Part shown: positions 1 to 64,000 of the stretch, piece after piece
Numbering within the stretch: position 1 is the first letter of the stretch
How the letters are laid out: every line of letters begins with the position of its first letter
Assembly: GCA_029569255.1 (NCBI GenBank)
Contig: JAKQUO010000019.1
Span: 23,175 to 87,174 of the forward strand
Length of the DNA: 64,000 bases
Origin: Acidobacteriota bacterium
GTDB lineage: Bacteria; Acidobacteriota; Aminicenantia; Aminicenantales; Saccharicenantaceae
Reading direction: 5' to 3'
The notes under the pieces: model-generated
What the model was told of the DNA's origin: nothing
The model's input: only the letters and a program-made list of their open reading frames with translations
The model's database searches: none
Position numbers and translations under genes: made by a program

Positions 1-46
1 GCTGTTCGAAGGACGGTGAGGGCGCCGGGCCCGCGGCGGCGGCGGC

Positions 47-724
47 TCAGGCGCCGCGGAGGTCGATCTCGCGGACGCCGGCCCGGCCGCGCAGGCGGTC
101 CAGGAGAGCGGCGGCCTTCCGGGCCGCGGGCCGGCTGAGGACGATGTGGAGATCGTCGCCGGCGCCGGGCCCGCCCGGAACGATCCTGACCTGCTCGACC
201 TTGATGTCCTGCTCCTCGATCCAGGACCGGACCTCCTCGACGGAGACCGCCCCGGGGTCCATCCTCAGGTCCAGCGAGGCCGATCGGCGGCGCCTCAGCC
301 AGCGGTCCTCCACGATCTTCAAGCCGGCGAGCACGACCAGCGTCAGCGCCGTGGCGCTGACGGCGAGCGCGTACAGGCCGCCGCCGACGGCCATGCCGAT
401 GGCGGCCACCACCCAGATGCTCGCGGCCGTGGTCAGGCCCCGCACCACTTCGCGCTGGAGGATGATCGCGCCGGCCCCCAGGAACCCGATCCCGGTGACG
501 ATCTGGGCGGCGACCCGGGAAGGATCGAGCACCACGGCCGGGGTCCCCAGGACGCCCTTGAAGCCGTACGCGGACGCGAGCATGAAAGCCGCGGCGCCCA
601 GGGCGACCATGGCGTGGGTCCGCAGTCCGGCGGCCCGCTCGGAGCGCTCGCGCTCCATGCCGATGACCGCTCCCAGGGCGGTGGCCAGCCCGATGCGCAG
701 GACCATGTGGAGCGTCGTGATCAT
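47..724 (-). CDS. mgtC: MgtC/SapB family membrane protein
   Basis: 225-aa ORF with N-terminal MgtC-type TM domain (GMERE motif) and a C-terminal cytoplasmic domain. Confidence 0.8.
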   Translation of the reverse strand: MITTLHMVLRIGLATALGAVIGMERERSERAAGLRTHAMVALGAAAFMLASAYGFKGVLGTPAVVLDPSRVAAQIVTGIGFLGAGAIILQREVVRGLTTAASIWVVAAIGMAVGGGLYALAVSATALTLVVLAGLKIVEDRWLRRRRSASLDLRMDPGAVSVEEVRSWIEEQDIKVEQVRIVPGGPGAGDDLHIVLSRPAARKAAALLDRLRGRAGVREIDLRGA

Positions 725-993
725 GGGCCCTCCTTCATCCTCCCGGGCAAGTCGAAGGCCCCCGCTCCGGAGGATACGAGTTCCTCAGGGCGTCGGCGCT
801 CGGGAAGCGATGGCATCTCCAGGGGCCGGATCGGCCTCTCCGCGCCCGGGCGACGGCACCGCGCAGCGCCGCGTCCGGGGACCATATTGACACAGTCCCC
901 GCGTCTTGACCAGGGGGGAGGGCCGACGTCCTCGGCGGCCCGAAGGCCCTCGTTTTCCAGCCTGAATTATTCAGGCCCGGGCGATAAAAAGCC

Positions 994-1060
994 TTGACAA
1001 CCGCGGCGGGGTTTGATATTTCATTTATAGAAATCGTGTTTCTATTATAGAAATATAGAG
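994..1060 (+). promoter_or_regulatory. Candidate promoter (TTGACA ... TG-n-TATTTC) followed by AT-rich operator-like repeats upstream of the TonB-dependent receptor
   Basis: TTGACA at ~994-999 and an extended -10-like TGATATTTC about 17 nt downstream. Then TATAGAAAT occurs twice around a TAGAAA-tcgtg-TTTCTA inverted repeat. This stands out as AT-rich in a ~70% GC context. Confidence 0.35.
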
Positions 1061-1169
1061 AGCGACCGTGAAGAGAGGCTTCTCCGGCCGGTCCCCGGCC
1101 GGTCCAGGATAGACGGCCCGGACTTCCCCGCGGGGGGAAGGCGAGGCCATTCGAGAGGAGGAAACGCTC

Positions 1170-3986
1170 GTGAAAACCCGCTTTTTCGCCGTTCTCATCA
1201 TCATGGCCCTGGCCGCCGCGCTGCCCTCGACGGCCGCGGCCCAGCTCAATCAGACGGGCACGCTGGCCGGCACGGTCACGGACAGCGACAAGCTGCCCTT
1301 GCCGGGGGCCACGGTCACGATCAAGTCCCCGGTCATCATCGTGCCCCAGATGGACGCGATCACGGGCCCTAAGGGGAATTACCGCTTCCTGTCCCTTCCC
1401 CCCGGGCTCTACGAGGTCGCCTTTTCGCTCGACGGCATGGACACGCTCGTCCGGAAGGACATCCGGATCAGCGTCGCGCAGACGACGACGATCGACGCCG
1501 TCCTGGAGCCGTCCACGCTGAGCGAGACGGTCGTCGTCGTCGGGGAGAGCCCGACGATCGACGTCAAGTCCACGACCAAGGCGACCAACCTGGACCGGAC
1601 GTTCATCGCCGCCCTGCCCACGGCGCGGAACCTGGACGCCTACTTCAACATGGCCCCCGGCGTCACCGCCGAACGGAACCCCAACGGGCTGATGTCGTCC
1701 GCCAGCGGGAGCGGCGTCCGCGACAACAGCTACAATCTGGACGGGGTGAACATGACGGCGCCGGACGTCGGCACCCAGCAGTTCCAGTTCGGCACGGACA
1801 TCATCGACGAGATCCTGATCCAGTCGGGGGGGATGCCGGCGGAGTTCGGGGACGCCATGGGGGCCTCGATCAACATCGTGACGCGCTCGGGCGGGAACAG
1901 GCTGAGCGGGTCGGCCAGCGTCTATTACAACACCCTCAAGCTGCAGTCCAACAACACGGCCGGCACGCCGCTGGAGGGGGCCAAGAGCGGCTACCAATAC
2001 GTCCTCGAACCCGGGATCGCCCTGGGAGGGCCGATCGCCAAGGAAAGGCTCTGGTTCTTCACCAACCTGAGCCTGAATTCCCGGTCCAGGCTCATCCCCG
2101 GCTTCCCCTACGACCAGCCCGCGCAGGTCCCGGCCAAGGAGACCCGCTACTACCCCTATGTCAAGCTGACCTTCCAGCCCAGCCAGGCCCACCGGTTCTC
2201 GGCCTCCTACAACTACTCCGATTACCTCCAGGACAACGCCGGCGCCAACCGGTTCGCGACCGAGAGCACCACGGTCAAGTGGACGGCCCCGACCCACATC
2301 CTCAACCTGCAATGGACGGCGACGTTCTCCCCGACCATGTTCGCCGATTTCAAGGTCGGCTACTATGTCAACAACCAGGAGCTCCGGTCGAAAGAGGACC
2401 TGCCCTTGATCGTCGAGCAGACGACCGCGCAACAGTCGGGCAGCTACGTCGGCACGGACCTCTACACGGCCGGCCGCTTCCAGACCAACGCCAACCTGAC
2501 CTATTTCGCCGACAGCTTGGCCGGGTCCCACGAATTCAAGGGCGGCGTCGAGTTCCAGGCCATCGACTCCACGCAGAGCTTCACGCCCAATGTGGACCCC
2601 CGGAACGGCATGTCGCAGATCATCACCCGCAGAGGCACGCCGCGTTACGGAGTCGTCATGGCGCCGTCGGCGAACAAGGTGGCCGGGACGAACATCCACG
2701 CCTACCTCCAGGACAGCTGGAAGCCCGCCAAGCGGCTGACGCTCAACCCGGGCCTGCGCCTGACCTACCAGAGCGGCCGCTTCCCGCCGCAGAACGAGAG
2801 CGAAGGTCCCCAGGACTTCCTGGGGGTCTCCTTCAACCGGAGCGTCACCCGGACGATCAACGCGTTCAACCGGACGGCCCTGGCGCCGCGGCTGGGCGTC
2901 ATCTTCGACCTGACGGGGGACCGCAAGACGCTGTTGAAGGCCAGCTACTCCCGCTACCTCCAGTCCAATATCATCGCCTATTACGCGTCGGCCAACCCCA
3001 ACGGTTCCTTCTCCTACGTCCAGGCCCTGGCCCCGGACTGGACCCCGGTCCCGGGCGCCTACCTCAACGCGAGCTTCCCGATCCCGGCCAAGGCGGGCTA
3101 CGACGGCGCCGGCATCAAGACCCCCTACACGGACGAATTCGCCGTGGCCGTGGAACGCGAGCTCTTTCCCGATTGGGTCCTGTCCGCCCGCTACACCCGC
3201 AAGGCGGACCGGAAGCTCATCGAGGACGTGGACGCCAACCAGCTGGACATCGACCGCCTGGCGGCCGACGGCGCGCTCGTCTGGACGAACTGGACACAGG
3301 TTCCGTTCACCGACCCCTATGACGGACAGGAGCGGTTTTTCTGGAGCATGAACGCCATCCTCCCGCCGGACTCCTACCTCATGAACCCTCCCGGGGCCGA
3401 AAGGGACTTCAAGGGCGTCGAGCTCACCCTGAACAAGCGCTATTCCCGGGGCTGGTCCCTCATGGCCAGCTACGTCTGGCAGGACGCGGTCGGGCTCATC
3501 TCCACCTCTTGGGGCGGCAGCACCGCGAATTCCGGCCTCTTCGACAACCCGAACTCCCACATCAACCAGTACGGCCACGCGTCGCTGTCGCCGCGGTCCC
3601 AGGTCAAGGTGCTGGGCATGGTCGCCGGCCCCTGGGGCATCAACGTCAGCGGGTTCTTCCGCTATTTCACGGGACAGCGCTACACGCGGACTCTGCACAG
3701 CTCGGACATGGGGGTCACGCTGGCTCAGGGGAACGAGACCATCAACGCCGAAAAGAGGGGCTCCCGGGAGCTCCCGAGCCAGGTCATCCTGGACCTGAGG
3801 CTGGAAAAGCTCTTCCGCCTGGGCGGGACCAAGGTGGCCTTCTTCGCCGACTGCTTCAATCTCTTCAACGGGAACAAGGCCACCTCCGTCCACACCCGGA
3901 GCGGCAGCCCGGTCTACGTGTTCGGGCAGATGACCGCGATCCAGGACCCGAGGGCCGTCCGGCTCGGGTTCCGTTTCGAGTTCTAG
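1170..3986 (+). CDS. TonB-dependent receptor with N-terminal carboxypeptidase-regulatory-like domain
   Basis: 938 aa with a signal peptide, a CarboxypepD_reg-like N-terminus (TLAGTVTDSDKLPLPGATVTI), plug and barrel, and an OMP-type C-terminal RLGFRFEF. GTG start follows a GAGGAGGA RBS. Confidence 0.85.
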   Translation: MKTRFFAVLIIMALAAALPSTAAAQLNQTGTLAGTVTDSDKLPLPGATVTIKSPVIIVPQMDAITGPKGNYRFLSLPPGLYEVAFSLDGMDTLVRKDIRISVAQTTTIDAVLEPSTLSETVVVVGESPTIDVKSTTKATNLDRTFIAALPTARNLDAYFNMAPGVTAERNPNGLMSSASGSGVRDNSYNLDGVNMTAPDVGTQQFQFGTDIIDEILIQSGGMPAEFGDAMGASINIVTRSGGNRLSGSASVYYNTLKLQSNNTAGTPLEGAKSGYQYVLEPGIALGGPIAKERLWFFTNLSLNSRSRLIPGFPYDQPAQVPAKETRYYPYVKLTFQPSQAHRFSASYNYSDYLQDNAGANRFATESTTVKWTAPTHILNLQWTATFSPTMFADFKVGYYVNNQELRSKEDLPLIVEQTTAQQSGSYVGTDLYTAGRFQTNANLTYFADSLAGSHEFKGGVEFQAIDSTQSFTPNVDPRNGMSQIITRRGTPRYGVVMAPSANKVAGTNIHAYLQDSWKPAKRLTLNPGLRLTYQSGRFPPQNESEGPQDFLGVSFNRSVTRTINAFNRTALAPRLGVIFDLTGDRKTLLKASYSRYLQSNIIAYYASANPNGSFSYVQALAPDWTPVPGAYLNASFPIPAKAGYDGAGIKTPYTDEFAVAVERELFPDWVLSARYTRKADRKLIEDVDANQLDIDRLAADGALVWTNWTQVPFTDPYDGQERFFWSMNAILPPDSYLMNPPGAERDFKGVELTLNKRYSRGWSLMASYVWQDAVGLISTSWGGSTANSGLFDNPNSHINQYGHASLSPRSQVKVLGMVAGPWGINVSGFFRYFTGQRYTRTLHSSDMGVTLAQGNETINAEKRGSRELPSQVILDLRLEKLFRLGGTKVAFFADCFNLFNGNKATSVHTRSGSPVYVFGQMTAIQDPRAVRLGFRFEF

Positions 3987-3999
3987 AAGGACCGGGCTC

Positions 4000-5454
4000 A
4001 TGGCGAGGCACCCGAACGACTCGCGGGGCCGGGGGCGAAAGCTCCCGGCCCCGTGGATCCTGGCGGCGGCCGTCCTGGCCTTCTGCTCGCTCTGCGCCTG
4101 CGCCCGGACCGCCCGGGACGCCCAGGGCGCCCCGGACGTCGCCGCCGCGATGGACGCCTATCTCACGGCCGCCCACAAGCTCCAGTGGTTCAGCGGGAAC
4201 GTCTTCGTCGCCCGCGGCGGCCGGGTCATCCTGAACAAGGGCTACGGCCTGGCCGATTACGAGCTCGGCGTCCCGTTCACGCCCCGGACCAAGTTCCGCC
4301 TGGGCTCGGTCACCAAGCAGTTCACGGCCATGGCCGTCCTCCAGCTCGAAGAGAAAGGCCTGCTCAAGGTCGCGGACACGGTCCGGTCGGTCTTCCCCGA
4401 TTACCCGGAGGGCGACCGGATCACCATCCACCATCTCCTGACGCACACGGCGGGCATCCCCAACTTCACCTCGTTCCCGGATTACCCGAAGGCGATGCTC
4501 TTCCCGACCTCGGTCCAGGAGGCGGTCGACCGGTTCAAGAACAGGCCGCTGGACTTCCCGCCGGGCGAGAAGTTCCGCTACAGCAATTCGGGCTACGTCC
4601 TGCTGGGGGCCATCATCGAGAAGGTCTCGGGGGAGACCTACGAGGCCTTTCTCCGGGAGAACATCTTCCGGCCGCTGGGCATGGAGGATTCGGGGTACGA
4701 CCACCGCGAGGACATCCTGAAGGACAGGGCGTCCGGCTACGAGTTCGTCAAGGACCAGAAGGTGAATGCCTCTTACGTCGACATGTCCGTCCCCTACGCG
4801 GCGGGGGCCCTCTATTCGACCGTCCTCGACCTCTACAAGTGGGACCGGGCCCTGTACACGGACAAGCTCGTGCCCCAGGCCGCGCTGACGAGGATGTTCA
4901 CGCCGTTCGATCCGCACGCCGGTCCGGCCCCCGCGACCGGGATGTCCAAGGAGACCTACGCCTACGGCTGGGTGGTCAAGTCGTCCGCCGGCCACAAGGA
5001 GATCAGCCACGGCGGCGGGGTCAACGGCTTCGCCACGCATATCGCCCGTTTCCCCGACGACGACGCCTGCGTCATCGTCCTGAACAACTTCCTGACCGCC
5101 CACATCCAGAGGGTCAGCGATTCCCTGGCCGCCCTTCTGTTCGGCCAGGCCGTCGAGATGCCGGAGGACAGAAAGCCCGTCAAGCTCCCGGCCGCGGTCC
5201 TGGATTCCTATCCGGGCCGCTATCAAGTGGAGGGCGAGCCGATGGTCTTCACCGTCGTGAGGGACGGCGACAACCTCCTGCTTCAGGCCCCCGGGCAGCC
5301 GGAGCTGGTCCTGCGGCCCCGGTCGGAGGCGGCGTTCTTCTCGAGACGGGCGAACATGGACGTGATCTTCGAGAAGGACGCCTCGGGCCGGGTCTCGCAT
5401 TTCGTCCTCGTCCGGGGCATCCTCAAGACGAAAGCCGTCCGAGTGGAGGAATGA
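4000..5454 (+). CDS. Serine hydrolase, beta-lactamase/D-aminopeptidase-like, probable lipoprotein
   Basis: SxxK active-site motif (SVTKQF) and a YxN-like region. The N-terminal signal has Cys residues resembling a lipobox. Confidence 0.8.
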   Translation: MARHPNDSRGRGRKLPAPWILAAAVLAFCSLCACARTARDAQGAPDVAAAMDAYLTAAHKLQWFSGNVFVARGGRVILNKGYGLADYELGVPFTPRTKFRLGSVTKQFTAMAVLQLEEKGLLKVADTVRSVFPDYPEGDRITIHHLLTHTAGIPNFTSFPDYPKAMLFPTSVQEAVDRFKNRPLDFPPGEKFRYSNSGYVLLGAIIEKVSGETYEAFLRENIFRPLGMEDSGYDHREDILKDRASGYEFVKDQKVNASYVDMSVPYAAGALYSTVLDLYKWDRALYTDKLVPQAALTRMFTPFDPHAGPAPATGMSKETYAYGWVVKSSAGHKEISHGGGVNGFATHIARFPDDDACVIVLNNFLTAHIQRVSDSLAALLFGQAVEMPEDRKPVKLPAAVLDSYPGRYQVEGEPMVFTVVRDGDNLLLQAPGQPELVLRPRSEAAFFSRRANMDVIFEKDASGRVSHFVLVRGILKTKAVRVEE

Positions 5455-5503
5455 CGGGCCGGGCCGCTCGTCCCGCGGGCCGGAGGAGGGAGAGGGAGTC
5501 ACG

Positions 5504-6721
5504 ATGAGGCCTTTCACGAGAACGGAGTTCCTGAAGATGCTGGGCGCGGGGGCCCTGGCCTCCGCCTTCCCGGCCCGCGCCGGCCTGGCGTCCCCGCGGA
5601 TGGAGAGCGCCAAGGCGGCCGCCAAGGCCCTGAGGATCAGGGACGTCGAGATCTATTACTGGGACATCCCTTTCAAGGAACCGCTCACCATCGCCCTGGG
5701 GACGATCACCGAAACGAACGGCGTGCTCATCCGCGTCCTGACGGACGCGGGCATCGTCGGGCTCGGCGAGTCCTGTCCGTTCGCCCCGGTCACGGGCGAC
5801 ACGCAGCAGACCAATATCGACGTCGCCCGGGACCTGCGGGAATCCCTCAAGGGCAAGGACCCCCTGGCCATCGAAAGCGCCGGGCGGACGATCGGGACGT
5901 TCGGGCGTTCGAACCCGTGCATCGTGGCCGCCTTCGACATGGCCCTCTACGACATCCTGGGCCAAGCGGCCGGGCTGCCGGTGTTCCGGCTCCTCGGCGG
6001 GGACAGGACGACCTTCGAGACGGACGCGACGACCGGCATCGACACCCCCGAGAAGATGGCCCGGAGCGCCCGGGAACATGTCGCCGCCGGGTTCAGGGCG
6101 CTGAAGGTCAAGATCGGCCAGGACCCCGACACGGACGTGGCCCGCCTCCAGGCCATCCGGGACGCCGTCGGCCCCGGCCCGGCGCTCCGGCTGGACGCCA
6201 ATCAGGGCTACACGGTGCCCCAGGCCCTCTACGCCTTGCGGCGGATGGAGAAGCTCGACATCCAGTTCTGCGAGCAGCCCGTCGTCCGCACCGACATCTC
6301 CGGCCTGAGGCAGGTCCGCGAGGCGAGCCCCATCGCCATCATGGCCGACGAATCCCTCTTCTCCCCCGTCGACGCCATCCGGCTCGTCAAGGAAGAGGCC
6401 TGCGATTATTTCAACATCAAGCTGATGAAGTGCGGCGGGATCGCCAACGCCGTCAAGATCTCGACGATCGGCGAGGCCGCCAACATTCGCTGCATGCTCG
6501 GCTGCAACAGCGAGACGCGTCTCGGGCTGACGGCCGCCGGCCACGTCCTCGGCGCGCAGAGCAACATCTTCTACGCCGACCTGGACGCCTTCCTGGCGCT
6601 GGGGATCGATCCGATCGCCGGGGGGATGACGGTCAAGAACGGGACGGCCACGCTCCCCGAAACGCCGGGGCTCGGCGCGGTCGTCGATCCGGCCTTCCTC
6701 AAGAAGCTGAAAAAGGCCTGA
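5504..6721 (+). CDS. Enolase-superfamily dipeptide epimerase-like enzyme (MR/MLE family) with Tat-type signal peptide
   Basis: KxK and DxN...E...D metal-ligand pattern typical of L-Ala-D/L-Glu epimerase-like proteins. The N-terminus MRPFTRTEFLKMLGAGALASAFPARAG resembles a twin-arginine signal. Confidence 0.75.
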   Translation: MRPFTRTEFLKMLGAGALASAFPARAGLASPRMESAKAAAKALRIRDVEIYYWDIPFKEPLTIALGTITETNGVLIRVLTDAGIVGLGESCPFAPVTGDTQQTNIDVARDLRESLKGKDPLAIESAGRTIGTFGRSNPCIVAAFDMALYDILGQAAGLPVFRLLGGDRTTFETDATTGIDTPEKMARSAREHVAAGFRALKVKIGQDPDTDVARLQAIRDAVGPGPALRLDANQGYTVPQALYALRRMEKLDIQFCEQPVVRTDISGLRQVREASPIAIMADESLFSPVDAIRLVKEEACDYFNIKLMKCGGIANAVKISTIGEAANIRCMLGCNSETRLGLTAAGHVLGAQSNIFYADLDAFLALGIDPIAGGMTVKNGTATLPETPGLGAVVDPAFLKKLKKA

Positions 6722-6776
6722 CCGCGAAGGGGACGCGCCGGCCCGGCGGTCAGGGGACACGGAAGGAGGAGGCGAC

Positions 6777-7964
6777 ATGTCCGCTCGAAGACGTTTCCTG
6801 CGACAGGCGGCCGCGGGGCTGATGGCAGTGGGAGCTGGCGTCCGCGGCCTCGCGGCCCAGTTCCTCGCCGGCCCCATGATGGAGGGCCCGCCCGGGACGG
6901 AGACGGTCATCGACGGGAAGAAGTATCTCTACTTCGGCGGCACCAGCTACTACGGGTTCCAGGGCGATCCCGCCGTGGCCGAGGCCGCCTGCCGGGCCAT
7001 CAGGAAATACGGCCTGCACCCGTCCACGTCGCGGGCCGGCTTCGGGAACTCGCCCATCTACGAGGAGGTCGAAAAGAAGGCCTCCGCGTACTTCGGCGCC
7101 GAACGCTCCTGTTACCTCGCGTCCGGCTATCTCTGCAACGCGGCCGGGTTCCAGGCCCTGGCGGCCCTGGGGCGGTTCGACGCCGTCTTCGTCGACGAGG
7201 GGTCCCACTACAGCGTCATGGACTATCTCTGCCTGACCGGCAAGCCCGTCACCCGCTTCGCCCACGCCGACCCCGACGACGCCCGCCGCAAGCTGGCCGC
7301 GGGATTGAAGGCCGGCCAGAGGCCGCTCCTCGTCAGCGACGGGGTCTTCCCGACCTTCGGGGAGATCGCGCCCGTCCCGGACTACGTGAAAGCGGTCGAG
7401 CCGTACGAAGGCTCCGTCTGGCTCGACGACAGCCACGGGGTCGGCGTTCTCGGCCCGAACGGCCGCGGCGCCTACGACCATTTCGGGCTGGCCGGGGACC
7501 GCCTCTTTTTCTGCGGCACGATGAGCAAGGCCTTCGGCTCGCACGGCGGCCTCATCCCCGGGCCGAAGGCTTTCGTCGACGAGATCCTGCGGGGCCATAT
7601 CATGAACGGGGCGACGGGCCCGACCGCGGCCGCGTCCGGCGCGGCGCTCGCCGCCCTGGACGCCTTGATGAAGCGCCCGGAGATGCGGGCGCGGCTGCTG
7701 GCCAACGCCCGGAGGCTCAAGAGCGGCCTCCGCGGGATCGGGCTGCCCGTCGCGGAGACCCCGTTCCCGGTCGCGGCCTGGACGCTCAAGAACGCCCGGG
7801 ACATGGACCGCGTCCATCGGGGCCTCATGGACCGCGGCATCTGCATCCAGCGGGCGCGGTATGTCGGCGCGGAGGCCGAGGGCGTCCTGCGCGCGGTCGT
7901 CTTCTCCACCCACACCGAGGAACAGATCGGCCGCCTGGTCTCGGCGTTGAAGGCCCTGGCATGA
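6777..7964 (+). CDS. PLP-dependent alpha-oxoamine synthase family protein (AONS/KBL-like) with Tat-like signal
   Basis: PLP-Lys motif GTMSKAFGSHGG. The N-terminus ARRRFLRQAAAGLMAVGAG fits the S/T-RRxFLK twin-arginine pattern. Confidence 0.7.
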   Translation: MSARRRFLRQAAAGLMAVGAGVRGLAAQFLAGPMMEGPPGTETVIDGKKYLYFGGTSYYGFQGDPAVAEAACRAIRKYGLHPSTSRAGFGNSPIYEEVEKKASAYFGAERSCYLASGYLCNAAGFQALAALGRFDAVFVDEGSHYSVMDYLCLTGKPVTRFAHADPDDARRKLAAGLKAGQRPLLVSDGVFPTFGEIAPVPDYVKAVEPYEGSVWLDDSHGVGVLGPNGRGAYDHFGLAGDRLFFCGTMSKAFGSHGGLIPGPKAFVDEILRGHIMNGATGPTAAASGAALAALDALMKRPEMRARLLANARRLKSGLRGIGLPVAETPFPVAAWTLKNARDMDRVHRGLMDRGICIQRARYVGAEAEGVLRAVVFSTHTEEQIGRLVSALKALA

Positions 7965-8791
7965 GCGCCGAAAACAGGGGGGCCGGCAAGAAAGCGCGGC
8001 CGCAAGCGAAAAGAGGCCCGGACGGGGCTCACAACATCTATTTCTCCAAGATCATCGACAGGGGCCTGAACATCCTCGACCTGTTCCGCCCCGAGACGAC
8101 GAGCCTGAGCCTCAAGGAGATCGCCGAGGCCACCGGGATCAACCGGACCTCGAGCTTCCGCTTCGTCGACACGCTCGTCCAGCTGGGCTATCTGAGGAAA
8201 GACCCGAGGCTGAAGCTGATCAAGCTCGGGCCAAAGGCCCTGATGCTCGGCCAGAACATCATCAACAGCTTCGATATCCTGCAGGTCGTTCAGCCGCTCA
8301 TCGACGGCGCTTTCCGGAAACACAACGTCACTATCGACTCCGCCATCCTGGACGACGTCCGGTTCGTCCGCCTCTACCGGCGGGAGGCCCGGGACACGCT
8401 GACCTTCAAGCTGCCCCAGGTCCTGCCGGCGGCCCGGGTCCATTGCATCGCCCTGAGCAAGGCCTGTCTCTCGGTCATGGACGAAGAAGACCTGGCCCGG
8501 GCGACCGCCGAGGTCTCCTTCAAGAAACGGATGCCCGGCGCGGTCGCGAATATGGCCGGCCTTCACCGCGAGCTGGAGCTGACGAGGGCGCGGGGCTACT
8601 CCATCAACAACGAGGAATACGTGGCCGGCATCATCTCCGTCGGGGCCCCGTTCTTCGGCGCGGACGGGAAGGTCCTGGGCGCGGTGTCCTTCGACGTCGT
8701 CTCGATCCGGCTCTCGAAAGAGGACGTCGAAAAGCGCTTCGCCGCGGCGGCGGTCGAGCTGGCCCGGGCCATCACCTCTTCGCTCGGCTGA
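7961..8791 (+). CDS. IclR family transcriptional regulator
   Basis: N-terminal wHTH (LSLKEIAEATGINRTSSFRFVDTL) plus a C-terminal IclR effector domain. The 4-nt overlap with the upstream gene suggests co-transcription. Confidence 0.75.
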   Translation: MSAENRGAGKKARPQAKRGPDGAHNIYFSKIIDRGLNILDLFRPETTSLSLKEIAEATGINRTSSFRFVDTLVQLGYLRKDPRLKLIKLGPKALMLGQNIINSFDILQVVQPLIDGAFRKHNVTIDSAILDDVRFVRLYRREARDTLTFKLPQVLPAARVHCIALSKACLSVMDEEDLARATAEVSFKKRMPGAVANMAGLHRELELTRARGYSINNEEYVAGIISVGAPFFGADGKVLGAVSFDVVSIRLSKEDVEKRFAAAAVELARAITSSLG

Positions 8792-9126
8792 GGGCGGCGG
8801 AAGCCACGCGGGGATGGGCTTCCGGGGAAGGGAAAACGCCCCGGCCCGACTCCCTGGCCTCCCCGCGCCATCCGGGGGATGTTCACCGCCCTCCGCGCGC
8901 TTGACTTCCTCCGATGTCCGGCCGTATTCCGGGGCCAAACAAAGGCTCTCTCACCCGCGGGCGCCGTGACCGTTTCGACGGCGCCGGCGGAAACGACCGC
9001 CGTGCGGAAGAACGCCGCCTCCTCCGCGTCCAAAGAGAAAGCCGTCCGCGCCGTTCGCGGACGGCAAGGCCCTGAAAACAGAACGTCACGGCCTGCCCGG
9101 ACCGGCCCGCGAAAGGAGCCTCGCCC

Positions 9127-11403
9127 ATGAATCCCCGGAAGTCGATGCCCGCGGTCCTTCTCCTCGTCCTGACAGCGTCCCTCCCGGCCCGGACGGCGCC
9201 GCCCCAAGCGGGGCCGAGGCCGCCGCAGCGGCCGGCCCCGCCGCGGGAGGCCCCGGCCGACTTGAAGCCGCTGCTCACGCCGGCGCAGAGCGAGATGCGC
9301 CTCGTCGCCGACAGGTACGCGGCCGACCGCGACGAATTGTCACGGTTCTATCGCCTGGCCTCGCCCGTCCGCTTCGGGCGGCTCAAGAGATTCGACCTGG
9401 ATTGGCAAGCGGCGCTGGCCGCGATCAAGCCCGCGTCTCTGAAGGCCTCGGCGAGGAAGGACCTCGAGGCCCTCCAGGAGACCGTCCAGGTCAACCTCCG
9501 ACAGCTCGAGGCCGAGGCGGCGGCCGCCGCCAGGATCGGGCCGCTGGTCCCCTTCGCGCCGGCCGTCACCGGGCTCGAGGAAGCGAGGATGCGCATGGAG
9601 ACCCTGGACGCCCGGAAGGCGGCGGTAATCCTGAGCGGGGCGGTCGACCACGCGGCCGAGACGCGCGCCAAGCTGGAATCCCTCAAGGACGGGCCGGGCC
9701 TCGCGGATATCGCCCCGGGTCGGGACGTCGTCCTCCGGGCCGCCGACGCCGTCAAGGTCCTCAGGGCCGCGCTCAAGTCTTGGCACGGCTTCTACCATGA
9801 GTACGATCCCCTGTTCGATTGGTGGCTGGCCCAGCCGTACGGGCAGGCGGACAAGGCCTTCGACGAATACGAGACCTTTCTCAGGGACACGCTCGCCCCG
9901 GCCGTGGCCGCGGAAAAGGCCCCGGCGCCGACGGCGGCCCCCATCGAGCCGGCCGCCGCGCCGCCTTTCTCCCAGGTGCCCGACCTGGCGCGCCTGATCG
10001 CTTTCCCCCAGGATGAGATGCGCGGCGTGGTGGAACGTTTCAGGGGGGGCCGGGGCTTCGGCGGCCCGGGAGGGCCCGGCGGAGCCGCCGCCCCGGACAA
10101 GGCCTACCTGTCCGCCTGGTTGACCGCTTTGAAGAAGCTCGATTTCAGGAAGCTCGGCCGGCCGGCCCAGATCGACTATCTCTACCTGCGGAACAGCCTC
10201 GAGGTCCAGCTCCGGCGGGCCGAGCTGCCGACCCGGCCGGACGTCCCGCGCAAGCCGGACGACAGCGGCATCGCAGGACAGCCCATCGGCCGCGAGGCCC
10301 TTCTGCTCGGCCTGGCGGAGGAGCTCATCCCCTATACCCCGGAGGAGCTCATCGCCGAAGCCGACCGCCAGTTCGCCTGGTGCGAAGCCGAGATGAAGGC
10401 GACGGCGGCCGAGATGGGGCTGGGCGGCGACTGGAAGGCGGCCGTGGAGAAGGTCAAGACCATGCACGCCGAGCCCGGCGGGCAGCCGGCCGTCGTGCGC
10501 GACCTGATCCTCGGGGCCGTCGATTATCTGCGGGAAAAGGACCTCATCACGGTTCCCGAGATCGAGAAGGAGACGCTCCGCATGGAGATGATGTCGGCCC
10601 GCCGCCAGCTGGTCACTCCGTTCTTCACCGGCGGCGCCCTCATCAGCGTGTCCTTCCCCACGAGCGCGATGACCACGGGACAGAAGCTCGAGAGCCTGCG
10701 CGGCAACAATATCCCCTTCTCCCACGCCACGGCCTTCCACGAGATGATCCCGGGCCACAACATGCAGAACTTCATGTCCCGGCGCTTCAGGGGCCTCGTA
10801 TCCGACCTCGGCACCTCGTTCTGGCTCGAGGGCTGGCCCGTCTATTGGGAGACCCTGCTCTACGACCTGGGCTTCGACGCCACGCCCGAGGAGAGGGTCG
10901 GCGCCCTTTTCTGGCGCATGCACCGCTGCGCCCGGATCGTGTTTTCCCTCCGGTTCCACCTGGGCGACTGGTCGCCGCAGGAATGCATCGACTACCTGGT
11001 CGAGACGGTCGGCCACGAGCGCGAGAACGCCACGGCCGAGGTCCGGCGCTCGTTCGCCGGCGGATACGGGCCGCTCTACCAGGCCGCCTACCTCGTCGGG
11101 GCGCTCCAGATGCGCGCCCTCAAGGCGGAGCTGGTGGACTCGGGGCGGATGAGCCTCAAGGACTTCCACGACGCCGTGGTCGAACGGGGCAGCCTGCCCA
11201 TCGCCCTGCTGCGGCTGTGGCTCGGCGGCGGGAAGCTCCGGGCCGACATGCCGCTCGATTGGAAGTTCCTCGGCCCGGGCACGGCCGCCGGGGACCGGCC
11301 GGCGGGGGCCTGGGGAGCCGGGGGGAGACGGGGCGTTTTACTGACCGGTCTGGACCGGGATGAGGAAAGAGGCGACGAACAGGTCGCCGTCCGTTCTCAA
11401 TGA
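9127..11403 (+). CDS. DUF885 family protein (putative metallopeptidase-like), secreted/lipoprotein
   Basis: 758 aa with a signal peptide and the conserved HEMIPGH motif of DUF885. The C-terminal tail overlaps the convergent cupin gene and may be shorter than the ORF. Confidence 0.75.
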   Translation: MNPRKSMPAVLLLVLTASLPARTAPPQAGPRPPQRPAPPREAPADLKPLLTPAQSEMRLVADRYAADRDELSRFYRLASPVRFGRLKRFDLDWQAALAAIKPASLKASARKDLEALQETVQVNLRQLEAEAAAAARIGPLVPFAPAVTGLEEARMRMETLDARKAAVILSGAVDHAAETRAKLESLKDGPGLADIAPGRDVVLRAADAVKVLRAALKSWHGFYHEYDPLFDWWLAQPYGQADKAFDEYETFLRDTLAPAVAAEKAPAPTAAPIEPAAAPPFSQVPDLARLIAFPQDEMRGVVERFRGGRGFGGPGGPGGAAAPDKAYLSAWLTALKKLDFRKLGRPAQIDYLYLRNSLEVQLRRAELPTRPDVPRKPDDSGIAGQPIGREALLLGLAEELIPYTPEELIAEADRQFAWCEAEMKATAAEMGLGGDWKAAVEKVKTMHAEPGGQPAVVRDLILGAVDYLREKDLITVPEIEKETLRMEMMSARRQLVTPFFTGGALISVSFPTSAMTTGQKLESLRGNNIPFSHATAFHEMIPGHNMQNFMSRRFRGLVSDLGTSFWLEGWPVYWETLLYDLGFDATPEERVGALFWRMHRCARIVFSLRFHLGDWSPQECIDYLVETVGHERENATAEVRRSFAGGYGPLYQAAYLVGALQMRALKAELVDSGRMSLKDFHDAVVERGSLPIALLRLWLGGGKLRADMPLDWKFLGPGTAAGDRPAGAWGAGGRRGVLLTGLDRDEERGDEQVAVRSQ

Positions 11404-11604
11404 ATGCATGACCCCCGCCGGGACGATGAAGGCCTTGCCGGCGGCAAGCGCGGTCTCGCCCGTCTCCAGGACGCCGAAACCGCCGCCGGCGATGCAGTAG
11501 AAGACCTCGTCGTGCTTGGGGTGCTTGTGCAGAGGGACCTTCTTGGCCGCGTCGATGTGGTAGACGTTCTTGACGATGGCGTTCTTGACGGCGTCGATGT
11601 CCAT
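11338..11604 (-). CDS. Cupin domain protein
   Basis: 88 aa with a single cupin barrel (HKHPKHDEVFYCIAG ... GVMHSL). Confidence 0.7.
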   Translation of the reverse strand: MDIDAVKNAIVKNVYHIDAAKKVPLHKHPKHDEVFYCIAGGGFGVLETGETALAAGKAFIVPAGVMHSLRTDGDLFVASFLIPVQTGQ

Positions 11605-11669
11605 GGGCCTGTCCTCCCGGGGTCACGGGCGCGCCGCCCGCCGGCGGCGGGCCGGCGTCGGGCGCCCGG

Positions 11670-12044
11670 TCACAAGGTCTGCGTTATGGCGACGGGCCTG
11701 ATCAGCAGGACGGCGCGCAGCCAGGGGAACCGCCCCTTCAGGCTCTCGAACTCGGCCCCTTCGTGAAGGAGCTTCGCCGTGCCCGCGAGGTGGAAGCCCG
11801 CGCCTTTCGAGTGCAGCCCCTCGACGTCGCGGCTGCCGAGCGTCACCAGCACCTTGTCGTTCCTGGCGATGTTGGCCTCGGTGACCTTCATCCTCCCGGC
11901 GGGGACGAGGAGGTCCCCCGCCGGCGTCACCGTCACATAGCTGTTCCAGGTGTTGACGACGTGGGGCCCGGCCTCGCCTTGGGTGACGATGGCGACGACC
12001 CCTTCGTGGTTCAGGACCTCGAGCATCTTGGCGGGGATATCCAT
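11670..12044 (-). CDS. Pyridoxamine 5-prime-phosphate oxidase-like FMN-binding split-barrel protein
   Basis: 124 aa with PNPOx-like fold signatures. The assignment is by family resemblance only. Confidence 0.55.
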   Translation of the reverse strand: MDIPAKMLEVLNHEGVVAIVTQGEAGPHVVNTWNSYVTVTPAGDLLVPAGRMKVTEANIARNDKVLVTLGSRDVEGLHSKGAGFHLAGTAKLLHEGAEFESLKGRFPWLRAVLLIRPVAITQTL

Positions 12045-12117
12045 GTGTCGGCCTCCTCCGGTCCCGGCTTCCGGCCCTCCGGGACCGCGTCAGGGATATT
12101 CTACCACGGGCCGGCCC

Positions 12118-13539
12118 TCAGTCGCCGTACCATTGCCGGCTGCGGACGTTCTGGAGCTGCCAGGGGTTCTGGATGTCGAGCTTCTCGGGGAAGTACTTGC
12201 CGCGGCCGTCGAGCGGCGTCCACTCCGTGAATTCCCCCGCCATGCGGCCCAGGTAGGGCAGGGCCGTCTCCAGGCAGGCCTCGTGATCGAGGTCCTCGGG
12301 CTCGACCACGCCCCGCCGCGGGTTCCGGATGGCCCAGAGAACGGCGGCGACGGCGCCGGCCACGACCTGCATGGTCGTCGCGTTGGCGTAGTCGACGTGG
12401 CGGCGGGCCTCGGCGATGGTGAGCTGCGAGCCGTACCAGTAGGCGTTCCTCTCGTGGCCGGCCAGCAGGACCCCGAGCTCGTCCATGCCGTCCACGATGT
12501 CCGGCCCGAGGCGCCGGCGGCCGACCTGCGGGGCCCACCCGTTCCCCTCCAGCTCGAGCGCGGACAGCATGGCGTCGTCGCAGGGGTGGTACACGAACAT
12601 GACGCTGGGCCGGTAGACGCGCCGCCCGCCCTCGCGGACCGAGAGGTAGTCGGCGATCGAGAAGACCTCGTCGTGCGTCACGAGCATCCCCTGGAAGCCG
12701 CCGATCGAGGGCGTCCAGCTGCGGGCGAAGGTGCTGCAGCCGGGGCGCTTCAGATAGAGCGTGCCGGAGCCGGACCGGTGCTCGCGCGCCTCCCGGGGGC
12801 GCCGTTTCTCGAAGGAGCCGAAGGAGAGCTCGGCCGGCTGCATCAGCTCGTCCACGAAGCCGTCGATGGACCAGGTGTTGACGAATTCGCCCTGCCGCTT
12901 CGGGCGCTGGCTCACTTGGGTGTCGCGCTCGGAGATCTGGATCGTGCGGATGTCGAGCCGGCGCGCCAGCCGGGCCCACTCCTCGCGCCCGGCGGGCGCG
13001 GCCGGCCCCTGGCCGATGTGCCGGTCCAGGTCGAGGAGGGCGCGCTTGACGAAGTGGCTCACCAGGCCCGGGTTGGCGCCGTGGTCGACCACGGCCGTCG
13101 GCGCCCCGGGCCCCAGCTCCGCCGCGAGGTCGAGCAGCTTGGCCCGGATGGCGAAGTTGGTCCGCTGGCAGAGCTTCAGCATGGGATTGTCGAACACGCC
13201 CGGCCACGGCTCGATCGAGGTGTCCACGTAGAGCGCGTCCCGCTCGGCGCAGAAGCGGATCAGGTCGACGCTCGAGATGTCGATGGACAGGTTCAGCAGC
13301 AGGTCGCCGCCGCGGACGTAGCTCTTCAGGGCGGCGCGGTAGTTGCCGGGGGTCAGGTGGCCGTGGACGAATCGCGCGCCGCAGCGTTCGGCGATCCGGC
13401 GCCCCGATTCGTCGGCGGCCAGGACGGTGAGCCGCCCGCGCAGGTCCCCGAGATGCCGGCCGAGGACCGGCAGCGCGGCCTGGCCGATGCTGCCGCAGCC
13501 GACCATGGTGACGCGCCCTTCGAAGTCCAGGCCGGTCAT
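12118..13539 (-). CDS. hss: Homospermidine synthase
   Basis: The 473-aa C-terminal part of a longer artefactual ORF. It aligns along its length with bacterial Hss (GCGSIGQ Rossmann, GANPGLVSHFVK, ERDTQV, YHPCDDA, YWYGS motifs). The start at the ATG MTGLDFEG was taken from the sequence. Confidence 0.8.
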   Translation of the reverse strand: MTGLDFEGRVTMVGCGSIGQAALPVLGRHLGDLRGRLTVLAADESGRRIAERCGARFVHGHLTPGNYRAALKSYVRGGDLLLNLSIDISSVDLIRFCAERDALYVDTSIEPWPGVFDNPMLKLCQRTNFAIRAKLLDLAAELGPGAPTAVVDHGANPGLVSHFVKRALLDLDRHIGQGPAAPAGREEWARLARRLDIRTIQISERDTQVSQRPKRQGEFVNTWSIDGFVDELMQPAELSFGSFEKRRPREAREHRSGSGTLYLKRPGCSTFARSWTPSIGGFQGMLVTHDEVFSIADYLSVREGGRRVYRPSVMFVYHPCDDAMLSALELEGNGWAPQVGRRRLGPDIVDGMDELGVLLAGHERNAYWYGSQLTIAEARRHVDYANATTMQVVAGAVAAVLWAIRNPRRGVVEPEDLDHEACLETALPYLGRMAGEFTEWTPLDGRGKYFPEKLDIQNPWQLQNVRSRQWYGD

Positions 13540-13628
13540 CGGTTCTCCAGTCGACGCTCGACGCGCGTTCGCGGCTCCGCGCGAGCTCCGCGGCGGCGCC
13601 GGGCCTCTTGCGCGGTCCCCGCCCCGCC

Positions 13629-14915
13629 TTACTTGGCGGAGACCGGGACGACCTGGAACACGAGCTCGCGGTCGAGCTTCTCGACGTAGATCAGGGTTTC
13701 CGCCGGCGGATGGGCCTTCAGCTCCGGGGCCAGGCGGGACAGGGCCTCGTAGAACTCGGCTCGCACCCGGGCCGCGTCGCCCGCGCCCTTCTTCACCATC
13801 AGGCGGACCTTGACCAGGTCTTTGAGCTCCAGGCCGCCGGCCCGCATGAAGTCGCGCAGGTTCCTCACGGTCAAGTCGATCTGGCCCTCCAGGCCGTCCT
13901 TGTAGGCCATGTCGTTGGCGTACTCGACGCCCACCACGTCCACGATGTGCGACAGGCCGGCCACCGTCGCCGTCTTGTTGACGTCCATGGGGACCTCGGT
14001 GTAGGGGGCGCCCTTGATCTCCTCCGGCTTGGCCGTCGTGCCGACGGCGTCCATTTCCAGCAGGAACCCGGGGGCCGCCATGCCGTTGACGCCCATCATG
14101 GCCCCGACGCCGGGATATTTCTTGTGGAACGGCTCGCGCTTGCCGATCTCCGCGTGGAACTTCTCGACGATCGCGGCGGCGTCGGAGCCGACCTTGTAAT
14201 AGATGTTGTGCTGGACCATCTGCGTGAGCGAGAGGCCGGCCCCCTTGAAGGCCTGCTCGAGCTTGTCGACGACGGCCGTCACCTGCTCGTCGAGCGTCTT
14301 CGGCAGCGTGCCGTTCCGGAAGTCCATGGCCTCGAGCCCGGCCGTGAACATGAACCGGCCCCCGGTCACGGTCTCGGCGATCTCCTGGGGGCCGTAGACG
14401 AACGGGACGCGCTTGTAGCCGTCGTCGTCGGCCCCTTGGGCCAGGGGCTTCCCGGCCACGATGTCGAGCATGACCGCCCCCGTCCCCGGCATCTGGGGGA
14501 CGCGGATGATGGTCCCCACGCTGCGCAGCGTCTTGAGGCTGGGGGCCAGCCGGGTGGCGGTCTTGTGGAACCGGTCGAGAACGGCGCCGGGGCTGACCGC
14601 GCCGTCCTTGACGAAGATCGTGTGCTGCAGCATGTTGCCGATGCCCAGCCCCTGCTCGGCCAGCCGGGCGTGCATCGTCTCGATCACTTCCTCCACCTGG
14701 TCGAGCGGGTCCGGCTTGGTGCCGTAGACCCCCGACGGGAAGACGAGGTTGTCGACCGAGACCATCTTGGCGGCCTGGGCCGGGTTTTCGGGCCGGGCGG
14801 CCTCCTCCTTGGTGAAGGGGACGCGCTTGACCTCCGCGCTCCGGGCCTGGACCGCCAAGCCCAGGGCCAGCGCCGCCAGCGCGAGAGCGATCGACCCCGG
14901 TTTCTTCGCGTTCAC
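13629..14915 (-). CDS. Secreted protein with three tandem RidA/YjgF-like domains
   Basis: Signal peptide followed by three repeats, each ending in a RidA-like P-A-x-T/S-x-V-x-V...E pattern (PSLKTLRSVGTIIRV; PGVGAMMGVNG...LLEMD; PAETLIYVEKLDRELVFQV). Confidence 0.55.
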   Translation of the reverse strand: MNAKKPGSIALALAALALGLAVQARSAEVKRVPFTKEEAARPENPAQAAKMVSVDNLVFPSGVYGTKPDPLDQVEEVIETMHARLAEQGLGIGNMLQHTIFVKDGAVSPGAVLDRFHKTATRLAPSLKTLRSVGTIIRVPQMPGTGAVMLDIVAGKPLAQGADDDGYKRVPFVYGPQEIAETVTGGRFMFTAGLEAMDFRNGTLPKTLDEQVTAVVDKLEQAFKGAGLSLTQMVQHNIYYKVGSDAAAIVEKFHAEIGKREPFHKKYPGVGAMMGVNGMAAPGFLLEMDAVGTTAKPEEIKGAPYTEVPMDVNKTATVAGLSHIVDVVGVEYANDMAYKDGLEGQIDLTVRNLRDFMRAGGLELKDLVKVRLMVKKGAGDAARVRAEFYEALSRLAPELKAHPPAETLIYVEKLDRELVFQVVPVSAK

Positions 14916-14930
14916 GCCCTGTTCTCCGTT

Positions 14931-15293
14931 CTAGGCCTTCTTCTTGACCACGTACTCGAAAGACTGCCCCATGACCTCGCCGGTCAGCTTCATCTCGGTC
15001 GGCGAAACCAGGATGCCCTTGTAGTTGATGGACAGCTGCTCCCCCTGCATATCGACCACCAGGACGAAGGTGAGGTCCTTGCCCTCGATCTTCCCGTCTT
15101 TCAGGGGCATCACCGGGGAGCCCTCCTGGCTGACCCCGCCGGTCAGCACGGCGCCTTCCGCCTTGAACGTCCAGACGACGGAGACTTCCATGCCGTTCAT
15201 GTCGATCTTGCCGGTCCAAGTGCCGTCGACGTCGGCCGCGGCGGCGAAGGCCGCGAACAACAGGATGCTCAACAGCGCCATACTGGTCTTCAT
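14931..15293 (-). CDS. Small secreted hypothetical protein
   Basis: 120 aa with a clear signal peptide (MKTSMALLSILLFAAFAAA) and good coding periodicity. Confidence 0.5.
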   Translation of the reverse strand: MKTSMALLSILLFAAFAAAADVDGTWTGKIDMNGMEVSVVWTFKAEGAVLTGGVSQEGSPVMPLKDGKIEGKDLTFVLVVDMQGEQLSINYKGILVSPTEMKLTGEVMGQSFEYVVKKKA

Positions 15294-15526
15294 GGGACCT
15301 CCTTTGTTATGGAAATCGGATTTCTTCCGAGCGCGGGTCGCGAAACGTCGGTCTCGGCCCCCGGATCGGCCCTTTCCCGCGCGGAACGAGGGTATATCGG
15401 GCGGGGCCGGAAGTCAAGAGCCCACCCAGCCCGGGAAGGTGGCGAGCCTCGAGGGCACTTCGACTTCAAGGGCAGGAACGGTCAACGGCACCTAATCAAA
15501 ATGGCCGTTTCCCCCGGAAACACAGA

Positions 15527-15576
15527 GCGCGCCTGGAGGGGCTCGAACCCCCGACCCGCTGCTTAGAGGGCGGTTG
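15527..15576 (-). repeat. Direct repeat A: 3-prime fragment of tRNA-Arg(TCT) (att-like)
   Basis: About 47/50 nt identical to the acceptor/T-arm/anticodon-stem 3-prime half of the intact tRNA-Arg at 28534-28610, in the same orientation. Confidence 0.7.
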
Positions 15577-15931
15577 GACGGCCTCCCCTGTTTTGGGGCT
15601 TTCTCAGCGCGGCAGCGTAGGCGAATCCGTAGAAATAGCTCCGCCAGGCCTTCTCGGACGAACGGAATTCATTGTCCCCGAGAAAGTAATCAAGAAGAGC
15701 TTCCCGCACCCTAGTCAGCTCCTTCAGCCGGGTCAGGTGCTTGGGATCGGCAATGGTCAGGTTCAGGAGTTCCAAGGCCCGGAGGACGGCCAGGCGACTG
15801 TATTCGGGGTTGTGCTTGGCGCGCCAATTCAGGGCCCGTTCGACTTCGCTCCCGACATGGGCCAATTGTTCGGCCAAGGAGAAAACCCGCCACCGGCCGG
15901 CCGAGAGCGTTTCGTGCTGGGCCGGCGTCAT
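15563..15931 (-). CDS. Hypothetical protein (weak MazG-like all-alpha resemblance); C-terminus runs into the att repeat
   Basis: 122 aa. It overlaps the next gene by 4 nt, and its stop codon lies inside the tRNA-fragment repeat. Confidence 0.4.
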   Translation of the reverse strand: MTPAQHETLSAGRWRVFSLAEQLAHVGSEVERALNWRAKHNPEYSRLAVLRALELLNLTIADPKHLTRLKELTRVREALLDYFLGDNEFRSSEKAWRSYFYGFAYAAALRKPQNRGGRPTAL

Positions 15932-16266
15932 TGCAGAAGTCCCGTGACGGCCTGAACGATCCTTTCGCGGATCACGGGATCATCGACGCCGCGAGAGCCA
16001 TTTCCCTGGGAGGGCCGGATATTGATGACGGAAGCGAATTCGATCCGGTCTGGGCTTTCAAGCTCCGGATAGATGTTGATCCCCCAGAGGTTCTCCTGGA
16101 GGGAGCCGTTCTCCAGCAGGAGCGCTTCTTCGTCGGCGTGAAGCTCTCCGTCCACGGCCATGATCTTCCGCTCGACGTCCACGACGGCTTTGACCAGGTT
16201 CCCGAAGCGCCCTTCGGCCATGACCTTGAGCTCGCCTAAGGGCAGGGGGGAGTCGATGATCTTCAC
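15928..16266 (-). CDS. Hypothetical protein (first gene of two-gene islet module)
   Basis: 112 aa with a GTG start and a 4-nt overlap with the downstream ORF. Confidence 0.4.
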   Translation of the reverse strand: MKIIDSPLPLGELKVMAEGRFGNLVKAVVDVERKIMAVDGELHADEEALLLENGSLQENLWGINIYPELESPDRIEFASVINIRPSQGNGSRGVDDPVIRERIVQAVTGLLQ

Positions 16267-16392
16267 CGTCCAAATATATCATAGTCGGGGAGCGTCAAGA
16301 AGCTCATCTGTCTGACGCCGGCGGAATTCGCACCCATCGGAGCCAGGGCCGAGGACGGCACCATAATGGCCCTGCTTTTGGGAAAACAGAGA

Positions 16393-16442
16393 GCGCGCCT
16401 GGAGGGACTCGAACCCCCGACCCGCTGCTGAGAAGGCAGCAG
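16393..16442 (-). repeat. Direct repeat B: 3-prime fragment of tRNA-Arg(TCT) (att-like)
   Basis: 48/50 nt identical to the 3-prime half of the tRNA-Arg at 28534-28610. The 5-prime flank is also similar to repeat A (ggaaa(a)cacagag before the tRNA-like part). Confidence 0.75.
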
Positions 16443-16524
16443 GACTACGTCATTAACTGATGCGGGCAGAATAGGTTGCGAGCGCCCTAATGGACGATGT
16501 GCTCAGAATTGTGCTCACCGGGCG

Positions 16525-17655
16525 TCACTTTCTCGATCGTCTGTCGTATCGCAGAAGCCAGTCGTAGATCTCCCGGCCTGGATAGACCTGCCAGTGGATC
16601 CAGTGGCCGACATCCGGTTCGGCGGAGAATCTCAGGCTCCGGTTCTCCCCTTCGAGCCTCCTGACGATCCGTTCCGTTTCTTCGAAAGGCACGACCGTAT
16701 CCAGCTTCCCGTGGAAGGCCCAGACAGGCATATCGAGCAGCCTGGAGATGTGCTTGCCGATGTACCCGAGATGGCTCGTGAATCCGCAGATCGGCGCGAT
16801 GGCCGCGAAGATCTTGGGATACCGGGCGGCGATGTACCACGTGCCCGAGCCGCCGAGGCTCGGCCCGGTTAGATAAACCCTGTCGAAGTCGATCCTGTAC
16901 TTGGCCGTCACTTCCTTATAGAAGTTCTCGAACCAGTCATCGGTCTCCCACCGGAGATGCTCGGGGCACTGCGGGGCGAGCATGATGAACGGGAACTCCC
17001 GCCCCCGATAGACCTGATCGGGGATCCCGGACGAGTACAGCTTCTTCAGATCGGTCCCCCGATCGGAGCCTCCATGCAGGTAGATGACGAGCGGCCACTT
17101 CCTCGTGGCGTCCGCTTCGTAATCCTTAGGGAGATACGACAGGTATCGATAGCTGACGTTCCGGCGATGCTGGTTCATGCCGTGCGCGGACGTCGAATCG
17201 AACTGCAGGTCCCCTTTCTCTGACCAGTATCGGACCCGGCCGTGCAGCTGCCCGTCGAGCCAATTCTGCTCCGCTTCCTTTTGCCCTCTCTCATACCAGT
17301 CGGTGCTCGCGCCGCTCAGCCGGCCCCGTTTGAAGCGGCCCTCGAATTTCTTGCGGCCGTTCCGGTGCCATTCCGTGTAGGGCCCTTCCTTGGTGTTCGA
17401 GCGGTAATTGCACTGGTAGTCCTCCTTCACCCGCTTGTCGAAGGAGGCGTAGAAGGCGTCCATCTGGATCTGTCCGTTCTCATAGTAGTCCCGGACGTGG
17501 AACAGATGCGTCCGGTCGTCCCGGCTGATGACGCGCGTGTAGATGATCGTCTGGCGGTTCGAGACCGCCTGACGCAAGGTCTGGGTTTCGGCTTCCTGGG
17601 CTTGTCCGCGCCCCAGGCAGAAGAGGATCGAGAGAACGGCGGCGATTCGTTTCAT
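16525..17655 (-). CDS. Secreted fusion protein: N-terminal YwqK/MORN-like repeats + C-terminal alpha/beta-hydrolase esterase
   Basis: Signal peptide. Repeated YxxGxxxG-type units (TEWHRNGRKKFEGRFKRGRLSGASTDWYERGQ...). The C-terminal domain has a GxSxG nucleophile elbow (LTGPSLGGSG) and an HGxxD motif. GC content is lower by eye. Confidence 0.7.
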   Translation of the reverse strand: MKRIAAVLSILFCLGRGQAQEAETQTLRQAVSNRQTIIYTRVISRDDRTHLFHVRDYYENGQIQMDAFYASFDKRVKEDYQCNYRSNTKEGPYTEWHRNGRKKFEGRFKRGRLSGASTDWYERGQKEAEQNWLDGQLHGRVRYWSEKGDLQFDSTSAHGMNQHRRNVSYRYLSYLPKDYEADATRKWPLVIYLHGGSDRGTDLKKLYSSGIPDQVYRGREFPFIMLAPQCPEHLRWETDDWFENFYKEVTAKYRIDFDRVYLTGPSLGGSGTWYIAARYPKIFAAIAPICGFTSHLGYIGKHISRLLDMPVWAFHGKLDTVVPFEETERIVRRLEGENRSLRFSAEPDVGHWIHWQVYPGREIYDWLLRYDRRSRK

Positions 17656-18241
17656 GTCGGACCGCGGAGCCCCAGAAGGCCAGCCCGTCTTTGCCAGAGC
17701 CCGCGCAGGAGCATATCACCCCTCCTGAATTCGGGTCCATCGATCGTGATGACGATCTTCCCCTTGGCGTGCCCTTCCTCGAGGTAGCGCATCGCCGAGG
17801 CGGTCTCGCTCAGCGGGTGGCGGCGGTCGATGACGGGCTTGACCTTTCCGGCTTCCAGGAGCTGGGCGATGAAGCCCAGGTCCTTATGGTTCATTCTCGC
17901 CATCAGGACAACGATCTTCTTACGGCGCCCGCGCGACAGCCACGGCCCCAGGAACAAGGATCGGAAGACCTCGTCGCCGGGCTTGAATCGGCCGGCCTTC
18001 GGCCCGACCGCTTCGACGCGCCCCGCGACATCCTCCCCCAGGATCGTGTTCTTGGGTTTGAACAATCCGCCGGACAGGCTGGCGACGAACGGCTTGCCCT
18101 CATGAGATGCCAGTCGTAGGCGTTGAGGGCGGCCGCCTCGATCTCGATCAGGACCTCATCGTCCTTGGGGACGGGCCTCTCCGCGTCCCGATACTCCAAG
18201 ACGTCCGGCAAACCGTATTTGCGATAGACGATGGCTTTCAT
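17652..18241 (-). pseudogene. Degraded tandem paralog of the adjacent MDR oxidoreductase (N- and C-terminal remnants in different frames, Rossmann core missing)
   Basis: ORF 17903-18241 matches the N-terminus of the gene at 18263-19255 (MKAIVY..G.PDVL). ORF 17652-18065 matches its C-terminus (FKPGD.VF ... GK.K..ID). The middle is absent. Confidence 0.6.
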
Positions 18242-18262
18242 GCGGATCCCCTTTGATGGAAT

Positions 18263-19255
18263 TCACATGATGATGGCGACGCTCCCCCGCCGCTGCCCGG
18301 TCTCGACGTACCGGTGCGCTTCGGCGGCCTGCTCCAGCGGGAAGTGTTTGTCGACGATGGCCCTGATCTTGCCCGCCTCGACCATCTCTTTGACCGCGAG
18401 CAGGTCCTCGAGGCCTCCGGGGGCGATCGCGCAGACCGCCCGCCGGCCTCGGGCGAGCGAAGTCCACAACATTGTCAGGAGATGCCTCCCCTTGAAGCTC
18501 GCGTAGAGCAGGATGCCGCGGGGCTCGAGCGAATGGCGGCCGCGCGAAAAGGGCGTCAGGCCCAGGACGTCGAAGATGACGTCGTAAGTCTCGCCGTTTT
18601 CGGTGAAGTCCTGCGCGGCGTGATCGATGGCCCGGTCCGCGCCCAAGGCCCGGACGTAGTCCAGCCGGGCGCCGCCGCACACTCCGGTCACGTCGGCGCC
18701 GAGATGCTTGGCGATCTGGACTGCGGCCGCGCCGATCCCGCCGCTGGCCCCGTTGATCAGGATCCGCTGCCCCGGGAGGAGTTTCACCCTGCGCAGGAGG
18801 GAGACGGCCATCAGGGCCCCATAGGGAATGACGGCGGCCTCTTCGTAGGACAGATGAGCGGGTTTGTGGGCCACCGGGGCCTTCTCGCTCAGGCACATGT
18901 CCTCGGCGTAGGCGCCGAAACGCTGGCCGGCATGGCCGAACACCCGATCGCCCGGCTTGAAGCGCTTGACATCCCGGCCGACCGCGGTTACTTCACCGGC
19001 GAACTCGTTCCCCAGGACCCGGATCCTGGGCTTCCTCCAACCCATGGACATCTTGGCGATGAGCCAGAAAAGGAAGGGCATGTTGAAGCCGCGGGGCGTG
19101 ACCGACCTGAAGCTCCGGGCCATGAGGTCCCCGAAGTTGACGCTCGACGCCCGGACCTTGATCAGGATCTCTTTGGGCTTCGGCACGGGCCGGGCGACAT
19201 CCTCGAGCCGGAGGACGTCGGGGGAGCCGAACTCGTCGTAGACGATCGCTTTCAT
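18263..19255 (-). CDS. NAD(P)-dependent medium-chain dehydrogenase/reductase (quinone oxidoreductase/ADH-like)
   Basis: 330 aa with a GroES-like N-terminus and a Rossmann GASGGIGAAAVQIAK motif. Confidence 0.8.
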   Translation of the reverse strand: MKAIVYDEFGSPDVLRLEDVARPVPKPKEILIKVRASSVNFGDLMARSFRSVTPRGFNMPFLFWLIAKMSMGWRKPRIRVLGNEFAGEVTAVGRDVKRFKPGDRVFGHAGQRFGAYAEDMCLSEKAPVAHKPAHLSYEEAAVIPYGALMAVSLLRRVKLLPGQRILINGASGGIGAAAVQIAKHLGADVTGVCGGARLDYVRALGADRAIDHAAQDFTENGETYDVIFDVLGLTPFSRGRHSLEPRGILLYASFKGRHLLTMLWTSLARGRRAVCAIAPGGLEDLLAVKEMVEAGKIRAIVDKHFPLEQAAEAHRYVETGQRRGSVAIIM

Positions 19256-19273
19256 GGCCGGCTTATGCGGGTT

Positions 19274-19816
19274 CTAGGTCCGCGCGTGTTTGAGCACCGC
19301 GCCGGGCTGGCCCTTGTAGCGGGCCTGCAGCTTCTTGGCCAGCTCGAAGGCGTTCGGCCACTCTTTCCAGAACGACTTGTCGCATGAACCCAGGTCGAGG
19401 CACTGGACGCACGACTCGAGACCGTTGGCCGCCGGGCAGGCGCGGACGGGGCACTCGGCCATGCCGACCTTCAGGGGCTTGTCGCCCGGCTTGCAGCCGT
19501 AGCAGAAGATCTTGTCGGCATCAAAGTCGACCCCGAACTTCTTCTTCATCTCCCACCGCTCGTAGACGGATTTCTTCAGCGCGGCATCGTTCTCCCGGGT
19601 GGCCTTGAAGAGCTCGCACTGCTGTTCGCAATACGCCCGGGGGATGCCGCAATAGCACAGCGTCTTCGGATCGAGGGGTTTTGCTCCCGGCCCGGGCTTT
19701 GCGGGCGCGCTCTCCTGGGCCGGGGAGATCCGGCCCCAAGCGAGCAGGGCGCAGCCGGCGCCACCGCACTTCGCGCATTGCCCGATGAAACTCCGCCGAT
19801 TCAGTTTTTGGCTCAC
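19274..19816 (-). CDS. Cys-rich Tat-signal protein (DUF3795-like)
   Basis: 180 aa with a GTG start after an AAGGAGA RBS. The N-terminus MSQKLNRRSFIG has a twin-arginine motif, followed by multiple CxxC/CYGC clusters. Confidence 0.5.
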   Translation of the reverse strand: MSQKLNRRSFIGQCAKCGGAGCALLAWGRISPAQESAPAKPGPGAKPLDPKTLCYCGIPRAYCEQQCELFKATRENDAALKKSVYERWEMKKKFGVDFDADKIFCYGCKPGDKPLKVGMAECPVRACPAANGLESCVQCLDLGSCDKSFWKEWPNAFELAKKLQARYKGQPGAVLKHART

Positions 19817-19906
19817 GGTCTTCTCCTTATGATGTTGGAATGGGGCGGCCTATTAAAGCGCGGCCGCGATGAGCACTCGCCGCGGGGGACGGAGGTTGCC
19901 GGGGCC

Positions 19907-20788
19907 TCATTTCTTGTCGCTCTCCTTGGGCCGGGCCGCGGCCCGGCGGTCCTTCCAGCCCTCGAAGGCGAGCCGCAGCCCTTCGACCAAAGAGGCGCCG
20001 GGGACGTGGCCGCCGCCCCCCAGGACGGCCAGGCGGCAGGTCAATCCGGCCGGGGCCGTGAGATCGCATTGCTCCTTCAGCGCCCCGTTCTGGCTCAGTA
20101 CGGTGGGCAGGTCGTTCTCGCCCATGATCAGGACCAAGCGCTTCTCCCCTCCCTTGAAGCCGCGGATCCAAGCGTCCCGATGAGAGCGGAAGACGGGAAC
20201 GGACAGCGTGGCGCTGGCCGCGATATAGACGCTCGCCAGCCGCGGATCGCGGAAGAGCGCATACACGGCCGTGAAGCCCGTATTGGACGTCCCATAGAGG
20301 ACGCGGAGCGGCTCGGTCCGATAGGTCTTCTCGATCCGGGTGAAGAGCTCCTGGCCGATGAAATCCAGGAAAGCGTCGGCCCGGCCGCCGTCCTTGGTCC
20401 CGTCGCCGTAGGTCACGACTTCGGGAAAGATGTCCTTGGAGCGATCGGTGTTGGCCACGCCGACGACGATGAATTCCGGCATCTCTCCCAGGAAGGCCGC
20501 CTGGCGGAGGCCGCCGATGACGCCCGAGTTGAAGTTGATCTCGCCGTCGAGCATGTAGAGGACCGGGTAGCGGTCGCCGGTCTCGTCGTAGCGGTCGGGC
20601 AGCGACACCCAGGCCTCCCGCGTCTCGCCGAGGCGGGCCGAGACGATGCGCTCGACGCGGACCTGGGAGATGGGCGGGCGGACGGCTTGGGCCGCGGCCG
20701 GCGGCGCGAAGACGCCCAGCGCCGCCGTCAGGCCGAGCACGCGGGCGAGATGGACGAGAAAGCTGCGCCGGTCCTGTTCTTGGCTCAC
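19907..20788 (-). CDS. Alpha/beta hydrolase, esterase (enterochelin-esterase-like fold) with Tat signal
   Basis: 293 aa. The N-terminus MSQEQDRRSFL is Tat-like, and there is an esterase-family nucleophile region (YGTSNTGFTAVY). Confidence 0.7.
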   Translation of the reverse strand: MSQEQDRRSFLVHLARVLGLTAALGVFAPPAAAQAVRPPISQVRVERIVSARLGETREAWVSLPDRYDETGDRYPVLYMLDGEINFNSGVIGGLRQAAFLGEMPEFIVVGVANTDRSKDIFPEVVTYGDGTKDGGRADAFLDFIGQELFTRIEKTYRTEPLRVLYGTSNTGFTAVYALFRDPRLASVYIAASATLSVPVFRSHRDAWIRGFKGGEKRLVLIMGENDLPTVLSQNGALKEQCDLTAPAGLTCRLAVLGGGGHVPGASLVEGLRLAFEGWKDRRAAARPKESDKK

Positions 20789-20925
20789 GGTCTTCTCCTT
20801 GTGATGAACGTCCTCGTGATCTCCTCGCGGGCACCATACGCCCCGGAGCCGGCGTCGGCAATCGGGAAACCGCGTGAATCGGGGAATTCATACCGATTCC
20901 CGAGGCGACCTGCGGCCGTTCCGGC

Positions 20926-22656
20926 CTACTTGTCGGCCAGCGTCGTCAGCGTAAGGTAGGCCAAACGGACGATTTTCGCCATCCCCTCGAAATCGACCCG
21001 GCTTGCCGCGTCCCCGGTCTGATGATAGTCCGCGTGCCGGGGACCATCCCAGGCGACATGGGGCACGCCAGCCTGGGCGAAGGGGAGTTAATCGCTCACG
21101 GTCCCGGAGCTCTTGGGCACCGCTTCCTCGATCTGCCAGAGGTCGAGGCCGACGGCCCGGTCGGCCTCGCGGAGGACGCCGCCCAGGTCGCCACCCGCCG
21201 AAAAGGCGACGGCCGCGAAATTCCCGGGCAAGATCGCCGCCCGGTCAGGCACGGGGACCTTCAGCCTGGCCAGCCGGCTGTCCCGACTGCCCCGGTCGCC
21301 ATTCCGCCCGATCATGTCGAGGTTGAGATAGGCGGTGGTCCCGGACATCGGGAATGCGGGGTGCCTTACGTAATGCGTCGAACCCAGCAGGCCGTGCTCC
21401 TCCCCCGTCCAGAGGCAGAAAACCGTTGTCCTCTTCGGTTTGCGGGCTTGTGCCGCGACGGCCCGGGCGATCTCGAGCACGCCAGCGGCGCCGCTGGCGT
21501 TGTCGTCGGCGCCGTTGAAGACGTAGGGACCGCGCTTGCCCAGATGGTCCAAATGCGCGCCGACGACGACGGCTTGCTCCTTGAGGGACGGGTCGCTTCC
21601 CGTGATCGCGCCGATGACGTTGCGGCAGCGGAGCAGCCGCTCGTCCCCGGCCGTCGTCCGGACGGTGAGCGTCCCGCCGCCGATCTCGAACGAGACTGGC
21701 CGCCATCGGGAGGCGATCTTGGCTTTCAGGCTTTCGACGCTTTGGCCGGCCAGCGCCAGGATCGCGTCGGCCATTTCGCGCGTGATGCAGATCGCGCCGC
21801 CGCCGCGCTTCGTGCCGGGCAGGACGACGAGGCGGGTCGGCTCGTCGATGACGGGCCGCTCGTCGTCCTCGACCCGCCCCATCTCGGGATAGATGTCGCG
21901 GCCGTCGAGCGTGTTCCTCACGACCAGGACGGCCTTCGGCCCCAGCTTGGCGACCGCGTTCGCCTTGGCCAGGCGCCCCACCCAAGACGCGTAGGTCCGA
22001 TACTTCTCCTTGAGCTTGTCTTTCGCGAACGGCGAGGCGGGGTCGCCCGCCCCCGGGACCTCGTCCAGGATCATGACGATCTTGTCCTTGACCTCGACGC
22101 CGGATAAATCGTCGTAGCCGACCGCCTCCTCGCGCAGGCCGTAGCCGGCGAAAACAACCGGGCCCGAGACCGTCTCGGGGACGCGGTTCAGATAGTAATT
22201 CTCCAGGTCCGCGTGCTCCTTGAAGGACCGGACGGCCCCCCCGTCGGGAGTCCCGGTCCGCCATTCGATCGCGCACCCGAGGTCCGTGTACTCCTTCATG
22301 ACGACGTCCTGGAAGTACCCGCGTTCCTCCCCGTCCGCCGCGTCGCCGGCCGGTTCGATCCCCCAGAGGGCGAAAAGCGAGGCGGCGAAATCGGACGCGA
22401 GACGGTAGCCGCGGGACCCGGCCTCGCGTCCTTCCAAGAGGTCCGAGGCAAGGCAGGTCACGAGGGTCCGGGAATCCCGCCCAGTGATCGAGGCGAGCCC
22501 GGCGCGTTGGGGCTCCGGCGCGGGATCGATCCTCTCGACCTTGGTCAGGGTCCCCGTGCCGGCGGGAGGAGCGGTTCTCTCTTGAGCCCCCGCGGGAAGG
22601 GCCGCAGCGGAGAAAACGCACAGGATGGCGATGAGGACTGGACGGGTTCGGCGCAT
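20926..22656 (-). pseudogene. M28 family peptidase (PA domain + aminopeptidase) interrupted by an in-frame TAA at 21088-21090
   Basis: The ORF track ends at ...GTVSD-TAA. The same frame continues LPFAQAGVPHVAWDGPRHADYHQTGD...TLAD-TAG, which is the canonical M28 C-terminus. The stop sits where the conserved S-D-H-x-P-F metal-ligand His is expected. Confidence 0.65.
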
Positions 22657-22669
22657 GGACGCTATCTCC

Positions 22670-24184
22670 TTACCTTCCGGAGAGGGCGGAGGTTGTGGGT
22701 TCCTTGAGCGCGCTCACCGCCTTTTCGTATTCCTCGGCAAAGCGCTTGTTTTTTTCATCGCTGCTATAAAGCCTGACGCAGTTCTTGTACAGCGCGAGGG
22801 CCTTTGCGTCGTCGACGCCCCTCAGGGTCTCCGCGCAGTAGTAATTCAGCCTGAAATCGTCGGGGAAGTCGGCCAGGCCCGCTTCCCATATTCTGATCGA
22901 CTCTTGCTTCAGATGGTGCTTGTTGTCCAGCTCGCTGGCGAGAGTGTAATAATCCGGCGCGCCGATGCGATAGTCGTCCTTCTTCTTGAGCAGAGACAAT
23001 TGCGCCATGGCCCGCTCGATCCCGGCCTGTCCGATGGTCAGCCCGACGGCCTTGGCGATCGATCTCTTGGCCTCCGGGACGTCCCGGCCCGCCAGGATGT
23101 CGATGATGTCATCGGTGATGTCGTAGCACCACTTGACCCCCACGTCGGTCCTGAAATAATCGTTCTCCAAAATGATGATATCCGTCTGGTCTTCCACGAT
23201 CCTGGTCGAGTAGGCCTTGTATCCGTCGGTCGAGCCGCCGTGGCTGATCAGCGTCTTTTTTTTGCCGTCCGGCGCGATCGTGTCGATCCACCAACCGTAG
23301 CCGTAATACTGCCAGTCTTTGACGTGGGGGGTGAACATCTTCTGATACAGCGCTTTGCTCGTCAGCGTCTGGGCCGTGAAGCACTCGTGGTTGAACTTGG
23401 CCATATCCTCGACGGTGGACAGGATCCCCCCGCTGCCTTTGCAGTGATCCATGGAGATGTAGGCGGGGAGCTTATACCCTTCCAGCAGGTAATACTCATA
23501 GCCAAAGGCCCGTTTGGGGTCGAGCGCGAGGTTGTTGTTGAGCGTGGTGTCGTCCATGCGGAGGGGCGCGAAGATCCTCTGCTTCAACAACTCGGCAAAA
23601 CCCTTATGGGTCACCTTCTCGCACATGATGGCGAGCAGGTTGTAAGCGATCCCGCTATATTGAAAACCCGTGCCGGGCTCGAACTTCAAGGAGGTTTCCT
23701 TGACCAGCTCCAGATATTGATCCGAATCGTAGATCCAGCGGACCCGCTTTTTGGACAGGTCGGGGATCGCTCCGTGATCCGGGATCCCGGACGTATGCGT
23801 CAGCATCTGGTGGATCGTGACCCGGTCCTTGCCCGGGCCGTCATATTGCGGAATATAGGTGTTGAGGGTGGCATTCAGGTCGATCAGGCCCTCGCCGGCC
23901 AGGATCAGCACCATCAAGGCCGTGTATGATTTGCTGACGGACCCGATCAGGAATTTTGAGTCCAGGGTGTTCTTGACGTTCCATTGCCGGTCGGCCAAGC
24001 CAAAGGCCTTCGCGTAGAGGACGTCGGGGCCTTTCTTGACCAGGATGGCGCCGTTGAATTGCCCGCATCTGTAATAAGAGGTCATGACCCTGTCGATCTT
24101 TTGCGAGGCACTTTCGGCGTGAAGCGGCAACGTCGAAAAGAGCAAGATGAGGACTGCCCGACCTATGAAAGCGTTGCGTCGCAT
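22670..24184 (-). CDS. Serine hydrolase (beta-lactamase family, SxxK) with C-terminal TPR-like helical region
   Basis: 504 aa beginning at the internal Met (MRRNAFIG, signal peptide) of a longer artefactual ORF. It has the SVSKSY active-site motif. GC content is lower by eye. Confidence 0.75.
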   Translation of the reverse strand: MRRNAFIGRAVLILLFSTLPLHAESASQKIDRVMTSYYRCGQFNGAILVKKGPDVLYAKAFGLADRQWNVKNTLDSKFLIGSVSKSYTALMVLILAGEGLIDLNATLNTYIPQYDGPGKDRVTIHQMLTHTSGIPDHGAIPDLSKKRVRWIYDSDQYLELVKETSLKFEPGTGFQYSGIAYNLLAIMCEKVTHKGFAELLKQRIFAPLRMDDTTLNNNLALDPKRAFGYEYYLLEGYKLPAYISMDHCKGSGGILSTVEDMAKFNHECFTAQTLTSKALYQKMFTPHVKDWQYYGYGWWIDTIAPDGKKKTLISHGGSTDGYKAYSTRIVEDQTDIIILENDYFRTDVGVKWCYDITDDIIDILAGRDVPEAKRSIAKAVGLTIGQAGIERAMAQLSLLKKKDDYRIGAPDYYTLASELDNKHHLKQESIRIWEAGLADFPDDFRLNYYCAETLRGVDDAKALALYKNCVRLYSSDEKNKRFAEEYEKAVSALKEPTTSALSGR

Positions 24185-24195
24185 GTCTGTTCGCT

Positions 24196-27100
24196 TCACG
24201 GTTGTCTCCTTATCTTGTCCTGCCCCGGCAGGCGCTTCATCAGCTCCGCGACGGCCCGCTCCAGTTGCCCGTCCACTCCCCGGATCATCTCGTCGGGCCG
24301 GTTCTCGACCTCGATATCGGGCGGGACGCCCTCGTTCTCGATGACCCCCTTGCCTTCCGCCGGATAGACGAGGACGCCGCCGTCGACAAGCCTCATCCCT
24401 CCCGTGGACGCCAGGCGGCCCGCCGTCCGGCGGCCGACGATGGGTCCGACGTCCCACTGGCGGAAGATCGCGGCGAACGTCTCCCCGCTCGACTCGGCCC
24501 CCTCGTTGATCAGGCAGGCCTTGAGCCCGGCGAACACGGGATCGGGCTCGGAGATCGAGGCCTTCCCGTGCGGAAGCGACGAGCGGAAGATCACGCGGCG
24601 GTTCAGCCTCTCGATCATCCAGACGGGAGAGTAGCCGCCGCCGTTCCAGCGGACGTCCAGGATCAGGCCTTCCTTGTGGAGCAGGGCCGGGGCCTGACGG
24701 AAGAACGCGGCGACGCCCGGGACATAGGTATCGGGAAGATGGAGGTAGCCGATCCGGCCGCCGCTCGCCTTGTCCACGGCCTCCCGGTTGCGGGCGACCC
24801 AATCGGCATAGCGGAGGGGATCGGCCCCGTTCTCCGAGCAGGCGGCCGCCCTCACGGTCAGGCGCCGGGCTCCTTCCGGGCTCGGTCGGGAGTTGACCGT
24901 CACGACGACATCCCGGCCGGCCTTGTCCAGGAGGAGGGAATCCGGGTTGACCCCTTCCTTGAGGGGAGCGCCGTCGATGGCCAGGAGATAGTCCCCCGGC
25001 TTGACGTTCATCCCGGGCAGAGTGAGCGGGCTCGTCATTTCCGGCTCCCAGTTCCTGCCCCGAAAGATCCTCGAGATCCGGTAAAGATGCGTCGCCGGGT
25101 CCGCCTCCAGATCGACGCCGAGCAGGCCGTGACCGCGCCGGGGGACGACCTCCAGGTCCCCGCCCGAGATCTCCAAGTGGCTGTGGCCGAGCTCGGCGAA
25201 CATCTCTTCGAGGAGGAGATTGAGGTCCCGCCGCGAGGCCGCGTACGGCAGAAGGCTCTCGTATTTTCTCCGCACGGCCGTCCAATCGAGGCCGCGCATC
25301 TTGTCGTCGTAGAAGAAGTCCCTCACGATGCGCCAGGACTCGGCGAAGATCTGGGCCCATTCCCGGCGGCGGTCGAGGTCCATGCGGAGCCCCGAAAGGT
25401 CGAGCCCGGCGCCGTCCGCGCTCCCCCGCTTCGCCCTGAGGTCGAGGATGCCGATCCCCTCGTCACTCCGATAGGCGGCTTTGTCCGCATGGGCCGCCGG
25501 GACGAGATAAAAGGCGCTCTCCGACAGGGTCGTCTCCTTTTTGGAGGCCAGGTCGAAGAGCTTGAAGCTCGACCCGCCCGAGGCCGGCGAGGACCGATAG
25601 ACCAGGCCGCCCTCGACGGCCCGCAGGGAGTCGTACGTCGAATCCTCCACGGGCAGGGCCATGATCCGCTCGCCCAGTCCTTCGACGTCGATCTCGATCG
25701 GCCCGGGGGCGGCCTCTCCCGGGACGCGGCCGGCGTCCGCCGCGCCGGGGGCGAAGGGAGACGGCTCCTCCCGCCGCAGGGTGGCGGCGACGATAGTCGA
25801 GGGATTGGCGATATGATGATCGCCGTCCCAGAAAGAGTCCTCCACGCTGCCCTTGCCATAGGCCGCCCAATAAAGGCGCCGGCCGGCGAGGTCGAACTGG
25901 GGATCGGAGGCATGAACGGACCCGTCCGTCACGCGGAAGGAGCGGTCCCGGTCGAGGGAATAGAGCCAGATCGAGCTGAGCCAGTTGGGACCGCCGAGCG
26001 CGTAGACGAGCCAGCGGCCGTCGGGCGACCAGGCCGCGGAGACGAACGGCACCGAGCCCTGGTAGGCGTTGACGAAGACTTGCTTGGTCGCGCGGGTCTC
26101 GAGATCGAGGACGCGGTAGACGGCCCGATGGTCGGCGAAGCCGATCCGCCGCCCGTCGGGAGACCAGCTGAGCGGCCCGATCCGCCCGGCCCCGAGGCGG
26201 CTGACCTGCTCCGGCTCCCGCCCGTCCCCCTCGCGGCAGACATAGATCTGGTCCTCCCCCGTGGCGTCGGAGACGTAGGCATAGCTCCCGCCCGCGGGGT
26301 TCCACTGCGGATACCGCTCGTTGGCGCCCGGTGTCCGGGTCAGGTTCACGGTCGTCTTGCGCTCGCAGTCGATGAGGAACAGGTCTCCCCGCGCGCCGAG
26401 GATCGCCTTCCGCCCGTCGGGCGACAGGGCCGGAGCGCCCGAGACGTGCTTTTCGACGCCGACCGATTCCGCCTTCCCGGGATCGCCGGCCCCGGGGACC
26501 CCGATGGTGACGGGCCTCGAAGTCTCCGTGCGGACGTCAAAGACGACGATCCGCCCCTCGTTCTCGAAGACGATCCGGCCGCCGCCCCGGCTTGGCCAGC
26601 GGACCGGCCATTCCTTGAAGAAGGTCAGCTGCCGGACGGCCCCGGTCCTGAGATCGCGGACCCACAGGTTGGCCCGGCCCCCATCGCCTTTGTCGCTCAC
26701 GTAATAGAGGCGGTCCCCGATCCAGAGCGGATGGTTGTTGACGGACCCGTCGGCGACGATCCGCTCCGCGGTCCGCCTCGCGAGGTCGTACGTCCAGATA
26801 TCGGGCGCGGCCCCGCCGCGATAGCCCCTGACCAGGCCGTCGGAGCGCGTCGGGCAAAAGGCCAGCTTGTCCCCGGCCTCGTTGAAGCAGGCGAGGTCGG
26901 CCTCCGGCAGCTCCAAGGCCCGGACGAGTCCGCCCGCGGCGGGAACGAACAGCAGCCGGTTGACCCCTTCGGTGAAGCTCGCCGCGTTGGAGCGAAAGAG
27001 GATGCTTTTGCCGTCAGGGCGCCAATCGACGACCCACTCGTCAGCCGGATGGAAGGTCAGCCGCCGCGGCGCGCCGCCGGAGACGGGCATGACGTAGACG

Positions 27101-27369
27101 TCCTTGTTCCCTTCGCACTCCGCCGAGAAGGCGATCTCGCGGCCGTCGGGCGAGAACTTCGGCAGCAGCTCCTCCCCCGGCAGCGAGGTGAGGCGCCGGG
27201 CGTTCCCCCCGGCGATCGAGGCGATATAGAGATCGCCGCCGTAACAGAAGGCGATCTTGTCCCCGTGGATGTCCGGATAGCGCAGCAGACGGGTTTCCCG
27301 GGACAAGGCGGCCTGCGGCCCGAAGGCAAGAAGGCCGAGGGCCAGGACACATGGGCCAAGTCTGTTCAT
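24196..27369 (-). CDS. Tricorn protease homolog (S41 family; beta-propeller, PDZ, protease domains)
   Basis: 1057 aa with a signal peptide, WD40/Tol-like propeller repeats (FSPDGREIAF, WSPDGRWLVY), a PDZ domain and a C-terminal S41 catalytic domain. Confidence 0.85.
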   Translation of the reverse strand: MNRLGPCVLALGLLAFGPQAALSRETRLLRYPDIHGDKIAFCYGGDLYIASIAGGNARRLTSLPGEELLPKFSPDGREIAFSAECEGNKDVYVMPVSGGAPRRLTFHPADEWVVDWRPDGKSILFRSNAASFTEGVNRLLFVPAAGGLVRALELPEADLACFNEAGDKLAFCPTRSDGLVRGYRGGAAPDIWTYDLARRTAERIVADGSVNNHPLWIGDRLYYVSDKGDGGRANLWVRDLRTGAVRQLTFFKEWPVRWPSRGGGRIVFENEGRIVVFDVRTETSRPVTIGVPGAGDPGKAESVGVEKHVSGAPALSPDGRKAILGARGDLFLIDCERKTTVNLTRTPGANERYPQWNPAGGSYAYVSDATGEDQIYVCREGDGREPEQVSRLGAGRIGPLSWSPDGRRIGFADHRAVYRVLDLETRATKQVFVNAYQGSVPFVSAAWSPDGRWLVYALGGPNWLSSIWLYSLDRDRSFRVTDGSVHASDPQFDLAGRRLYWAAYGKGSVEDSFWDGDHHIANPSTIVAATLRREEPSPFAPGAADAGRVPGEAAPGPIEIDVEGLGERIMALPVEDSTYDSLRAVEGGLVYRSSPASGGSSFKLFDLASKKETTLSESAFYLVPAAHADKAAYRSDEGIGILDLRAKRGSADGAGLDLSGLRMDLDRRREWAQIFAESWRIVRDFFYDDKMRGLDWTAVRRKYESLLPYAASRRDLNLLLEEMFAELGHSHLEISGGDLEVVPRRGHGLLGVDLEADPATHLYRISRIFRGRNWEPEMTSPLTLPGMNVKPGDYLLAIDGAPLKEGVNPDSLLLDKAGRDVVVTVNSRPSPEGARRLTVRAAACSENGADPLRYADWVARNREAVDKASGGRIGYLHLPDTYVPGVAAFFRQAPALLHKEGLILDVRWNGGGYSPVWMIERLNRRVIFRSSLPHGKASISEPDPVFAGLKACLINEGAESSGETFAAIFRQWDVGPIVGRRTAGRLASTGGMRLVDGGVLVYPAEGKGVIENEGVPPDIEVENRPDEMIRGVDGQLERAVAELMKRLPGQDKIRRQP

Positions 27370-27464
27370 GGACGCTCCTTTGTCCTATATACGCACGGGA
27401 GGGCGGCGGCGGCTATCGGGAAACCGGGTGATCCCGAGAAATCATACCGATTCCCGAGGCCTCC

Positions 27465-28493
27465 TTGCCTCCGGGGCTCCCGTTCTCATATAATTCCTCC
27501 CCGTCGAGGGAGAAAGACCGAGCCGTGAAGCATTTCAACGTCCTGACCATGGCCCTCGTCCTCGTCGTCGGGGTCTGGGCCGTCGTCGAGTTCCGCCAGT
27601 GGGCCCGCCGCTACGCCGAGCACCGGCTGGGCGGTCTCTGGCTGTTCCTCGTCTTTTACAACGCCCTGGCCGTGGTCACCTTTCTCGGGGCCTACGGGCA
27701 GAGCAATCTCGCCCCGGACCAGCTGGCGGGATTCTCTTTCTGGTATAAGTTCGTCGAATGGCCGGTCGCCACCGCCCTCGTCCTGGCCGTCCACATCTCG
27801 CTTTATGTGTTCATCTTCCGCCGCCGGGGCAGGGGCTTGCCGCCTTGGCTCGTTCCCGTGGCGGCGGTCTTCGCCGCGGCGGTGCTGGCCTGGTACTTTC
27901 TGGCCTTGAGGATCCCGGTCCTGACGCCTCCGCGGCCTGATAATACCTTCTGGCTCGCCCTCGTCTGGCCCCCCGGCCTCCTCGATATGGGCTGTCTCGG
28001 CTGGCTGCTGGCCCGGAGCCGGAAGGACGCCGATCCGGGACGGCGGAAGGTCGAGGCCGCGTTCGCTTGGCTGTTCCTGGCCCGCTATCCCCTGCACCTG
28101 GCCCTGAGCGTCTGGAGCCCGGCCGCGGCTCCGTTCCTTGCGCTGACGATGACCCGGCTCCTCGGCCTCTACACGAACCTGGCGCCCCTCATCTGGCTCA
28201 AAGCCTGGTTCCTGCCCTGGGCGGGCGGCCTGGGCAAGGTCCTGGCGACGCGCTTCGACCTGCCGGCGATCGGCCGGGCCCGCGGCCTCTCCGCCCGCGA
28301 GATGGAGATCCTCGGGCTCATGATCGACGGCAAGAGCTACAAGGAGATCGAGCGCTCGCTCCACATCTCCATCCACACCGTCAAGAGCCACGTCTACAGC
28401 CTCTACCGCAAGATGGACGTCACGAGCCGCCACCAGCTTATCCACAGGATCGGCGTCTACGGCGGGGGGAGCCCGTCGAGCCCGCAGCCGTAG
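27465..28493 (+). CDS. Membrane-anchored LuxR-family HTH transcriptional regulator
   Basis: Multiple TM helices followed by a C-terminal LuxR HTH (LSAREMEILGLMIDGKSYKEIERSLHISIHTVKSHVYSLYRKM). The true start may be the internal Met at ~27549. Confidence 0.65.
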   Translation: MPPGLPFSYNSSPSREKDRAVKHFNVLTMALVLVVGVWAVVEFRQWARRYAEHRLGGLWLFLVFYNALAVVTFLGAYGQSNLAPDQLAGFSFWYKFVEWPVATALVLAVHISLYVFIFRRRGRGLPPWLVPVAAVFAAAVLAWYFLALRIPVLTPPRPDNTFWLALVWPPGLLDMGCLGWLLARSRKDADPGRRKVEAAFAWLFLARYPLHLALSVWSPAAAPFLALTMTRLLGLYTNLAPLIWLKAWFLPWAGGLGKVLATRFDLPAIGRARGLSAREMEILGLMIDGKSYKEIERSLHISIHTVKSHVYSLYRKMDVTSRHQLIHRIGVYGGGSPSSPQP

Positions 28494-28533
28494 TCCAGGG
28501 CGGCCCTGCTCCCGGAAATCATGAGGAATGGGG

Positions 28534-28610
28534 TGGCGCGCCTGGAGGGACTCGAACCCCCGACCCGCTGCTTAGAAGGCAGCTGCTCTATCCACCTGAG
28601 CTACAGGCGC
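28534..28610 (-). tRNA. tRNA-Arg (anticodon TCT), CCA encoded
   Basis: Reverse complement is GCGCCTGTAGCTCAGGTGGATAGAGCAGCTGCCTTCTAAGCAGCGGGTCGGGGGTTCGAGTCCCTCCAGGCGCGCCA. It forms a cloverleaf with anticodon loop CTTCTAA. Confidence 0.85.
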
Positions 28611-28631
28611 GTCGAGGCCGCGGAGAGGGAA

Positions 28632-28706
28632 TCGGGGAGAGCGGATTTGAACCGCCGACCTCCTGCTCCCAAGGCAGGCGCGCTAGCCGGGCTGCGCCAC
28701 TCCCCG
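28632..28706 (-). tRNA. tRNA-Pro (anticodon TGG)
   Basis: Reverse complement is CGGGGAGTGGCGCAGCCCGGCTAGCGCGCCTGCCTTGGGAGCAGGAGGTCGGCGGTTCAAATCCGCTCTCCCCGA. It has a 7-bp acceptor stem and anticodon loop CTTGGGA. Confidence 0.8.
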
Positions 28707-28738
28707 TTCCGTTCGGCCGTAGAATTCTAGCACAAGAA

Positions 28739-28822
28739 GGGGTCAGACCTGAACTTCTTCACTTTTTCGAGACGGCAACTCATAAGAAGCGCGAAAAACT
28801 GAACAAGTTCACGTCAGACCCC
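28739..28822. repeat. Imperfect 22-bp inverted repeat (GGGGTCAGACCTGAACTTCTTC ... GAACAAGTTCACGTCAGACCCC) with 40-nt spacer in low-GC DNA next to tRNA-Pro
   Basis: Read from the sequence. Its head, GGGGTCAGACC, resembles the GGGGTCAAACC terminal repeats at 41866, 43212, 58060 and 58189. Confidence 0.4.
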
Positions 28823-28877
28823 TTACGTCGGACCCCCTCTCGGCCAGCCGTCCGTTTTACGAAGACCTGGTCCCCTC

Positions 28878-30671
28878 TTATTTCCGGCCGAGGCCTTTGT
28901 CGATCGTCGCCTTCTCGAGGCGGACGACGATGGGACGGCCGTGGGGACAGAGGGCCGGCTGGGAGGTCCTGAAGAGCTCGGCGACGAGGTAGCCCATCTT
29001 GTCCCGGTTCAGCGGCTCCCCGGCCTTGACCGCGGCCTTGCAGGCCATCGTCGCCAGCAGGCGGCCGCGGCGCTCCTCGGCGGGCCTCTCCTCCGCCACC
29101 TCGAGCAGGCTCAGGAAGATGTCCCCGGCCTCCTCCTGTTTGAAGAGCTCCGGGTATTCCTTGAGGGCGAAGGAGCGGCCTCCCATGGGCTCGGCGCGGA
29201 AGCCGAGTTCGTCGAGCAGGGCGGCGCTCTCCTCGAAGGCCGCGGCGGCCGAGGGCGAGAGCTCGAGCACCGGCGGGATGAGGAGCGTCTTCCGGGGCCA
29301 GGCTTTCTCCCGGTCGATCTCCCGGAACTTGTCGTAGAGGACGCGCTCATGGGCGTTGTGCTGGTCGATGACCAAGAGGCCGTCCCCGTCGGCCGCGACG
29401 ATGTACATGTCGGCGAACTGGCCGAGGACGGCGGGGCCGGCCTGGGCGGCCGCCGCCGTCGAAGACGGGGACACGTACCTCGAAGCTCGGTACACGTCCC
29501 CTTTCGCATCCCCTTTCGCGTCCCCCGCCGCGTCGCCGCCAACGTCTCCCGCCCTGTCCGCGCCGATAGCCTCCGCGTCAGCCGGGCCGAAGGCGAGCCC
29601 CGGCGCCCGATAGCCGGCCTCCCCTTCCGCGACCCGGGCCGCCGCCGCGCCGGACCCGCCCGGGACGACCTCCTTGACGACCTGTCCGCGTGAGACGCCC
29701 GCCCCGATCGCCCTCAGGACGAGGCGGAAGACGAGCTGGGTGTCCCGGAAGCGGACCTCGGCCTTGGCCGGATGGACGTTGACGTCGACCTCGCCCGGAG
29801 GGAACTCCAAGAACAGGAACGCCTCCGGCTGCCGGCCTCGTTCGAGGACGCCCGTGTAGGCCTGGCTCAGGGCGGCCATGAGGACGCGGTCCTTGACCGG
29901 ACGGCCGTTGACGAAGAAATGCTGGACGGTCTTGTCCGGCCGTCCGCCCAAAGGCAGCGAGGCCAGCCCCTCGATCCGACCGGGCCCCTCCTCCGCGGCG
30001 ACGTCCATCAGGCGGTCGACCATCTTCCCGCCGAAGAGCTGGAAAACGCGCTCCCGGAGCGTCCCGACGGGCGGACAGGCGATCGTCTCGCGCCCGCCGT
30101 GGACCAGGGTGAAACGGACGCCCGGCGCGCCGAGCGCCGCCTGGGTCACGTACTTGGTGACCGGCCCGAGCTCGGACGAGGCCGAGCGGAGGAACTTCCT
30201 CCGGGCCGGCAGGTTGAAGAAAAGGTCCCGGACCTCGACGCCCGTGCCCCGCGGGAAGGCGATGTCGGTGACGGCGACGAGGCGCTCGCCCTCGCGCTCG
30301 ATCATCGTGCCGCGGTCCGAGGCGCCGTCGAACGTCCGCATGGTCAGCCGCGAGACGGCGGCGATCGAGGCCAGGGCCTCGCCCCGGAAGCCCAGGGTCG
30401 CGATCCGCTCCAGGTCCTCCTCGCGACGGATCTTGCTCGTCGAGTGGCGGCGGAAGCAGAGGGCGGCATCTTCGGCGTCCATGCCGGAGCCGTCGTCCTG
30501 GACCTTGACGAGGGCCTTGCCGCCGTCGGCGAGCTCGATCCGGACCTCCGTCGCCCCGGCGTCGAGCGCGTTCTCGACGAGCTCCTTGACGACCGAGACG
30601 GGCCGCTCGATGACCTCGCCCGCGGCGATCTTTTGCGCGACTTCGTCGGGGAGAACACGGATCTTCCTCAT
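28878..30671 (-). CDS. mutL: DNA mismatch repair protein MutL
   Basis: GHKL ATPase N-terminus (KELVENALDAGA, DDGSGM), a low-complexity linker (GDAAGDAKGDAKGD) and a MutL C-terminal dimerisation domain. Confidence 0.9.
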   Translation of the reverse strand: MRKIRVLPDEVAQKIAAGEVIERPVSVVKELVENALDAGATEVRIELADGGKALVKVQDDGSGMDAEDAALCFRRHSTSKIRREEDLERIATLGFRGEALASIAAVSRLTMRTFDGASDRGTMIEREGERLVAVTDIAFPRGTGVEVRDLFFNLPARRKFLRSASSELGPVTKYVTQAALGAPGVRFTLVHGGRETIACPPVGTLRERVFQLFGGKMVDRLMDVAAEEGPGRIEGLASLPLGGRPDKTVQHFFVNGRPVKDRVLMAALSQAYTGVLERGRQPEAFLFLEFPPGEVDVNVHPAKAEVRFRDTQLVFRLVLRAIGAGVSRGQVVKEVVPGGSGAAAARVAEGEAGYRAPGLAFGPADAEAIGADRAGDVGGDAAGDAKGDAKGDVYRASRYVSPSSTAAAAQAGPAVLGQFADMYIVAADGDGLLVIDQHNAHERVLYDKFREIDREKAWPRKTLLIPPVLELSPSAAAAFEESAALLDELGFRAEPMGGRSFALKEYPELFKQEEAGDIFLSLLEVAEERPAEERRGRLLATMACKAAVKAGEPLNRDKMGYLVAELFRTSQPALCPHGRPIVVRLEKATIDKGLGRK

Positions 30672-31948
30672 GCCGCGACCTCTCCTTCCGTCCTCTCCGG
30701 CAGGACCCGGCCGACCCTCACCCGGACGGACTCGCGGCGCTGGGCGGCCGGCCCCGGGACCGCGACCCTGATGCCGTTGGCCGTGAGGACCTCGACATCC
30801 CCGCCGGCCTCGCCGATGACGACCGCCTCGAGCGTCCGGCCGGCGAACCGGCCCCGGAACCGGAAGTCCTTGGCCGCCGAGAGCGCCCGCAGCGCCTCGG
30901 CCCGGGCCGTGACGACGGCGGCGGCGGCCCTCGGCCGGCCCCAGGCCGGCGTCCCCGGCCGCGGCGAGAACGGGAACACGTGGACGTAGGTCAGTTCCGA
31001 GGCCTCGACGAAGGCCCTCAGCTCCTCGAAGTCGGAGTCCGTCTCGCCGGGGAACCCGACGATGACGTCCGCGCCGAGGGCGGCGTCCGGCGCCAGGCGC
31101 CGCAGCTCACCCAGGACATGCCCGTAGGAGGGGGGGCCGCCGGCGCGGCCCATGGCCCGCAGAACACGCTCCGAGGCGTGCTGGAGCGAGAGGTGGAAGT
31201 GCGGGCAGACGCGGCCGTCCCCCGCGAGCCGGGCGGCGAGGCCGGCGTCGACGAGGTTCGGGTCGAGCGAGCTCAGCCTCAGCCGGGCGGGCGAAGCGGC
31301 CTCCCCGACCTCCCGGAGAAGGCCGGCCAGCGACCGGCGCGGCTCGAGGTCGCGGCCGTAGGAGGCGAGATGGATCCCGGCCAGGACGATCTCCCGGAAG
31401 CCCCGGGCCGCCAGGCCCCGGGCCGAGGCCGCGGCCTCGCCCGGCGGGACGCTCGAGCTCCGGCCGCGCAGCCGCGGGATGACGCAGAAGGCGCAGCGGT
31501 TGTCGCAGCCGTCCTGGACCTTGAGATAGGCCCGGGCCCGGAAGGAAGGCCCGACGGCCTCTTCGCCCCTGACGGGGACACGCACCGGGTGCGCGCCCCC
31601 AGGCCCCGCGGCGATCCCGGCCACGGTCTCGGCCACCCGGCTGCCGGCGCTCCGGGGCAGGACGGCGGCGACGTTCCCGAGCGCGCGGAGCTCGCCCGGG
31701 GCCCGCTCGGCGTAGCAGCCGGAGACGACGACGGCCGCTCCCGGCCGCTCCCGGCCGACCCTCCGGATGAGCTTGCGGACGTCGCGGTCGGCCCGGCTTG
31801 TCAGGGTGCAGGAATGGACGAGGACGACGTCGCTGCGGCCCCAGTCCGTCCCGACCGCCAGGCCCCGGCCGCGGAGCTCATCGACCCAGGCGAAGGCCTC
31901 GGCCTGGTTGGCCCGGCAGCCGAAATTGCGGACGGCAACGGAGGGCAT
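30668..31948 (-). CDS. MiaB-like radical SAM tRNA methylthiotransferase (MtaB/MiaB family)
   Basis: N-terminal MTTase domain (FGCRANQ), a radical SAM CDNRCAFC motif and a C-terminal TRAM-like region. Overlaps mutL by 4 nt. Confidence 0.75.
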   Translation of the reverse strand: MPSVAVRNFGCRANQAEAFAWVDELRGRGLAVGTDWGRSDVVLVHSCTLTSRADRDVRKLIRRVGRERPGAAVVVSGCYAERAPGELRALGNVAAVLPRSAGSRVAETVAGIAAGPGGAHPVRVPVRGEEAVGPSFRARAYLKVQDGCDNRCAFCVIPRLRGRSSSVPPGEAAASARGLAARGFREIVLAGIHLASYGRDLEPRRSLAGLLREVGEAASPARLRLSSLDPNLVDAGLAARLAGDGRVCPHFHLSLQHASERVLRAMGRAGGPPSYGHVLGELRRLAPDAALGADVIVGFPGETDSDFEELRAFVEASELTYVHVFPFSPRPGTPAWGRPRAAAAVVTARAEALRALSAAKDFRFRGRFAGRTLEAVVIGEAGGDVEVLTANGIRVAVPGPAAQRRESVRVRVGRVLPERTEGEVAA

Positions 31949-31957
31949 CGCCGCCCG

Positions 31958-32449
31958 TTAGATTTTTTCCTTGAGCTTGGCCGAGGCGGCCTCGACCTTC
32001 TCGGCCATCCCGGCCCGGTAGGCGGCCAGCTTCGTCCGCAGGGCCTCGTCCTTGAGGGCCAGGATCTCGACGGCCAGGACGGCCGCGTTGGTGCCGCCGT
32101 GCTTCCCGAGCGCGACCGTGGCCACCGGGACGCCCTTGGGCATCTGGACGGTCGAGAGGAGCGCGTCCAGGCCGGCCAGGGCCTCGCTCTCGACCGGGAC
32201 GCCGATGACCGGCTTGATGGTACGCGCGGCGACGACGCCGGCCAGATGGGCGGCCTTCCCGGCCACGGCGATGAAGACCTCGGCGCCCGCCGCCTCGGAC
32301 GACTCGACCAGCCGGAGCGTCCGCTCCGGCGAGCGGTGGGCCGAGCTGACCTCAATCCCGAAGGGGACGCCGAAGTCCCGGAGGACGCCCAGGGCCTCCT
32401 CGATCGCGACGAAGTCCGACTCGCTCCCCAGAAGCACCATGACCCTCAT
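31958..32449 (-). CDS. purE: N5-carboxyaminoimidazole ribonucleotide mutase
   Basis: Begins at the internal Met MRVMVLLGSESD of the ORF. It has the PurE signature AGKAAHLAGVVAA. Confidence 0.85.
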   Translation of the reverse strand: MRVMVLLGSESDFVAIEEALGVLRDFGVPFGIEVSSAHRSPERTLRLVESSEAAGAEVFIAVAGKAAHLAGVVAARTIKPVIGVPVESEALAGLDALLSTVQMPKGVPVATVALGKHGGTNAAVLAVEILALKDEALRTKLAAYRAGMAEKVEAASAKLKEKI

Positions 32450-33726
32450 GTCCGCTCCTCCTTCAGGGCGCCGATGTCGCGGCGGTAGTGCATGGCCTCG
32501 AAATAGATCCTCCCGCACCCCTCGTAGATCTTGCGCATGGCCCCGGCCAGGTCGGGCTCCGAGGCGCAGACGCCCAGGACCCGCCCGCCCGACGTCAGAT
32601 AGGAGCCGCTCTCGAACCGGGTCCCGGCGTGGAAGACGGCGACGCCGGGAATGGATTCGGCCTCGTCGAGGCCGGTGATCGTCTTGCCCTTCTCGTAATG
32701 GACGGGATAGCCGCCCGAGGCCATGACCACGCAGCCCGACGGCCGGGCCGACCAGCGGACCTCCTCCCGCAGGACGTCCTCCTCGACCGCGGCCATGAGC
32801 AGGTCGACGAGATCGCTCTCCAGCCGGAGCATCTGCGCCTGGGTCTCGGGGTCGCCGAAGCGGCCGTTGAACTCGAGGACGCGCGGCCCGGACTCGGTGA
32901 TCATCAGGCCCGCGTAGAGGACGCCCTTGAACTTCCGCCCCTCCTCGAGGAGGCGGGTGACGGCCGGGCCGACGACGGTCGTCAGGACCTCCTTGAAGAG
33001 CTTCTCGGTCATGAGCGGCGAGGGCGAGACGGCGCCCATGCCGCCCGTGTTCGGCCCCTTGTCGCCGTCGTAAGCGGCCTTGTGGTCCATGGCCGTGGCC
33101 AGGGGCTGGACCCTCAGGCCGTCGGAGACGACCATGAAGGAGACCTCGCGGCCGCGGAGGAACTCCTCGATGACGACGCGCCGGCCGGCCGGGCCGAACT
33201 TCTTCTGGACCAGCATCTCCCCGGCCGTGTCCTCCGCCTTCTTCTGGTTCGGGCAGACGACGACGCCCTTGCCGGCCGCCAGGCCGTCGGCCTTGAGGAC
33301 GACCGGGTAGCCGAACTCGCCCGAGGCCAGGACCTTCCTGGCCTGGTCGAAGCTGTCGACGACCCTGAAGCGCCCCGTCGGGATGCGGTGGCGCTCCATG
33401 AACTCCTTGGCGAAGACCTTGCTGGCCTCGATCTCGGCCGCCTTCTTCGTCGGCCCGAAGACGGGGAGGCGGCGCTTCTCGAACTCGTCGGCCAGGCCCA
33501 GGGTCAGCGGCGCCTCGGGCCCGACGACGGTCAGGCCGACGGCCTCCCGCTCGGCGAAATCGGCCAGCCCGGCGATGTCCGTCTCGGCGATGGGGACGTT
33601 CTCGGCCACCAGCCGCGTCCCGCCGTTGCCCGGCGCGCAGAAGACCTTCTCGGCCCGGGGGCTCTGGGCGATCTTCCAGGCCAGGGCGTGCTCCCGGCCG
33701 CCGGACCCGACGACGAGGACCTTCAC
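32446..33726 (-). CDS. purD: Phosphoribosylamine-glycine ligase
   Basis: GTG start VKVLVVGSGGREHALAWK inside a long artefactual ORF. ATP-grasp PurD motifs are present throughout. Overlaps purE by 4 nt. Confidence 0.85.
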   Translation of the reverse strand: MKVLVVGSGGREHALAWKIAQSPRAEKVFCAPGNGGTRLVAENVPIAETDIAGLADFAEREAVGLTVVGPEAPLTLGLADEFEKRRLPVFGPTKKAAEIEASKVFAKEFMERHRIPTGRFRVVDSFDQARKVLASGEFGYPVVLKADGLAAGKGVVVCPNQKKAEDTAGEMLVQKKFGPAGRRVVIEEFLRGREVSFMVVSDGLRVQPLATAMDHKAAYDGDKGPNTGGMGAVSPSPLMTEKLFKEVLTTVVGPAVTRLLEEGRKFKGVLYAGLMITESGPRVLEFNGRFGDPETQAQMLRLESDLVDLLMAAVEEDVLREEVRWSARPSGCVVMASGGYPVHYEKGKTITGLDEAESIPGVAVFHAGTRFESGSYLTSGGRVLGVCASEPDLAGAMRKIYEGCGRIYFEAMHYRRDIGALKEERT

Positions 33727-33728
33727 GG

Positions 33729-35171
33729 TCACTCCCCGGCGGCCCGGCGCAGGTTGTCCGCGAACCGGGCCGCGTAGGCGCGGTCGGGGACGGCGGCGGC
33801 CAGGATCCGGGCCGCGAGGGGCAGGGCCTCGGCCGGCGGCAGGGTGTAGCCCATGGTCAGGAAGCTCTTGCGGTAGGCGGCCACCTCGGGCCCCGCCGGC
33901 CGGTCGCGGACGACGATGTCGCTGACGAGGCCGGCCAGCGTGTCGAAGTCCTTCTCCTTCATCCCGAAGCGGGTCATCTCCTGGACGCCCAGCCGGAGGC
34001 CGCTCGAGTCGAGGAACGAGGCGTCGTCCGGCAGGGCCTGATAGTTGGTCAGGACGTTGTTCTCCTCCAGGCGCCGGGCGATCTCCATCCCGGGGCCGAA
34101 GGCCTTGACCCGGAGGATGACCTGGTGCGTCTCGGTGTAGCCGTCCGACGGGTCGCCCTCGACCGGGATGCCGTGGGCGTGGAGGGCCTTGGCCAGGGCC
34201 TTGGCGTTGGCCCGGACCTGCTCCTGGAAGGGCTTCTTGAAGGCGTTCATCTCGTAGGCGGACATGAGCAGGCCGAGGAGGGTGCCCAGGTGGTGGTTGC
34301 TGGTCGAGCCGGGGAAAGCCCGGCCCTTGATCTCGGACCAGAGGCCCCGCAGCGGCGAGCCCGCGGGCACGTTGCCGGCGACGACGCCGCGCTGGGTGCC
34401 GAAGAAGGTCTTGTGGGTGGAGCCGGTGACGACGTCCGCGCCCTCCTCGAAGGGGGCCTGGAAGGCGCCGTAGAGCCCCAGGACGTGGGCCATGTCGAAC
34501 ATCAGGACGGGCCGCTCCGGCCAGCCCCGGACGATGTCGGCGACGAACTCGACCGGCTCGCGGTAGAGGAACATGCTCTTGCCGAAGACGATGAGCTCGG
34601 GCCGGTGGGCCTCGAGGAGCCCGGCCAGCCGCTCGACGTCGGGCTTGTAGGGGTTGTCCTTGCGGACCGGGAGGCTGACGACCCGCTCCCGGCCGGTGGC
34701 CGGGTCCTCCTCGACGAAGTTGAACAGCGCGCCCATGGGCTGGGCGCTGAGGTGGCCGCCGTAGATGAGGTCGTTGTTGAAGACGAGCCGGATGCGGCGG
34801 GAGGGTTGGCCCTCGGCCCGGCCGCGGTTGAGGAACTTGACCAGGGCCTTGAAGACGACCTCGTTGGCCATCTGGCCGCTGACGGGCCGGAGCTCGATGT
34901 CCGTGCAGCCGAAGTAGGCCGCCATCTCCCTCTGGCACTCGACCTCGACGTCGCGGATGAAGTCGGTCCCCTGGTAGAAATAGACCTCCTCCCCTTTCAT
35001 CGTCCGGTGCTCGGCGTAGCGGCCGGCCGGGTCGGCGATCTCGCACATCTTGACCAGGAACGACGGCGTCGATTCGGAGGGGATGAGGTTGAAGCAGTCC
35101 CGCTGGCGCCAGGCGCTGTTCCGTTCCGCGCGGGCGGCCAGGTCCGTGGCTTTCTCGGCGAAGGTGGGCAT
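33729..35171 (-). CDS. Serine hydroxymethyltransferase family protein (divergent SHMT-like)
   Basis: PLP-lysine motif TGSTHKTFFG. 480 aa. It is divergent from canonical GlyA at the N-terminus. Confidence 0.65.
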   Translation of the reverse strand: MPTFAEKATDLAARAERNSAWRQRDCFNLIPSESTPSFLVKMCEIADPAGRYAEHRTMKGEEVYFYQGTDFIRDVEVECQREMAAYFGCTDIELRPVSGQMANEVVFKALVKFLNRGRAEGQPSRRIRLVFNNDLIYGGHLSAQPMGALFNFVEEDPATGRERVVSLPVRKDNPYKPDVERLAGLLEAHRPELIVFGKSMFLYREPVEFVADIVRGWPERPVLMFDMAHVLGLYGAFQAPFEEGADVVTGSTHKTFFGTQRGVVAGNVPAGSPLRGLWSEIKGRAFPGSTSNHHLGTLLGLLMSAYEMNAFKKPFQEQVRANAKALAKALHAHGIPVEGDPSDGYTETHQVILRVKAFGPGMEIARRLEENNVLTNYQALPDDASFLDSSGLRLGVQEMTRFGMKEKDFDTLAGLVSDIVVRDRPAGPEVAAYRKSFLTMGYTLPPAEALPLAARILAAAVPDRAYAARFADNLRRAAGE

Positions 35172-35181
35172 GGACGAGTCC

Positions 35182-35631
35182 TTATTTGAGATTTTCGGCT
35201 TCGATGTCGCTGATCTTCCCGGTCCGGCGGGCGTGGCGGCCGCCCTCGAAGGGCGTCTCCAGCCAGATCCGGACGATGGCCCGGGCCAGGTCGGGCGAGA
35301 GCGTCCGGCCGCCCAGGGTCAGGCAGTTCGAGTCGTTGTGGCTGCGGCTGACCTCGGCGGTGAATTCGCTCCAGCAGGGCGTCGCCCGGATGCCCCTGAA
35401 CTTGTTGGCCACGACGGCCATGCCGATGCCCGTGCCGCAGACGAGGATGGCCCGGTCGCAGGCGCCGGCGACGACGGCCCGGGCCGCCCGGGCCCCGTAA
35501 TCGACGTAGTCGACCGACTCGCCCGGTCCGCAGCCGAGGTCCTCGAAGAGAACGCCCCGCCCGCGGAGGAAGGCCGCGACGGCGGCCTTGAGCTCGTAGC
35601 CGGCGTGGTCGGAGGCGAGGGCGATCTTCAT
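35182..35631 (-). CDS. rpiB: Ribose-5-phosphate isomerase B (RpiB/LacAB family)
   Basis: 149 aa: MKIALASDHAGYELK ... CGTGIGMAVVANK. The ATGA overlaps the stop of the upstream protease gene. Confidence 0.8.
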   Translation of the reverse strand: MKIALASDHAGYELKAAVAAFLRGRGVLFEDLGCGPGESVDYVDYGARAARAVVAGACDRAILVCGTGIGMAVVANKFRGIRATPCWSEFTAEVSRSHNDSNCLTLGGRTLSPDLARAIVRIWLETPFEGGRHARRTGKISDIEAENLK

Positions 35632-37193
35632 TTTTCCAGGAGCTTGGCCGCCTCGGGCATGACTTCGACGGCCTTGAGGACGGCGGGGTCGTTCCGGCGC
35701 GAGGCCTGGACGCCGGCCTCGACGCCCCAGACGGCCCCGGCGATCTCCCCCTCGAGCTCGCGGCGGATCTCCGGCTCGGCGTCCAGGAACGTCTTCTCGT
35801 CGTATTCGATCTTGCGCGTCGCCAAGTACTTGCGGAAATCGGCCACCACGCCGTCGTCGACGGCGATCGTCCCGCCGGCCTGGATGCCGCCGGGGGGCGG
35901 GGCGGCGGAGCCCTTCGGGTCCGAGGGAAAGACGAGCCTCTTGCCCGGGTCCGTCTGGTGTTGGGCGAACCGCCGGGCGTAGGCGAAGAAGGCCCCGGCC
36001 CTCCGGAGCCGGGCCGTGAACGGCTTGATGAACGAGTTGACGGCGTAGTCGGGGGTGATGCCGCCCTGGCCGAGGACCTTGCGGCCGTGCTCGGTGAAGC
36101 GGACCTCGCGGCTCTCGTCCGGGGCCCGCTTGCTCATGAGGTAATCGTCGATCCTTGTGTAGTCCCGCTGGATGGACCGGCCGCTCGGGGTCAGGTACTT
36201 GGCCACGGTCAGGGCCACGGCCATGTCCGGGGCCAGCTGGAAGACCGTCTGGACCAGGCCCTTGCCCCAGGAGTCCTCGCCGACGACGAGGCCGCGGTCG
36301 TGGTCCATGACCGCGCCGCTGACGATCTCGGAGGCGCTGGCCGTGCCCTGGTCGATGAGGATGACGAGCGGCAGCTTCTCGTACTGATCGTTCAGGAAGG
36401 CCGGGAACTCCCGGTCGTAGGCCCGGTTGCGGCCCTTCATGGAGACGATGAGCGCGCCCTTGGGCAGGAAGAGGTCGGCGATCTCGATCGACGGAGCCAG
36501 GGCGCCGCCCGTGTTCAGGCGCAGATCGAGGACCAGGCTCTTCATGCCTTCGGCCGCGAGCTTGGCCAGGGCGCTCTCGAGCTCGCGGGGGGTCTCCTCG
36601 CCGAAGTTCCGGACGTAGATGTAGCCGATCCCGTCCCGGAGAAGGAAGGCGTAGGGGACGCTCAGGAGGGGGATCTCCTCGCGGGCGATGGTCAGGTCGA
36701 AGGGCTTCTCGCCCTCGCGGGCGAAGGTGACCGTGACGGTCGAGCCCTTCTCGGTCCCCCGGAGCCTCTGCATGGCGTCGTTGCTCGAGAGGGGGACGGT
36801 CGACTCCCCGTCGATGTGGGTGATGATGTCGCCCGGCTGGATGCCCAGGCGGTAGGCCGGCCCGCCCTCGATCGGGGCGATGACGACGATGTTGTCGCCC
36901 TGCTTCTGGATCTGCATGCCCGTGCCGTAGTACTTGCCGGTGTAGTCCTCGCGCATCCGCGAGAAGCTCGAGGGGTCGAGGAAATAGGAGTGGGGGTCGA
37001 GGGTGTCCAGGGTTCCCTTGATCGAGGCCACGGCCAGGTCCTGTTCGTCGAGCGGCTCGTAATAGTTCCGCTCCAGGAGGCCGGCGATGGCCCGGGCCTT
37101 GGCCAGGGAGGCCGACCAGAGGTCCTGATTGCGGGACGGCGCCTGGAGGAGCAGGAGGGCCGCCAGGGCGCCTAGAAGAACCTTTTTTTTCAT
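35628..37193 (-). CDS. Carboxyl-terminal processing protease (S41A) with PDZ domain
   Basis: Signal peptide, PDZ domain (GIQPGDIITHIDGEST) and an S41 catalytic region (GASASEIVSGA...DHDRGLVVGEDSWGKG). Confidence 0.8.
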   Translation of the reverse strand: MKKKVLLGALAALLLLQAPSRNQDLWSASLAKARAIAGLLERNYYEPLDEQDLAVASIKGTLDTLDPHSYFLDPSSFSRMREDYTGKYYGTGMQIQKQGDNIVVIAPIEGGPAYRLGIQPGDIITHIDGESTVPLSSNDAMQRLRGTEKGSTVTVTFAREGEKPFDLTIAREEIPLLSVPYAFLLRDGIGYIYVRNFGEETPRELESALAKLAAEGMKSLVLDLRLNTGGALAPSIEIADLFLPKGALIVSMKGRNRAYDREFPAFLNDQYEKLPLVILIDQGTASASEIVSGAVMDHDRGLVVGEDSWGKGLVQTVFQLAPDMAVALTVAKYLTPSGRSIQRDYTRIDDYLMSKRAPDESREVRFTEHGRKVLGQGGITPDYAVNSFIKPFTARLRRAGAFFAYARRFAQHQTDPGKRLVFPSDPKGSAAPPPGGIQAGGTIAVDDGVVADFRKYLATRKIEYDEKTFLDAEPEIRRELEGEIAGAVWGVEAGVQASRRNDPAVLKAVEVMPEAAKLLEK

Positions 37194-37338
37194 AGACTTC
37201 TCGTTCCTCAATTATAACACGCCCGCCCCCCAAGTAAAGCCGCCGAAGGGGCGGCGACGCGGGGGGAGGGGCGCCCCCGGAGGCGGCGGCCCTTGTAACC
37301 CCGGGGCGGAGTGCTATAATACCGGCTCGAGAGGCCCC

Positions 37339-37677
37339 ATGTTAGGCAGCATCGGCCCCGCGGAGCTCGTCCTCATCTTCGTCGTCGCCCTGCTCGTCTT
37401 CGGCCCCAAGAAGCTGCCCGAGATCGGGCGCTCGGTCGGCAAGGCCCTCCGGGAGCTCAAGAGAACCTCCGACGAGATCAAGGGCCGCATCGAGGAGGAG
37501 ATCGAGGCCTCCGAGCTCAAGGACGTCCGCAGGGACATCCAGTCCGGCGTCGACGACCTGCGCGCGGGCGTGACCGAGATCGCGACGGGCCTCACCCGCG
37601 TTCCCGAAGAGATCAAGGACGAGATCAGGAAGGATACGGAGACCCATGAGACTGGGGAAGGGCAGAAAGTCACCTGA
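37339..37677 (+). CDS. tatA: Twin-arginine translocase TatA/TatB family protein
   Basis: 113 aa with an N-terminal TM helix followed by FGPKKLPEIGRSVGKAL and an amphipathic, acidic tail. Confidence 0.75.
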   Translation: MLGSIGPAELVLIFVVALLVFGPKKLPEIGRSVGKALRELKRTSDEIKGRIEEEIEASELKDVRRDIQSGVDDLRAGVTEIATGLTRVPEEIKDEIRKDTETHETGEGQKVT

Positions 37678-37681
37678 CGAG

Positions 37682-38425
37682 ATGACCTTCCTCGAGCACC
37701 TCGAGGACCTCCGGAAGCGGCTCTTCTACTCGGTCCTCGCCCTCATCGCCGGGTTCGTGCCCGGCTGGATCTTCTCCAAGGACATCTACGCCGTCCTGGC
37801 CCGGCCGGTGACGCGCTATCTCCCCGAGGGCACGAAGCTGGCCTTCACCAGCCTGACCGCGCCCTTCATGCTCTACATCAAGGTCGCTTTCCTCGGCTCG
37901 ATCTTCCTGATGTCCCCCTTCGTCTTCCTCCAGGTCTGGTACTTCGTCGCCCCGGGCCTCTACCAGAAGGAGAGGAAGTACGTCGTCCCCTTCGTCCTGA
38001 TGACGACCTTCTTTTTCTCGCTCGGGGCCGTCTTCGGCTACTTCATCGTCTTCCCCTGGGCCTGCCGCTTTTTCCTGGCCATCGCCTCGGATTTCCAGCC
38101 GGTCATCACCGTCGACCAGTACTTCGGCCTGGCCCTGAAGGTCCTGCTGGGCATCGCCGTCGTCTTCGAGCTGCCGACGCTCGTCTTCTTCCTGGCCAAG
38201 ATGGGCCTGGTCACGGCCGGCTGGATGGTCCGGAATTTCAAGTACGCCGTCCTCGTCGTCTTCATCGTCGCCGCCGTGATCACGCCGACGCCCGACGTCG
38301 TCACCCAGAGCATCGTGGCCGTCCCGATGCTGGTCCTGTACGGGCTGAGCATCCTGATCGCGCTGGCCGTCGGCCGGGGCAAGGAGCGCAAGCGGCGGGC
38401 CGGGGACGCCGGGCCGGCCGGATGA
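37682..38425 (+). CDS. tatC: Twin-arginine translocase subunit TatC
   Basis: Six TM helices, with the TatC signatures LEHLEDLRKRL and FFFSLGAVFGYFIVFP. Confidence 0.85.
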   Translation: MTFLEHLEDLRKRLFYSVLALIAGFVPGWIFSKDIYAVLARPVTRYLPEGTKLAFTSLTAPFMLYIKVAFLGSIFLMSPFVFLQVWYFVAPGLYQKERKYVVPFVLMTTFFFSLGAVFGYFIVFPWACRFFLAIASDFQPVITVDQYFGLALKVLLGIAVVFELPTLVFFLAKMGLVTAGWMVRNFKYAVLVVFIVAAVITPTPDVVTQSIVAVPMLVLYGLSILIALAVGRGKERKRRAGDAGPAG

Positions 38426-38598
38426 CGGGAGAGGCGCGGCGGCGGGAAGGAGCGCGGCGAGGCCATGGACGGACGCCAGAACATCGACGGGGGGCGAGCG
38501 GGGGCCGCGGCCACGCCCGGGCCGGCGGGCGAGGTCCCGGCCGCCTCCCGCGGGGAATGCGCCCGGGCCGTCCCGGCCCTGCCGAGGGTCCTGAGGAC

Positions 38599-39144
38599 AT
38601 GAACGCGGCGCCGCGTCTCATCGGCCTGACCGGCACGAACGGGGCCGGCAAGGGCGAGGCGGCGGCCTATTTCCGGGGCAAGGGCTACGCCGCCCACTCG
38701 CTCTCCGACGTCATCCGGGACGAGCTGCGCGAGCGGGGCGAGCCGGAGAGCCGGAGCGCCCTCATCCGGACCGGCAACGGGCTCCGGGAGCGCTTCGGGC
38801 CGGACGTCCTGGCCCGGCGCACGATGGCCAAGGTCGGGCCGCGCGAGCGGGCCGTCATCGACAGCGTCCGCAATCTCCGGGAGGTCGCCTATCTGCGGGC
38901 CCAGGGGGACTTCGTCCTGCTGGCCATCGACGCGCCGGTCGAGACGAGGTTCGCCCGTGTCGCGGCGAGGGGGCGGGACGAGTCGGCGCCCGACCTCGAG
39001 GCCTTCCGGAAGAAGGAAGAGCAGGAGCGGGCGGGCGGCGCGTCGGCCCAGCAGCTCGAGGCCTGCATCGCCGCGGCCGACCGGGTCATCGTCAACGACG
39101 GGACGCTCGAGGAATTCCACCGCAAGCTGGAGGAGGTCGCATGA
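38599..39144 (+). CDS. P-loop NTPase, putative small nucleotide/dNMP kinase
   Basis: 181 aa starting at the internal Met. Walker A GLTGTNGAGKG. It is followed directly (4-nt overlap) by dCMP deaminase. Confidence 0.5.
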   Translation: MNAAPRLIGLTGTNGAGKGEAAAYFRGKGYAAHSLSDVIRDELRERGEPESRSALIRTGNGLRERFGPDVLARRTMAKVGPRERAVIDSVRNLREVAYLRAQGDFVLLAIDAPVETRFARVAARGRDESAPDLEAFRKKEEQERAGGASAQQLEACIAAADRVIVNDGTLEEFHRKLEEVA

Positions 39145-39656
39145 CGCCGCAGCGGACGTCCAAGGACGAGTACTATCTGGGCATCGCCCGGGAGGTGTCG
39201 ACCCGGAGCACGTGCTTCCGCCGGGCCATCGGGGCCATCATCGTCCGGGACGACCAGATCATCTCGACGGGCTACGTCGGCGCGCCGCGCAAGACCAAGG
39301 ACAGCCTCGAGCACGGCTACTGCCTCCGGGACAGGCTGGGCGTCCCCCACGGGCAGAGATACGAGCTCTGCCGGAGCGTCCACGCCGAGCAGAACGCCAT
39401 CATCAACGCCGCCCGGGCCGGGGTCAGCCTGCTCGGGGGCGACATGTACATCTACGGCGGCGCGCCGGGGGCCGCGGAGCCGATCAGCGCCGTCCCCTGC
39501 TTCATCTGCAAGAAGATGATCGTCAACTGCGGGCTCGGCCGGGTCGTCTGCTCGAAGGCCGGCGGCGGGACGCTGGTCTTCCGGCTCGAGGACTGGATCC
39601 GCGACTGGCAGGAGCGGGACATCCTCGACGACCAGCGCCAGTACGGGAAGGACTGA
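39141..39656 (+). CDS. dCMP deaminase (CMP/dCMP deaminase zinc-binding family)
   Basis: HAEQNAI plus PCxxC zinc motifs. Confidence 0.8.
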   Translation: MTPQRTSKDEYYLGIAREVSTRSTCFRRAIGAIIVRDDQIISTGYVGAPRKTKDSLEHGYCLRDRLGVPHGQRYELCRSVHAEQNAIINAARAGVSLLGGDMYIYGGAPGAAEPISAVPCFICKKMIVNCGLGRVVCSKAGGGTLVFRLEDWIRDWQERDILDDQRQYGKD

Positions 39657-41881
39657 TGGGGAAGCGGGCCGCGGGGCGGGGATGCCCCCCCCGGAGCGAG
39701 GCGAGGGGAGGGCTTCTGCGCCTGGTCATCATCATCGCCGTCCTCGCGGCCGTCGTCGCGCTCGTGACCGGAAAGGGCCAGGAGAGGACGGCCGGGGGAG
39801 CCCCGGCGAAGGGGCTGCTCGACCTGTTGGGGATCGCGCCCTCGGCGGAGTCGGCCGATTACGTCCGGGCGAAGACCCCGTTCCAGCTCCACACCCTGCT
39901 CACGGAACAGCGCCACCCGAAGACGTGGCGGCTCGGCGAGACGGTCCGCGGGGACACGCTGGCCGGGCTGAGGATGCTCTCCTCGGTCGACGACGACATC
40001 CGGGCCAGGATGGACGGGCTCGCGGCGGCGCCGGAAACGCTCGAGCGGGCGGCTCGGGCGGTCGAGGAGGCCATCGTCGGCGGCCGTAAGGTCTACGTCT
40101 ACGGCTGCGGCGCGACCGGGCGGCTGGCCAAGCAGATGGAGAGCGCTTTCTGGCGCCCGTTCTGGCGCAAGGTCAAGGCGGACCCGACGATCTGGAGACG
40201 CCTCCAGGGACGCATCCCGGCCGGGATCGAGGAGGCCCTCGTCGGCGAGATGACCGGCGGCGACCGGGCCCTGATCAGCTCCCTCGAGGGCTTCGAGGAC
40301 CTCCAGCTCATCGGCCGGCTCCAGCTCCGGGACCGGGGCGTCGCGCGGGGCGACGTCGTCATCTGCGTCACCGAGGGCGGCGAGACGTCGTCCGTCATCG
40401 GGACCGTCCTGGCGGCCCTGGACCAGTGGCGGGCGGAGCCCGGGGCGGGAGGCGCGGAGGAGAGCCGGAAGCGGCTGTATTTCGTCTACAACAACCCGGA
40501 CGACCGGCTCCTGCCCTTCGAGCGGAGCCGGAGCGTCCTGGCCGAGCCGGGCATCGCCAAGATCAACTTGACGACGGGGCCGCAGGCGATCGCCGGCTCG
40601 ACGCGCATGCAGGCGACGACGATCGAGACCTACGTCCTGGCCGCGGTCGTCGAGACGGCGGTCGAGCGGGCCCTGGCGAGGACGCTGGGGAGGCGCGAGC
40701 TGGCCCGGCTGGGGTTCGCGGGGGGAGCGGCGGCGGAGGGGGTCGCGGACAGGCTCCGGGAGTTCGGGGCCGTCCTCGACGGCGCCCGGGCGGCCCTGCC
40801 GGCGCTGGCGGCGCTGACCGACATGGAGGCGGCGGCCTACGCGGCCGGCCGGTTCTCCACGTACTACGCGGAGAAGGGGCTGATCACCGTCTTCATCGAC
40901 AGCACCGAGCGCAGCCCGACCTTCCGGCTCTACCCCCTCGACACGGTCGGCGAACCGGCGCGCAAGTGCTGGATCCAGGTCTGGACGAGGGCGGGGACGG
41001 CCGCGGCGGCGTGGCGGGCCTTCCTGGGCCGGCCGTTCCGGGGGCTGTCCGAGGCGTTGTACCGCCGGCCCTTCGAGACCGAGGTCGAGGACCCCTACCT
41101 GAGGCGGGCCGCCCTCGAGAGCCTGAAGAGGGCCGGCGACGACCAGGCCGGGCGCTACGATTTCTCGCTGTCGAAAGCCAACCGGGAGAGGCGGGGGCCG
41201 AAGAAGGGGGACCTGTGCGTCCTCGTGGCCCTGAGCCCGGAGGAGACGGAGTTCGAGCTCCCGTCGTCGTCGTTCACCGAGGTCCTGCGGCTGGCCCGCG
41301 AGGGCGGCGCGGACGCGGCCGTGCTGACGGTCACGAACCGGCCGGCCAAGGACTTCCCCAAGCTCGAAGAGAGCGTCCGCCGGCGCTGGACGGGGAAGGG
41401 CGGCCGGCTCGTCGTCGTCCCGGTCCACGTCCGGACGGCCGGCGACGCGTTCGGCGTCCGCCAGCAGACGGCGGCCAAGATGCTCCTCAACGCCCACTCG
41501 ACGGCGGTCATGGCCAAGCTGGGCAAGGTCGTCGGCAACACCATGACCAACGTCAGCCCGAGCAACCTCAAGCTCATCGGGAGGGCGACCTACCTCATCC
41601 AGTCCCACGTCAACGACGTCCTGGCCCGCCCCGAGTGGGTGTCGGCCCACGGAGCGCGCGAGCCGATCACGTACGGCGAGGCCAACGCGGTCCTGTACGA
41701 CTCGATCGCCTTCCTCGCGGGCCGGCCGGCCGAGGCGGGGCAGACGGCCGAGGTCGCCCTGTCGATCGTCCGCATCCTCGAGTCGCTGGGCCGGAAGCGC
41801 GGCGTCGGCCCGGCCGAGGCACTGGAGATCGTCAGGACGGTCAGCCTGAGCGACTACCTCAAGACGGGGTCAAACCTTTAA
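39656..41881 (+). CDS. Membrane-anchored SIS-domain protein (MurQ/GCKR-family-like)
   Basis: 741 aa with an N-terminal TM helix and a SIS-like VYVYGCGATGRLAKQ ... GSTRMQATTIETYVL. Its last five codons and TAA stop (GSNL*) are supplied by the terminal repeat of the adjacent mobile element. Confidence 0.55.
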   Translation: MGKRAAGRGCPPRSEARGGLLRLVIIIAVLAAVVALVTGKGQERTAGGAPAKGLLDLLGIAPSAESADYVRAKTPFQLHTLLTEQRHPKTWRLGETVRGDTLAGLRMLSSVDDDIRARMDGLAAAPETLERAARAVEEAIVGGRKVYVYGCGATGRLAKQMESAFWRPFWRKVKADPTIWRRLQGRIPAGIEEALVGEMTGGDRALISSLEGFEDLQLIGRLQLRDRGVARGDVVICVTEGGETSSVIGTVLAALDQWRAEPGAGGAEESRKRLYFVYNNPDDRLLPFERSRSVLAEPGIAKINLTTGPQAIAGSTRMQATTIETYVLAAVVETAVERALARTLGRRELARLGFAGGAAAEGVADRLREFGAVLDGARAALPALAALTDMEAAAYAAGRFSTYYAEKGLITVFIDSTERSPTFRLYPLDTVGEPARKCWIQVWTRAGTAAAAWRAFLGRPFRGLSEALYRRPFETEVEDPYLRRAALESLKRAGDDQAGRYDFSLSKANRERRGPKKGDLCVLVALSPEETEFELPSSSFTEVLRLAREGGADAAVLTVTNRPAKDFPKLEESVRRRWTGKGGRLVVVPVHVRTAGDAFGVRQQTAAKMLLNAHSTAVMAKLGKVVGNTMTNVSPSNLKLIGRATYLIQSHVNDVLARPEWVSAHGAREPITYGEANAVLYDSIAFLAGRPAEAGQTAEVALSIVRILESLGRKRGVGPAEALEIVRTVSLSDYLKTGSNL

Positions 41882-43212
41882 TTTTTTAATTTTTCCCCGT
41901 CCGTGAGAATCGGGACCCGTTTCGGCGTCTTTATCAAGGGCGGATATCCGTCCCTTGAAAAGCGAGCCTCCCATGTCAAGGCAACCGAGAATCGCGTATC
42001 CAGGCGCCTTCTACCATGTCTATTCCCGGGGAAACCAGAAACAACGGATCTTTTTCTCTGACGAGGATCGAGGCTTCTTCCTGAAGATCCTCAGGGACGC
42101 CCATGAGCGATTCTCGGCCATGTGGCATCTTCTGTGCCTCATGGAAAACCATTATCACCTGGGCTTGGAAACGCCGAAGGCCAATCTCTCCCAGATCATG
42201 CATTTCGTCAACTCGGCCTATTCCATCTACCTGAACACGAAACATGAAAGGTGCGGCCATATTTTCCAGGGGCGATTCAAGGCCATCCTCGTTCAAACCG
42301 GCCTCTACGCCCGGACCCTGACGAAGTACATCCACGCGAATCCCGTCCGGAAGGGCATCGTCGCGAAGCCGGAGGATTTCGAGTGGTCGAGTTGCCGGGT
42401 CTATTTTGGGCTTCGGCAGGCGCCCGCCTGGCTCAGCACGAAAACGATCATGGCTTGTTTCGAAGGCAACGCATCAGCCCTGCGAAAGGAGCACGAGGAT
42501 TATCTCGCTTCCCCGGAAGATCTGTCGTTCAGAGAGCAGCTCAGGTCGGCCGCCAGCGTCGGCATCCTGGGCGACGACGATTTCGTAGACAAGCTCCGCC
42601 GGTCTTTCTTGAAGGAGGCTCTCGAAGCGAACGACGATGAGCTCGGAGGACTCAGGAGGCTCCGGATCAGGCCGGAGCTCGGAAGGATCGCGGACGAGAT
42701 CCACAGAGAGTTGGGGGACAAGAACAAGCTGGCCAGGAAGTGCGCGATCTACTTCGCCCGCCATTACGCCGGCTACAAGCTCAAGGAGATCGGGGAATTC
42801 TACGGGATCGGCCCGGCCGCGGTTTCTATCGCGTTCCACGCCATAGAAAGCACCGTGGCCGCCAACGAAGTCTTGAAAGGCGCTTTCGAAAGAATCAAAG
42901 AACGGCTAACCTGGATTATTCACGAATCGACACGGCTCCCAGATGCGAGGCCCGAGGGGTGAAGCCGTACTCTGCGGCACCGCGAATCCCGAGAACGAAC
43001 GAGATGGGGCCGGTTCGGTTCGCCCGAAGGGTCAAAGCGCCCGGATAAGAATAAGCCCGGCTAATGACCTGAATCGTCGTCGAATCTAGACGTCCCTCAG
43101 ACGCGAAGTCCCGGGGGCGAGAACGAACGGGGCGTTTTATGAATAAACCTGGAAGAGCGGGAATCCGGCATCAAGGAAAAGGAGAAAATTAAACTTTTAA
43201 AGGTTTGACCCC
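41866..43212. mobile_element. 1.35-kb TIR-bounded element carrying a Y1 transposase::DnaA_C gene
   Basis: Left end GGGGTCAAACCTTTAATTTTTTAATTTTTCC. Right end (reverse complement) GGGGTCAAACCTTTAAAAGTTTAATTTTCTCC. The low-GC interior fills the whole space between two convergent stop codons. Confidence 0.65.
41955..42962 (+). CDS. IS200/RAYT-like Y1 (HUH) transposase fused to a DnaA C-terminal-like HTH domain
   Basis: HUH motif MENHYHL, catalytic Tyr region TKYIHANPVRKG, and a C-terminal helix-turn-helix resembling the DnaA domain IV (ARKCAIYFARHYAGYKLKEIGEFYGIGPAAVS). Confidence 0.75.
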   Translation: MKSEPPMSRQPRIAYPGAFYHVYSRGNQKQRIFFSDEDRGFFLKILRDAHERFSAMWHLLCLMENHYHLGLETPKANLSQIMHFVNSAYSIYLNTKHERCGHIFQGRFKAILVQTGLYARTLTKYIHANPVRKGIVAKPEDFEWSSCRVYFGLRQAPAWLSTKTIMACFEGNASALRKEHEDYLASPEDLSFREQLRSAASVGILGDDDFVDKLRRSFLKEALEANDDELGGLRRLRIRPELGRIADEIHRELGDKNKLARKCAIYFARHYAGYKLKEIGEFYGIGPAAVSIAFHAIESTVAANEVLKGAFERIKERLTWIIHESTRLPDARPEG

Positions 43213-43215
43213 TTC

Positions 43216-44319
43216 TTAGGCTTCGAGGCTGTAACAGGGGGCGGCGGCCGGGCGGGGCTTGCGCTTCGGCTTGGCCTTGACCTGGGGGTAGACGAACAGC
43301 TCGCCGGCGTAGTTCCGCAGCACGACCCGCTCGTCGGTGATCGACTGGATGTACTTCGGCAGGACGGGGATCTTGCCGCCGCCGCCGGGCGCGTCGATGC
43401 AGTAGTACGGGACGGCCAGGCCGGACGTCCAGCCGCGCAGGGCCTCCATGATCTCGAGGCCCTTCTCGACCGTCGTCCGCAGGTGCTCGGTCCCGCTCAC
43501 GTAGTCGGCCTGGTAGATGTAGTACGGCCGGACCCGCGCCGCCAGGAGCCTCTGCATGAGCCGGCGCATGACCAGCGGGTCGTCGTTGACGCCCTTGAGC
43601 AGCACCGTCTGGTTGCCGAGCGGGATGCCGGCGTCGGCCAGCAGGCCCAGGGCCCGCGTCGCCTCGGGCGTCAGCTCGTCGGGGTGGTTGAAGTGGACGT
43701 TGACGTAGAGCGGGTGGTACTTCTTGAGCATGGCCGCGAGCTTTTCCGTGACCCGCTGCGGCAGGACGCAGGGCACCCGCGTGCCGACGCGGATGATCTC
43801 GACGTGCGGGACGGCCCGGACGCCCTTGATGACGGCCTCGAGCCGGCGGTCGCTGAGCATGAGCGGGTCGCCGCCGGAGACGATGACGTCCCGGATCTCG
43901 CCGTGGGCCCGGATGTAGGCCAGCCCGTCCTCGATGTAGCGGGGGTGGATCTTGGAGGGATCGCCGACCTTCCTCTTCCGGGTGCAGAAGCGGCAGTAGG
44001 AGGCGCAGCTGTGCGAGACGAGGAAGAGGCACCGGTCGGGGTAGCGGTGGACGATGCTCGGCACCGGGGAGTCGTGGTCTTCCTCGAGCGGGTCGGCGAC
44101 GCCGCTGCCGGTCCTGAGCTCGGCCGGGTCCGGGACCATCTGGCGCCACATGGCGTCCCCGCGCTCCTTGATCAGCCCGGCGTAGTAAGGCGTGATCTGG
44201 ATCTTGAACGTCTTGGCGATCCGCCGGACCTCCTCGACGTCGAGCCCGAACTTCCGGGCGATCTCCTCGGGTTTCCGGAGAGCGCCTCGGAGCGAGCGTT
44301 GCCAGTCGTCCATCTCCAA
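43216..44319 (-). CDS. kamA: Lysine 2,3-aminomutase family radical SAM enzyme (KamA/EpmB-like)
   Basis: CASYCRFCTRK radical SAM motif and KamA-family conserved blocks (IRDVIVSGGDPL, HPLYVNVHFNHP). 367 aa. Confidence 0.8.
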   Translation of the reverse strand: MEMDDWQRSLRGALRKPEEIARKFGLDVEEVRRIAKTFKIQITPYYAGLIKERGDAMWRQMVPDPAELRTGSGVADPLEEDHDSPVPSIVHRYPDRCLFLVSHSCASYCRFCTRKRKVGDPSKIHPRYIEDGLAYIRAHGEIRDVIVSGGDPLMLSDRRLEAVIKGVRAVPHVEIIRVGTRVPCVLPQRVTEKLAAMLKKYHPLYVNVHFNHPDELTPEATRALGLLADAGIPLGNQTVLLKGVNDDPLVMRRLMQRLLAARVRPYYIYQADYVSGTEHLRTTVEKGLEIMEALRGWTSGLAVPYYCIDAPGGGGKIPVLPKYIQSITDERVVLRNYAGELFVYPQVKAKPKRKPRPAAAPCYSLEA

Positions 44320-44323
44320 GCTC

Positions 44324-44797
44324 CTAACGGTGATACTTCGCGTAGATGACGCGGTCGTCGCCGGCCCGGTAGAAATCGGGGACGCGGGCGACTTCCTTGT
44401 ATCCGAGATCGATGTAGAACCGCCGCGTGGCGTGGTATTTCGGCTGGGACGAGGTCTCGATGAAGACGACCCGGCCGTCGCGCCGCCGGACCTCGGCCTC
44501 GAGCCAGCGGACGAGCTCCTTGCCCCGGCCCTTCCCCTGCTCCGCCGGCGCCACGGCCATCCAGTACAGGTCGTAGGCGTCCTCGGCCAGCGGCGTCGGG
44601 CCCCAGGTCATGTAGCCGGCCACTCCCCTCGCGTCGTTCTCGACGACGACGACGCGGTAGTCCGTCTGCTCCGGCCGGCCGAGGTAGATGTCCACGAGCT
44701 CCTCGGCCACGGCCACCTCGGCCTCGGTGAAGAACCCCGTCGCCCGGACGAGCCCGAGGACGGCGTCCTTATCGCGCGCTTCCATCGGCCGGATCAT
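44324..44797 (-). CDS. GNAT family N-acetyltransferase
   Basis: 157 aa with an acetyl-CoA binding motif (QGKGRGKELVRWLE). A 4-nt gap separates it from kamA. Confidence 0.75.
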   Translation of the reverse strand: MIRPMEARDKDAVLGLVRATGFFTEAEVAVAEELVDIYLGRPEQTDYRVVVVENDARGVAGYMTWGPTPLAEDAYDLYWMAVAPAEQGKGRGKELVRWLEAEVRRRDGRVVFIETSSQPKYHATRRFYIDLGYKEVARVPDFYRAGDDRVIYAKYHR

Positions 44798-45803
44798 TGA
44801 CCGTCCTTCTCTTCAGGGCGTTGTCGATCATGGCGCCCCAGAACGCGGCGTATTCGATCCCCGCGGCCGCGAGGGCCCGGGCGTAGCCGGCGTTGGTGCT
44901 GATGTCGGGGTTCGGGTTGACCTCGAGGATGAACGGCCGGCCCCTGGCGTCCATGCGGAAGTCGATCCGGGCGTAGTCGCGGCAGCCCATGGTCCGGAAG
45001 GCCGCCTCGGCCAGGCCCTGCAGCCCGGCCCGCAGCCCGTCGTCGATCGGGGCCGGGCAGACGGGCGGCGTCTTCTGGTAGAGCGGGTGGTCCTCGAACC
45101 ATTTCGCGTCGTAGCCGAGGATGCGCGGCGTGTCCTCGGGCATGGCCGAGAAGTCGATCTCGGAGACCGGCAGGGCCCGGGCCCGGCCGTTCTCCATGAC
45201 CGAGACGTTGAACTCCCGGCCGTCGATGAAGGCCTCGACCAGGACCGGCTGCCGGTAGCTGTCGAGGCAGCGGCGGACCTGGCGGCGCAGCGACTCCTCG
45301 TCGCGGACGACGGACTCGGGGTAGACCCCCAGGCTGGCGTCCTCGGCGTTGGGCTTGACGATGAGCGGGAAGCGCAGCTCGAGCGGCTCCTCGCCGGTCG
45401 TCATGAGCTGGGCCGGGGCCGTCGGCAGCCCGGCCGCCTTGAGCACCGCCTTGGCCCTGAACTTGTCCTGGCAGAGGGCCAGCGTCTTGGCCCCGTTGCC
45501 CGTGAACGAGAGGCCCAGGAGCTCGAACATGCCGGCCACGTTCGACTCCCACTGGGGCCGCCCGTAGTAGCCCTCGCAGAGGTTGACCAGGGCGTCGGGG
45601 TTGAGCTCCCGGACCCGGCTCATGAAGTTGAGCAGGCTCCGCTGGAGCGGGACGAGGGTCGCCCCGAGCCCCAGGCTGAGGACGGCCTCCTGGGCCTGCC
45701 GGGCCATCTCGGCCACGGACTCCTCGGACAAACGCTCGCCCGCCGCCGTCGGTCTCGGTTCGTAGGCGTTGAAGACGATGGCGATCGCGGGGGCAGGGGT
45801 CAT
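44769..45803 (-). CDS. ATP-grasp ligase, D-alanine-D-alanine ligase family
   Basis: 344 aa. Its C-terminal half aligns with the Ddl catalytic region (YDAKWF...RDYARIDFRMD...ILEVNPNPD). Confidence 0.75.
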   Translation of the reverse strand: MTPAPAIAIVFNAYEPRPTAAGERLSEESVAEMARQAQEAVLSLGLGATLVPLQRSLLNFMSRVRELNPDALVNLCEGYYGRPQWESNVAGMFELLGLSFTGNGAKTLALCQDKFRAKAVLKAAGLPTAPAQLMTTGEEPLELRFPLIVKPNAEDASLGVYPESVVRDEESLRRQVRRCLDSYRQPVLVEAFIDGREFNVSVMENGRARALPVSEIDFSAMPEDTPRILGYDAKWFEDHPLYQKTPPVCPAPIDDGLRAGLQGLAEAAFRTMGCRDYARIDFRMDARGRPFILEVNPNPDISTNAGYARALAAAGIEYAAFWGAMIDNALKRRTVNDPADGSAR

Positions 45804-46909
45804 GCGCGATCCGCGTGGACCGCCGGCCGCTCGCTCGCCGCGGGCCGGACGCGCGTCGGACGGAGGCCGCAGCGCTTGCTCGCCTCCTCCACGACCCTGT
45901 GGATCAGGTCCGAATAGGAATACCCGGCGGTCCGGGCCGCCTTGGGCAGGCAGGAGTTGTCCTCGGGGTTGGGCAGGACGCCCGGCAGCGGGTTGACCTC
46001 GAGGATGTTCGGCTCTCCCTTCTCGTCGAGCCGGACGTCGAGCCGGGCCCAGTCCCGGACGCGCAGGACGCGGCAGGTCCGGAGGACGACGGTCTCGATC
46101 TTGGCCGCGAGGACCGCGGGGATGGGCGCCGGGCACTTGAAGATGTCGAGGGGCTTCTCCGGCGTGTCCCACAGCCACTTGGCCTCGTAGGAGTAGACGG
46201 GCGCCGCGCCGGCCGGCAGCTGGGCGTGGTCGATCTCGACGATGGGCAGGACCTCGTAGGCCGGGTCGTTGCCCAGGACGCCGACCGTGAACTCGCGCCC
46301 GGTGAGGAAGCGCTCGACGATCGCGGGCTGGCGGTAGGCCCCGGTGACCTCCTCGACGCGCTCGTAGAGCTCGCCGAGGCTGTGGACGAGGGAGTTGTTC
46401 CTGATGCCCTTGCTCGAGCCCTCGAAGAGGGGCTTGACGATGGCCGGCAGGCGGACGCCGGCCGGGATGGCCGTCGGCGACTCGACGACCCAGAAGGCCG
46501 GGTTGGGGACCCGGTGGTAGGACAGGATCTCCTTGGCCCGCGACTTGTCGAGGCAGATGCCGAGCGTCAGCGGATCGGACCCCGTGTAGGGGATGTCCAG
46601 CATCTCGCAGATCGAGGGGATGTGCGACTCGCGGTTGGGGCCGACGACGCGCTCGGCCATGTTGAAGACGAGGTGCGGCCGCTGGCGTTTCAGCCGGCCG
46701 AAGGCTTTGTCGTCGGACTCGATGAAGACGACCTGGTGCCTCTCCCGGAGAACCTGCCCGACCGCCGCGATCGTCTCGTCCGAGTCGCACTCGGCGAGCA
46801 TGTCCGGCGGCAATGGAGGCTCGTCCTCCTCGCTCTTCGGCGCTTCGGGGCGGGGCGGGAGGGTCGCCTCCATCCCCGCTTTCGAGCTATAGACCAACGC
46901 CACTTTCAT
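45800..46909 (-). CDS. ATP-grasp ligase, D-alanine-D-alanine ligase family (second, paralogous)
   Basis: 369 aa with the same architecture (YSYEAKWLW ... RDWARLDVRLD ... ILEVNPLPG). Overlaps the downstream ATP-grasp gene by 4 nt. Confidence 0.75.
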   Translation of the reverse strand: MKVALVYSSKAGMEATLPPRPEAPKSEEDEPPLPPDMLAECDSDETIAAVGQVLRERHQVVFIESDDKAFGRLKRQRPHLVFNMAERVVGPNRESHIPSICEMLDIPYTGSDPLTLGICLDKSRAKEILSYHRVPNPAFWVVESPTAIPAGVRLPAIVKPLFEGSSKGIRNNSLVHSLGELYERVEEVTGAYRQPAIVERFLTGREFTVGVLGNDPAYEVLPIVEIDHAQLPAGAAPVYSYEAKWLWDTPEKPLDIFKCPAPIPAVLAAKIETVVLRTCRVLRVRDWARLDVRLDEKGEPNILEVNPLPGVLPNPEDNSCLPKAARTAGYSYSDLIHRVVEEASKRCGLRPTRVRPAASERPAVHADRA

Positions 46910-46976
46910 TTCGCTTGCCCTTCCTTCAACCGACGCTCACGCGCGAGAATTCCGTCACGTTCATTTGAATTCATTT

Positions 46977-47007
46977 TCATATATAGACCATTTGAACCAA
47001 TTGTCAA
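46977..47007 (-). promoter_or_regulatory. Near-consensus sigma70-type promoter (TTGACA-N16/18-TATATA/G) about 60 nt upstream of the ATP-grasp/GNAT/KamA operon
   Basis: Read on the minus strand in an AT-rich intergenic patch at 46960-47040. Confidence 0.5.
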
Positions 47008-47190
47008 GTCTTTTGTCGGACGAGACCACTTTTTTTTGTGGAAGAGGCTGCGGCCGCCACCACCGGTAGTGTCATTCGGCGCGGGGCCGCAAAATCGTCC
47101 ACACGGGACCGCCGGCCGGAGCGGCCGGGCGCGGCGCGCGCGTCCGGGGAAAGGGCGAACTGGGAGTTCATGGAGGGGTCCGGGCGGCGC

Positions 47191-48441
47191 TTACCTGAAG
47201 AACACCAGCGTGACGACCGCGTAGAGCGGAATGAGGAGGGCGAAGGAATAGGCCATGTAGCCGAAGAACGAGGGCATCTTCAGCTTGTATTCCTCGGCGA
47301 TGACCTTGACCATGAAGTTCGGGCCGTTGCCGATGTACGAGTTGGCGCCCATGAAGACGGCGCCGGCGCTGATGGCCATGAGCATCGTCGTCGGGATGCC
47401 CAGCATCGGCCCGTCGAGGCCGAGGCCCTGGGCCATGGAGAAGAAGGCCAGGTAGGTCGGCGTGTTGTCGAGGAACGAGGACAGCGCGCCGGTGGCCCAG
47501 AAGAACTGCCAGGGCCGGGCGACGCCGAGGTCGGCCGCCCGGGCGCTGAGGATGAGCAGGGCCGGGACCATGGTGACGAAGATCCCGGCGAAGAGGACGG
47601 CCACCTCGATGATCGGGTTGTAGGTGAACCTGTTGTCGAGGCGGCACTGGCGCTTCGTCGTCAGGAGCGACAGGACGGCCATGAGGATGAGCGCGCCCTC
47701 GCGGCGCGGGAAGGGCTGGAAGACGCCGGCGATGACGCCGGCCAGCCAGAGGAAGTTGACCGTCCCGGTCAGGCGGAGGGGGACGACCCGGCGCCGGTCG
47801 CGGATGAGGTCCCGGCACTCCTCCTTGCGATACTGGACGCCGTCGTAGAGGTAGAACAAGAGGACGACGCCGCCGACCATGATGGCCCAGAGCGGGAAGA
47901 GGCGCAGGGTCCAGAAGAACGGCACGCCCTTGATGAAGCCCATGAACAGCGGCGGGTCGCCGAGCGGGGTCAGCAGGCCGCCGATGTTGGAGACGACGAA
48001 GATGAAGAAGATGGGGACGTGGAGCGTGCGCTTGCGCTCGGAGTTGGTCTGGAGCAGGGGCCGGATGAGGAGCATCGAGGCCCCGGTCGTGCCGATGAAG
48101 TTGGCCAGGACGGCCCCGACGAGGAGGAACAGGGCGTTGACCTCGGGCGTCGCCTTGAGGTCCCCCTTGAGGACGATGCCGCCCGAGATGATGAACAGGG
48201 CCGTGAGCAGGAGGAGGAACGAGGCGTAGTCCTTCATCGACAGGGCCAGCTCGTGGGGGGCGTTGAAAAGGAAGTAGACGGCGATCGGCAGGGACCAGAG
48301 GAAGGCCACCAGCCCCTTGTTCTTGTGGTCCTCCCAGAAGTGCGGGGCGCGGAGCGGCAGGAGGGCGATGGACAGCAGGAGGCCGACGAACGGGACGACC
48401 GTCCACAGCGACATCGTCCGGCCGAGCTCGTGAGCGCTCAT
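47191..48441 (-). CDS. NhaD/ArsB-superfamily ion transporter (putative Na+/H+ antiporter)
   Basis: 416 aa with about 11-12 TM helices and the ion-transporter-superfamily pattern (YbiR/NhaD-like). Confidence 0.7.
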   Translation of the reverse strand: MSAHELGRTMSLWTVVPFVGLLLSIALLPLRAPHFWEDHKNKGLVAFLWSLPIAVYFLFNAPHELALSMKDYASFLLLLTALFIISGGIVLKGDLKATPEVNALFLLVGAVLANFIGTTGASMLLIRPLLQTNSERKRTLHVPIFFIFVVSNIGGLLTPLGDPPLFMGFIKGVPFFWTLRLFPLWAIMVGGVVLLFYLYDGVQYRKEECRDLIRDRRRVVPLRLTGTVNFLWLAGVIAGVFQPFPRREGALILMAVLSLLTTKRQCRLDNRFTYNPIIEVAVLFAGIFVTMVPALLILSARAADLGVARPWQFFWATGALSSFLDNTPTYLAFFSMAQGLGLDGPMLGIPTTMLMAISAGAVFMGANSYIGNGPNFMVKVIAEEYKLKMPSFFGYMAYSFALLIPLYAVVTLVFFR

Positions 48442-48522
48442 AAGAGGCGTATTGTAGCGGAAGCGGGGCTTATTTCAAGGGCCGGCGCGTTTTCGGCCGA
48501 AGGCGGCGGCCGCCCCGCCGCT

Positions 48523-49383
48523 TCAAGGCAGGAAGACCGTGGAGAGATGGTAGGCCCGGGGCGGCAGCTTGCGCCGCAGGGCCTTCCTCTCGAAGAGGCG
48601 GATCCCGGAGCCGTCGTCGCTCGGCGGGGTCAGGAAGACGAACGCGGCCCCGGCGGCCCAGAGCGCTTCGAGGAGCTCGAGCGGCAGGCCGCGTTCGACG
48701 CGGACCACGGCCCGCGAGCCCGCCCGCGAGGCGGCCGCGGCGATGGCGACGGCCCGCTCGGCCGCCGGTTCCTCGGCCAGGCCCTCGTCCCCGAAATGGA
48801 TCCAGGCCCCCCGGCCCGCCGTCCCGGCCAGGCCGTCGGCCGGCGGCCCGACGTGATAGAGGACGAAGTAGGCCCGGCCCTTCTTCGCGGCGGCGGCCAG
48901 GCTCGCCAGGGCCGCGGCGTCCCGGGGATGGGTCCGGTCGGAGATGTGGAAGTCCAGGCCCGCCCCGAGCAGGTCCTCGAGGTCCTGGAAGGACGGGCCG
49001 GAGGCGGCTTCGGCGCCGGGCAGGGGGCCGGCCCAGAAGACCGAAAGGCGCGCGCCGCCCTTGCGGCAGGCGGCCAGCAGGACCTCCCACTCGTCGGCCC
49101 GAGGCCGGGCCTCGTCCGAGGTCAGGACGCGCGCCCCGGCGCGGGCCAGGGCCTCGACCTCGACGAGCCCGAACCGGCCCGTGTCGAGGACGCTGAGGGG
49201 GATGCGGCGGCGGCGGGCGTAGGCGGCGGCGTCGAGGAGGGCCTCGTGGCCGAACTGGTCGTCGCGGATGACGAGGTCCTGGCGCGTCCGGACGCGGTCC
49301 ATGAGCTCGTAGGTCCGAACGACACCGGCCACGCCCTCGGCGATCGTCTTTTCGCTCATCTGCGGAATTTCAAGATATACCAC
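48523..49383 (-). CDS. Hypothetical protein
   Basis: 286 aa with good GC3 periodicity. No family recognised. Confidence 0.4.
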   Translation of the reverse strand: MVYLEIPQMSEKTIAEGVAGVVRTYELMDRVRTRQDLVIRDDQFGHEALLDAAAYARRRRIPLSVLDTGRFGLVEVEALARAGARVLTSDEARPRADEWEVLLAACRKGGARLSVFWAGPLPGAEAASGPSFQDLEDLLGAGLDFHISDRTHPRDAAALASLAAAAKKGRAYFVLYHVGPPADGLAGTAGRGAWIHFGDEGLAEEPAAERAVAIAAAASRAGSRAVVRVERGLPLELLEALWAAGAAFVFLTPPSDDGSGIRLFERKALRRKLPPRAYHLSTVFLP

Positions 49384-49730
49384 CCCGCCCGGAGGCTGTC
49401 AAACGCTCGAGGGCCGAGTCGCTCCCCGGCTAGGCCGCGGAGCGACTCGGAGCATTACCTCGCCCTCATGGGAAAAGTTCGAAGACGCCGGGACGTGCGC
49501 CGGACTCGGCGCCAAAACAACTCGCTCGCCGTTCGCTACGGCTCGCTCAAACACGTTTTGTCGGTTTCCAGGGAAACTGCCCTCGTCCGCCACGCGTCCC
49601 GGCTGAACTTTTCCAAATCGGGCTCGGCAACGCTCCTCGCCGCTTCATTGCGGCCTCCTCGGGAAATCCCTCGGCGCCGTTTCGCTCGCCGGGCACCGGC
49701 AAACGGCCGCGGATGAGGGGCTGAGGGGTG

Positions 49731-49856
49731 GCATCGGAGTGAACATAAAGCGGTGAAATAGCCGGCATCGGTGTCTGAAAACCCGGGACACGTACAAGTA
49801 CATGTCCCGTTTTCAGGCCCCGGGACGGCGTGAAGTTTCACCGCAGTGAACGGAGA
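49731..49856. repeat. Left copy of ~120-bp palindromic inverted repeat bracketing the que cluster
   Basis: About 117 bp with 3 mismatches to the reverse complement of 53133-53253. It contains the internal palindrome TGAAAACCCGGGACACGTAC-A-AGTACATGTCCCGTTTTCA and outer arms GCGGTGAAA/TTTCACCGC. Confidence 0.8.
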
Positions 49857-49896
49857 TGACCCCCGAGGCCCTGCCGCGGCCGGCTGGGGCAGCGCC

Positions 49897-49925
49897 TTGA
49901 TATTGGCGCGGACGTCCTTTATCAT
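49897..49925 (+). promoter_or_regulatory. Candidate queC promoter TTGATA-N17-TATCAT
   Basis: Lies about 20 nt upstream of the GGAGGAG RBS and the GTG start of queC. Confidence 0.5.
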
Positions 49926-49945
49926 CTTCGCGGAGGAGAAGCGTC

Positions 49946-50644
49946 GTGACCTCGTGCGTGGTCCTGTTCTCGGGCGGGCTCGACTCGACGACGGCCCTGG
50001 CCTGGGCGCTCGACCGCTACGACCGGGTCCAGGCCCTGACTTTCGATTACGGCCAGAGGCACCGCGCCGAGGTCCGTTCGGCCCGCCTGACGGCCCGGCG
50101 CCTCGGCGTCCCGCACGCCGTCCTCAAGGTCGACCTGCGGCCCGTCGGCGGCTCGGCCCTGACCGACCCCCGCGCTCCCCTCCCCCGCCCGAAGCGCGCG
50201 TCGAAGCCGCGGACCGGGCCGCCGGCGACCTACGTCCCGTTCCGCAACGGCGTCTTCCTCGCCCTGGCCGCCGCCTGGGCCGAGGCCCGCGGCCTGCGCG
50301 ACCTCGTCTGCGGCTTCCACGTCGCCGACTCCCCCGGCTACCCCGACACGACGAAGGCCTTCGTCAGGGCCATGGAGAGGGCCATCCGGGCCGGGACCGG
50401 GGCCGCTTTCGGCGCCTCCCCCGCGCCCCGGATCGTCGCGCCGCTCCTCGGCCTGGACAAGCCGGGGATCATCCGGCTCGGCCTCCGGCACGGCGCCGAC
50501 TATTCGCGGACCGTCTCCTGCTACGCCGGCGGGGAGCGCCCCTGCGGGACGTGCGCGTCCTGCCGCTACCGGGCCCGGGCCTGGAGGGCCGTCGGCCGCG
50601 AAGACCCCCTCCTCGCCCGCCTCAGAAAGGAAGGACAGCCATGA
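49946..50644 (+). CDS. queC: 7-cyano-7-deazaguanine synthase
   Basis: LFSGGLDSTT PP-loop plus a C-terminal Cys cluster (CYAGGERPCGTCASC). Confidence 0.85.
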   Translation: MTSCVVLFSGGLDSTTALAWALDRYDRVQALTFDYGQRHRAEVRSARLTARRLGVPHAVLKVDLRPVGGSALTDPRAPLPRPKRASKPRTGPPATYVPFRNGVFLALAAAWAEARGLRDLVCGFHVADSPGYPDTTKAFVRAMERAIRAGTGAAFGASPAPRIVAPLLGLDKPGIIRLGLRHGADYSRTVSCYAGGERPCGTCASCRYRARAWRAVGREDPLLARLRKEGQP

Positions 50645-50988
50645 GTTGGACGCTCAAGGTCCGCGACAGGTTCTCGGCCGCCCACTACCTCGAGGGATAC
50701 AGGGGCAAGTGCGAGAAGGTCCACGGCCACACCTTCCGGGTCGAGGTCGCGGTCCGGGCCCGGGAGCTCGACGGGGCCGGGATCGGCTACGACTTCACCG
50801 AGATCAGGAAGGCCCTGGCCGCCGTCCTCCCCGACCACGCTTTCCTCAACGAGGCCTTCCCCTTCAACCCTTCCGCCGAGAACCTGGCCCGCCACTTCTA
50901 CGGCGAGCTCAAGAGGTCCTACCCGGTCGCGTCCGTGACCGTCTGGGAGTCCGAAGATGCCTCGGCCACCTACGCTGAAGACGACTGA
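50641..50988 (+). CDS. queD: 6-carboxy-5,6,7,8-tetrahydropterin synthase
   Basis: 115 aa with a CEKVHGH zinc motif. ATGA overlap with queC. Confidence 0.85.
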   Translation: MSWTLKVRDRFSAAHYLEGYRGKCEKVHGHTFRVEVAVRARELDGAGIGYDFTEIRKALAAVLPDHAFLNEAFPFNPSAENLARHFYGELKRSYPVASVTVWESEDASATYAEDD

Positions 50989-51586
50989 GGTCTTCGCCTC
51001 GGTCCAGGGCGAGGGCCTCCGCCAGGGCGAGCCGACCGTTTTCATCCGCCTGGCCGGCTGCAACCTCCGCTGCGGCTTCTGCGACACCAAGCGGGCCTGG
51101 CGGGGCGGCCGGGAGAGGACGGTCGCCGGGATCGTCGGGGAGGCGGTCCGCCTCCGCCGCCGCCTTCCCGCGGCCTGGGCCTGCGTGACCGGCGGCGAAC
51201 CCCTGGCCCAGGACGTCGGCCCGCTCCTCCGGGCTCTCGGCGCCGCCGGGTTCAAGGTCCAGGTCGAGACGAACGGGACGTTCCCGCCCGTCGCCGGCGC
51301 CGACTGGCTCACGGCCTCGCCCAAGCCGCCGGACTACGATGCCCACCCCGGTATAATAAAGGAAGCGCGGGAGGTCAAGTTGGTCGCCTGCCGGTCGCTC
51401 ACGCTCGACGCCGTGAGGGCCGTCCGGGCGGCCTTCCCCCGGCGGACGCCGCTCCTCATCCAGCCGCAGTCGAACGCCGCCTGGAGCCGGGAGCGCGCGC
51501 TCGGGCTCCTGCGGGGAGCGGCCCGGTCGGGGCTCGAGGGCGTCCGCCTGGCGGTCCAGCTGCACCGGATCTACAAGGTTCGTTAG
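50957..51586 (+). CDS. queE: 7-carboxy-7-deazaguanine synthase (radical SAM)
   Basis: CNLRCGFC cluster motif and a QueE-like length of 209 aa. Confidence 0.8.
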   Translation: MPRPPTLKTTEVFASVQGEGLRQGEPTVFIRLAGCNLRCGFCDTKRAWRGGRERTVAGIVGEAVRLRRRLPAAWACVTGGEPLAQDVGPLLRALGAAGFKVQVETNGTFPPVAGADWLTASPKPPDYDAHPGIIKEAREVKLVACRSLTLDAVRAVRAAFPRRTPLLIQPQSNAAWSRERALGLLRGAARSGLEGVRLAVQLHRIYKVR

Positions 51587-51597
51587 CCCGGGCCGGC

Positions 51598-52572
51598 CTA
51601 TCCGGCGTCCCCCGCGCGGGCGTCCTCCCGGGCGGTCCGGCGCTCGAAGAACCGGTAGCCCGAGCGCGTCAGGTAGACGCCCGCCAGGGTGACGGCCGCC
51701 CCGAGCGCCTGAAGCGCGGTCAGGCGCTCGCCGAGGACGAGGCCGGCGACCAGAATGGACAGGATGGGGGTCAGGTTGCCGTAGATGCCGGTCTTGGCGC
51801 TGCCGACCCTCTTGACCGACTGGTACCATATGGCGAAGCAGAGGAAGATGGCCACCAGGCCCGAATAGGCGATGGCCCCCCAGCCCTGCCAAGGGACGCG
51901 GGCCCACTCGATCCGGACGAGGTCCGCGGCCGCGAAGGGGAGGTAGACCAGGGTCCCGGCGACCGTCCCCAGGGCCGCCACGGGGAAGGCCGGGTTCCGA
52001 TCGAGAAGGGGTTTGGCGAAGACGGTGTAGCCGGCCCAGAAGGCGTTGGCGGCCAGGATCAGCGCGGCCCCGCGCCACGCCTCCCAGGCGAAGACGTGCC
52101 CCCCGTTCTCCCCGGAGATGACGAGGAGGAAGCCGCCGAGGGAGATGACGATGCCGGCCCAGCCGGCGAGCGAGATCCTCTCCTCGCCGACGGCCGTGGC
52201 CAGCAGGGCGATGAAGAGGGGGCTGGTGCCCATGACGATCGAGGCCGTCGAGGCGTTCATCGCGCTGAGGCCCCGGATGAAGACGACCTGGTAGCCCGTG
52301 ATCCCGAGAAGCCCCAGCCCGGCCGCCTTCCAGACGTCGTTCCTCCGGGCCAGGCGGAACATCCGAGGCCGGGCCAGGAGAACGGCCAGATAGGCGGCCG
52401 CCGCGAGGCCCAGCCGGACGGCGTTGAAGCCGTGCGGCGAGAGCGAGCGCAGGCCGATCTTCAGCACCGAGACATTGACGGCCCAGAGCGCGACGACCAG
52501 GACGATCAGGAGGTCGGTCGGGCCCAGGCGGGCGCCGTTCCCCGTCCCGCCCGGTTCCGTCGTCCGGCTCAT
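51598..52572 (-). CDS. DMT superfamily (EamA-like) transporter
   Basis: 324 aa with 10 predicted TM helices and two EamA-type repeats. Confidence 0.7.
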   Translation of the reverse strand: MSRTTEPGGTGNGARLGPTDLLIVLVVALWAVNVSVLKIGLRSLSPHGFNAVRLGLAAAAYLAVLLARPRMFRLARRNDVWKAAGLGLLGITGYQVVFIRGLSAMNASTASIVMGTSPLFIALLATAVGEERISLAGWAGIVISLGGFLLVISGENGGHVFAWEAWRGAALILAANAFWAGYTVFAKPLLDRNPAFPVAALGTVAGTLVYLPFAAADLVRIEWARVPWQGWGAIAYSGLVAIFLCFAIWYQSVKRVGSAKTGIYGNLTPILSILVAGLVLGERLTALQALGAAVTLAGVYLTRSGYRFFERRTAREDARAGDAG

Positions 52573-52623
52573 GTCTCGTTCCTGGAAGGGAAAATGGGGC
52601 CCGGGATAAGCGGGGTCTCCGTC

Positions 52624-53022
52624 TCAGGCCCGCCGCGGCTTCGGCCGGGGGTATCGGGCCTCGACGACCGAGCTCAGGCCGCCGCGGGGATTGAACTCGC
52701 CCCGGACGAGGGCCGCCTTGGGGCGGCAGGCCCGGACGACGTCCTCGAGGACGCGGTTGACGGCGTTCTCGTAGAAGATGCCCAGGTTGCGGTAGGCCAG
52801 GAAGTATTCCTTGAGGGACTTGAGCTCGAGGACGCGCCCGGCGGGCGCGTAGCGCAGGGTGATCCGCCCGAAATCGGGCCGGCCCGTCTTCGGGCAGACG
52901 GAGGTGAACTCGGGGAACTCGACGGCGATCTCGTAGTCCGGGAACTGGTTGGGGAAGGTCTCGAGCGGCGGCAGCTTGGCGTCCAGGCCGGCCTTGGCCT
53001 CGCGGTCGGTGTATCGGGGCAT
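52624..53022 (-). CDS. queF: NADPH-dependent 7-cyano-7-deazaguanine reductase (unimodular)
   Basis: Begins at the internal Met MPRYTD. It has the QueF motif EFTSVCPKTGRPDFG. Confidence 0.85.
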   Translation of the reverse strand: MPRYTDREAKAGLDAKLPPLETFPNQFPDYEIAVEFPEFTSVCPKTGRPDFGRITLRYAPAGRVLELKSLKEYFLAYRNLGIFYENAVNRVLEDVVRACRPKAALVRGEFNPRGGLSSVVEARYPRPKPRRA

Positions 53023-53052
53023 CCTCGTTCTCCCAACTCCTTGAAAGAACCA

Positions 53053-53081
53053 ATGATACACGAATCGTCCGGGCCACACAA
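53053..53081 (-). promoter_or_regulatory. Candidate queF promoter TTGTGT-N17-TATCAT
   Basis: Read on the minus strand. Its spacer resembles that of the queC promoter. Confidence 0.45.
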
Positions 53082-53132
53082 CTGAGCCCCTCGCTTGTCT
53101 TGCTACGGCCGCGGAGGGGCTTCGGGGATCCG

Positions 53133-53253
53133 CTCCGTTCGCTGCGGTGAAACTTCACGCCGTCCCGGGGCCTGAAAACGGGACATGTACTTGTACGTGT
53201 CCCGGGTTTTCAGACACCGATGACGGCTATTTCACCGCTTTATGCTCACTCCG
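53133..53253. repeat. Right copy of ~120-bp palindromic inverted repeat bracketing the que cluster
   Basis: It is the reverse complement of 49731-49856 with about 97% identity. Weaker similarity continues on both sides. Confidence 0.8.
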
Positions 53254-53404
53254 GGATACCCCTCGGCCCCTCTTTCCGCGACCTCCTTCATGAAGGGGAC
53301 ATTATCGCTCGGCTATCACAGCGGGGGCAACGGGCATTCTCCAAGCGCCGCGGTTTCACTATAATAAGGAAGCGAGTTCCGGCCGGACGAACGAGGGATC
53401 CCTG

Positions 53405-53608
53405 ATGAGCGAATGCAAGAGCGCCAAGACGATGAGCCGGTGCAACTGCACCTACGAGCCCTGCCCCCGCAAGGGCGTCTGCTGCGACTGCCTGGCCTAC
53501 CACTGGCGGAACCGGGAGCTGCCGGCCTGCCTGTTCCCGGACGACGCCGAGAGGACCTGGGACCGGTCCCTCCGCCGCTTCATCGAGATCTACAAGGACG
53601 AGGCCTGA
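53405..53608 (+). CDS. Small Cys-rich protein (8 Cys in 67 aa)
   Basis: MSECKSAKTMSRCNCTYEPCPRKGVCCDCLAYHW... The stop overlaps the ATG of the next gene (TGATG). Confidence 0.55.
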   Translation: MSECKSAKTMSRCNCTYEPCPRKGVCCDCLAYHWRNRELPACLFPDDAERTWDRSLRRFIEIYKDEA

Positions 53609-54543
53609 TGGCCGGCCGCCGCTTCGTCTACGGGCCTGTGGCCTCGCGCCGGCTGGGCTTCTCGCTCGGCGTCGACATCATCCCCTACAAGACCTGCACG
53701 CTCGACTGCGTCTACTGCCAGCTCGGCTCGACGGGGAAGACGACCGCCCGGCGCCGGAGCTTCGTCCCGCCCGCGAAGGTCCTGGCCCAGGTCAGGGCGG
53801 CCGTCGCCTCCGGGACGAAGATCGACGTCATCACCTTCTCGGGCTCCGGCGAGCCGACCCTGAACAAGGACATCGGGCGGCTCATCCGGGCGATCAAGCG
53901 GACGACCCGCATCCCCGTCGCCGTCCTGACCAACGGGACGCTCCTCACGCGCCGGGACGTCCGCCGCGACCTGGCCGCGGCCGACATCGTCGTCCCATCG
54001 CTCGACGCCGTCCCGGCCGCGCTCTTCCGCCGCGTCAACCGTCCCCACGCCGGGATCGCCAGCGCCGGGGTCGTCGACGGCCTGGCCCGCTTCCGCGACG
54101 AGTTCGCCGGCGAGATCCGCCTGGAGGTCATGCTGGTCAAGGGGATCAACGATTCCCCGGCCGCGATCGCCGCGCTCAAGGCCGCCGTGGCCCGCATCCG
54201 GCCGGACCGGATCGAGCTGAACACCGTCGTCCGCCCGCCCGCGGAACGGCGGGCCGGGGCGCTCGGACCGGCCGACCTCGAGAAGGTCCGCGCCGCCCTC
54301 GGGCCGCGGGCGCGGATCGTGGCCCCGTTCTCCAGGCGCAAGCCGGCCCCGGCCGCGGGCGGCCTGGAGCGGGCCGTCCTGGCCACGGTCGCGCGGCGTC
54401 CCCAGACGGCGGAGGACATCGCTGTCGCCCTCGGCCGGCACCGCGACGAGGTCCTCAAGACGCTCGCCGCCCTCCTCACCCGGGGCCGGGCCCGCGTGCT
54501 CGTCCACGGCGGCCGGACCTATTTCGCCGGCCGGGGCGCCTAG
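53608..54543 (+). CDS. Radical SAM protein (single CxxxCxxC cluster) with C-terminal winged-helix-like domain
   Basis: CTLDCVYC at residues ~30-37 and a glycine-rich GSGEPTL motif. No additional Cys clusters. C-terminal RAVLATVARRPQTAEDIAVALGRHRDEVLKTLAALLTRGRARVLV. Confidence 0.7.
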   Translation: MAGRRFVYGPVASRRLGFSLGVDIIPYKTCTLDCVYCQLGSTGKTTARRRSFVPPAKVLAQVRAAVASGTKIDVITFSGSGEPTLNKDIGRLIRAIKRTTRIPVAVLTNGTLLTRRDVRRDLAAADIVVPSLDAVPAALFRRVNRPHAGIASAGVVDGLARFRDEFAGEIRLEVMLVKGINDSPAAIAALKAAVARIRPDRIELNTVVRPPAERRAGALGPADLEKVRAALGPRARIVAPFSRRKPAPAAGGLERAVLATVARRPQTAEDIAVALGRHRDEVLKTLAALLTRGRARVLVHGGRTYFAGRGA

Positions 54544-54725
54544 CCTTTACTCGCCGTCCGGCGCTGTGATAGCATTGCGTTTCTTGGGGGCCCGAGCCTC
54601 GGGCCCGATCCCTCGACGAGGTGACGCCTTCTTCAAGCCCGGAACGGCCCTCGACCGACAGCGCGGGTCCCCGCGTCACCGGACCCTTCGTTCGGCCGCC
54701 GGAAACCACCCCAAAGGAGCGCGAC

Positions 54726-55691
54726 ATGTTCGTTAACACCAACTTCCCCAAGGCCCGGAGATACTGGCACAACGGGGCGTTCCACGACTGGTCCGAGGGC
54801 GGCCTCCATCCCGCGATGCACGCCCTCCACTACGGTTCCTGCATCTTCGAGGGCATCCGGGCCTACGGCACGGCCAAGGGCCCGGCCGTCTTCCGCCTGC
54901 CGGAGCACAACGACCGCTTCCTCCTCTCGGCCGATGCGGCCCGGATGGCATGCCCCCATACGAAAGACCAGATCGCGGACCTCATCAAGCGGACCGTCCG
55001 GGAGAACGGCCTGGACAGCTGCTACATCCGCCCGCTCCTCTTCTATTCCTACGGCAACCTCGGCCTCGTGCCCAAGGCCTGCCCCGTCGAGCTGTTCATC
55101 TGCGCCTGGGAGTGGGGCGCCTACCTCGGCGAGAACGCCGCCCGCGGCGTCAACACCCTCATCGTGCCCGAGCGCCGCATCCACCACACCCAGTTCAACA
55201 TGTCGGCCAAGCTCGGCGGCGTCTATGTCCAGTCGATGATCGCCGGCCTCGACGCGCGCCGGGGGGGCTTCGACGAGGCCGTCTTCCTGAACATGGAGGG
55301 CCGCGTCGCCGAGGGGCCCGGCCAGAACGTCTTCATCGTCAAGGGCCGGAAGCTCGTCACCAACGGCCGGACCGAGTCCGCCCTCGAGGGCATCACCCGG
55401 ACGAGCATCCTCGAGCTCGGACGCGACCTCGGCTACGAGACCGAGGTCGGGCCGATCGCCAAGGAGGACCTCTTCGGCGCCGACGAGGCCTTCTACTGCG
55501 GCACGGCCGTGGAGATCATCCCCATCGTGACCGTGACCGACGGCTCCGACCCGGCCGGTCCCCGGACGAAGCGCGTCATCGGCTCCGGCAAGCCCGGCCC
55601 GGTCGTCCAAGGGCTGATCCAGGCCTTCCAGGACGCCGTCCACGGCCGAGCGCCCCGCTACGAGAAGTGGCTGACCCACGTCGGGAAGTAG
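54726..55691 (+). CDS. ilvE: Branched-chain amino acid aminotransferase (class IV)
   Basis: 322 aa from the Met MFVNTNF. Fold type IV motifs are present (EGIRAY, YIRPL, NVFIVKG). Confidence 0.85.
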   Translation: MFVNTNFPKARRYWHNGAFHDWSEGGLHPAMHALHYGSCIFEGIRAYGTAKGPAVFRLPEHNDRFLLSADAARMACPHTKDQIADLIKRTVRENGLDSCYIRPLLFYSYGNLGLVPKACPVELFICAWEWGAYLGENAARGVNTLIVPERRIHHTQFNMSAKLGGVYVQSMIAGLDARRGGFDEAVFLNMEGRVAEGPGQNVFIVKGRKLVTNGRTESALEGITRTSILELGRDLGYETEVGPIAKEDLFGADEAFYCGTAVEIIPIVTVTDGSDPAGPRTKRVIGSGKPGPVVQGLIQAFQDAVHGRAPRYEKWLTHVGK

Positions 55692-56167
55692 ACCCCGGCC
55701 TCCGCCTCCGGCCGGTCGGCGTCGTCCGGTCGCGATACAAGGAACCGGCCGAACTGCCGCCTCCGGCCTTCGCCCCGCCGCGCTTCTTCGAGGGCTCGAC
55801 GGGGTCGATCGAGGTCTTCCCCGAGTTCGCCCCGGCCCTCGACCGGCTGGAGGAGTATTCGCACATCATCGTCGTCTTCCACTTCCACCGGGCCGGCGCG
55901 GCCAAGCTCAAGGCGACACCCCCGGGCGAGAGCCGGGAGCGGGGCGTCTTCGCCACGCGCTCGCCCCATCGCCCCAACCCCCTGGGCCTGAGCGTCCTCA
56001 AGCTCCTGCGGCGCGACGGGGCCCGGCTCGACGTCTCGGGCCTCGACCTCGTCGACGGGACGCCTGTCCTCGACATCAAGCCCTACACGGCGCGGGACCG
56101 CAAGGGCCGCATCCGGACGCCCCGGCGGCCGGCGAAACGCCTGACCGCGCGCCGCGCCGCGCCCTGA
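55667..56167 (+). CDS. trmO: tRNA (t6A37) methyltransferase TrmO/TsaA family
   Basis: Conserved blocks PVGVVRSRYKE, HIIVVFHFH, ATRSPHRPNPLGLSV and LDGTPVLDIKPY. There is no ATG in frame. The GTG at 55667 is the proposed start, overlapping the last 25 nt of ilvE. Confidence 0.65.
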   Translation: MADPRREVDPGLRLRPVGVVRSRYKEPAELPPPAFAPPRFFEGSTGSIEVFPEFAPALDRLEEYSHIIVVFHFHRAGAAKLKATPPGESRERGVFATRSPHRPNPLGLSVLKLLRRDGARLDVSGLDLVDGTPVLDIKPYTARDRKGRIRTPRRPAKRLTARRAAP

Positions 56168-56188
56168 GGCGGGTAGGGGCCGCCGGGC

Positions 56189-57613
56189 TCAGGCCGCCAG
56201 GACCTCGGCGGCCGCGGCCGTGACGATGTCCCAGGCGCCGCGGACGTGCCGCTCCCCGGTCGTCCGCTGGCCGACGGCCAGCCGGACCGTGAACTTGCCG
56301 CGGAGCGTCGTGTGGGTCAGGTAGACCGGGCCCGCTGCGTTGACGCGGTCGAGGAACCGCTTGTTGAGCTCGTTCAGGGCGTCCTCGTCCCGGCCGTCGT
56401 TGAGCCGGAAACAGACCAGGCCCAGCTCGGCCGGCGCCAGGAGCTCGAAGCGGGCGTCGGCTTCGACCCAGTCGCGGACGAGGGCGGCCAGGCGCAGGTG
56501 CTCGCGGACCATGGCCTGGAGGCCCTCGACGCCGTAGCCGCGGACGACGAACCAGAGCTTGAGGGCCCGGAAGCGGCGGCCGAGCTGGATGCCCCAGTCG
56601 CGAAGGTTCCTGACCTTGGCGTCGACGCCCGTCCTGAGGTACTCGGGATGGACCTCCAAGGCCCGGACGAGCGCGGCCGGGTCCTTGACGAAGTGGGCCG
56701 AACAGTCGAAGTTCGTCAGCATCCACTTGTGGGGATTGAAGACGAGCGAGTCGGCCAGCTCGGCCCCGTCGAGGATCCAGCGCTTTTCGGGGAGCAAGGC
56801 GGCCGTCCCGGCCCAGGCCGCGTCGACGTGGAGCCAGAGGCCGTGCCGGCGGCAGATCTCGCCGACCGGGCGGAGCGGGTCGATGGCCCCCGAGGAGGTC
56901 GTGCCGACCGTGGCCACGACGCAGGCCGGGACGAGGCCGGCTTCCCTGTCCCGCGCCAGGGCCTCCTCGAGCTTCTCCGGGACCAGGGCGAACCGGCCGT
57001 CCGTGGGGATGCGGCGGAGATTTTTCCGGCCGAAGCCGGCGATCTTCACTCCTTTCACGACGCTCGAATGGGCCTCCTCCGAGGCGTAGACCGCCAGGGG
57101 CGCGCTGAAGCCCGACTCGTTCGTCTCGAACCCGGTCGCCCTCTCCCGGGCCGCCAGCAGGGAGCAAAGGGTGGCCGTCGAGGCCGTGTCCTGGATGACG
57201 CCCGAGAAGCCGGCCGGGAGCCCGATCATCTGGCGGAGCCAGTCCATGACCACCTCTTCGAGCTCGGTCGCGGCCGGGGAGGTCTCCCAGACCATGCCCT
57301 GGGCGCCGAGCCCGGCCGCCAGGAGCTCGCCCAGGACAGAGGCGGGACTGTTGTTGGCCGGGAAATAGGCGAACCAGCCGGGGTGCTGCCAGTGCGAGAT
57401 GCCCGGCATGACGATCCGCTCGAAATCGCGGAACAGGACGTCCATGGCCTCGCCCCGGGCCGGCGGGACGGCGGGGACGAGGGCCTTGATCTCGCCCGGC
57501 CCGACGCGCGATCGGACCGGGTATTTCTCGATATTCTCGAAATAATCGGCGATCCAGTCCACGAACTGGTGCCCGGAGCGGCGGAAATCGTCGTTTTTCA
57601 TGGCCAACTCCAC
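56189..57613 (-). CDS. PLP-dependent group II decarboxylase (aromatic-L-amino-acid/tyrosine decarboxylase-like)
   Basis: SLVFNPHKWMLTNFDCSA PLP-Lys motif. About 470 aa. A likely alternative start is MKNDD at 57601. Confidence 0.8.
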   Translation of the reverse strand: MELAMKNDDFRRSGHQFVDWIADYFENIEKYPVRSRVGPGEIKALVPAVPPARGEAMDVLFRDFERIVMPGISHWQHPGWFAYFPANNSPASVLGELLAAGLGAQGMVWETSPAATELEEVVMDWLRQMIGLPAGFSGVIQDTASTATLCSLLAARERATGFETNESGFSAPLAVYASEEAHSSVVKGVKIAGFGRKNLRRIPTDGRFALVPEKLEEALARDREAGLVPACVVATVGTTSSGAIDPLRPVGEICRRHGLWLHVDAAWAGTAALLPEKRWILDGAELADSLVFNPHKWMLTNFDCSAHFVKDPAALVRALEVHPEYLRTGVDAKVRNLRDWGIQLGRRFRALKLWFVVRGYGVEGLQAMVREHLRLAALVRDWVEADARFELLAPAELGLVCFRLNDGRDEDALNELNKRFLDRVNAAGPVYLTHTTLRGKFTVRLAVGQRTTGERHVRGAWDIVTAAAAEVLAA

Positions 57614-57796
57614 GGAAACGGGCCTTTCGCGGCTCCCGCGGGCGGCTTCATTATACTGTTTTTCAGGGGAAGGCTCCAGGGGGAAGGCCGGGTTCGGGGC
57701 TGTTCTCGGGAAGACGCCGTTTCGGGCCGTTTCCGGCCGCCTTCAGGCCCGGGAAAGGGCCCGAAGCTGTTTTTTCCCGGCTATCGCAGAAAAATA

Positions 57797-57826
57797 TTGA
57801 TTTCGCCGCTCGACCTGTGCTATAAT
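57797..57826 (+). promoter_or_regulatory. Strong sigma70-type promoter TTGATT-N18-TATAAT with no adjacent ORF
   Basis: Read from the sequence. About 230 nt downstream is a 14-bp GC hairpin (GGGCCGCCCCGGCC ... GGCCAGGGCGGCCC) that abuts the MITE. Confidence 0.5.
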
Positions 57827-58059
57827 GGATAACGGTCGTCGGAGGGCGGGGGGAAAAACCCAAAAAAATGCAAGGCGTCGATCTCCGCCCTCCGGCCGCC
57901 GCCCTTCCCTCTTCGGCGGACGCAACGTTGCGCCGGGGAAGGCCGTTCTATCAAGCGAGTGGACAGGATGAACGTGAAACCTCCTTTTCGGCTTCTTCGA
58001 TAACCTCCTTCCCCCCCAGGGGCCGCCCCGGCCTGGTGACGCGGCCAGGGCGGCCCTCT

Positions 58060-58189
58060 GGGGTCAAACCTTTATTTTTTCAATTTCCGCTTCACCCCTC
58101 GGGCCTCGTATCTGTGGGGCCGCCTCGAGTCATGAATAACTCAGGCTATTCGTTAGGCCGGGAAATTAAAAAATTAAAGGTTTGACCCC
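58060..58189. mobile_element. 130-bp MITE-like miniature element with the same terminal inverted repeats as the 41866-43212 element
   Basis: Left end GGGGTCAAACCTTTATTTTTTCAATTTCC. Right end (reverse complement) GGGGTCAAACCTTTAATTTTTTAATTTCC. It is AT-rich and non-coding. Confidence 0.65.
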
Positions 58190-58210
58190 TTCTTTTCTTT
58201 AGCTTAGAAT
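58182..58210 (+). promoter_or_regulatory. Hybrid promoter: -35 TTGACC inside the MITE terminal repeat, 17-nt spacer, -10 TAGAAT in flanking DNA, immediately upstream of the riboswitch
   Basis: Read from the sequence. Spacing and hexamers are close to consensus. Confidence 0.45.
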
Positions 58211-58211
58211 G

Positions 58212-58360
58212 GACGCGGCTTTGTGAGAAGGGAAGTCCGTTAGACGCGGACACAGCCCCCGCTACTGTATCCGGGGACGAATCCCGAAGGACGCCACGGC
58301 CGCCAAGCCGGAAGGCTCGGGAGGAGGACGATCCGGGAGTCAGGAGACCTTCCAAAAAGC
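58212..58360 (+). ncRNA. Cobalamin (AdoCbl) riboswitch
   Basis: AAGGGAAGUCCG..., CCCGCUACUGUAUCCGGGG and the B12 box AGUCAGGAGACC at 58338-58349. CAGGAGACC is repeated at the RBS of the downstream receptor gene. Confidence 0.75.
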
Positions 58361-58429
58361 CCGGTCGCGCGGTCTTCGGGAGGAAGACGGGGCCGGAAAA
58401 AGCGGCGGGGGCGGCCAGGAGACCCCGCC

Positions 58430-60382
58430 ATGTTCCGACGGTCAGCGGTTCTCGCGTCGTTCATCGCTCTCTTCCCCCTGATCCCCGCGGGCCTCCTCGC
58501 GGAGGACCGACAGGGCCAGGCCGGCCCGCTTCAGCACGACATCGTCGTCACCGCGACCCGGCTCGAAACGCCGGAGAAAAAGGTCGGAAGCTCGATCACC
58601 GTCGTCAGCGGCGAAGAGCTCGTCCGCACCGGCCGGAGCTTCGTCCTCGACGCCCTGGTCGATGTCCTGGGCCTCTCGGTCGTCCGCGCCGGCGGCCCGG
58701 GCGCGTCCGCCTCGGTCTTCGTGCGCGGCGCCAATAGCGAGCATACGCTCGTCCTCCTCAACGGCGTCGAGCTCAACGACCCGATCAATCCCTCTCGCTC
58801 CTGCGACATCTCCCACCTGCCCCTGAGCCAGGTCGAACGGGTCGAGGTCCTGCGCGGGCCGCAGGGCCTGCTCTACGGCTCGGACGCCCTGGGCGGCGTC
58901 GTCAATATCATCACCCGCTCGGGGCGCGGGCAGCCCCGCCTGTCCCTCGCCTCCTCGTTCGATACGCTGAGCTCGCTCACGGCGGACCTCTCGCTCGCCG
59001 GCGCCGGCCGCAAGGCGGACTATGCCTTCTCGGCCTTCCACGAGCGGACGGCCGGCCTGTCCGCGGCGGCCGAAGCCTACCCCGGCAACACCGAGAAGGA
59101 CGGCTACAGGAACCTGACCCTGGCCGGCCGCTTCGGATACGCCTTCACGCCCGCGTCGAGACTGACCTTGACCGTCCGGGGGACGGCGGACCGCGCCGAG
59201 ATCGACAACTTCGGCGGCCCGGGCGGGGACGATCCGAACAACGTCCAGAGCTACAAGAACCTCCTCGTGCGCGGCCAGCATCGGAGCCTGTCGGCGAACG
59301 GGCGGTGGGAGAAGGCCGTGTCTCTCTCCTGGGTCGGGACGCGGCGGGCGACCGGCAACCCGGTCGACCCCGCCCATCCGGCCGACAGCGACCGCAGCCT
59401 CTACCGCGGCGGCCTCGTCCAGCTCGACTGGCAGAACAACTTCTTCCTCCGTCCGACGCACACGCTGACGGCCGGGCTCGAGGCCGCGAGCGAAAGCGGG
59501 AGCTCGGACTGCGTCTCCGAGAGCGCCTACGGCCTCTGGGAGTCCGCCTTCCCGTCGGTCCGGGCCCGCTCGGCCGGCCTCTACCTGCTCGATCATTGGG
59601 AGAGCGGCGGCCGCTTCTTCGTCACGACAGGCGTCCGGGCGGACGGCCACAGCCGCTCCGGCGCGGCCGTGACGTTCCGGGCGGCCCCGGCCTATCTCAT
59701 CGCGGGCGCCGGGACGCGGTTCAAGGCCAGCTTGGGCAGCGGCTTCAAATCGCCATCGCTCTATCAGCTTTTCGCCCCGGCCACGCCGTTCGGCCCGGTC
59801 GGCAATCCCCTGCTCCGCCCGGAGCGGTCCCTGGGCTGGGACGCGGGGGTCGAGCAGAGCCTGGCCGGCGGGCGGACCGTGCTCGAGGTCACCTGGTTCA
59901 ATAGCTCGTTCCGCGATCTCGTCACCTTCGATTACGGGGCCGGATACGTCAACATCGGCCGGGCCCGGACTCAGGGTCTCGAGGTCTCGGCAAAGGTCCT
60001 GCCCGGCCGGAACTCGCGCCTCCTCGCGTCCTACACGCGCCTTTCGGCCCGCGACCTCGTATCCGGGACCGAGCTTCCGCGCCGGCCCCGGGACAAGTTC
60101 TCGGCCGAAGCGGGGCTCCGTCCTTTCGGGGCGTTCGATCTGGCGGTTCACGTCCTGTGCGTCGGCCGACGCCTGGACCGCGACTTCAGCGCTTATCCCT
60201 ACCCGACGACGACCCTGCCCGGCTATGTCCTCCTCGATCTCGTCATCACCAAGACCCTCCGTTCGGGGCTCGAGGTCTTCGCCCGGGTCGACAACCTGCT
60301 CAATGCCGACTACCAGACCGTCTGGGGCTACGGCTCGCCCGGCCGCGTCCTCCGCACAGGCCTCCGCCTCGCCCTCTATTGA
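58430..60382 (+). CDS. TonB-dependent receptor, BtuB-like (vitamin B12/cobalamin family)
   Basis: 650 aa with a signal peptide, TonB box DIVVTATR, plug and 22-strand barrel, and terminal aromatic RLALY. Confidence 0.8.
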   Translation: MFRRSAVLASFIALFPLIPAGLLAEDRQGQAGPLQHDIVVTATRLETPEKKVGSSITVVSGEELVRTGRSFVLDALVDVLGLSVVRAGGPGASASVFVRGANSEHTLVLLNGVELNDPINPSRSCDISHLPLSQVERVEVLRGPQGLLYGSDALGGVVNIITRSGRGQPRLSLASSFDTLSSLTADLSLAGAGRKADYAFSAFHERTAGLSAAAEAYPGNTEKDGYRNLTLAGRFGYAFTPASRLTLTVRGTADRAEIDNFGGPGGDDPNNVQSYKNLLVRGQHRSLSANGRWEKAVSLSWVGTRRATGNPVDPAHPADSDRSLYRGGLVQLDWQNNFFLRPTHTLTAGLEAASESGSSDCVSESAYGLWESAFPSVRARSAGLYLLDHWESGGRFFVTTGVRADGHSRSGAAVTFRAAPAYLIAGAGTRFKASLGSGFKSPSLYQLFAPATPFGPVGNPLLRPERSLGWDAGVEQSLAGGRTVLEVTWFNSSFRDLVTFDYGAGYVNIGRARTQGLEVSAKVLPGRNSRLLASYTRLSARDLVSGTELPRRPRDKFSAEAGLRPFGAFDLAVHVLCVGRRLDRDFSAYPYPTTTLPGYVLLDLVITKTLRSGLEVFARVDNLLNADYQTVWGYGSPGRVLRTGLRLALY

Positions 60383-60587
60383 AGCGGGCGCCCGTCACGA
60401 GGCGGGAGGCGCGCCGCTCCCCGGGCCACCGCGAGGGACGGGCCCGCCGGAAGCGGGTGAAACCGGACCCGGGGGTTTCCGAGGCGCGAGGGCGGGAGCC
60501 GCCATCCCGGGCGCGGCCGAAGAGACGGATGCCCGCCTCCGGTGGCAGCTTGAAAACGGGACGGGCATGCGGGAGAATGAAGGCCCC

Positions 60588-63272
60588 ATGGACATCAGGA
60601 GCCTCGACAGGATCTTCAAGCCGCAGCGGATCGCCGTCCTCGGCGTGAGCCCGAACCCGAAGAGCGTCAGCGCCAAGATCCTGGCCAACCTCGTCGGCGG
60701 CGGCTTCCGCGGCGTCGTCTATCCGGTCAGCCCGTCGCTCGAGGCCGTCACGGGCATCCCCTGCTTCCCCAACGTCGCCGCCCTGCCCAGGACGCCCGAC
60801 CTGGGGATCGTCGCCGCTCCCGCGGACCAGGTGCCGGGCCTCGTTCGCGATTGCGGCGAGGCCGGCGTCCGCGGCCTCGTCGTCGTCTCCTCGGGCTTTC
60901 GCGAGACCGGCCCGTCCGGCCTAGCCCTGGAACAGGCGGTCCTCGACGAGGCCCGGCGCTTCGAAGGCCTGCGCATCCTCGGCCCCAACTGCCTGGGGAT
61001 CATTTCCCCCTCCAGGTCCCTCAACGCCAGCTTCGCCGGGGCGATGCCCCGGCCCGGCCACGTCGCCTTCGTCTCCCAGTCCGGGGCCCTGTGCACGGCG
61101 GTCCTGGACTGGGCGATCGAGGAGAGGCTCGGCTTCGCGCATTTCGTCTCGACCGGGAACATGCTCGACGTCGACTTCGGCGACCTCATCGACTACCTGG
61201 GCGAGGACGAGGAGACCAAATCCATCATCCTCTATATTGAATCGATCGGCGGCGCCCGGAAGTTCATGACCGCCGCCCGGGCCTTCGCCCGGATGAAGCC
61301 GATCATCGCCTACAAGGCCGGGCGCTTCCCCGAATCGGCCGCCGCGGCCGCCTCGCACACCGGCGCCCTGGCCGGCGAGGACGCCGTCTACGACGCCGCC
61401 TTCCAGCGCATGGGCCTCGTCCGGGTCTTCAACATCGGCGAGATCTTCGACTTCGCCGACCTCGTCGGCCGGCACAAGGCCCCCCAGGGCCCCCGCCTGG
61501 CCGTCCTGACCAACGCCGGCGGCCCGGGCGTCATGGCCACCGACGCCCTGGTCGCCGCGGGCGGGACGCTGGCCCGCCTCTCCGACGCGACCTTGGCCGA
61601 GCTCGACCGGGGGCTGCCGCCGCAATGGTCCCGCCGCAACCCCGTCGACGTCCTGGGCGACGCCAAGTCCAAGCTCGTGGCCAAGGCCGCGACGATCGTC
61701 CTCCGCGATCCCGGCGTCGACGCCCTGCTCGTCATCGTCACGCCCCAGGCCATGACCAACCCGACGGCCATCGCCAAGGAAGTGGCCGCCCTTTCCGCGG
61801 CGACGCCCAAGCCCGTCCTGGCCGCCTGGATCGGCGGGGCGGCCATGCGCGAGGGCGCGTCGCTCCTGAGCGAGGCGGGCATCCCCACCTACGCGACGCC
61901 CGAACAGGCCGTCCGGGCCTTCATGACCTTGGTCGCCTACTCCCGCAATCTCGCGGCCCTCTACGAGACGCCGCGGGACATCCGCGTCGATCCGCCCCTC
62001 GACCGCAAGGGCCTCCGGGCCCGCTTCGCCGGCCCGCTCAGGTCCGCCGTCGGCCCCCTCTCCGAGGCCGGCTCCAAGGAGCTCCTCGCCGCCTACGGCA
62101 TCCCCGTGGCCAGCCCGGTCCTGGCCGACACGGCCGACGAGGCCGTCCGGGCCGCCGAGGCCATGGGCTTCCCCGTCGTCCTCAAGATCCGGTCTCCCGA
62201 CATCACCCACAAGAGCGACGTCGGCGGCGTCGCCCTCGGCCTCGCCGACGCCGCGGCGGTCCGCGCCGCTTTCGCCGCGATCCTCGCTTCCGCGGCCGAG
62301 AAGGCGCCCGGCGCGCGCCTCGAGGGCGTGACCGTCCAGAAGATGGCCCGCGTCCGCGACGGCCTGGAGATGATCCTGGGCGTCAAGAAGGACCCGACCT
62401 TCGGGACGGTGGTCATGGCCGGAACGGGCGGGACCGCGGCCGAGCTCTACCGCGACCGGGCGATCGGCTTCCCCCCGCTCAACGAGCGCCTGGCCCGTCT
62501 CATGCTCGAGGGGCTCAGGATGCGGCCGCTCCTCGAAGGCTACCGGGGCCGTCCGGCGGCGGCCGTGGACAAGCTCGTCGAGGCCCTGGTGCGGCTCTCG
62601 TATCTCGCCGCCGATCTACCCGAGGTCGCCGAGCTCGACATCAATCCCCTCCTCGTCACGCCCGAAGGCGTCCTGGCCCTCGACGCCCGCGTCGTCGGCG
62701 ACCCGGCCGCGGCCGAGGACCCGGACCGGCCCTACGCCCACCTCGCGCTCCGCCCCTATCCCGAGGAGTTCGTCCGGCCCGCGAAGCTCCGCGACGGCGC
62801 GCCGCTCACCCTCCGCCCCATCCGGCCCGAGGACGAGCCGCTCTGGCTGGCGCTCCTTTCGAGCTGTTCGCGCGAGTCCATCTATTCCCGCTTCCGCCAT
62901 CTCTTCTTCTGGCAGTCGCACGAGGTGGCCAGCCGCTACTGCTACATCGACTACGACCGGGAGATGGCCATCGTCGCGGAGACCGGCGAAGGGCCGGAGC
63001 GCCGCCTCGTCGGCGTCGGCCGCCTGGCCGCCGAGCCCGGCCGGCGCACGGCCGAGTACGCCGTCCTCGTCCAGGACGGCTGGCAGGACCGCGGACTCGG
63101 CGGGCTGCTGACCGACACCTGCCTGGAGATCGCCAAGCGGTGGGGCGTCCGGACGGTCACGGCCGTCACCACGACCGACAACCCGCGCATGATCGCCGTC
63201 TTCGAGAAGCGCGGCTTCCGCGTCGTCAACGACCTCGAGAGCTCGCTCGTCGAGGTCTCCAAAGAGTTATAG
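60588..63272 (+). CDS. Pat-like bifunctional protein: NDP-forming acyl-CoA synthetase domains + C-terminal GNAT (protein lysine acetyltransferase family)
   Basis: 894 aa with CoA-binding/succinyl-CoA-synthetase-like and ATP-grasp domains, followed by a GNAT (QDGWQDRGLGGLL). Confidence 0.8.
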   Translation: MDIRSLDRIFKPQRIAVLGVSPNPKSVSAKILANLVGGGFRGVVYPVSPSLEAVTGIPCFPNVAALPRTPDLGIVAAPADQVPGLVRDCGEAGVRGLVVVSSGFRETGPSGLALEQAVLDEARRFEGLRILGPNCLGIISPSRSLNASFAGAMPRPGHVAFVSQSGALCTAVLDWAIEERLGFAHFVSTGNMLDVDFGDLIDYLGEDEETKSIILYIESIGGARKFMTAARAFARMKPIIAYKAGRFPESAAAAASHTGALAGEDAVYDAAFQRMGLVRVFNIGEIFDFADLVGRHKAPQGPRLAVLTNAGGPGVMATDALVAAGGTLARLSDATLAELDRGLPPQWSRRNPVDVLGDAKSKLVAKAATIVLRDPGVDALLVIVTPQAMTNPTAIAKEVAALSAATPKPVLAAWIGGAAMREGASLLSEAGIPTYATPEQAVRAFMTLVAYSRNLAALYETPRDIRVDPPLDRKGLRARFAGPLRSAVGPLSEAGSKELLAAYGIPVASPVLADTADEAVRAAEAMGFPVVLKIRSPDITHKSDVGGVALGLADAAAVRAAFAAILASAAEKAPGARLEGVTVQKMARVRDGLEMILGVKKDPTFGTVVMAGTGGTAAELYRDRAIGFPPLNERLARLMLEGLRMRPLLEGYRGRPAAAVDKLVEALVRLSYLAADLPEVAELDINPLLVTPEGVLALDARVVGDPAAAEDPDRPYAHLALRPYPEEFVRPAKLRDGAPLTLRPIRPEDEPLWLALLSSCSRESIYSRFRHLFFWQSHEVASRYCYIDYDREMAIVAETGEGPERRLVGVGRLAAEPGRRTAEYAVLVQDGWQDRGLGGLLTDTCLEIAKRWGVRTVTAVTTTDNPRMIAVFEKRGFRVVNDLESSLVEVSKEL

Positions 63273-63472
63273 CCCGGCTATTCGTTAAGACGCCGGCTAT
63301 TTTCATAAGACAAGAAGAACCAAGACCGGCGTCTTAGCCCTTCGGGCGGGCCGATCCAGCCGCATCTGCATCGTTGCCAAGGCTCGCAGTACTCCGAGTA
63401 CAGCTTCGCCTTTGACGCCTCGCATCTGCGGCCGCCTCGGCTCGCGAATAAGCCAGGCTAAAACTCCTTGGA
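63273..63472. other. ~200-bp low-GC insert between the Pat stop codon and a duplicated copy of the Pat 3-prime end
   Basis: Contains a tandem ~20-bp repeat (CCCGGCTATTCGTTAAGAC / GCCGGCTATTTTCATAAGAC), a 9-bp stem hairpin (AGACGCCGG...CCGGCGTCT) and GCCC-TTCG-GGGC. Confidence 0.4.
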
Positions 63473-63517
63473 AACCTCGAGAGCTCGCCCGTCGAGGTGT
63501 CGAAGGACCTACTCTAG
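63473..63517 (+). repeat. Duplicated 3-prime end of the Pat gene (about 32/36 identical to 63233-63266), encoding NLESSPVEVSKDLL-stop
   Basis: Read from the sequence. It is in the same orientation as the gene end, 200 bp upstream of it. Confidence 0.6.
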
Positions 63518-64000
63518 GTCGGCGAACCCCGCCACCGGCGCCGGCCGGAGGGCGTGCAGGTCGAAGACGACGATCTCGTTCGCCCCCTCCTTCAGGAACG
63601 GCGCCGGGCAGTAGAGCCGCTTCTGCGGGCCGATGTCCCAGTAGCGGCCGAGGTTGCGTCCGTTGACCCAGACGACCCCCTTCTTCCAGCCGCTCATGTC
63701 GAGGAACGTGTCGCCGGCCCCGCGGACCTCGAAGCGGCCGCGGAAGAAGTTCCCCGGCCGCTCGGCCGGACGGCGTCCGAACCTGATGCGGCCCAGGAAA
63801 TCGGCGTCCATGGGCAGCGGGTGGACGTCCCAGCCCATCAGGGTCATGTTGTCGAGCGTGACCCGGTCGGTGACGCCCTTGCGGTCGAGGAGGCGCGGCC
63901 CGTAGTTGATCCGGCCCATGGCCTCGACGAGGATGTCCAGCGTCTCGTTGGCCGGTTCGCCCCCGGGGATGTCGAGGGAGGTCTCGTTCTTCGTCCGGTC
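63509..64000 (-). CDS. Beta-galactosidase-like glycoside hydrolase, C-terminal jelly-roll domain (partial; gene continues beyond window end)
   Basis: GVVWVNGRNLGRYWDIGPQKRLYCPAPFLKEGANEIVVFDL is typical of the GH35-type C-terminal domain. The ORF is open to position 64000. Confidence 0.55.
   Translation of the reverse strand, partial: DRTKNETSLDIPGGEPANETLDILVEAMGRINYGPRLLDRKGVTDRVTLDNMTLMGWDVHPLPMDADFLGRIRFGRRPAERPGNFFRGRFEVRGAGDTFLDMSGWKKGVVWVNGRNLGRYWDIGPQKRLYCPAPFLKEGANEIVVFDLHALRPAPVAGFADLE

Follow-up and report, generated by a model that had tools for sequence, protein, structure and literature searches.

Dipeptide epimerases and biotin-synthase-like PLP enzymes normally work inside the cell. 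What function, then, could be served by a cluster in which one member of each family carries a predicted export signal and in which both are encoded downstream of an outer-membrane receptor? Such a cluster is found in the 64,000-nucleotide stretch of DNA analyzed here (the window), which comes from an uncultured Aminicenantes bacterium of anaerobic sludge.

The five-gene cluster

Five co-directional genes were confirmed by ORF calls and family models, and the positions and families that an earlier note on this DNA had assigned to them were borne out by the ORF list and the Pfam/NCBIfam models. The first gene (1170..3986, + strand) encodes a TonB-dependent-type outer-membrane receptor of 938 aa that has a Sec-type signal (maximal h-region KD of 3.19), an N-terminal CarboxypepD_reg domain (8e-17), and an OMP_b-brl_4 barrel (6e-45); its Plug domain scored 22.7 bits, slightly below the Pfam cut-off of 23.9. 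Orthologues of this receptor (62-67% identity) adjoin genes for an IclR protein and an S12 hydrolase in the Aminicenantes loci L051, L053, and L057.

The second gene (4000..5454, +) encodes an S12-family, beta-lactamase-fold serine hydrolase (PF00144, 1e-68) with the catalytic motifs SVTK (103-106), YSN (194-196), and HGG (337-339) and with a C-terminal DUF3471/lipocalin-like domain, for which DUF3471 scored below its cut-off. The protein is predicted to be exported by a hydrophobic signal (residues 1 to about 36, KD 2.88). Its description as a lipoprotein in the earlier note is not supported, as the sole candidate lipobox, L-C-A-C, is non-canonical and is absent from 64% identical orthologues, which possess plain signals without any Cys; A-C-A/R fits a regular cleavage site of signal peptidase I. 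The solved protein most similar to the hydrolase is the CubicO protein Pab87 of Pyrococcus abyssi (2qmi; 3e-45, residues 68-433), followed in order by ClbP, alkaline D-peptidase, R61 DD-peptidase, and D-amino-acid amidase. Pab87 is a D-stereospecific S12 peptidase that degrades D-amino-acid peptides, and its gene is located near genes for a PLP aminotransferase, a D-aminoacylase, and a Dpp transporter (PMC2651629). Both proteins share the SxxK, YxN, and HxG motifs, and the match extends over the C-terminal lipocalin-type domain. However, Pab87 is a cytoplasmic octamer, whereas the window hydrolase is predicted to be exported, and the CubicO-specific motif FFYLN is replaced by FRYSN.

The third gene (5504..6721, +) encodes an MR/MLE dipeptide epimerase of 405 aa (EPI; MR_MLE_N/C), which is predicted to be exported. 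It aligns with the solved dipeptide epimerases YkfB of B. subtilis (1jpm/1tkk), 3jva of E. faecalis, and 3q45 of C. hutchinsonii with E values of about 1e-78 and shares with them the entire catalytic set, namely, KxK, the D/E/D metal ligands, K, and DxD (K201-x-K203, D231, E257, D282, K306, and D359-x-D361). The position of YkfB Arg24, which we take to bind the Glu side chain, is occupied by Gly in EPI and likewise in 3jva, so that L-Ala-D-Glu is not assured as a substrate.

The fourth gene (6777..7964, +) encodes an alpha-oxoamine-synthase-fold PLP enzyme of 395 aa (AONS-like; Aminotran_1_2), also predicted to be exported. Its stop overlaps by 4 nt with the start of the fifth gene (7961..8791, +), which encodes an IclR-family regulator (HTH_IclR and IclR_C) that scored below the cut-offs of the PcaR/BhcR-like models. 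IclR orthologues (52-54% identity) come after the AONS-like gene in two loci, L051 and L057; in L053 the orthologue adjoins it in divergent orientation. Contigs from RNA libraries that are identical to the window touch every cluster gene, and two of them bridge EPI and the AONS-like gene, which is a hint of expression. A gene for an exported DUF885 protein (9127..11403, +; 758 aa; PF05960, 3e-47; predicted Sec-type signal) starts 335 nt downstream of the cluster. Such a gene was found beside the AONS-like gene in none of 80 related loci, and the protein may be unrelated to the cluster.

Export signals of the two enzymes

The window also encodes, as had been noted before, tatA (37351-37485, +; PF02416, 66 bits) and tatC (37694-38326, +; PF00902, 225 bits), both above their cut-offs, which supply export machinery for Tat signals. 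A second tatA-like gene is present on contig C49.

The earlier note had proposed that both enzymes carry twin-arginine signals. For the AONS-like enzyme this holds: the canonical Tat signal S-A-R-R-R-F-L-R-Q (nt 6777-6857, +; residues 1 to about 27) has a weakly hydrophobic h-region (KD 1.83, against 2.8-3.2 for the Sec-type signals of adjacent genes) and is preceded by a Shine-Dalgarno stretch, GGAAGGAGGAGG (6761..6772, +), with a gap of 4 nt to the ATG at 6777. A twin-arginine motif is present within the first 30 residues of 94 of the 120 closest homologues (51-74% identical), 93 of which have a basic c-region, and Tat signals occur in at least two clades of the family.

For EPI, in contrast, the signal (nt 5504-5590, +; residues 1 to about 29) is Tat-like with a single arginine, since its N terminus reads F-T-R-T-E-F-L-K, with R-T in place of RR. 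The motif [ST]-R-x-x-F-[LM]-K is kept in 112 of 120 homologues, most of which have the pair RK (84), followed by RN (11), RQ (6), RS (5), RG and RH (2 each), and RT and RR (1 each). Judged from these sequences, the export signal itself is real, as it is preceded by the strong Shine-Dalgarno stretch GGAGGAGGGAGAGGGAG (5482..5498, +), its motif is conserved, and the cytoplasmic epimerases of known structure begin only at EPI residues 44-48, so that EPI adds a conserved 29-residue signal and a linker of about 15 residues. The public gene call P0121 (394 aa) begins at Met12, but the Shine-Dalgarno stretch ahead of 5504 favours the long start.

It is possible, though rather unlikely, that EPI leaves the cytoplasm unfolded via Sec, its Tat-like n-region being a relic, and that the PLP enzyme is the sole Tat substrate of the cluster. 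RR occurs in only 1 of the 112 motif-bearing family members, and Mg2+ can be loaded after export, which would make cytoplasmic folding unnecessary. However, the F-[LM]-K of the Tat consensus, which is not needed for Sec, is kept across all 112 sequences, and a basic c-region is present in 80 of 113 homologues. Natural Tat signals with K-R and R-N-R also exist, as in Salmonella TtrB and penicillin amidase. Furthermore, the h-region is weakly hydrophobic in EPI (KD 1.60) and in its homologues (median 1.57), whereas nearby Sec-type signals reach 2.5-3.2. In E. coli, single-arginine signals could use Tat through extra hydrophobicity (PMC5539426); the EPI h-region, unlike those signals, is not more hydrophobic.

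Genomic partners and possible substrates

The two genes also occur together in other genomes, in several phyla. In 36 of 81 loci, the AONS-like gene has an EPI gene within the flanks examined (up to 8 kb to either side), frequently as its immediate neighbour, and these loci span Aminicenantes, Terriglobia, Vicinamibacterales, and Bacteroidota. Among 40 relatives, 18 possess the AONS-like gene; all of these have EPI as well, and in 17 the two genes share a contig and are no more than 15 kb apart. None of the 40 has the AONS-like gene without EPI. An exported-type EPI without the AONS-like gene was found in 15 of the 40, which argues that the PLP enzyme is accessory rather than a core step. The signal state of the pair is concordant in 34 of the 36 loci, with both signals in 18 (Acidobacteriota and Aminicenantes) and neither in 16 (Bacteroidota and others), and discordant in L039 and L087; this concordance amounts to about three independent contrasts, two in the same direction and none opposite, and is not significant.

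The theme of D-amino-acid peptides and the cell wall put forward in the earlier note gained support from these loci and from the relation to Pab87. Signal-less pairs are located in murein-peptide loci with LD-carboxypeptidase, NlpC/P60, and amidase genes: in L076 the pair is surrounded by an AmiA-like amidase, an S13 DD-carboxypeptidase, an S66 LD-carboxypeptidase, and an NlpC/P60-SH3 protein; L088 has the order NlpC/P60, EPI2, EPI, AONS-like; and in L069 an S66 gene is near the pair. The orthologous pair of Bacteroidota adjoins YkfA-like (S66) and YkfC-like (NlpC/P60-SH3) genes, although the ykfABCD-type murein-peptide pathway lacks the AONS-fold PLP enzyme with which EPI is paired. In the same genome as the window, a second exported-type EPI is encoded in the row MurJ, MFS, EPI, exported C69 dipeptidase.

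Another link is provided by the DgcN-DgcA pathway (mentioned in PMC10845958), which converts D-Glu to N-acetyl-D-Glu and then to N-acetyl-L-Glu. It, too, employs an MR/MLE enzyme, a racemase of N-substituted D-Glu, and in three gammaproteobacterial loci (L054, L055, and L056) dgcN and dgcA (404 bits; cut-off, 400) are directly followed by a single AONS-like gene. The window differs in that its MR/MLE enzyme belongs to the dipeptide-epimerase type (143 bits against the same DgcA model) and no DgcN is present; DgcN requires acetyl-CoA, which means that this pathway cannot operate in the periplasm. In L020 and L096, a single AONS-like gene adjoins Dpp-type peptide ABC transporter genes. In Ignavibacteriota, the AONS-like gene adjoins a DAP/ornithine decarboxylase gene in a different operon (glycosyltransferase, DUF4922, FAD oxidase) without EPI.

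It is improbable, in our judgment, that the peptidoglycan link of other phyla does not apply here and that the module handles another imported amide or ester, such as a peptide antibiotic, a D-amino-acid-containing siderophore or lipopeptide, or a synthetic oligoamide. The S12 family also counts esterases, nylon-oligomer hydrolases, and ClbP-type prodrug peptidases among its members, siderophores also enter via TonB receptors, the Gly at the Arg24 position speaks against strict Ala-Glu specificity, and no murein hydrolase gene was found among the ORFs of the cluster with Pfam. On the other hand, the receptor belongs to the CarboxypepD_reg nutrient-uptake type and is under IclR control, and the cluster contains neither a Fur nor an ECF-sigma partner; in other genomes, murein-peptide enzymes, DgcN/DgcA, and Dpp transporters recur as partners; and the second EPI of the genome adjoins murJ and a dipeptidase gene.

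The PLP enzyme and the proposed module

The AlphaFold model of the AONS-like enzyme (pLDDT 89) superimposes on SPT, ThAOS, and KBL with TM scores of 0.86-0.88, and the fold is shared with BioF, Kbl, SPT, ALAS, and CqsA (TM 0.83-0.88) at 23-33% sequence identity. In common with these enzymes are the T-x-S-K motif with the PLP lysine (K251), the stacking His (H144), Asp-x-x-His (D217, H220), and the C-terminal, carboxylate-binding Arg (R372). Nevertheless, the scores for the closest models, bioF (206 bits; cut-off, 426), Kbl (177; 460), and SPT (191; 640), are far below every NCBIfam equivalog cut-off, whereas the same genome encodes two Kbl proteins above the cut-off and one SPT/BioF-like protein. 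The family lacks the first 20-27 residues and the N-terminal helix of the canonical enzymes. Of two residues invariant over the five canonical alpha-oxoamine synthases compared, Asn47 (BioF numbering) is replaced by Thr/Val and Ser179 by Pro in 52 of 52 sequences, and the aromatic residue at BioF 264 (Tyr264/Phe273) is replaced by Gly/Ala. The neighbours are racemases and peptidases, as opposed to biotin, threonine, or lipid genes. The enzyme is a member of an unnamed subfamily found together with D-Glu/dipeptide MR/MLE enzymes in several phyla.

The C-C bond-forming step outside the cytoplasm that the earlier note had offered as an alternative is less likely. A true alpha-oxoamine synthase carrying out a periplasmic Claisen reaction, with a donor such as an acyl-enzyme or a lipid-linked ester or thioester and with an aminoketone or sphingoid-like product, would be compatible with the sequence, since Arg372 and the intact catalytic core are also expected in a normal alpha-oxoamine synthase, and of the solved structures those of serine palmitoyltransferases come closest. 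However, we know of no acyl-CoA or ACP pool or thioester donor in the periplasm, inspection of the recurrent neighbours revealed no lipid, ACP, or acyl-CoA ligase genes, and the N-terminal helix and the invariant Asn and Ser are missing even from cytoplasmic members, so we consider this reading very unlikely.

That the signals are mis-called starts of two ordinary cytoplasmic proteins, or are missing from orthologues, was what the earlier note had named as refuting its claim; this is hardly credible, for despite the Met12 start of P0121 and family members of 361-366 aa that truly lack a signal, both long starts follow strong Shine-Dalgarno stretches, the N-terminal motifs are kept down to about 50% protein identity in more than 90 sequences per family, and the forms without a signal make up clades of their own, whose sequences start exactly at the mature part.

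The reading that we somewhat favour is that the cluster is an operon-like periplasmic salvage module for D-amino-acid peptides with a thioester-independent PLP enzyme; no description of such a module was found in the literature searched. It would serve nutrient salvage. The TonB-type receptor would bring D-amino-acid-containing peptides, most likely from cell-wall debris, into the periplasm, where the exported S12 hydrolase would trim them. EPI would then invert the C-terminal residue of the dipeptides formed in this way, which would allow ordinary L-specific dipeptidases and transporters to complete the process. The AONS-like enzyme would leave the cytoplasm folded via Tat, presumably loaded with PLP, and the IclR protein, translationally coupled to it, presumably regulates the module.

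Because the AONS-like enzyme carries a signal where the epimerase has one, its reaction should need no CoA/ACP thioester, ATP, or nicotinamide cofactor. The best guess is alpha-carbon chemistry at a free amino group, in the form of epimerization, racemization, or exchange. Its target would be either the residue at the N terminus of these dipeptides or a D-amino acid, for instance D-Glu or D-Ala, after its release. This role would resemble that of the periplasmic broad-spectrum amino acid racemases BsrV (Vibrio) and Alr/Bsr (Pseudomonas), which are PLP enzymes that act on amino acid stereocentres. These, however, adopt the fold-type III alanine-racemase fold and use Sec for export, whereas the AONS-like enzyme has a fold-type I alpha-oxoamine-synthase fold and a Tat signal. 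If exported, it would work away from any known supply of the CoA/ACP thioesters that its relatives need.

The receptor-linked gene cluster, its hydrolase, and its epimerase

Five co-directional ORFs fill positions 1170 to 8791, the first four separated by 13, 49, and 55 nt and the last two overlapping by 4 nt. They encode a TonB-type receptor with an N-terminal CarboxypepD_reg domain (1170-3986, 938 aa), a beta-lactamase-fold protein (4000-5454, 484 aa), an MR/MLE enzyme of the dipeptide epimerase type, termed EPI (5504-6721, 405 aa), a PLP enzyme of the class I/II aminotransferase fold, termed AONS-like (6777-7964, 395 aa), and an IclR regulator (7961-8791, 276 aa). The G+C content over this region is approximately 65 to 72%. 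The receptor scored 154 bits for the barrel family OMP_b-brl_4 and 22.7 bits for Plug, the cut-off of which is 23.9. A promoter scan of its upstream region gave a sole match, namely, a minus-strand sigma-70-like site at 1072-1044. The DUF885 gene that follows downstream (9127-11403) was considered as a further member of the module and set aside, since it lies beside the AONS-like gene in none of 80 related loci; it is retained as a possible neighbor. The 335-nt gap between iclR and this gene contains, on the minus strand at 9041-9065, a terminator-like 10-bp G+C-rich hairpin with a T-run, identified in a scan that overall returned fewer such sites than shuffled sequence did.

The source genome bin has 2.74 Mb and is 94% complete, and the nearest public relatives of the genes in the window are found in Candidatus Aminicenantes MAGs. 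Near-identical DNA (98% of sampled words) is present in 15 metagenome runs of sludge and anaerobic digesters; these runs come from at least seven studies, and any one of them may be the source sample. Three sludge studies yielded RNA-seq contigs that are identical to the window and reach all genes of the cluster, and two contigs from the same study span the junction between EPI and the AONS-like gene with more than 31 nt on either side. Among these contigs, no valid bridge was found for the receptor/hydrolase, hydrolase/EPI, and AONS-like/IclR junctions; the contigs cover the region piecemeal, uncovered stretches carry no meaning, DNA carry-over is possible, and a single transcript is not demonstrable from them.

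The beta-lactamase-fold protein belongs to the S12 family by its motifs, S103VTK (SxxK), Y194SN (YxN), and H337GG (HxG), and by its fold (PF00144, 1e-68). This family also includes esterases and beta-lactamases, and a D-stereospecific peptidase activity is a prediction from the sequence. Its closest relatives of solved structure are D-stereospecific peptidases. Pab87 ranks first (3e-45), with the C-terminal domain covered too, ahead of ClbP, alkaline D-peptidase, the R61 DD-peptidase, and D-amino-acid amidase. The D-stereospecific Pab87 is encoded near genes for a Dpp transporter, a D-aminoacylase, and a PLP aminotransferase (PMC2651629). The hydrolase bears a hydrophobic Sec-type signal. The earlier note had taken it for a lipoprotein, a proposal that we abandon because its lipobox is non-canonical (L-C-A-C as compared with [LVI][ASTVI][GAS]C) and its 64%-identical orthologues at two related loci, L051 and L057, have Cys-free signals.

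In EPI, the catalytic set is complete when aligned with YkfB and the E. faecalis enzyme 3jva, comprising the KxK motif K201-x-K203, the three metal ligands D231, E257, and D282, the second catalytic Lys K306, and D359-x-D361, the DxD pair for the ammonium group of the dipeptide, and the E values to three characterized dipeptide epimerases are about 1e-78. Its membership in the family is assured. The same does not apply to an Ala-Glu substrate, because the position of YkfB Arg24, which we take to be the residue that binds the Glu side chain and confers Ala-Glu specificity, is occupied by Gly (A-L-G-T-I), as in 3jva. EPI scored 235 bits on the NCBIfam equivalog NF041118, for which the cut-off is 500. 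The same genome encodes a second exported EPI (59% identical) outside the window (contig C61:37898-44287; L100:4898-11287), in a row with murJ, an MFS transporter, and a C69 dipeptidase. Its N terminus reads M-S-L-T-R-K-G-F-L-K, and the dipeptidase has a signal peptide just ahead of its catalytic Cys. This second copy is the one typical of the genus, 22 of 24 members of which possess an EPI.

Export signals of the AONS-like protein and EPI

The AONS-like protein carries a textbook Tat signal and is predicted to be exported in the folded state by the Tat system. The N terminus contains S-A-R-R-R-F-L-R-Q, an Ala/Gly-rich h-region, an Arg, and then L-A-A|Q, with the mature part at about residues 28-395. 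Of the 120 closest homologues (51-74% identical), 94 show a twin-arginine motif in their N-terminal 30 residues, and 93 of these 94 have a basic residue (R/K) in the c-region. The hydrophobicity of the h-region is low (KD(10) maximum 1.83), as compared with 3.19, 2.88, and 2.77 for the Sec signals of the receptor, the hydrolase, and the DUF885 protein. All Tat features checked, that is, the motif, the weak h-region with its basic c-region, and Tat genes in the genome, were present. The start is likewise credible, as the stretch GGAAGGAGGAGG ends 4 nt upstream of the ATG at 6777. The Tat signal proposed from the window for this protein is thus borne out by its homologues, and the two objections formulated beforehand, a wrong start or orthologues devoid of a signal, did not hold given the Shine-Dalgarno sequence and the conserved motif. 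The proposed Tat machinery was also recovered in the window, where tatA (37351-37485) and tatC (37694-38326) lie at 37.35-38.33 kb; in the whole genome, tatC (225 bits) and both of the tatA-like genes score above their cut-offs. A genome-wide census by Tat regular expression gave 125 matches, which were mostly false, and no count was derived from it. Tat export would suit an obligate-dimer holoenzyme loaded with its cofactor in the cytoplasm.

The corresponding claim for EPI stands in part. Its start at 5504 is real, being preceded by a strong Shine-Dalgarno stretch and followed by a conserved N terminus, and the solved cytoplasmic dipeptide epimerases align only from EPI residue 44-48 onward. 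The motif, F-T-R-T-E-F-L-K, has R-T in place of the twin arginine. The pattern [ST]-R-x-x-F-[LM]-K is kept in 112 of 120 EPI homologues (56-73% identical), and in these 112, the residue following the motif Arg is mostly K (84), with N (11), Q (6), S (5), G (2), H (2), and T (1) as alternatives and RR in a single sequence. The rest of the Tat consensus is present: the Arg is preceded by S/T and followed by F-L-K, and the signal has a weak h-region (KD 1.60, with a family median of 1.57, below that of the AONS-like protein), and a basic c-region (80 of 113). The signal therefore reads as Tat-like with a systematically missing second arginine, and the export route may be either Tat or Sec. In E. 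coli, single-Arg signals used Tat once their hydrophobicity was raised (PMC5539426), whereas the h-region of EPI has no such raised hydrophobicity. With over 100 naturally occurring Tat-like signals in which the second arginine is replaced, the family is useful material for studying the purpose of the twin arginines.

The public gene call for EPI (P0121, 394 aa) starts at Met12, which removes the conserved targeting motif (window 5504-5539), and 8 of the 120 homologues are shortened in the same way. As a consequence of such starts, automatic annotation will under-report the export of this family.

Genomic partners of the AONS-like family

Synteny was assessed for 80 related loci and the window by tblastn and ORF clustering, with flanks of up to 8 kb on each side. 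An EPI gene was present within the fetched flanks of the AONS-like gene at 36 of these 81 loci, often directly adjoining it, and loci with both genes were found in Aminicenantes, Terriglobia, Vicinamibacterales, Bacteroidota, and MAGs labelled Clostridiales/Eubacteriales. In Acidobacteriota, S12 paralogues and CarboxypepD_reg receptors are frequent neighbors of the AONS-like gene. Among 40 relatives of the source genome, 18 possess an AONS-like gene and 33 an EPI gene; all 18 AONS-like carriers also have EPI, 17 of them on one contig within 15 kb, and no AONS-like gene without EPI was found in these 40 genomes. Since EPI accompanies the AONS-like gene in all of these carriers but not vice versa, the PLP enzyme is an accessory to the epimerase.

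The export signals of the two proteins agree at 34 of the 36 paired loci, both genes having a signal at 18 and neither at 16, whereas two loci (L039 and L087) are discordant; this raw agreement corresponds to three independent contrasts. The tree of the mature parts has at least five changes of signal state, three of them on well-supported branches, and after phylogenetic correction, the three contrasts (two in the same direction, none in the opposite one) gave no significant co-variation.

Signal-less pairs are located among genes for peptidoglycan-related enzymes in Bacteroidales locus L076, where an AmiA-like amidase, DUF1684, EPI, the AONS-like gene, and an NhaC-type antiporter are followed by an S13 DD-carboxypeptidase, an S66 LD-carboxypeptidase, another EPI-like gene, whose product bears a Tat signal together with a lipobox, and NlpC/P60-SH3. 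The signal-less locus L088 has the order NlpC/P60, EPI2, EPI, and AONS-like, and in L069, also signal-less, an S66 gene is 4 kb distant. A further orthologue lacking the signal is that of the cultured Carboxylicivirga caseinilyticus (L086). The second MR/MLE enzyme of these Bacteroidota (L076:13239-14378, minus strand; L088:5698-6834, plus strand) is DgcA-like at about 205 bits, with a cut-off of 400; in L076, where it adjoins the NlpC/P60 and LD-carboxypeptidase genes, its N terminus combines the Tat motif K-T-R-R-R-T-F-I-K with a lipobox-like G-T-A-C.

Three gammaproteobacterial loci, also with signal-less copies, have the order dgcN, dgcA, and AONS-like, with scores of 404 bits for DgcA (cut-off 400) and 476 bits for DgcN (cut-off 480). 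DgcN and DgcA form a route from D-Glu to L-Glu (PMC10845958). In an Armatimonadota locus, the signal-less AONS-like gene is followed by dppA/B/C-type genes, and a Holophagaceae locus has a DppA-type gene upstream of its signal-less copy. The genetic link between the AONS-like subfamily and D-amino-acid enzymes extends over at least five phyla.

Another row, conserved in Ignavibacteriota and Melioribacter (L050, L065, L066, L071, L074, L080-L082, L084, L085, L090-L092, and L095), comprises a family 2 glycosyltransferase, DUF4922, a 977-aa FAD-oxidase/4Fe-4S fusion, an AONS-like gene lacking a signal, and a DAP/ornithine-type decarboxylase. The epimerase is absent from this row, in which the AONS-like gene lies between oxidase and decarboxylase and which may represent a different use of the PLP family.

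The AONS-like protein of the window groups with Terriglobia-type sequences and those of two other Aminicenantes MAGs (70-71% identical). Its genus relatives instead have proteins of another clade, about 50% identical to it, in which the Tat N terminus is longer and of the G-R-R-E-F-L-A-K-S type. The order receptor, S12, EPI / AONS, IclR in the window is a cyclic permutation of that at L051 and L057, namely, AONS, IclR / receptor, S12, EPI. The copy in the window has probably arisen by gene replacement or transfer.

Fold and possible reaction of the AONS-like family

The structure model of the AONS-like protein (pLDDT 89) has the alpha-oxoamine-synthase fold, with TM scores of 0.83-0.88 to SPT, KBL, and AONS at 23-29% identity, and the invariant core is retained, namely, the PLP Lys K251, the stacking His H144, D217-x-x-H220, and the carboxylate-binding R372. 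Scores for the named NCBIfam families are all far below their cut-offs (206/426 bits for bioF, 177/460 for Kbl, 191/640 for SPT, and 116/339 for ALAS), and matches in the protein atlas are confined to generic "aminotransferase class I/II" clusters. The same genome also encodes two Kbl genes above the cut-off and one SPT/BioF-like gene. When 52 members were compared with E. coli BioF and Kbl and with these three paralogues, the family, including its signal-less members, was found to lack the N-terminal helix (first 20-27 residues), its sequences beginning at BioF residue 21-26. The position of BioF Asn47 (S-N-D/N-Y-L-G) is Thr in 46 and Val in 6 of the 52, that of Ser179 (F-S-M-D-G) is Pro in all 52, and the aromatic residue at BioF 264 is replaced by Gly or Ala. 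Asn47, Ser179, and the N-terminal helix are invariant in the five canonical enzymes of this comparison. The literature searched, mostly without subscription journals, held nothing relevant on the role of BioF Ser179 or Kbl Ser185. A complex prediction for mature EPI and mature AONS-like protein scored 0.00, which bears neither way on binding or co-export.

The alpha-oxoamine synthases are classic cytoplasmic enzymes, with CoA or ACP thioesters as substrates. Within the AONS-like family, exported members are interspersed with cytoplasmic ones on the tree (45-60% identity), and both have retained the same partner, for which reason they most likely catalyze one reaction, which must then work in the periplasm without a thioester supply. 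To our knowledge, no CoA/ACP thioesters, ATP, or NAD(P)H are available in this compartment, which argues against a Claisen condensation with acyl-CoA or acyl-ACP. PLP alone permits racemization or epimerization, decarboxylation, retro-aldol cleavage, and elimination, as well as, given a keto acid, transamination. N-substituted D-Glu or D-containing dipeptides are what every one of the constant partners handles, and together with the periplasmic constraint, this would place the AONS-like protein in the salvage of D-amino-acid peptides. Our guess is that its chemistry is an alpha-carbon reaction at a free amino group.

A more specific scheme, to which we give a small chance, is that the oxoamine-synthase fold has here lost its thioester chemistry and become a PLP epimerase or racemase acting at a free alpha-amino center, either the N-terminal residue of a dipeptide or free D-Glu/D-Ala. 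With EPI inverting the C-terminal residue, the two enzymes would form a cofactor-self-sufficient conversion of D-containing dipeptides to L,L forms on either side of the membrane. In shape, an Ala-Glu dipeptide comes close to being an isostere of 8-amino-7-oxononanoate, which BioF binds as an aldimine of its product. A separate possibility is that the R-K motif conserved in the EPI family is a deliberately weak Tat signal tuned for the export of an assembled oligomer.

The enzyme families are all known ones, and periplasmic catabolic loci linked to TonB are widespread. In the papers searched, which included few subscription journals and so give weak evidence of novelty, no description was found of a Tat-exported alpha-oxoamine-synthase subfamily, of the conserved association of its genes with those of dipeptide epimerases and DgcA racemases, or of the R-K type signal of the EPI family. 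The AONS-like subfamily appears to be large, unnamed, and routinely Tat-exported in Acidobacteriota and Aminicenantes, and with its D-amino-acid partners, it points to an undescribed activity of the oxoamine-synthase fold. Cell-wall peptides with D-amino acids make up a major pool of recalcitrant nitrogen in soils, peat, and sludge, and a TonB-fed periplasmic route would go some way toward explaining how microbial necromass sustains these bacteria, which are abundant and mostly uncultured.

Follow-up and report, generated by a model that had tools for sequence, protein, structure and literature searches.

The convergent junction between a SIS-domain gene and a kamA-like gene in an Acidobacteriota bacterium (GCA_029569255.1, JAKQUO010000019.1:23175-87174) probably holds a TIRtron, that is, a chromosomal, single-copy, vertically inherited TIRYT gene lying between two 33-nt inverted repeats. 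The analysis covered a stretch of 64,000 nucleotides, referred to here as the window. That the element is a TIRtron and its gene a TIRYT is, taken by itself, very probable. From its motifs and tail domain, the predicted protein is assigned to the TIRYT/"TIRtron" class, which corresponds to TnpA-REP subclass 2.1 (2.1.2) and to RAYT Group 1. Because TIRtrons were described bioinformatically in 2013 and 2018, the window element is a good example of its kind and not a new thing. The proper annotation is TIRYT/RAYT-like, and neither IS200/IS605 transposase nor recent insertion is a suitable label.

Anatomy of the element and its enzyme

The junction comprises the following features:
39656-41881, plus strand: gene for a SIS-domain protein of 741 aa with a MurQ-like etherase signature, reading into the left repeat
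41861-41893, plus strand: left terminal inverted repeat unit, AAGAC-GGGGTCAAACCTTTAATTTTTTAATTTT, in which the SIS-domain gene ends (last six codons and TAA stop)
41973-42962, plus strand: TIRYT gene, 329 aa, with an N-terminal Y1/HUH nuclease core and a C-terminal DnaA-domain-IV-like HTH (about residues 250-315)
42907-43153, plus strand: nested insertion of about 245 bp, an unrelated repeat missing from orthologous elements
43185-43217, minus strand: right terminal inverted repeat unit, reverse complement AAGAA-GGGGTCAAACCTTTAAAAGTTTAATTTT
43216-44313, minus strand: gene for a KamA-family lysine 2,3-aminomutase of 365 aa, convergent with the SIS-domain gene

The original prediction was of an element whose inverted repeats bracket a gene and which sits flush between two convergent stop codons. 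Both statements hold. The arms (41861-41893 and 43185-43217) are 33 nt each and 88% complementary, and the element fills the gap between the stops. The left repeat supplies the end of the SIS-domain ORF (AAG ACG GGG TCA AAC CTT TAA, stop at 41879-41881), and the right unit overlaps the kamA stop codon (43216-18), its last two bases being the first two of the complemented stop. The limits of the element, given originally as 41866-43212, are less accurate. An information profile of 137 repeat ends defines a 33-nt unit, [A/C][A/G]GAN-GGGGTCAAACCTTTAATTNTTTAATTTY, whose outer edge is sharp and lies 5 nt beyond the GGGG at which the element had been taken to end. The element is therefore real but spans 41861-43217, five bases further outward on each side.

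The 16-mer GGGGTCAAACCTTTAA occurs four times in the window (0.09 expected by chance), and G+C inside the element is 0.53-0.60 compared with about 0.70 around it. GGGGWSAS repeats characterise the TIRYT/"TIRtron" class, the motif being present in most, but not all, of the TIRs described (Di Nocera, 2013, BMC Genomics 14:522, PMC3733652). The foot of the window repeat, GGGGTCAA, agrees with GGGGWSAS at 7 of 8 positions and has A instead of S (C or G) at the last. The repeat of one relative (L120), GGGTCAGG, has three Gs and carries G at the last GGGGWSAS position. Every family member examined has flanking repeats with the same conserved foot; the outer part of the repeat is conserved among members, and divergence of the inner part goes with divergence of the protein. 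Taken singly, the arms are no more structured than shuffles (z +0.5 and +1.1), and inverted pairs fold perfectly (z -10 to -13). A REP palindrome was considered and rejected, as single units do not fold and carry no GTAG tag.

Orthologous elements measure 1101-1102 bp, compared with 1.35 kb in the window. The nested insertion has taken the place of the final ~12 native codons of the TIRYT gene. Activity of the window TIRYT is not assured. The first ~130 nt of the insertion (42906-43036) are GC-rich repeat sequence of another family, 'family B'. Examined as a possible structured RNA, family B matched nothing in Rfam, even with E values up to 5 allowed, and the only 8 copies that a covariance model recovered from 746 kb are not enough for a verdict on covariation. 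The original prediction had overlooked this ~245-bp repeat, as well as the existing name of the architecture (TIRYT/TIRtron; subclass 2.1 TnpA-REP).

The enzyme is of the Y1/HUH type, as predicted. It matches Pfam Y1_Tnp (4.5e-10) and the NCBIfam model for REP-associated tyrosine transposases (REP_Tyr_transpos; 3.4e-18, 65.9 bits with a cutoff of 80). Its motifs are NHYH (H60-Y-H62), FQ (in GHIFQGRF), Y119 within YIHANP, and W138-S139-S. Subclass 2.1 carries the signatures NH[YF]H, FQ (at the W-motif position), Y[IV]HLNP, and SS (Quentin et al., 2018, BMC Genomics 19:475, PMC6006769, Table 1). NHYH, FQ, YIHANP, and WSS, including the catalytic HUH and Tyr, are invariant among 39 homologs, with the A of YIHANP, which stands where the published signature has L, being L, G, or A across homologs. 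The AF2 model (pLDDT 85) has E. coli TnpA-REP (4er8) as its best PDB match (E 4e-5, TMt 0.74), above the TnpA proteins of IS608 and ISDra2.

The predicted DnaA-domain-IV-like HTH tail is weak in the single sequence (Bac_DnaA_C E=0.005; TIGR00362 E=0.013; HTH_23 E=0.15 with the C-terminal half). It is supported by a 39-sequence profile, which matches DnaA domain IV in the PDB (3pvp, 1.8e-4; 8btg, 2.6e-4; four more DnaA chains above 0.01). Foldseek with the full-length model did not list DnaA, its top matches all being to the Y1 core, so the assignment of the tail draws on the sequence profile and on Quentin et al. (2018).

Comparison with known systems supports the original view that the element is unlike IS200/IS605 and resembles a REP/RAYT arrangement. 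With the TnpA of IS200/IS605 elements (IS608, ISDra2), it has in common the HUH/Y1 fold, the lack of a target-site duplication (TSD), and a presumed single-strand chemistry. However, IS200/IS605 elements end in asymmetric subterminal hairpins without terminal inverted repeats, have a Tyr motif of the form Y...Q and not YIH.NP, and are multi-copy. Membership was rejected on the YIHANP motif, the symmetric TIRs, the single locus, and the NCBIfam IS200 model (E=0.13). Like the TIRtrons of Di Nocera (2013), which include a sharply defined Acidobacteria subgroup, the element is a RAYT-like Y1 gene between long, non-palindromic inverted repeats, whose motif is of the GGGGWSAS type at 7 of 8 positions. 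The repeat family is likewise dispersed as singles and dimers, and in orthologs one repeat overlaps the 3' end of the Y1 gene ('3'ov'). Unlike those TIRtrons, the window motif ends in A instead of S, and the host is an uncultured Aminicenantes-like lineage. Dimers are numerous here in some relatives and locus conservation is deep, neither of which that paper addressed.

Dispersed inverted pairs of the repeat

Three further features of the window concern copies outside the junction:
58055-58194, no strand assigned: second, non-coding copy, a 140-bp inverted pair with arms at 58055-58087 and 58162-58194; long hairpin
58182-58210, plus strand: candidate hybrid promoter, its -35 (TTGACC) supplied by the right repeat and, after a 17-nt spacer, its -10 (TAGAAT) by the flank
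28737-28824, no strand assigned: inverted pair of a second repeat type whose foot is of the same kind (AAGGGGTCAGACCTGAACTTCTTCAC...), adjoining tRNA-Pro

Searches for more copies of the 33-nt repeat found the pair at 58055-58194 and 95 metagenome stretches. The interior of the former is partly family B sequence, and the copy is orthologous in two relatives (L099 and L069). In the metagenome stretches, the repeat occurs mostly as inverted pairs of about 92-94 bp, the commonest core length being 84 bp, or 94 bp including the feet. A scan of a species-representative genome collection yielded only two pairs, both in one Acidobacteria MAG (RA.bin134). The foot of the second repeat type, GGGGTCAG, has G at the last GGGGWSAS position, and no cognate transposase for it is present in the window.

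The absence of a TSD, noted originally for the window element, extends to 74 related elements. At the GGGG/CCCC boundary, identical flanks of 2-8 nt occur in 0-1 of the 74. At the -5 boundary, matches of 2 and 3 nt are found in 10 and 5 elements (4.6 and 1.2 expected), and matches of 6-8 nt in none. The arms are ~95% conserved at most positions, far above loops and flanks, and they covary: at position 18, which varies, the two arms agree in 52 of the 74 elements, compared with 24.6 expected. Flank bases -5 to -1 are conserved without covariation between arms; a preference for certain targets could account for this, in which case they would lie outside the element.

Most pairs lie at orthologous positions with flanks 75-95% identical, which implies that pair movement is rare. 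Only one empty site was found. It lies in L045, exactly at abutting convergent stops where L040 carries a 61-bp element, and precise loss could equally explain this polymorphism. Pair density differs greatly between related genomes, from five in a 62-kb contig to one in 594-745 kb.

The outward-facing TTGACC of each repeat had been proposed to drive antisense transcription into both flanking genes. This is not supported at the window element, where no outward promoter is predicted and no -10 lies at the right spacing. There is some support elsewhere. The candidate promoter of the second copy is located upstream of a cobalamin riboswitch (58193-58370), orthologs keep its TTGACC-17-TAGAAT arrangement, and 156 repeat ends show an excess of -10-like hexamers at spacer 17.

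This conserved promoter and the spacer enrichment, the persistence of pairs at orthologous sites over 5-25% flank divergence, the fixed position of the gene over deep divergence, and the 3' insertion in the window TIRYT gene would all suit an enzyme that is fully domesticated or inactive. The pairs would then be fossil or co-opted regulatory DNA (terminators, -35 donors, or stop-codon suppliers) with no ongoing mobilisation, and the DnaA-like tail would have a host function at replication forks or origins; Quentin et al. (2018) suggested that such a domain could target replication forks. This reading is improbable in view of the HUH and Tyr motifs kept in all 39 homologs, the conservation and covariation of the arms, the presence/absence polymorphism, and the uneven pair density.

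Residency at the SIS/kamA junction

A TIRYT gene is found at the SIS/kamA junction in seven lineages, the window and six others (L068, L062, L118, L121, L119, and L127), and the six others have the same kind of repeat there. Protein identity ranges from 77% down to 43-45% (45% for P0077). The order SIS-TIRYT-kamA-GNAT-ATP-grasp is kept in L118 (56%), L121 (51%), L119 (44%), and L127 (45%), and SIS-TIRYT-kamA is kept in the shorter L068 and L062 (77%). The neighbouring genes of L118 are as close to those of the window as the neighbours in L068, yet its TIRYT is far more diverged (56% versus 77%). No empty SIS/kamA junction was found, the gene being present in every relative examined. GC3 of the TIRYT gene is 0.59-0.75 in every lineage, compared with 0.92-0.97 for its neighbours, which is odd for a long-resident gene.

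These orthologous junctions, which the original prediction had itself named as grounds for refutation, contradict its idea of a discrete, recently inserted mobile element, and a search for more transposase copies also came back empty: the exact window protein occurs at this locus only, in 18 contigs. Each exact protein tested likewise has a single locus (18-24 contigs). Neither the window nor the 95 metagenome stretches contain a second full-length copy, and the only ~1.1 kb elements among the metagenome matches are the two orthologous loci. It is thus very unlikely that the element is an IS200/IS605-superfamily insertion sequence, autonomous and mobile at present, that recently entered between the SIS-domain gene and kamA, even though its G+C is below that of the flanks and it fills the intergenic space exactly, rewriting the SIS C-terminus. 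Recent insertion is also favoured by the duplication rate of Group 1, which exceeds that of all other true RAYT groups (Bertels et al., 2017, PMC5581495), and by family members in L120 and L135 that occupy other junctions. Short Logan unitigs also start at 41866-41868, several break at 42971-2, and one of them, L006, stops exactly where the right repeat does, at 43212; unitigs break at repeats because many short pairs share the repeat.

The 1.1-kb unit has stayed at the SIS/kamA convergent junction through the deep divergence of an Aminicenantes-like Acidobacteriota clade. What spreads is the short, non-coding inverted pair of the 33-nt repeat unit and not the 1.1-kb unit. That an unlinked DDE transposase moves these pairs as ordinary MITEs, with the Y1 gene inside one by chance, is scarcely credible: their terminal inverted repeats and miniature size are superficially MITE-like, but the 74 elements lack TSDs, no DDE transposase was seen adjoining any copy, the foot flanks every member examined while the inner part changes with the protein, and a GGGGWSAS foot is a published hallmark of TIRYT flanks across phyla (Di Nocera, 2013).

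A possible partnership of enzyme and hairpin pairs

By analogy with REPIN-RAYT systems, the resident enzyme may act in trans on the hairpin pairs, a mechanism that, as stated here, has about an even chance of being right. A pair would extrude in single-stranded DNA as a hairpin with a ~33-bp stem. The Y1 core would recognise the conserved foot AAGAA-GGGGTCAAACC, and the enzyme would cut there via a 5'-phosphotyrosine. Reinsertion of the excised strand into single-stranded DNA would cause no duplication and would often take place where convergent stop codons abut. The HTH tail would read the lineage-specific inner part of the repeat, which here is the tandem TTTAATT-N-TTTAATT. The searchable literature holds no biochemical data on any TIRYT.

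In REPIN-RAYT systems (Bertels and Rainey, 2011; RAYT Groups 2 and 3), as here, a single-copy, vertically inherited Y1 gene lies between inverted repeat copies, and the repeat is dispersed as inverted doublets that give long hairpins and persist at orthologous sites. The best structural match of the window protein, 4er8, is an enzyme of this kind. Unlike REPIN-RAYT systems, the window repeat unit neither forms a GTAG-tagged palindrome nor folds alone, it is AT-rich in a 69% G+C genome, and the protein has an extra tail of ~180 aa with an HTH. With subclass 2.1 and Group 1, the window protein shares the motifs NH[YF]H, FQ, Y[IV]H.NP, and, in the tail, SS. It also resembles them in its length, in its C-terminal Bac_DnaA_C/HTH_23-like domain (Bac_DnaA_C, HTH_23, or HTH_28 in the class), and in a copy number of one or two per genome; its 329 aa compare with a subclass 2.1 median of 238 aa. 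Surveys reported this group as lacking REP-like partners and as more IS-like (Bertels et al., 2017; Quentin et al., 2018). REP-like sequences were not found near subclass 2.1 genes (Quentin et al., 2018), and for Group 1 the abundance of flanking 16-mers was modest and more horizontal transfer was suspected (Bertels et al., 2017). In contrast, the window clade has a clear hairpin-pair population and vertical, locus-fixed inheritance.

A more extensive proposal is put forward tentatively. The clade may harbour a long-lived, vertical partnership of the REPIN-RAYT type within Group 1/subclass 2.1, with bipartite recognition in which the Y1 core reads the AAGAA-GGGGTCAAACC foot and the HTH reads inner tandem heptamers (TTTAATT-N-TTTAATT here, CAACATT-CAACA in the L135 lineage). 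The host may also have co-opted hairpin pairs, at the cobalamin-riboswitch operon for instance as -35 donors, and at convergent gene ends as stop-codon/terminator modules.

Beyond the questions that oligonucleotides can address, what the TIRtron adds lies at the level of annotation. Among REP-type Y1 enzymes, no branch is larger or less well understood than the TIRYTs (RAYT Group 1), and this clade provides an unusually clean set of natural data. Its single resident gene keeps a fixed locus, and its 33-nt repeat has sharp boundaries, a conserved foot, and a variable inner part made of tandem repeats. Perfect hairpin pairs occur in sizeable numbers, and at least one site is found both filled and empty. 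Because the data set is so clean, the target of the HTH and the cut site of the enzyme are directly testable with oligonucleotides.

Element boundaries and the encoded protein

The space between an SIS-domain gene and a convergent kamA-family gene is occupied by an element of about 1.35 kb that carries a Y1/HUH transposase gene (TIRYT). The original prediction had drawn it as a unit with inverted terminal repeats at 41866-43212. The analysis confirms this observation and adjusts the ends: the repeats are real, but a repeat search of the window shows that the limits as drawn fall five bases short on each side.

Features of the element and its neighbors
39656-41881, plus strand, SIS-domain gene
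41861-41893 and 43185-43217, inverted arms of 33 nt, 88% complementary
41973-42962, plus strand, TIRYT open reading frame (ORF), 329 aa, with an ATG start consistent with all homologs aligned
43216-44313, minus strand, kamA

G+C content is about 0.70-0.74 in the flanks but 0.53-0.60 within the element. The window contains four occurrences of the 16-mer GGGGTCAAACCTTTAA, where 0.09 would be expected. As had been proposed, the SIS gene terminates within the left repeat, its 3' end reading ...AAG ACG GGG TCA AAC CTT TAA with the stop at 41881. On the opposite strand, the stop codon of the kamA-family ORF (43216-43218) overlaps the right repeat unit by that unit's final two bases. In four of the five nearest orthologous loci, the SIS gene stops at the TAA just outside the repeat unit (TAA-GAA-GGGG); the window ORF extends to the TAA inside the repeat because its frame entering the repeat differs from that of the orthologs.

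The TIRYT protein matches Pfam Y1_Tnp (4.5e-10) and the NCBIfam 'REP-associated tyrosine transposase' model (3.4e-18; 65.9 bits, under the cutoff of 80), and matches the NCBIfam IS200/IS605 model only at E=0.13. Across 39 aligned homologs with 39-74% identity to the window protein, the motifs NHYH (H60, H62), GH.FQGRF, Y119-x-H121-x-N123-P124, and W138-S139 are invariant or nearly so. The AlphaFold2 model (mean pLDDT 85) has as its top match 4er8, the structure of E. coli TnpA-REP in complex with a REP hairpin (E 4e-5, TM 0.74 on target), and the IS608, ISDra2, and IS200 transposases rank below it. The DnaA-like tail is weak from the single sequence (Bac_DnaA_C, E=0.005; HTH_23, E=0.15; TIGR00362, E=0.013). 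A profile of the 39 sequences matched six DnaA chains in the PDB at profile positions of about 250-314; two fall below 1e-3 (M. tuberculosis DnaA domain IV, 3pvp, 1.8e-4; 8btg, 2.6e-4) and the remaining chains lie at 0.015-0.25. On these sequence matches, the predicted architecture of a Y1 core plus a DnaA-domain-IV-like HTH is accepted.

Residency at the SIS/kamA junction

Judged from comparative sequence data, the 1.1-kb unit is a resident of this locus and not a recent discrete insertion, which corrects the original reading of a discrete mobile insertion. Two metagenome loci from related species, L068 and L062, are orthologous SIS-[Y1]-kamA loci with identities of 77% for TIRYT, 87% for KamA, and 67-75% for SIS. 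The same synteny (dCMP deaminase-SIS-Y1-kamA-GNAT-ATP-grasp) recurs around the distant homologs P0023 (56%), P0063 (51%), P0089 (44%), and P0077 (45%), encoded at loci L118, L121, L119, and L127, respectively. With the same gene at the same junction down to 44% identity, these orthologous loci speak strongly against a recent insertion. The exact window protein was found on 18 contigs; every contig that includes neighboring genes has the SIS/kamA locus, and the rest are unitigs barely longer than the element. P0077 lies at this locus in 8 of the 8 places listed, of 24 contigs, and homolog P0110 lies at another, likewise convergent, junction (SpoU-Y1-ABC) in 8 of the 8 places listed, also of 24 contigs.

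Of the five other SIS/kamA lineages compared, four (L068, L062, L118, L121) keep the outer repeat, AAGAA-GGGGTCAAAyCT, as does the SpoU locus, and the inner repeat varies along with the protein (TTTAATTNTTTAATT, CCACTTTTAC, CCACTTATTAAAT, CAACATTCAACA). In L119 and L127, two complete hairpin pairs flank the gene in place of single arms, and only AAGAAGG is retained of the foot, the outer conserved part of the repeat. Despite the deeply conserved position, the GC3 of TIRYT is low in every orthologous locus (window, L068, L118, L121, L119), at 0.59-0.75 versus 0.77-0.97 for the neighboring SIS and kamA genes (0.92-0.97 in four of the five loci). L118 (2903-3995) is as close to the window as L068 in KamA (88%) and SIS (77%), whereas its TIRYT is only 56% identical, against 77% for L068, and its inner repeat is also much more diverged. 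The low GC3 and the L118 incongruence might reflect rapid co-evolution, allelic replacement with the locus itself unchanged, or selection favoring poor codon usage; for L118, the pattern suggests rapid co-evolution or that the entire unit was exchanged in place.

Beyond the junction, a minus-strand cluster (43216-46909) comprises kamA and, after it, a gene for a GNAT acetyltransferase and two D-Ala-D-Ala-ligase-type ATP-grasp genes. This cluster, which resembles a pathway of the acetyl-beta-lysine type supplemented by ligases, is kept in all longer relatives examined (L118, L121, L119), and L127 has GNAT and the first ATP-grasp gene.

About 245 bp of the element (42907-43153) are a nested insertion that is absent from L068 and L062 and takes the place of the final ~12 codons of the TIRYT gene, truncating its native 3' end. 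Its first ~130 nt belong to family B, a separate GC-rich repeat of about 132 nt for which a long-range stem with some compensatory changes is predicted and which has no match in Rfam. Three family B copies, the nested insertion included, lie inside repeat-bounded elements; one of the L027 copies is inside a 314-bp element of this kind.

Family B copies
42906-43036, plus strand, window
63333-63461, minus strand, window
58089-58148, window, partly inside the second copy of the element's repeat
8970-9101, locus L087
6550-6681 and 2040-2171, locus L027
4817-4940, locus L113

Dispersed repeat pairs

The repeat was expected to recur elsewhere if the element is a mobile insertion, and it does, at a second site in the window and in 95 metagenome stretches that reduce to 65 distinct elements once paired.

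Second copy of the repeat in the window
58060-58189 (58055-58194 including feet), non-coding, the same arms inverted around a ~70-nt interior

The second copy is predicted to form a single long hairpin (z = -6.4). Most of the 65 distinct elements measure 82-95 bp from GGGG to CCCC (mode 84), with a few of 100-314 bp and only two of ~1.1 kb (L068, L062). An exact-pattern scan of species-representative genomes recovered two pairs of 82-84 bp, both in one Acidobacteria MAG. The unit conserved across 137 distinct ends reads [A/C][A/G]GAN-GGGGTCAAACCTTTAATTNTTTAATTTY, and information content is at background level at position -6 and past position +28. Single arms have no structure exceeding shuffled controls, whereas pairs have predicted stems of 33-34 bp (z -10 to -13); the units are therefore terminal inverted repeats, and REP palindromes are ruled out. 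The lack of a target-site duplication, noted originally, holds at every tested boundary of 74 elements. Position 18, the sole freely variable arm position, is the same in both arms in 52 of 74 pairs versus 24.6 expected, which fits either a pair being copied as one unit or the stem being under selection.

Flank-to-flank comparison of the fetched loci placed most pairs at orthologous positions with 75-95% identical flanks, including the second copy, which is orthologous in L099 (164 bp) and L069 (143 bp). One filled/empty site was found. L045 is empty, with two abutting convergent stop codons (...GAC TTA TAA CAG...), and L040 holds a 61-bp element into which the plus-strand gene continues, ending ...G S N L *, the same tail as the window SIS gene. 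Gain or loss of pairs has therefore occurred, though rarely. In many samples, Logan unitigs break within the repeats, as expected of a multi-copy repeat.

Other arrangements were also observed. At one orthologous site compared between L073 and L095/L115, L095 has a 61-bp element and L073 (2938-3876) has ~940 bp with a short pair at either end, the two pairs differing from each other (71 and 111 bp). In L022 (5190-5355), an AT-rich pair (5234-5317) is nested in a GC-rich inverted pair with a similar foot (GGGGTCAACCCTCGCGGCGGGGC ... GCCCCGCGCCGAGGTTTGACCCC). A second repeat type forms a pair at 28737-28824 (foot GGGGTCAG, arms AAGGGGTCAGACCTGAACTTCTTCAC..., 33 nt, 88% complementary) that adjoins tRNA-Pro and tRNA-Arg (28534-28706); it has no cognate transposase gene within the window and no copies among the fetched loci.

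Proposed mechanism and relation to known TIRtrons

IS608 TnpA and E. coli TnpA-REP cleave single-stranded DNA through a 5'-phosphotyrosine beside a recognized hairpin. The analysis shows the anatomy, fold, and motifs of the unit and its residency, as well as the dispersal and hairpin potential of the repeats and their lack of target-site duplications. The most likely mechanism for the pairs is inferred by analogy with the chemistry of these two enzymes. The pairs would extrude as hairpins in single-stranded DNA, and the resident enzyme, acting in trans, would cut at the foot and move them without duplication. The lineage-specific inner stretch of the stem, in the window a tandem TTTAATT, is probably what the HTH tail recognizes. 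In the main competing view, the system has by now become largely inert and the pairs are co-opted DNA.

Outward TTGACC motifs had been proposed to act as promoters. No outward sigma-70-like promoter was found at the 1.35-kb element, but at the second copy the right repeat's TTGACC, 17 nt, and TAGAAT (58182 onward) form a predicted sigma-70-like promoter (10/12). This candidate hybrid promoter is conserved in both orthologs, L099 and L069, and lies upstream of a cobalamin riboswitch (58193-58370; Rfam, 88.7 bits) that directly follows the second copy. Among 156 repeat ends, the most frequent spacer before a -10-like hexamer is 17 (11 cases); spacer 12 accounts for 6 cases, and most other spacings for 0-3.

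RAYT-like genes within long inverted repeats have been described as TIRtrons and their products as TIRYTs; the repeats carry a GGGGWSAS motif, some genomes contain scattered copies of them as singles and dimers, and the Acidobacteria members form a sharply delimited subgroup (Di Nocera et al., 2013, PMC3733652). The window repeat matches GGGGWSAS at seven of eight positions. Of 26 TIRYTs, 20 were assigned to TnpA-REP subclass 2.1, which corresponds to Bertels' RAYT Group 1 and is characterized by NH[YF]H, FQ, Y[IV]HLNP, and SS motifs and a C-terminal Bac_DnaA_C, HTH_23, or HTH_28 domain; the repeat consensus was noted to be unlike a DnaA box (Quentin et al., 2018, PMC6006769). Group 1 combines modest flanking 16-mer abundance with the most IS-like statistics of true RAYTs (Bertels et al., 2017, PMC5581495). 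The term TIRYT appears in the searchable literature only in Di Nocera et al. (2013) and Quentin et al. (2018), the latter also as a preprint. The subclass 2.1 motifs are present in the window protein, and the suggested likeness to a RAYT arrangement is upheld. The element belongs to the already described TIRYT/TIRtron class and is not a new kind; it provides an example from an uncultured Acidobacteriota (Aminicenantes-like) lineage, in which the population of hairpin pairs is unusually clear and the locus is deeply conserved.

Follow-up and report, generated by a model that had tools for sequence, protein, structure and literature searches.

Gene organization of the locus

The DNA stretch analysed (the window, 64 kb of a Candidatus Aminicenantes genome) contains, as described earlier, an operon of four genes, all on the minus strand in the sequence and the ORF list. 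The first gene, AG1 (46909-45800), starts with ATG and encodes a Ddl-like ATP-grasp ligase of 369 aa (public record HPW16867.1). The second, AG2 (45803-44769), encodes another Ddl-like ATP-grasp ligase, of 344 aa, and its ATG overlaps the AG1 stop codon as ATGA. The third (44797-44324) encodes a small N-acetyltransferase (GNAT) of 157 aa, and the fourth (44313-43216) a KamA-family radical-SAM/PLP aminomutase of 365 aa from its ATG (public record HPW16864.1), with an alternative TTG start at 44319. The ends of the gene group, 46909 and 43216, are as reported in the earlier note. Its packing by 4-nt overlaps or gaps holds for AG1 and AG2, but AG2 and GNAT overlap by 29 nt, as is also called in the relative L002 (17 nt with Met5 as the GNAT start), and 10 nt separate GNAT from KamA. 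A 673-aa ORF (46790-44769) was discarded as a spurious in-frame lengthening of AG2 at its upstream end, since AG2 homologues have only 343-345 aa. Spurious in-frame ORF extensions are common at about 70% GC.

Upstream of AG1, the minus strand shows a promoter-like block (46980-47007) with TTGACA (47007-47002), a 16-nt spacer and TATATA (46985-46980), which ends 70 nt before the AG1 ATG. The pattern TTGACA-N15-18-TATAWA occurs once in the window and has no match in 100 shuffles. In an alignment of nine Aminicenantes relatives the block is an invariant island within an otherwise diverged intergenic region, and six relatives have the core AATGGTCTATAWATGAAAA in front of AG1. The block is the near-consensus TTGACA/TATAT promoter candidate proposed previously. 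A strict consensus promoter scan of the region reported nothing, because the -10 hexamer of the block lacks the final T, and an Rfam search of the promoter region gave no family match. A ribosome-binding site, GAAGGAAGGG (46927-46918, minus strand), is separated from the AG1 start codon by 8 nt, and its GAAnGAAGG is conserved in the Aminicenantes alignment.

A transporter gene (48441-47191, minus strand), matching Pfam CitMHS_2, is located upstream (5') of the operon. Its label as NhaD/arsenite permease-like comes from automatic annotation only. Beside the cassette this gene occurs in close Aminicenantes relatives only, and not in Saccharicenans or any other phylum, which makes it no more than a lineage-specific neighbour. 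The NhaD-type antiporter that had been placed immediately downstream is thus a CitMHS_2 gene on the other side, and the osmoadaptation context drawn from it is not supported.

Protein families and active-site residues

Gene structure, conservation and fusions, as well as the active-site residues retained or replaced, were observed directly. AG1 and AG2 are 34% identical (BLASTP E 1e-45) and both belong to Pfam Dala_Dala_lig_C (E 4e-32 for AG1), in agreement with the Ddl-family membership proposed for them. The best NCBIfam Ddl model gives 167 bits with AG1, and AG2 scores 149 bits, both below the cut-off of 243. The solved structures closest to them are those of Ddl and VanA, ligases of small molecules, rather than of RimK or TTL. 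The ATP-grasp fold is shared with DdlA/DdlB and VanA, and the ATP, Mg and catalytic residues of DdlB are all kept in both paralogues (in AG1, the conserved catalytic residues are K122, K159, E199, E206, K244, R289, D291, E304 and N306), as is the omega-loop motif YxYEAK(Y/W); amide formation via an acyl-phosphate would be expected in both. In the substrate site, DdlB H63 is replaced by Glu and Y216 by Trp, invariantly in both paralogues (E86 and W245 in AG1), and AG2 also has A156, D300, A305 and G306 where DdlB has S150, G276, S281 and L282. AG1 keeps the Ser with which DdlB binds the second substrate by its carboxylate. The two substrate-site signatures clearly differ and each is separately invariant, which suggests two distinct reactions and not one repeated. 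The additional acidic residues would fit cationic substrates, and the Ser of AG1 would not fit a pure polyamine nucleophile. Judged by their sub-cut-off scores and substituted substrate residues, AG1 and AG2 are not genuine Ddl enzymes, in line with the reading of the earlier note.

The GNAT matches Pfam Acetyltransf_7, Acetyltransf_1 and Acetyltransf_10, and its translation shows the acetyl-CoA motif QGKGRG. It matches PDB 2R7H (E 9e-33), an entry titled "putative D-alanine N-acetyltransferase of GNAT family". It stays under the cut-off of every NCBIfam equivalog, and none of the eight NCBIfam matches at E <= 0.01 is an AblB-type acetyltransferase model; the protein, minimal at 157 aa as the earlier note remarked, is thus not of the AblB type.

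KamA contains the Pfam domains Radical_SAM and LAM_C, and the only NCBIfam model that it passes is the KamA-family TIGR00238 (287 bits, cut-off 199). It remains below the equivalog cut-offs of AblA (460 against 525), EpmB (229 against 369), Glu-2,3-aminomutase (413 against 650) and Arg-2,3-aminomutase (337 against 600), and about 55 positions at the end of the 417-position AblA model have no counterpart in it. AblA scores of the cassette KamAs, here and in nine other phyla, range from 447 to 502, and EpmB scores of the cassette KamAs from 220 to 257. Compared with the lysine 2,3-aminomutase PDB 2A5H (E 2e-112), KamA keeps the Fe-S CxxxCxxC triad, the PLP lysine K337, and R134, D293 and D330, the lysine-binding residues of 2A5H; all of these are invariant in 114 cassette KamAs. 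On the subfamily question raised previously, profile scores and residues make KamA a lysine-type aminomutase and not EpmB.

Distribution, gene fusions and alternative partners

All loci were collected with AG1 as query, and for this reason AG1 seems the "core" of the cassette. Of the 89 loci that extend 3.3 kb or more to each side of AG1, 78 contain KamA and 70 have all four genes in the order seen here, which is the conserved synteny that the earlier note had suggested looking for. The one-strand order AG1-AG2-GNAT-KamA is found in Aminicenantes, Verrucomicrobiota, Planctomycetota, Kryptonia, Calditrichota, Ignavibacteriota (including Melioribacter roseus), Bacteroidota, Lentisphaerae, Desulfuromonadales/Geobacteraceae and KSB1, and also on many metagenome contigs. 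No further neighbours conserved across phyla were found among the cassette loci. Some reduced versions have no GNAT or no AG2 at all; Nitrospinota loci L057 and L068, as well as L104 and L117, contain only KamA and AG1. Other versions show three or four ATP-grasp genes.

Gene fusions among the representatives at 50% identity comprise 18 AG1-AG2, two KamA-AG1 and one AG1-KamA. KamA-AG1 fusion proteins of roughly 700 aa form more than 100 clusters, mostly archaeal, in Thermoplasmatota, Methanocellales, Woesearchaeota, Nanoarchaeota, Spirochaetales and Deltaproteobacteria, on contigs of up to 654 kb. An AG2-like gene follows the fusion in each of the five fusion loci examined; the archaeal contig L168 has instead the single AG2-GNAT fusion, and Methanocellales L171 shows AG2, then GNAT. 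The archaeal acetyltransferases belong to another GNAT subfamily (Acetyltransf_3/4/8), none of whose models the window GNAT matches. A KamA-GNAT fusion was never seen among the fusions found. The KamA-AG1, AG1-AG2 and AG2-GNAT fusions tie the four activities into one pathway. By its gene order, which recurs across more than ten bacterial phyla, and its fused genes in archaea, the cassette is a real operon, and cross-phylum synteny and fusions together mark the four genes as a single functional unit, as had been proposed.

Nine of the 89 loci have, directly before AG1-AG2, genes for a pyruvoyl arginine decarboxylase and a SpeY-like homologue of deoxyhypusine synthase, and four of these nine also have one for an agmatinase homologue (ureohydrolase). 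This polyamine gene set takes the place of KamA, and the two never co-occur in the 89 loci. Arginine decarboxylase, ureohydrolase and SpeY, as a full three-gene set, constitute the agmatine-dependent homospermidine pathway, in which SpeY, the bacterial deoxyhypusine-synthase homologue, is the homospermidine enzyme; the text describing it does not contain the term "ATP-grasp" (PMC13625781). The set is absent from the window and is a partner module, not part of the four-gene cassette itself. No AG1 residues were found that separate KamA-linked from polyamine-linked versions, so the ligases may run the same reaction in both contexts, and therefore beta-lysine may not be exchangeable for homospermidine as a substrate. 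Alternatively, a single product may contain both, and the genes for whichever precursor is missing would then lie at another place in the genome. Since the polyamine set lies beside the same ligase pair, the ligases appear to use polycationic amine building blocks, and the link points to polycationic-amine chemistry rather than to osmolytes specifically. This association is not in the earlier note.

Proposed pathway and alternatives

Each chemical step, the partner substrates, the step order and the physiological role are what we infer from sequence. The four genes would form one transcription unit for a self-contained biosynthetic module. KamA would convert L-lysine to beta-lysine (3,6-diaminohexanoate), AG1 would take beta-lysine directly and form an ATP-dependent amide bond via an acyl-phosphate, as in Ddl chemistry, AG2 would form a second amide bond, and GNAT would acetylate an amine that is still free. 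The product predicted from this is a small oligo-amide that contains beta-lysine and is N-acetylated, a cytoplasmic metabolite resembling a polyamine or a compatible solute, and not D-Ala-D-Ala, the N-epsilon-acetyl-beta-lysine of AblA/AblB or beta-lysyl-EF-P. The cassette most likely builds a small acetylated beta-lysine compound, serving neither the cell wall nor the known beta-lysine osmolyte; for the whole reading, in which KamA makes beta-lysine, AG1 and AG2 form amides on it and GNAT caps a free amine, our confidence is modest, a little above even. The observation of the earlier note is confirmed and its interpretation partly supported: a beta-lysine oligo-amide is still the best reading, but the osmoadaptation argument is unsupported. 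A full-text literature search found no description of this gene combination.

A salt-stress solute made by KamA and GNAT alone, as N-epsilon-acetyl-beta-lysine is in methanogens by AblA/AblB, with the ATP-grasp genes accessory or unrelated, is unlikely. Both systems have a KamA-family aminomutase beside an acetyltransferase and beta-lysine as the expected intermediate, among curated equivalogs AblA comes nearest to KamA (460 bits), and ion transporters adjoin the cassette here (CitMHS_2) and on a Woesearchaeota contig (MscL, Na_H_Exchanger, Na_Ca_ex, CorA). In Pelobacter carbinolicus a KamA/acetyltransferase pair was named ablA/ablB and the same osmolyte proposed (PMC3543383). However, the cassette KamAs stay under the AblA cut-off, the minimal GNAT is not AblB-type, conservation of the cassette does not extend to the transporter, and two integral ligases are added, fused to KamA and to a GNAT in archaea. 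KamA is fused to AG1 and never to GNAT, and KamA-AG1 pairs occur without any GNAT, so the AblA/AblB framing of the earlier note is weak. Equally improbable is that AG1 joins beta-lysine to beta-lysine, AG2 lengthens the chain and GNAT tunes the charge, giving an oligo- or poly-beta-lysine polycation as polyamine substitute or nitrogen store. The minimal KamA and AG1 versions, those with three or four ATP-grasp genes and the polycation physiology suggested by the polyamine genes agree with it, and Ddl, regarded there as the homodimerising ancestor of AG1, couples two identical amino acids. Such a route assumes an iterative activity, the distinct AG1 and AG2 signatures argue against it, and the homospermidine-linked versions could not polymerise this way.

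KamA-family enzymes provide beta-lysine for EF-P modification in E. coli, and it is conceivable, though slightly less probable again, that AG1 attaches beta-lysine to a protein, such as EF-P or aIF5A (replacing EpmA) or a ribosomal-protein carboxylate as RimK does, while AG2 and GNAT extend and cap the adduct. EpmB/EpmA likewise combine a short KamA-family enzyme (about 340-370 aa) making beta-lysine with a dedicated ligase which attaches it through its carboxylate, as predicted for the cassette. The deoxyhypusine-synthase homologue as alternative partner, efp-epmA 1.1 kb upstream of the cassette in Verrucomicrobiota contig L032 and the retention of the module in small-genome DPANN archaea point the same way. 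Nevertheless, efp or epmA is nearby in only one of about 160 loci, the remaining "epmA" matches being full-length lysyl-tRNA synthetases, and no conserved candidate target gene was found nearby. The cassette KamAs fall outside the EpmB equivalog, the ligases are ATP-grasp enzymes related to Ddl and VanA and not LysRS paralogues, and SpeY is a homospermidine enzyme. That AG1 and AG2 are true D-Ala-D-Ala ligases of peptidoglycan synthesis that merely neighbour KamA is extremely improbable. Automatic annotation calls both D-alanine--D-alanine ligase and their best solved relatives are Ddl enzymes, but both score under the Ddl subfamily cut-off, H63 and Y216 are replaced in both and G276, S281 and L282 also in AG2, no mur or fts genes were found near the cassette among the window ORFs, and KamA fusions of the orthologues occur in archaea, which are not known to have D-Ala-D-Ala peptidoglycan.

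The preferred oligo-amide reading has analogues among known systems. NAGGN is made by the bifunctional GNAT/ATP-grasp enzyme Ngg with AsnO, and NAAG by NAT8L with RIMKLA/B; in both, an N-acetyltransferase and ATP-grasp ligases yield a small N-acetylated di- or tripeptide-like cytoplasmic solute, as the cassette may do, and the AG2-GNAT fusion of L168 parallels this pairing. The cassette ligases are Ddl-like and not RimK-like, there is no amidotransferase, and the building block would be a beta-amino diamino acid from a radical-SAM enzyme. A possible parallel for AG1-AG2, which in some lineages share an operon with homospermidine-pathway genes, is offered by the glutathionylspermidine and trypanothione synthetases, ATP-dependent ligases that, singly or as a pair, acylate a polyamine at its terminal amines.

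Gene organization of the cassette

The window belongs to a metagenome-assembled genome of Candidatus Aminicenantes. The cassette is formed by four minus-strand genes in the order AG1-AG2-GNAT-KamA. AG1 (46909-45800, minus strand) encodes a Ddl-like ATP-grasp ligase of 369 aa, whose public record, HPW16867.1, is named 'D-alanine--D-alanine ligase'. AG2 (45803-44769, minus strand), encoding the second Ddl-like ATP-grasp ligase, of 344 aa, has a start codon which overlaps the AG1 stop codon as ATGA. The GNAT acetyltransferase gene (44797-44324, minus strand; 157 aa) shows a 29-nt overlap with AG2, and the gene encoding the KamA-family aminomutase (44313-43216, minus strand; 365 aa; HPW16864.1, deposited as 'KamA family radical SAM protein') begins 10 nt after the GNAT stop codon. 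An ORF of 673 aa in the AG2 frame was rejected as a high-GC artefact, the AG2 homologues being 343-345 aa long. Because of the high GC, long spurious ORFs abound on both strands between 38000 and 52000, either in antisense orientation to the true genes or in other frames, such as 45815-47224 (plus strand, 469 aa) and 44688-45917 (plus strand, 409 aa), and raw ORF lists of this region need homology support.

Promoter and leader region

A promoter-like block precedes the AG1 start by 70 nt: TTGACA (47007-47002, minus strand), a 16-nt spacer and TATATA (46985-46980, minus strand). The strict consensus promoter scan reported no promoter at the operon, since the -10 hexamer does not have the usual final T. 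This pattern is unique within the 64-kb window and appeared in none of 100 shuffles, and its core recurs 5' of AG1 in six relatives. In the alignment, CTTGACA...TCTATA(A/T)AT.AAA is an island invariant across nine relatives, within intergenic regions that are otherwise diverged. The near-consensus promoter that the earlier note placed before the operon is thus supported by phylogenetic footprinting and not by the consensus scan. Upstream of the -35 hexamer there are two further conserved blocks: an imperfect palindrome, CACTACCGGTGGTG (CACTACTAATGGTG in relatives), at 47058-47071 (minus strand), and CACAAAAAAAAGTGGTC at 47024-47040 (minus strand), whose GTGGTC echoes the ATGGTC found just before the -10 hexamer. 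They may represent an operator or UP element. The Rfam scan of 42900-47300 at E <= 1 shows no riboswitch or leader RNA family, and the sole hairpin from the terminator scan, which is intragenic, was disregarded.

AG1 and AG2 ligases

By sequence, the ligases, KamA and GNAT lie beside solved structures of Ddl, lysine 2,3-aminomutase and GNAT proteins, respectively. Both ligases match Pfam Dala_Dala_lig_C and score below the cut-offs of the Ddl models: 167.1 (AG1) and 149.4 bits (AG2) with NF002378 (cut-off 243), and 134 and 138 bits, respectively, with TIGR01205 (cut-off 245.65). Alignment of 155 AG1 and 118 AG2 sequences with E. coli DdlB shows that the ATP, Mg and catalytic residues (DdlB K97, K144, E180, E187, K215, R255, D257, E270 and N272) are kept in both paralogues, except for an E-to-D change at the E187 position of a single AG1. 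In the substrate pocket, DdlB H63 is replaced by E and Y216 by W, both invariant in AG1 and AG2. Further pocket changes are specific to AG2 (S150A, G276D, S281A and L282G) or to AG1 (L282C). Since the catalytic residues are kept and those of the pocket are replaced in a family-specific way, AG1 and AG2 are predicted to be active ligases with non-Ddl specificities, distinct from one another. No mur or fts genes are found near them among the ORFs of the window. The idea that these proteins are not genuine Ddl is therefore upheld by the profile scores, the pocket residues and a gene context free of cell-wall genes.

KamA and GNAT proteins

KamA passes only the general family model TIGR00238 (287 bits, cut-off 199) and aligns with the lysine 2,3-aminomutase 2A5H at E 2e-112. 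Its C103, C107, C110 and K314 correspond to 2A5H C125, C129, C132 and K337, which are the CxxxCxxC Fe-S motif and the PLP lysine, and these positions do not vary in 114 cassette KamAs. KamA R112, D270 and D307 correspond to 2A5H R134, D293 and D330, presumably the residues which bind the carboxylate and epsilon-ammonium of lysine; they are kept in 113-114 of 114 cassette KamAs, and both Asp residues typical for lysine enzymes are thus retained. Since all these positions are kept, lysine is the likely substrate. On the AblA model TIGR03820 (cut-off 525.4) KamA reaches 459.9 bits, with the model positions after about 361 unmatched, and on the EpmB model (cut-off 369.3) it reaches 228.9 bits, the E. 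coli EpmB control giving 533.9. Cassette KamAs from nine other phyla are likewise below both cut-offs (447-502 bits on the AblA model). KamA scores 413 bits with the glutamate 2,3-aminomutase model (cut-off 650) and 337 bits with the arginine 2,3-aminomutase model (cut-off 600). The subfamily check, together with the absence of efp and epmA from the window, agrees with an aminomutase other than EpmB.

The GNAT protein, a minimal acetyltransferase, matches Acetyltransf_7 (44.5 bits) and Acetyltransf_1 (38.9 bits) of Pfam, both above cut-off, and its translation contains the acetyl-CoA motif QGKGRG, of the Q/R-x-x-G-x-G/A type. Its match to PDB 2R7H (E 9e-33) is to a structural-genomics entry deposited as 'putative D-alanine N-acetyltransferase'. 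No AblB-type model is present among its eight NCBIfam matches at E <= 0.01, the best of which is rimI, with 37.9 bits (cut-off 86.4).

Distribution of the cassette and gene fusions

The genome scan, seeded with an alignment of 10 AG1 sequences, gave 80 loci and the metagenome scan 80 further loci, and AG1 flanks of up to 10 kb were compared. According to gene-by-gene tblastn, ten lineages contain the four genes on the same strand in the order AG1-AG2-GNAT-KamA: Aminicenantes (several genera), Verrucomicrobiota, Planctomycetota, Kryptonia, Calditrichota, Ignavibacteriota (including Melioribacter roseus), Bacteroidota, Lentisphaerae, Desulfuromonadales/Geobacteraceae and KSB1. Counts were restricted to the 89 loci in which AG1 has 3.3 kb or more of flank on either side. 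KamA is present in 78 of them, 70 of which contain all four genes; nine show polyamine genes instead of KamA, two show neither and none shows both. The synteny expected for a shared pathway is thus found, and the gene combination is strongly indicated to be meaningful. Clustering of the flanking ORFs in 57 loci (L028-L084) gave no further neighbour conserved across phyla. The flanks show only lineage-specific synteny, such as a 730-aa protein in the Ignavibacteriota/Bacteroidota group whose N-terminal sequence suggests RecG.

When the AG1 family is reduced to representatives at 50% identity, 18 of these are AG1-AG2 fusions, two are KamA-AG1 fusions and one is an AG1-KamA fusion. With one KamA-AG1 fusion as the query, over 100 clusters of KamA-AG1 proteins (about 700 aa) were obtained, encoded on contigs of up to 654 kb, from Thermoplasmatota, Methanocellales, Woesearchaeota, Nanoarchaeota, Spirochaetales and Deltaproteobacteria. 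Five of these loci (L167-L171) were examined in detail. The KamA-AG1 fusion is followed by AG2 in Woesearchaeota L167, by a 512-aa AG2-GNAT fusion in the archaeal contig L168, by AG2 and then GNAT in Methanocellales L171, and by two more ATP-grasp genes in L169 and the deltaproteobacterial L170. Through these fusions, beta-lysine formation is linked directly with AG1, and acetylation with AG2.

Polyamine-type operons

In contigs of Thermodesulfobacteriota and other deltaproteobacteria, AG1-AG2, with or without GNAT, are located behind polyamine genes in one overlapping operon. These genes encode homologues of deoxyhypusine synthase (PF01916) and often agmatinase (PF00491), and a pyruvoyl arginine decarboxylase (PF01862); some of the operons also encode a third, distantly related ATP-grasp-like protein, and a methyltransferase gene follows downstream. 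The full three-gene set constitutes the agmatine/SpeY/ureohydrolase route to homospermidine (PMC13625781). Since KamA would yield a diamino acid and the polyamine module a triamine, we take the two contexts as evidence that the ligase pair acts on polycationic amines. Comparison of KamA-linked with polyamine-linked AG1 gave no specificity-determining residue at the 85% level, so the AG1 reaction may be identical in both contexts. If so, a single product could contain both beta-lysine and homospermidine, one of the precursors being encoded elsewhere in the genome.

A family of about 305 aa, with at most a faint ATPgrasp_ST match, is found inside polyamine-type operons, between the arginine decarboxylase gene and AG1, and also near some KamA-type cassettes. 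Its members are located at 2077-3015 in L053, 7081-7986 in L056, 1106-2044 in L049, from about 11748 in L023 and from 1 in L060. This family is a candidate for a third ligase in the pathway.

Predicted pathway and alternative explanations

Beta-lysine is currently known as an intermediate of fermentation and as a constituent of a few antibiotics, one archaeal osmolyte and the EF-P modification. From the gene structure, conservation, fusions and active-site residues we infer a pathway in which KamA would convert L-lysine to beta-lysine, AG1 would form an amide bond involving beta-lysine, AG2 would form a second amide bond and GNAT would acetylate a free amine, the predicted product being a small acetylated oligo-amide. 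A bolder reading, which we regard as possible rather than probable, is that AG1 and AG2 make a new and widespread class of polycationic metabolites, amide conjugates of beta-lysine and/or homospermidine, and that KamA-linked and homospermidine-linked operons encode precursors of the same or sister compounds. Examples of such conjugates would be beta-lysyl-homospermidine or, by analogy with trypanothione, a bis-acylated diamine. By analogy, the cassette would have in common with NAGGN/NAAG synthesis the use of an acetyltransferase with an ATP-grasp ligase, and with glutathionylspermidine/trypanothione synthesis the use of ligases which acylate polyamine termini.

The logic of the cassette is common with that of AblAB, and the alternative of N-epsilon-acetyl-beta-lysine synthesis is rather unlikely, since KamA is below the AblA cut-off and GNAT shows no AblB-type match. 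A beta-lysine oligomer or polymer, which would place the same amino acid on both sides of the amide bond, is likewise rather unlikely. Modification of a macromolecule such as EF-P is quite unlikely. When E. coli efp, epmA and epmB were used in tblastn against all loci, only Verrucomicrobiota L032, among about 160, had a true efp-epmA pair nearby, which makes EF-P a minor rival, and the cassette KamA is outside EpmB. The apparent epmA matches near polyamine-type operons were rejected as 497-aa lysyl-tRNA synthetases. In L032, efp and a 305-aa epmA-like gene (70-1552) precede the cassette by 1.1 kb, separated from it by a single ORF on the opposite strand. No separate epmB-like gene is found within the 11.9 kb of this locus, so its cassette KamA could also supply EF-P modification. 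That AG1 and AG2 are genuine Ddl, as automatic annotation would have it, has a negligible probability: in Thermoplasmatota, Methanocellales and DPANN archaea the orthologues form fusions with KamA, and their presence in archaea, which to our knowledge do not have D-Ala-D-Ala peptidoglycan, excludes a peptidoglycan role.

Full-text literature searches found no description of the cassette. The nearest item is the Pelobacter carbinolicus genome paper, which annotates a KamA/acetyltransferase pair, which may or may not belong to the cassette, as ablA/ablB (PMC3543383). The cassette, which links a lysine aminomutase to an acetyltransferase and two dedicated ligases, is compact, widespread and present in both prokaryotic domains; it is conserved, with some of its genes fused, across groups such as Aminicenantes, Bacteroidota, Thermoplasmatota and DPANN archaea. 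Such breadth suggests that many uncultured anaerobes have in common a metabolite or modification not yet described. If the conjugate reading is true, these polycationic metabolites would occur in over ten bacterial phyla and in several lineages of archaea, the small-genome DPANN archaea among them, and the linkage to homospermidine genes would connect beta-lysine chemistry with polyamine physiology. Once the product is identified, the labels of thousands of genes now wrongly named 'D-alanine--D-alanine ligase' or 'lysine 2,3-aminomutase/ablA' could be corrected. With only two to four genes, and with carriers among named cultured species such as M. roseus, the pathway is open to direct testing.

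Neighbouring genes

Upstream of the operon, a gene at 47191-48441 (minus strand; HPW16868.1) encodes a CitMHS_2 transporter (Pfam E 1e-150), without any NCBIfam family at E <= 0.01. The names 'sodium:proton antiporter', under which it is deposited, and 'NhaD/arsenite permease-like' are automatic annotation labels only. Its association with the cassette is confined to close relatives within Aminicenantes; in Saccharicenans, V-type ATPase genes take this position, and one Aminicenantes relative has neither the transporter nor KamA. The link to an NhaD-type antiporter drawn in the earlier note is thus not supported. Further upstream, a gene at 48523-49383 (minus strand) encodes a protein of 286 aa that matches no Pfam or NCBIfam family. 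Within Aminicenantes this protein is more widespread than the transporter and is present also in the relative without transporter and KamA. Two genes upstream of the operon, the ORFs at 49946-51586 (plus strand) are read as queC, queD and queE from their position and the Pfam labels (QueC, PTPS and Radical_SAM) of the counterparts in relatives; this neighbourhood is common to other Aminicenantes and represents lineage-specific synteny.

On the other side, a gene at 41955-42962 (plus strand), converging on the KamA stop codon, encodes a REP-associated tyrosine transposase (IS200-like Y1_Tnp; 65.9 bits with NCBIfam REP_Tyr_transpos, below the cut-off of 80), in a patch of lower GC (0.62 versus about 0.70). 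In relatives this position is empty or occupied by different genes, so the transposase gene appears to have been inserted locally, between KamA and the SIS-domain gene. In Woesearchaeota L167, the KamA-AG1 fusion and AG2 (2030-5684) are located just downstream of MscL, Na_H_Exchanger, Na_Ca_ex and CorA genes, a second and independent case of the module beside ion-homeostasis genes.
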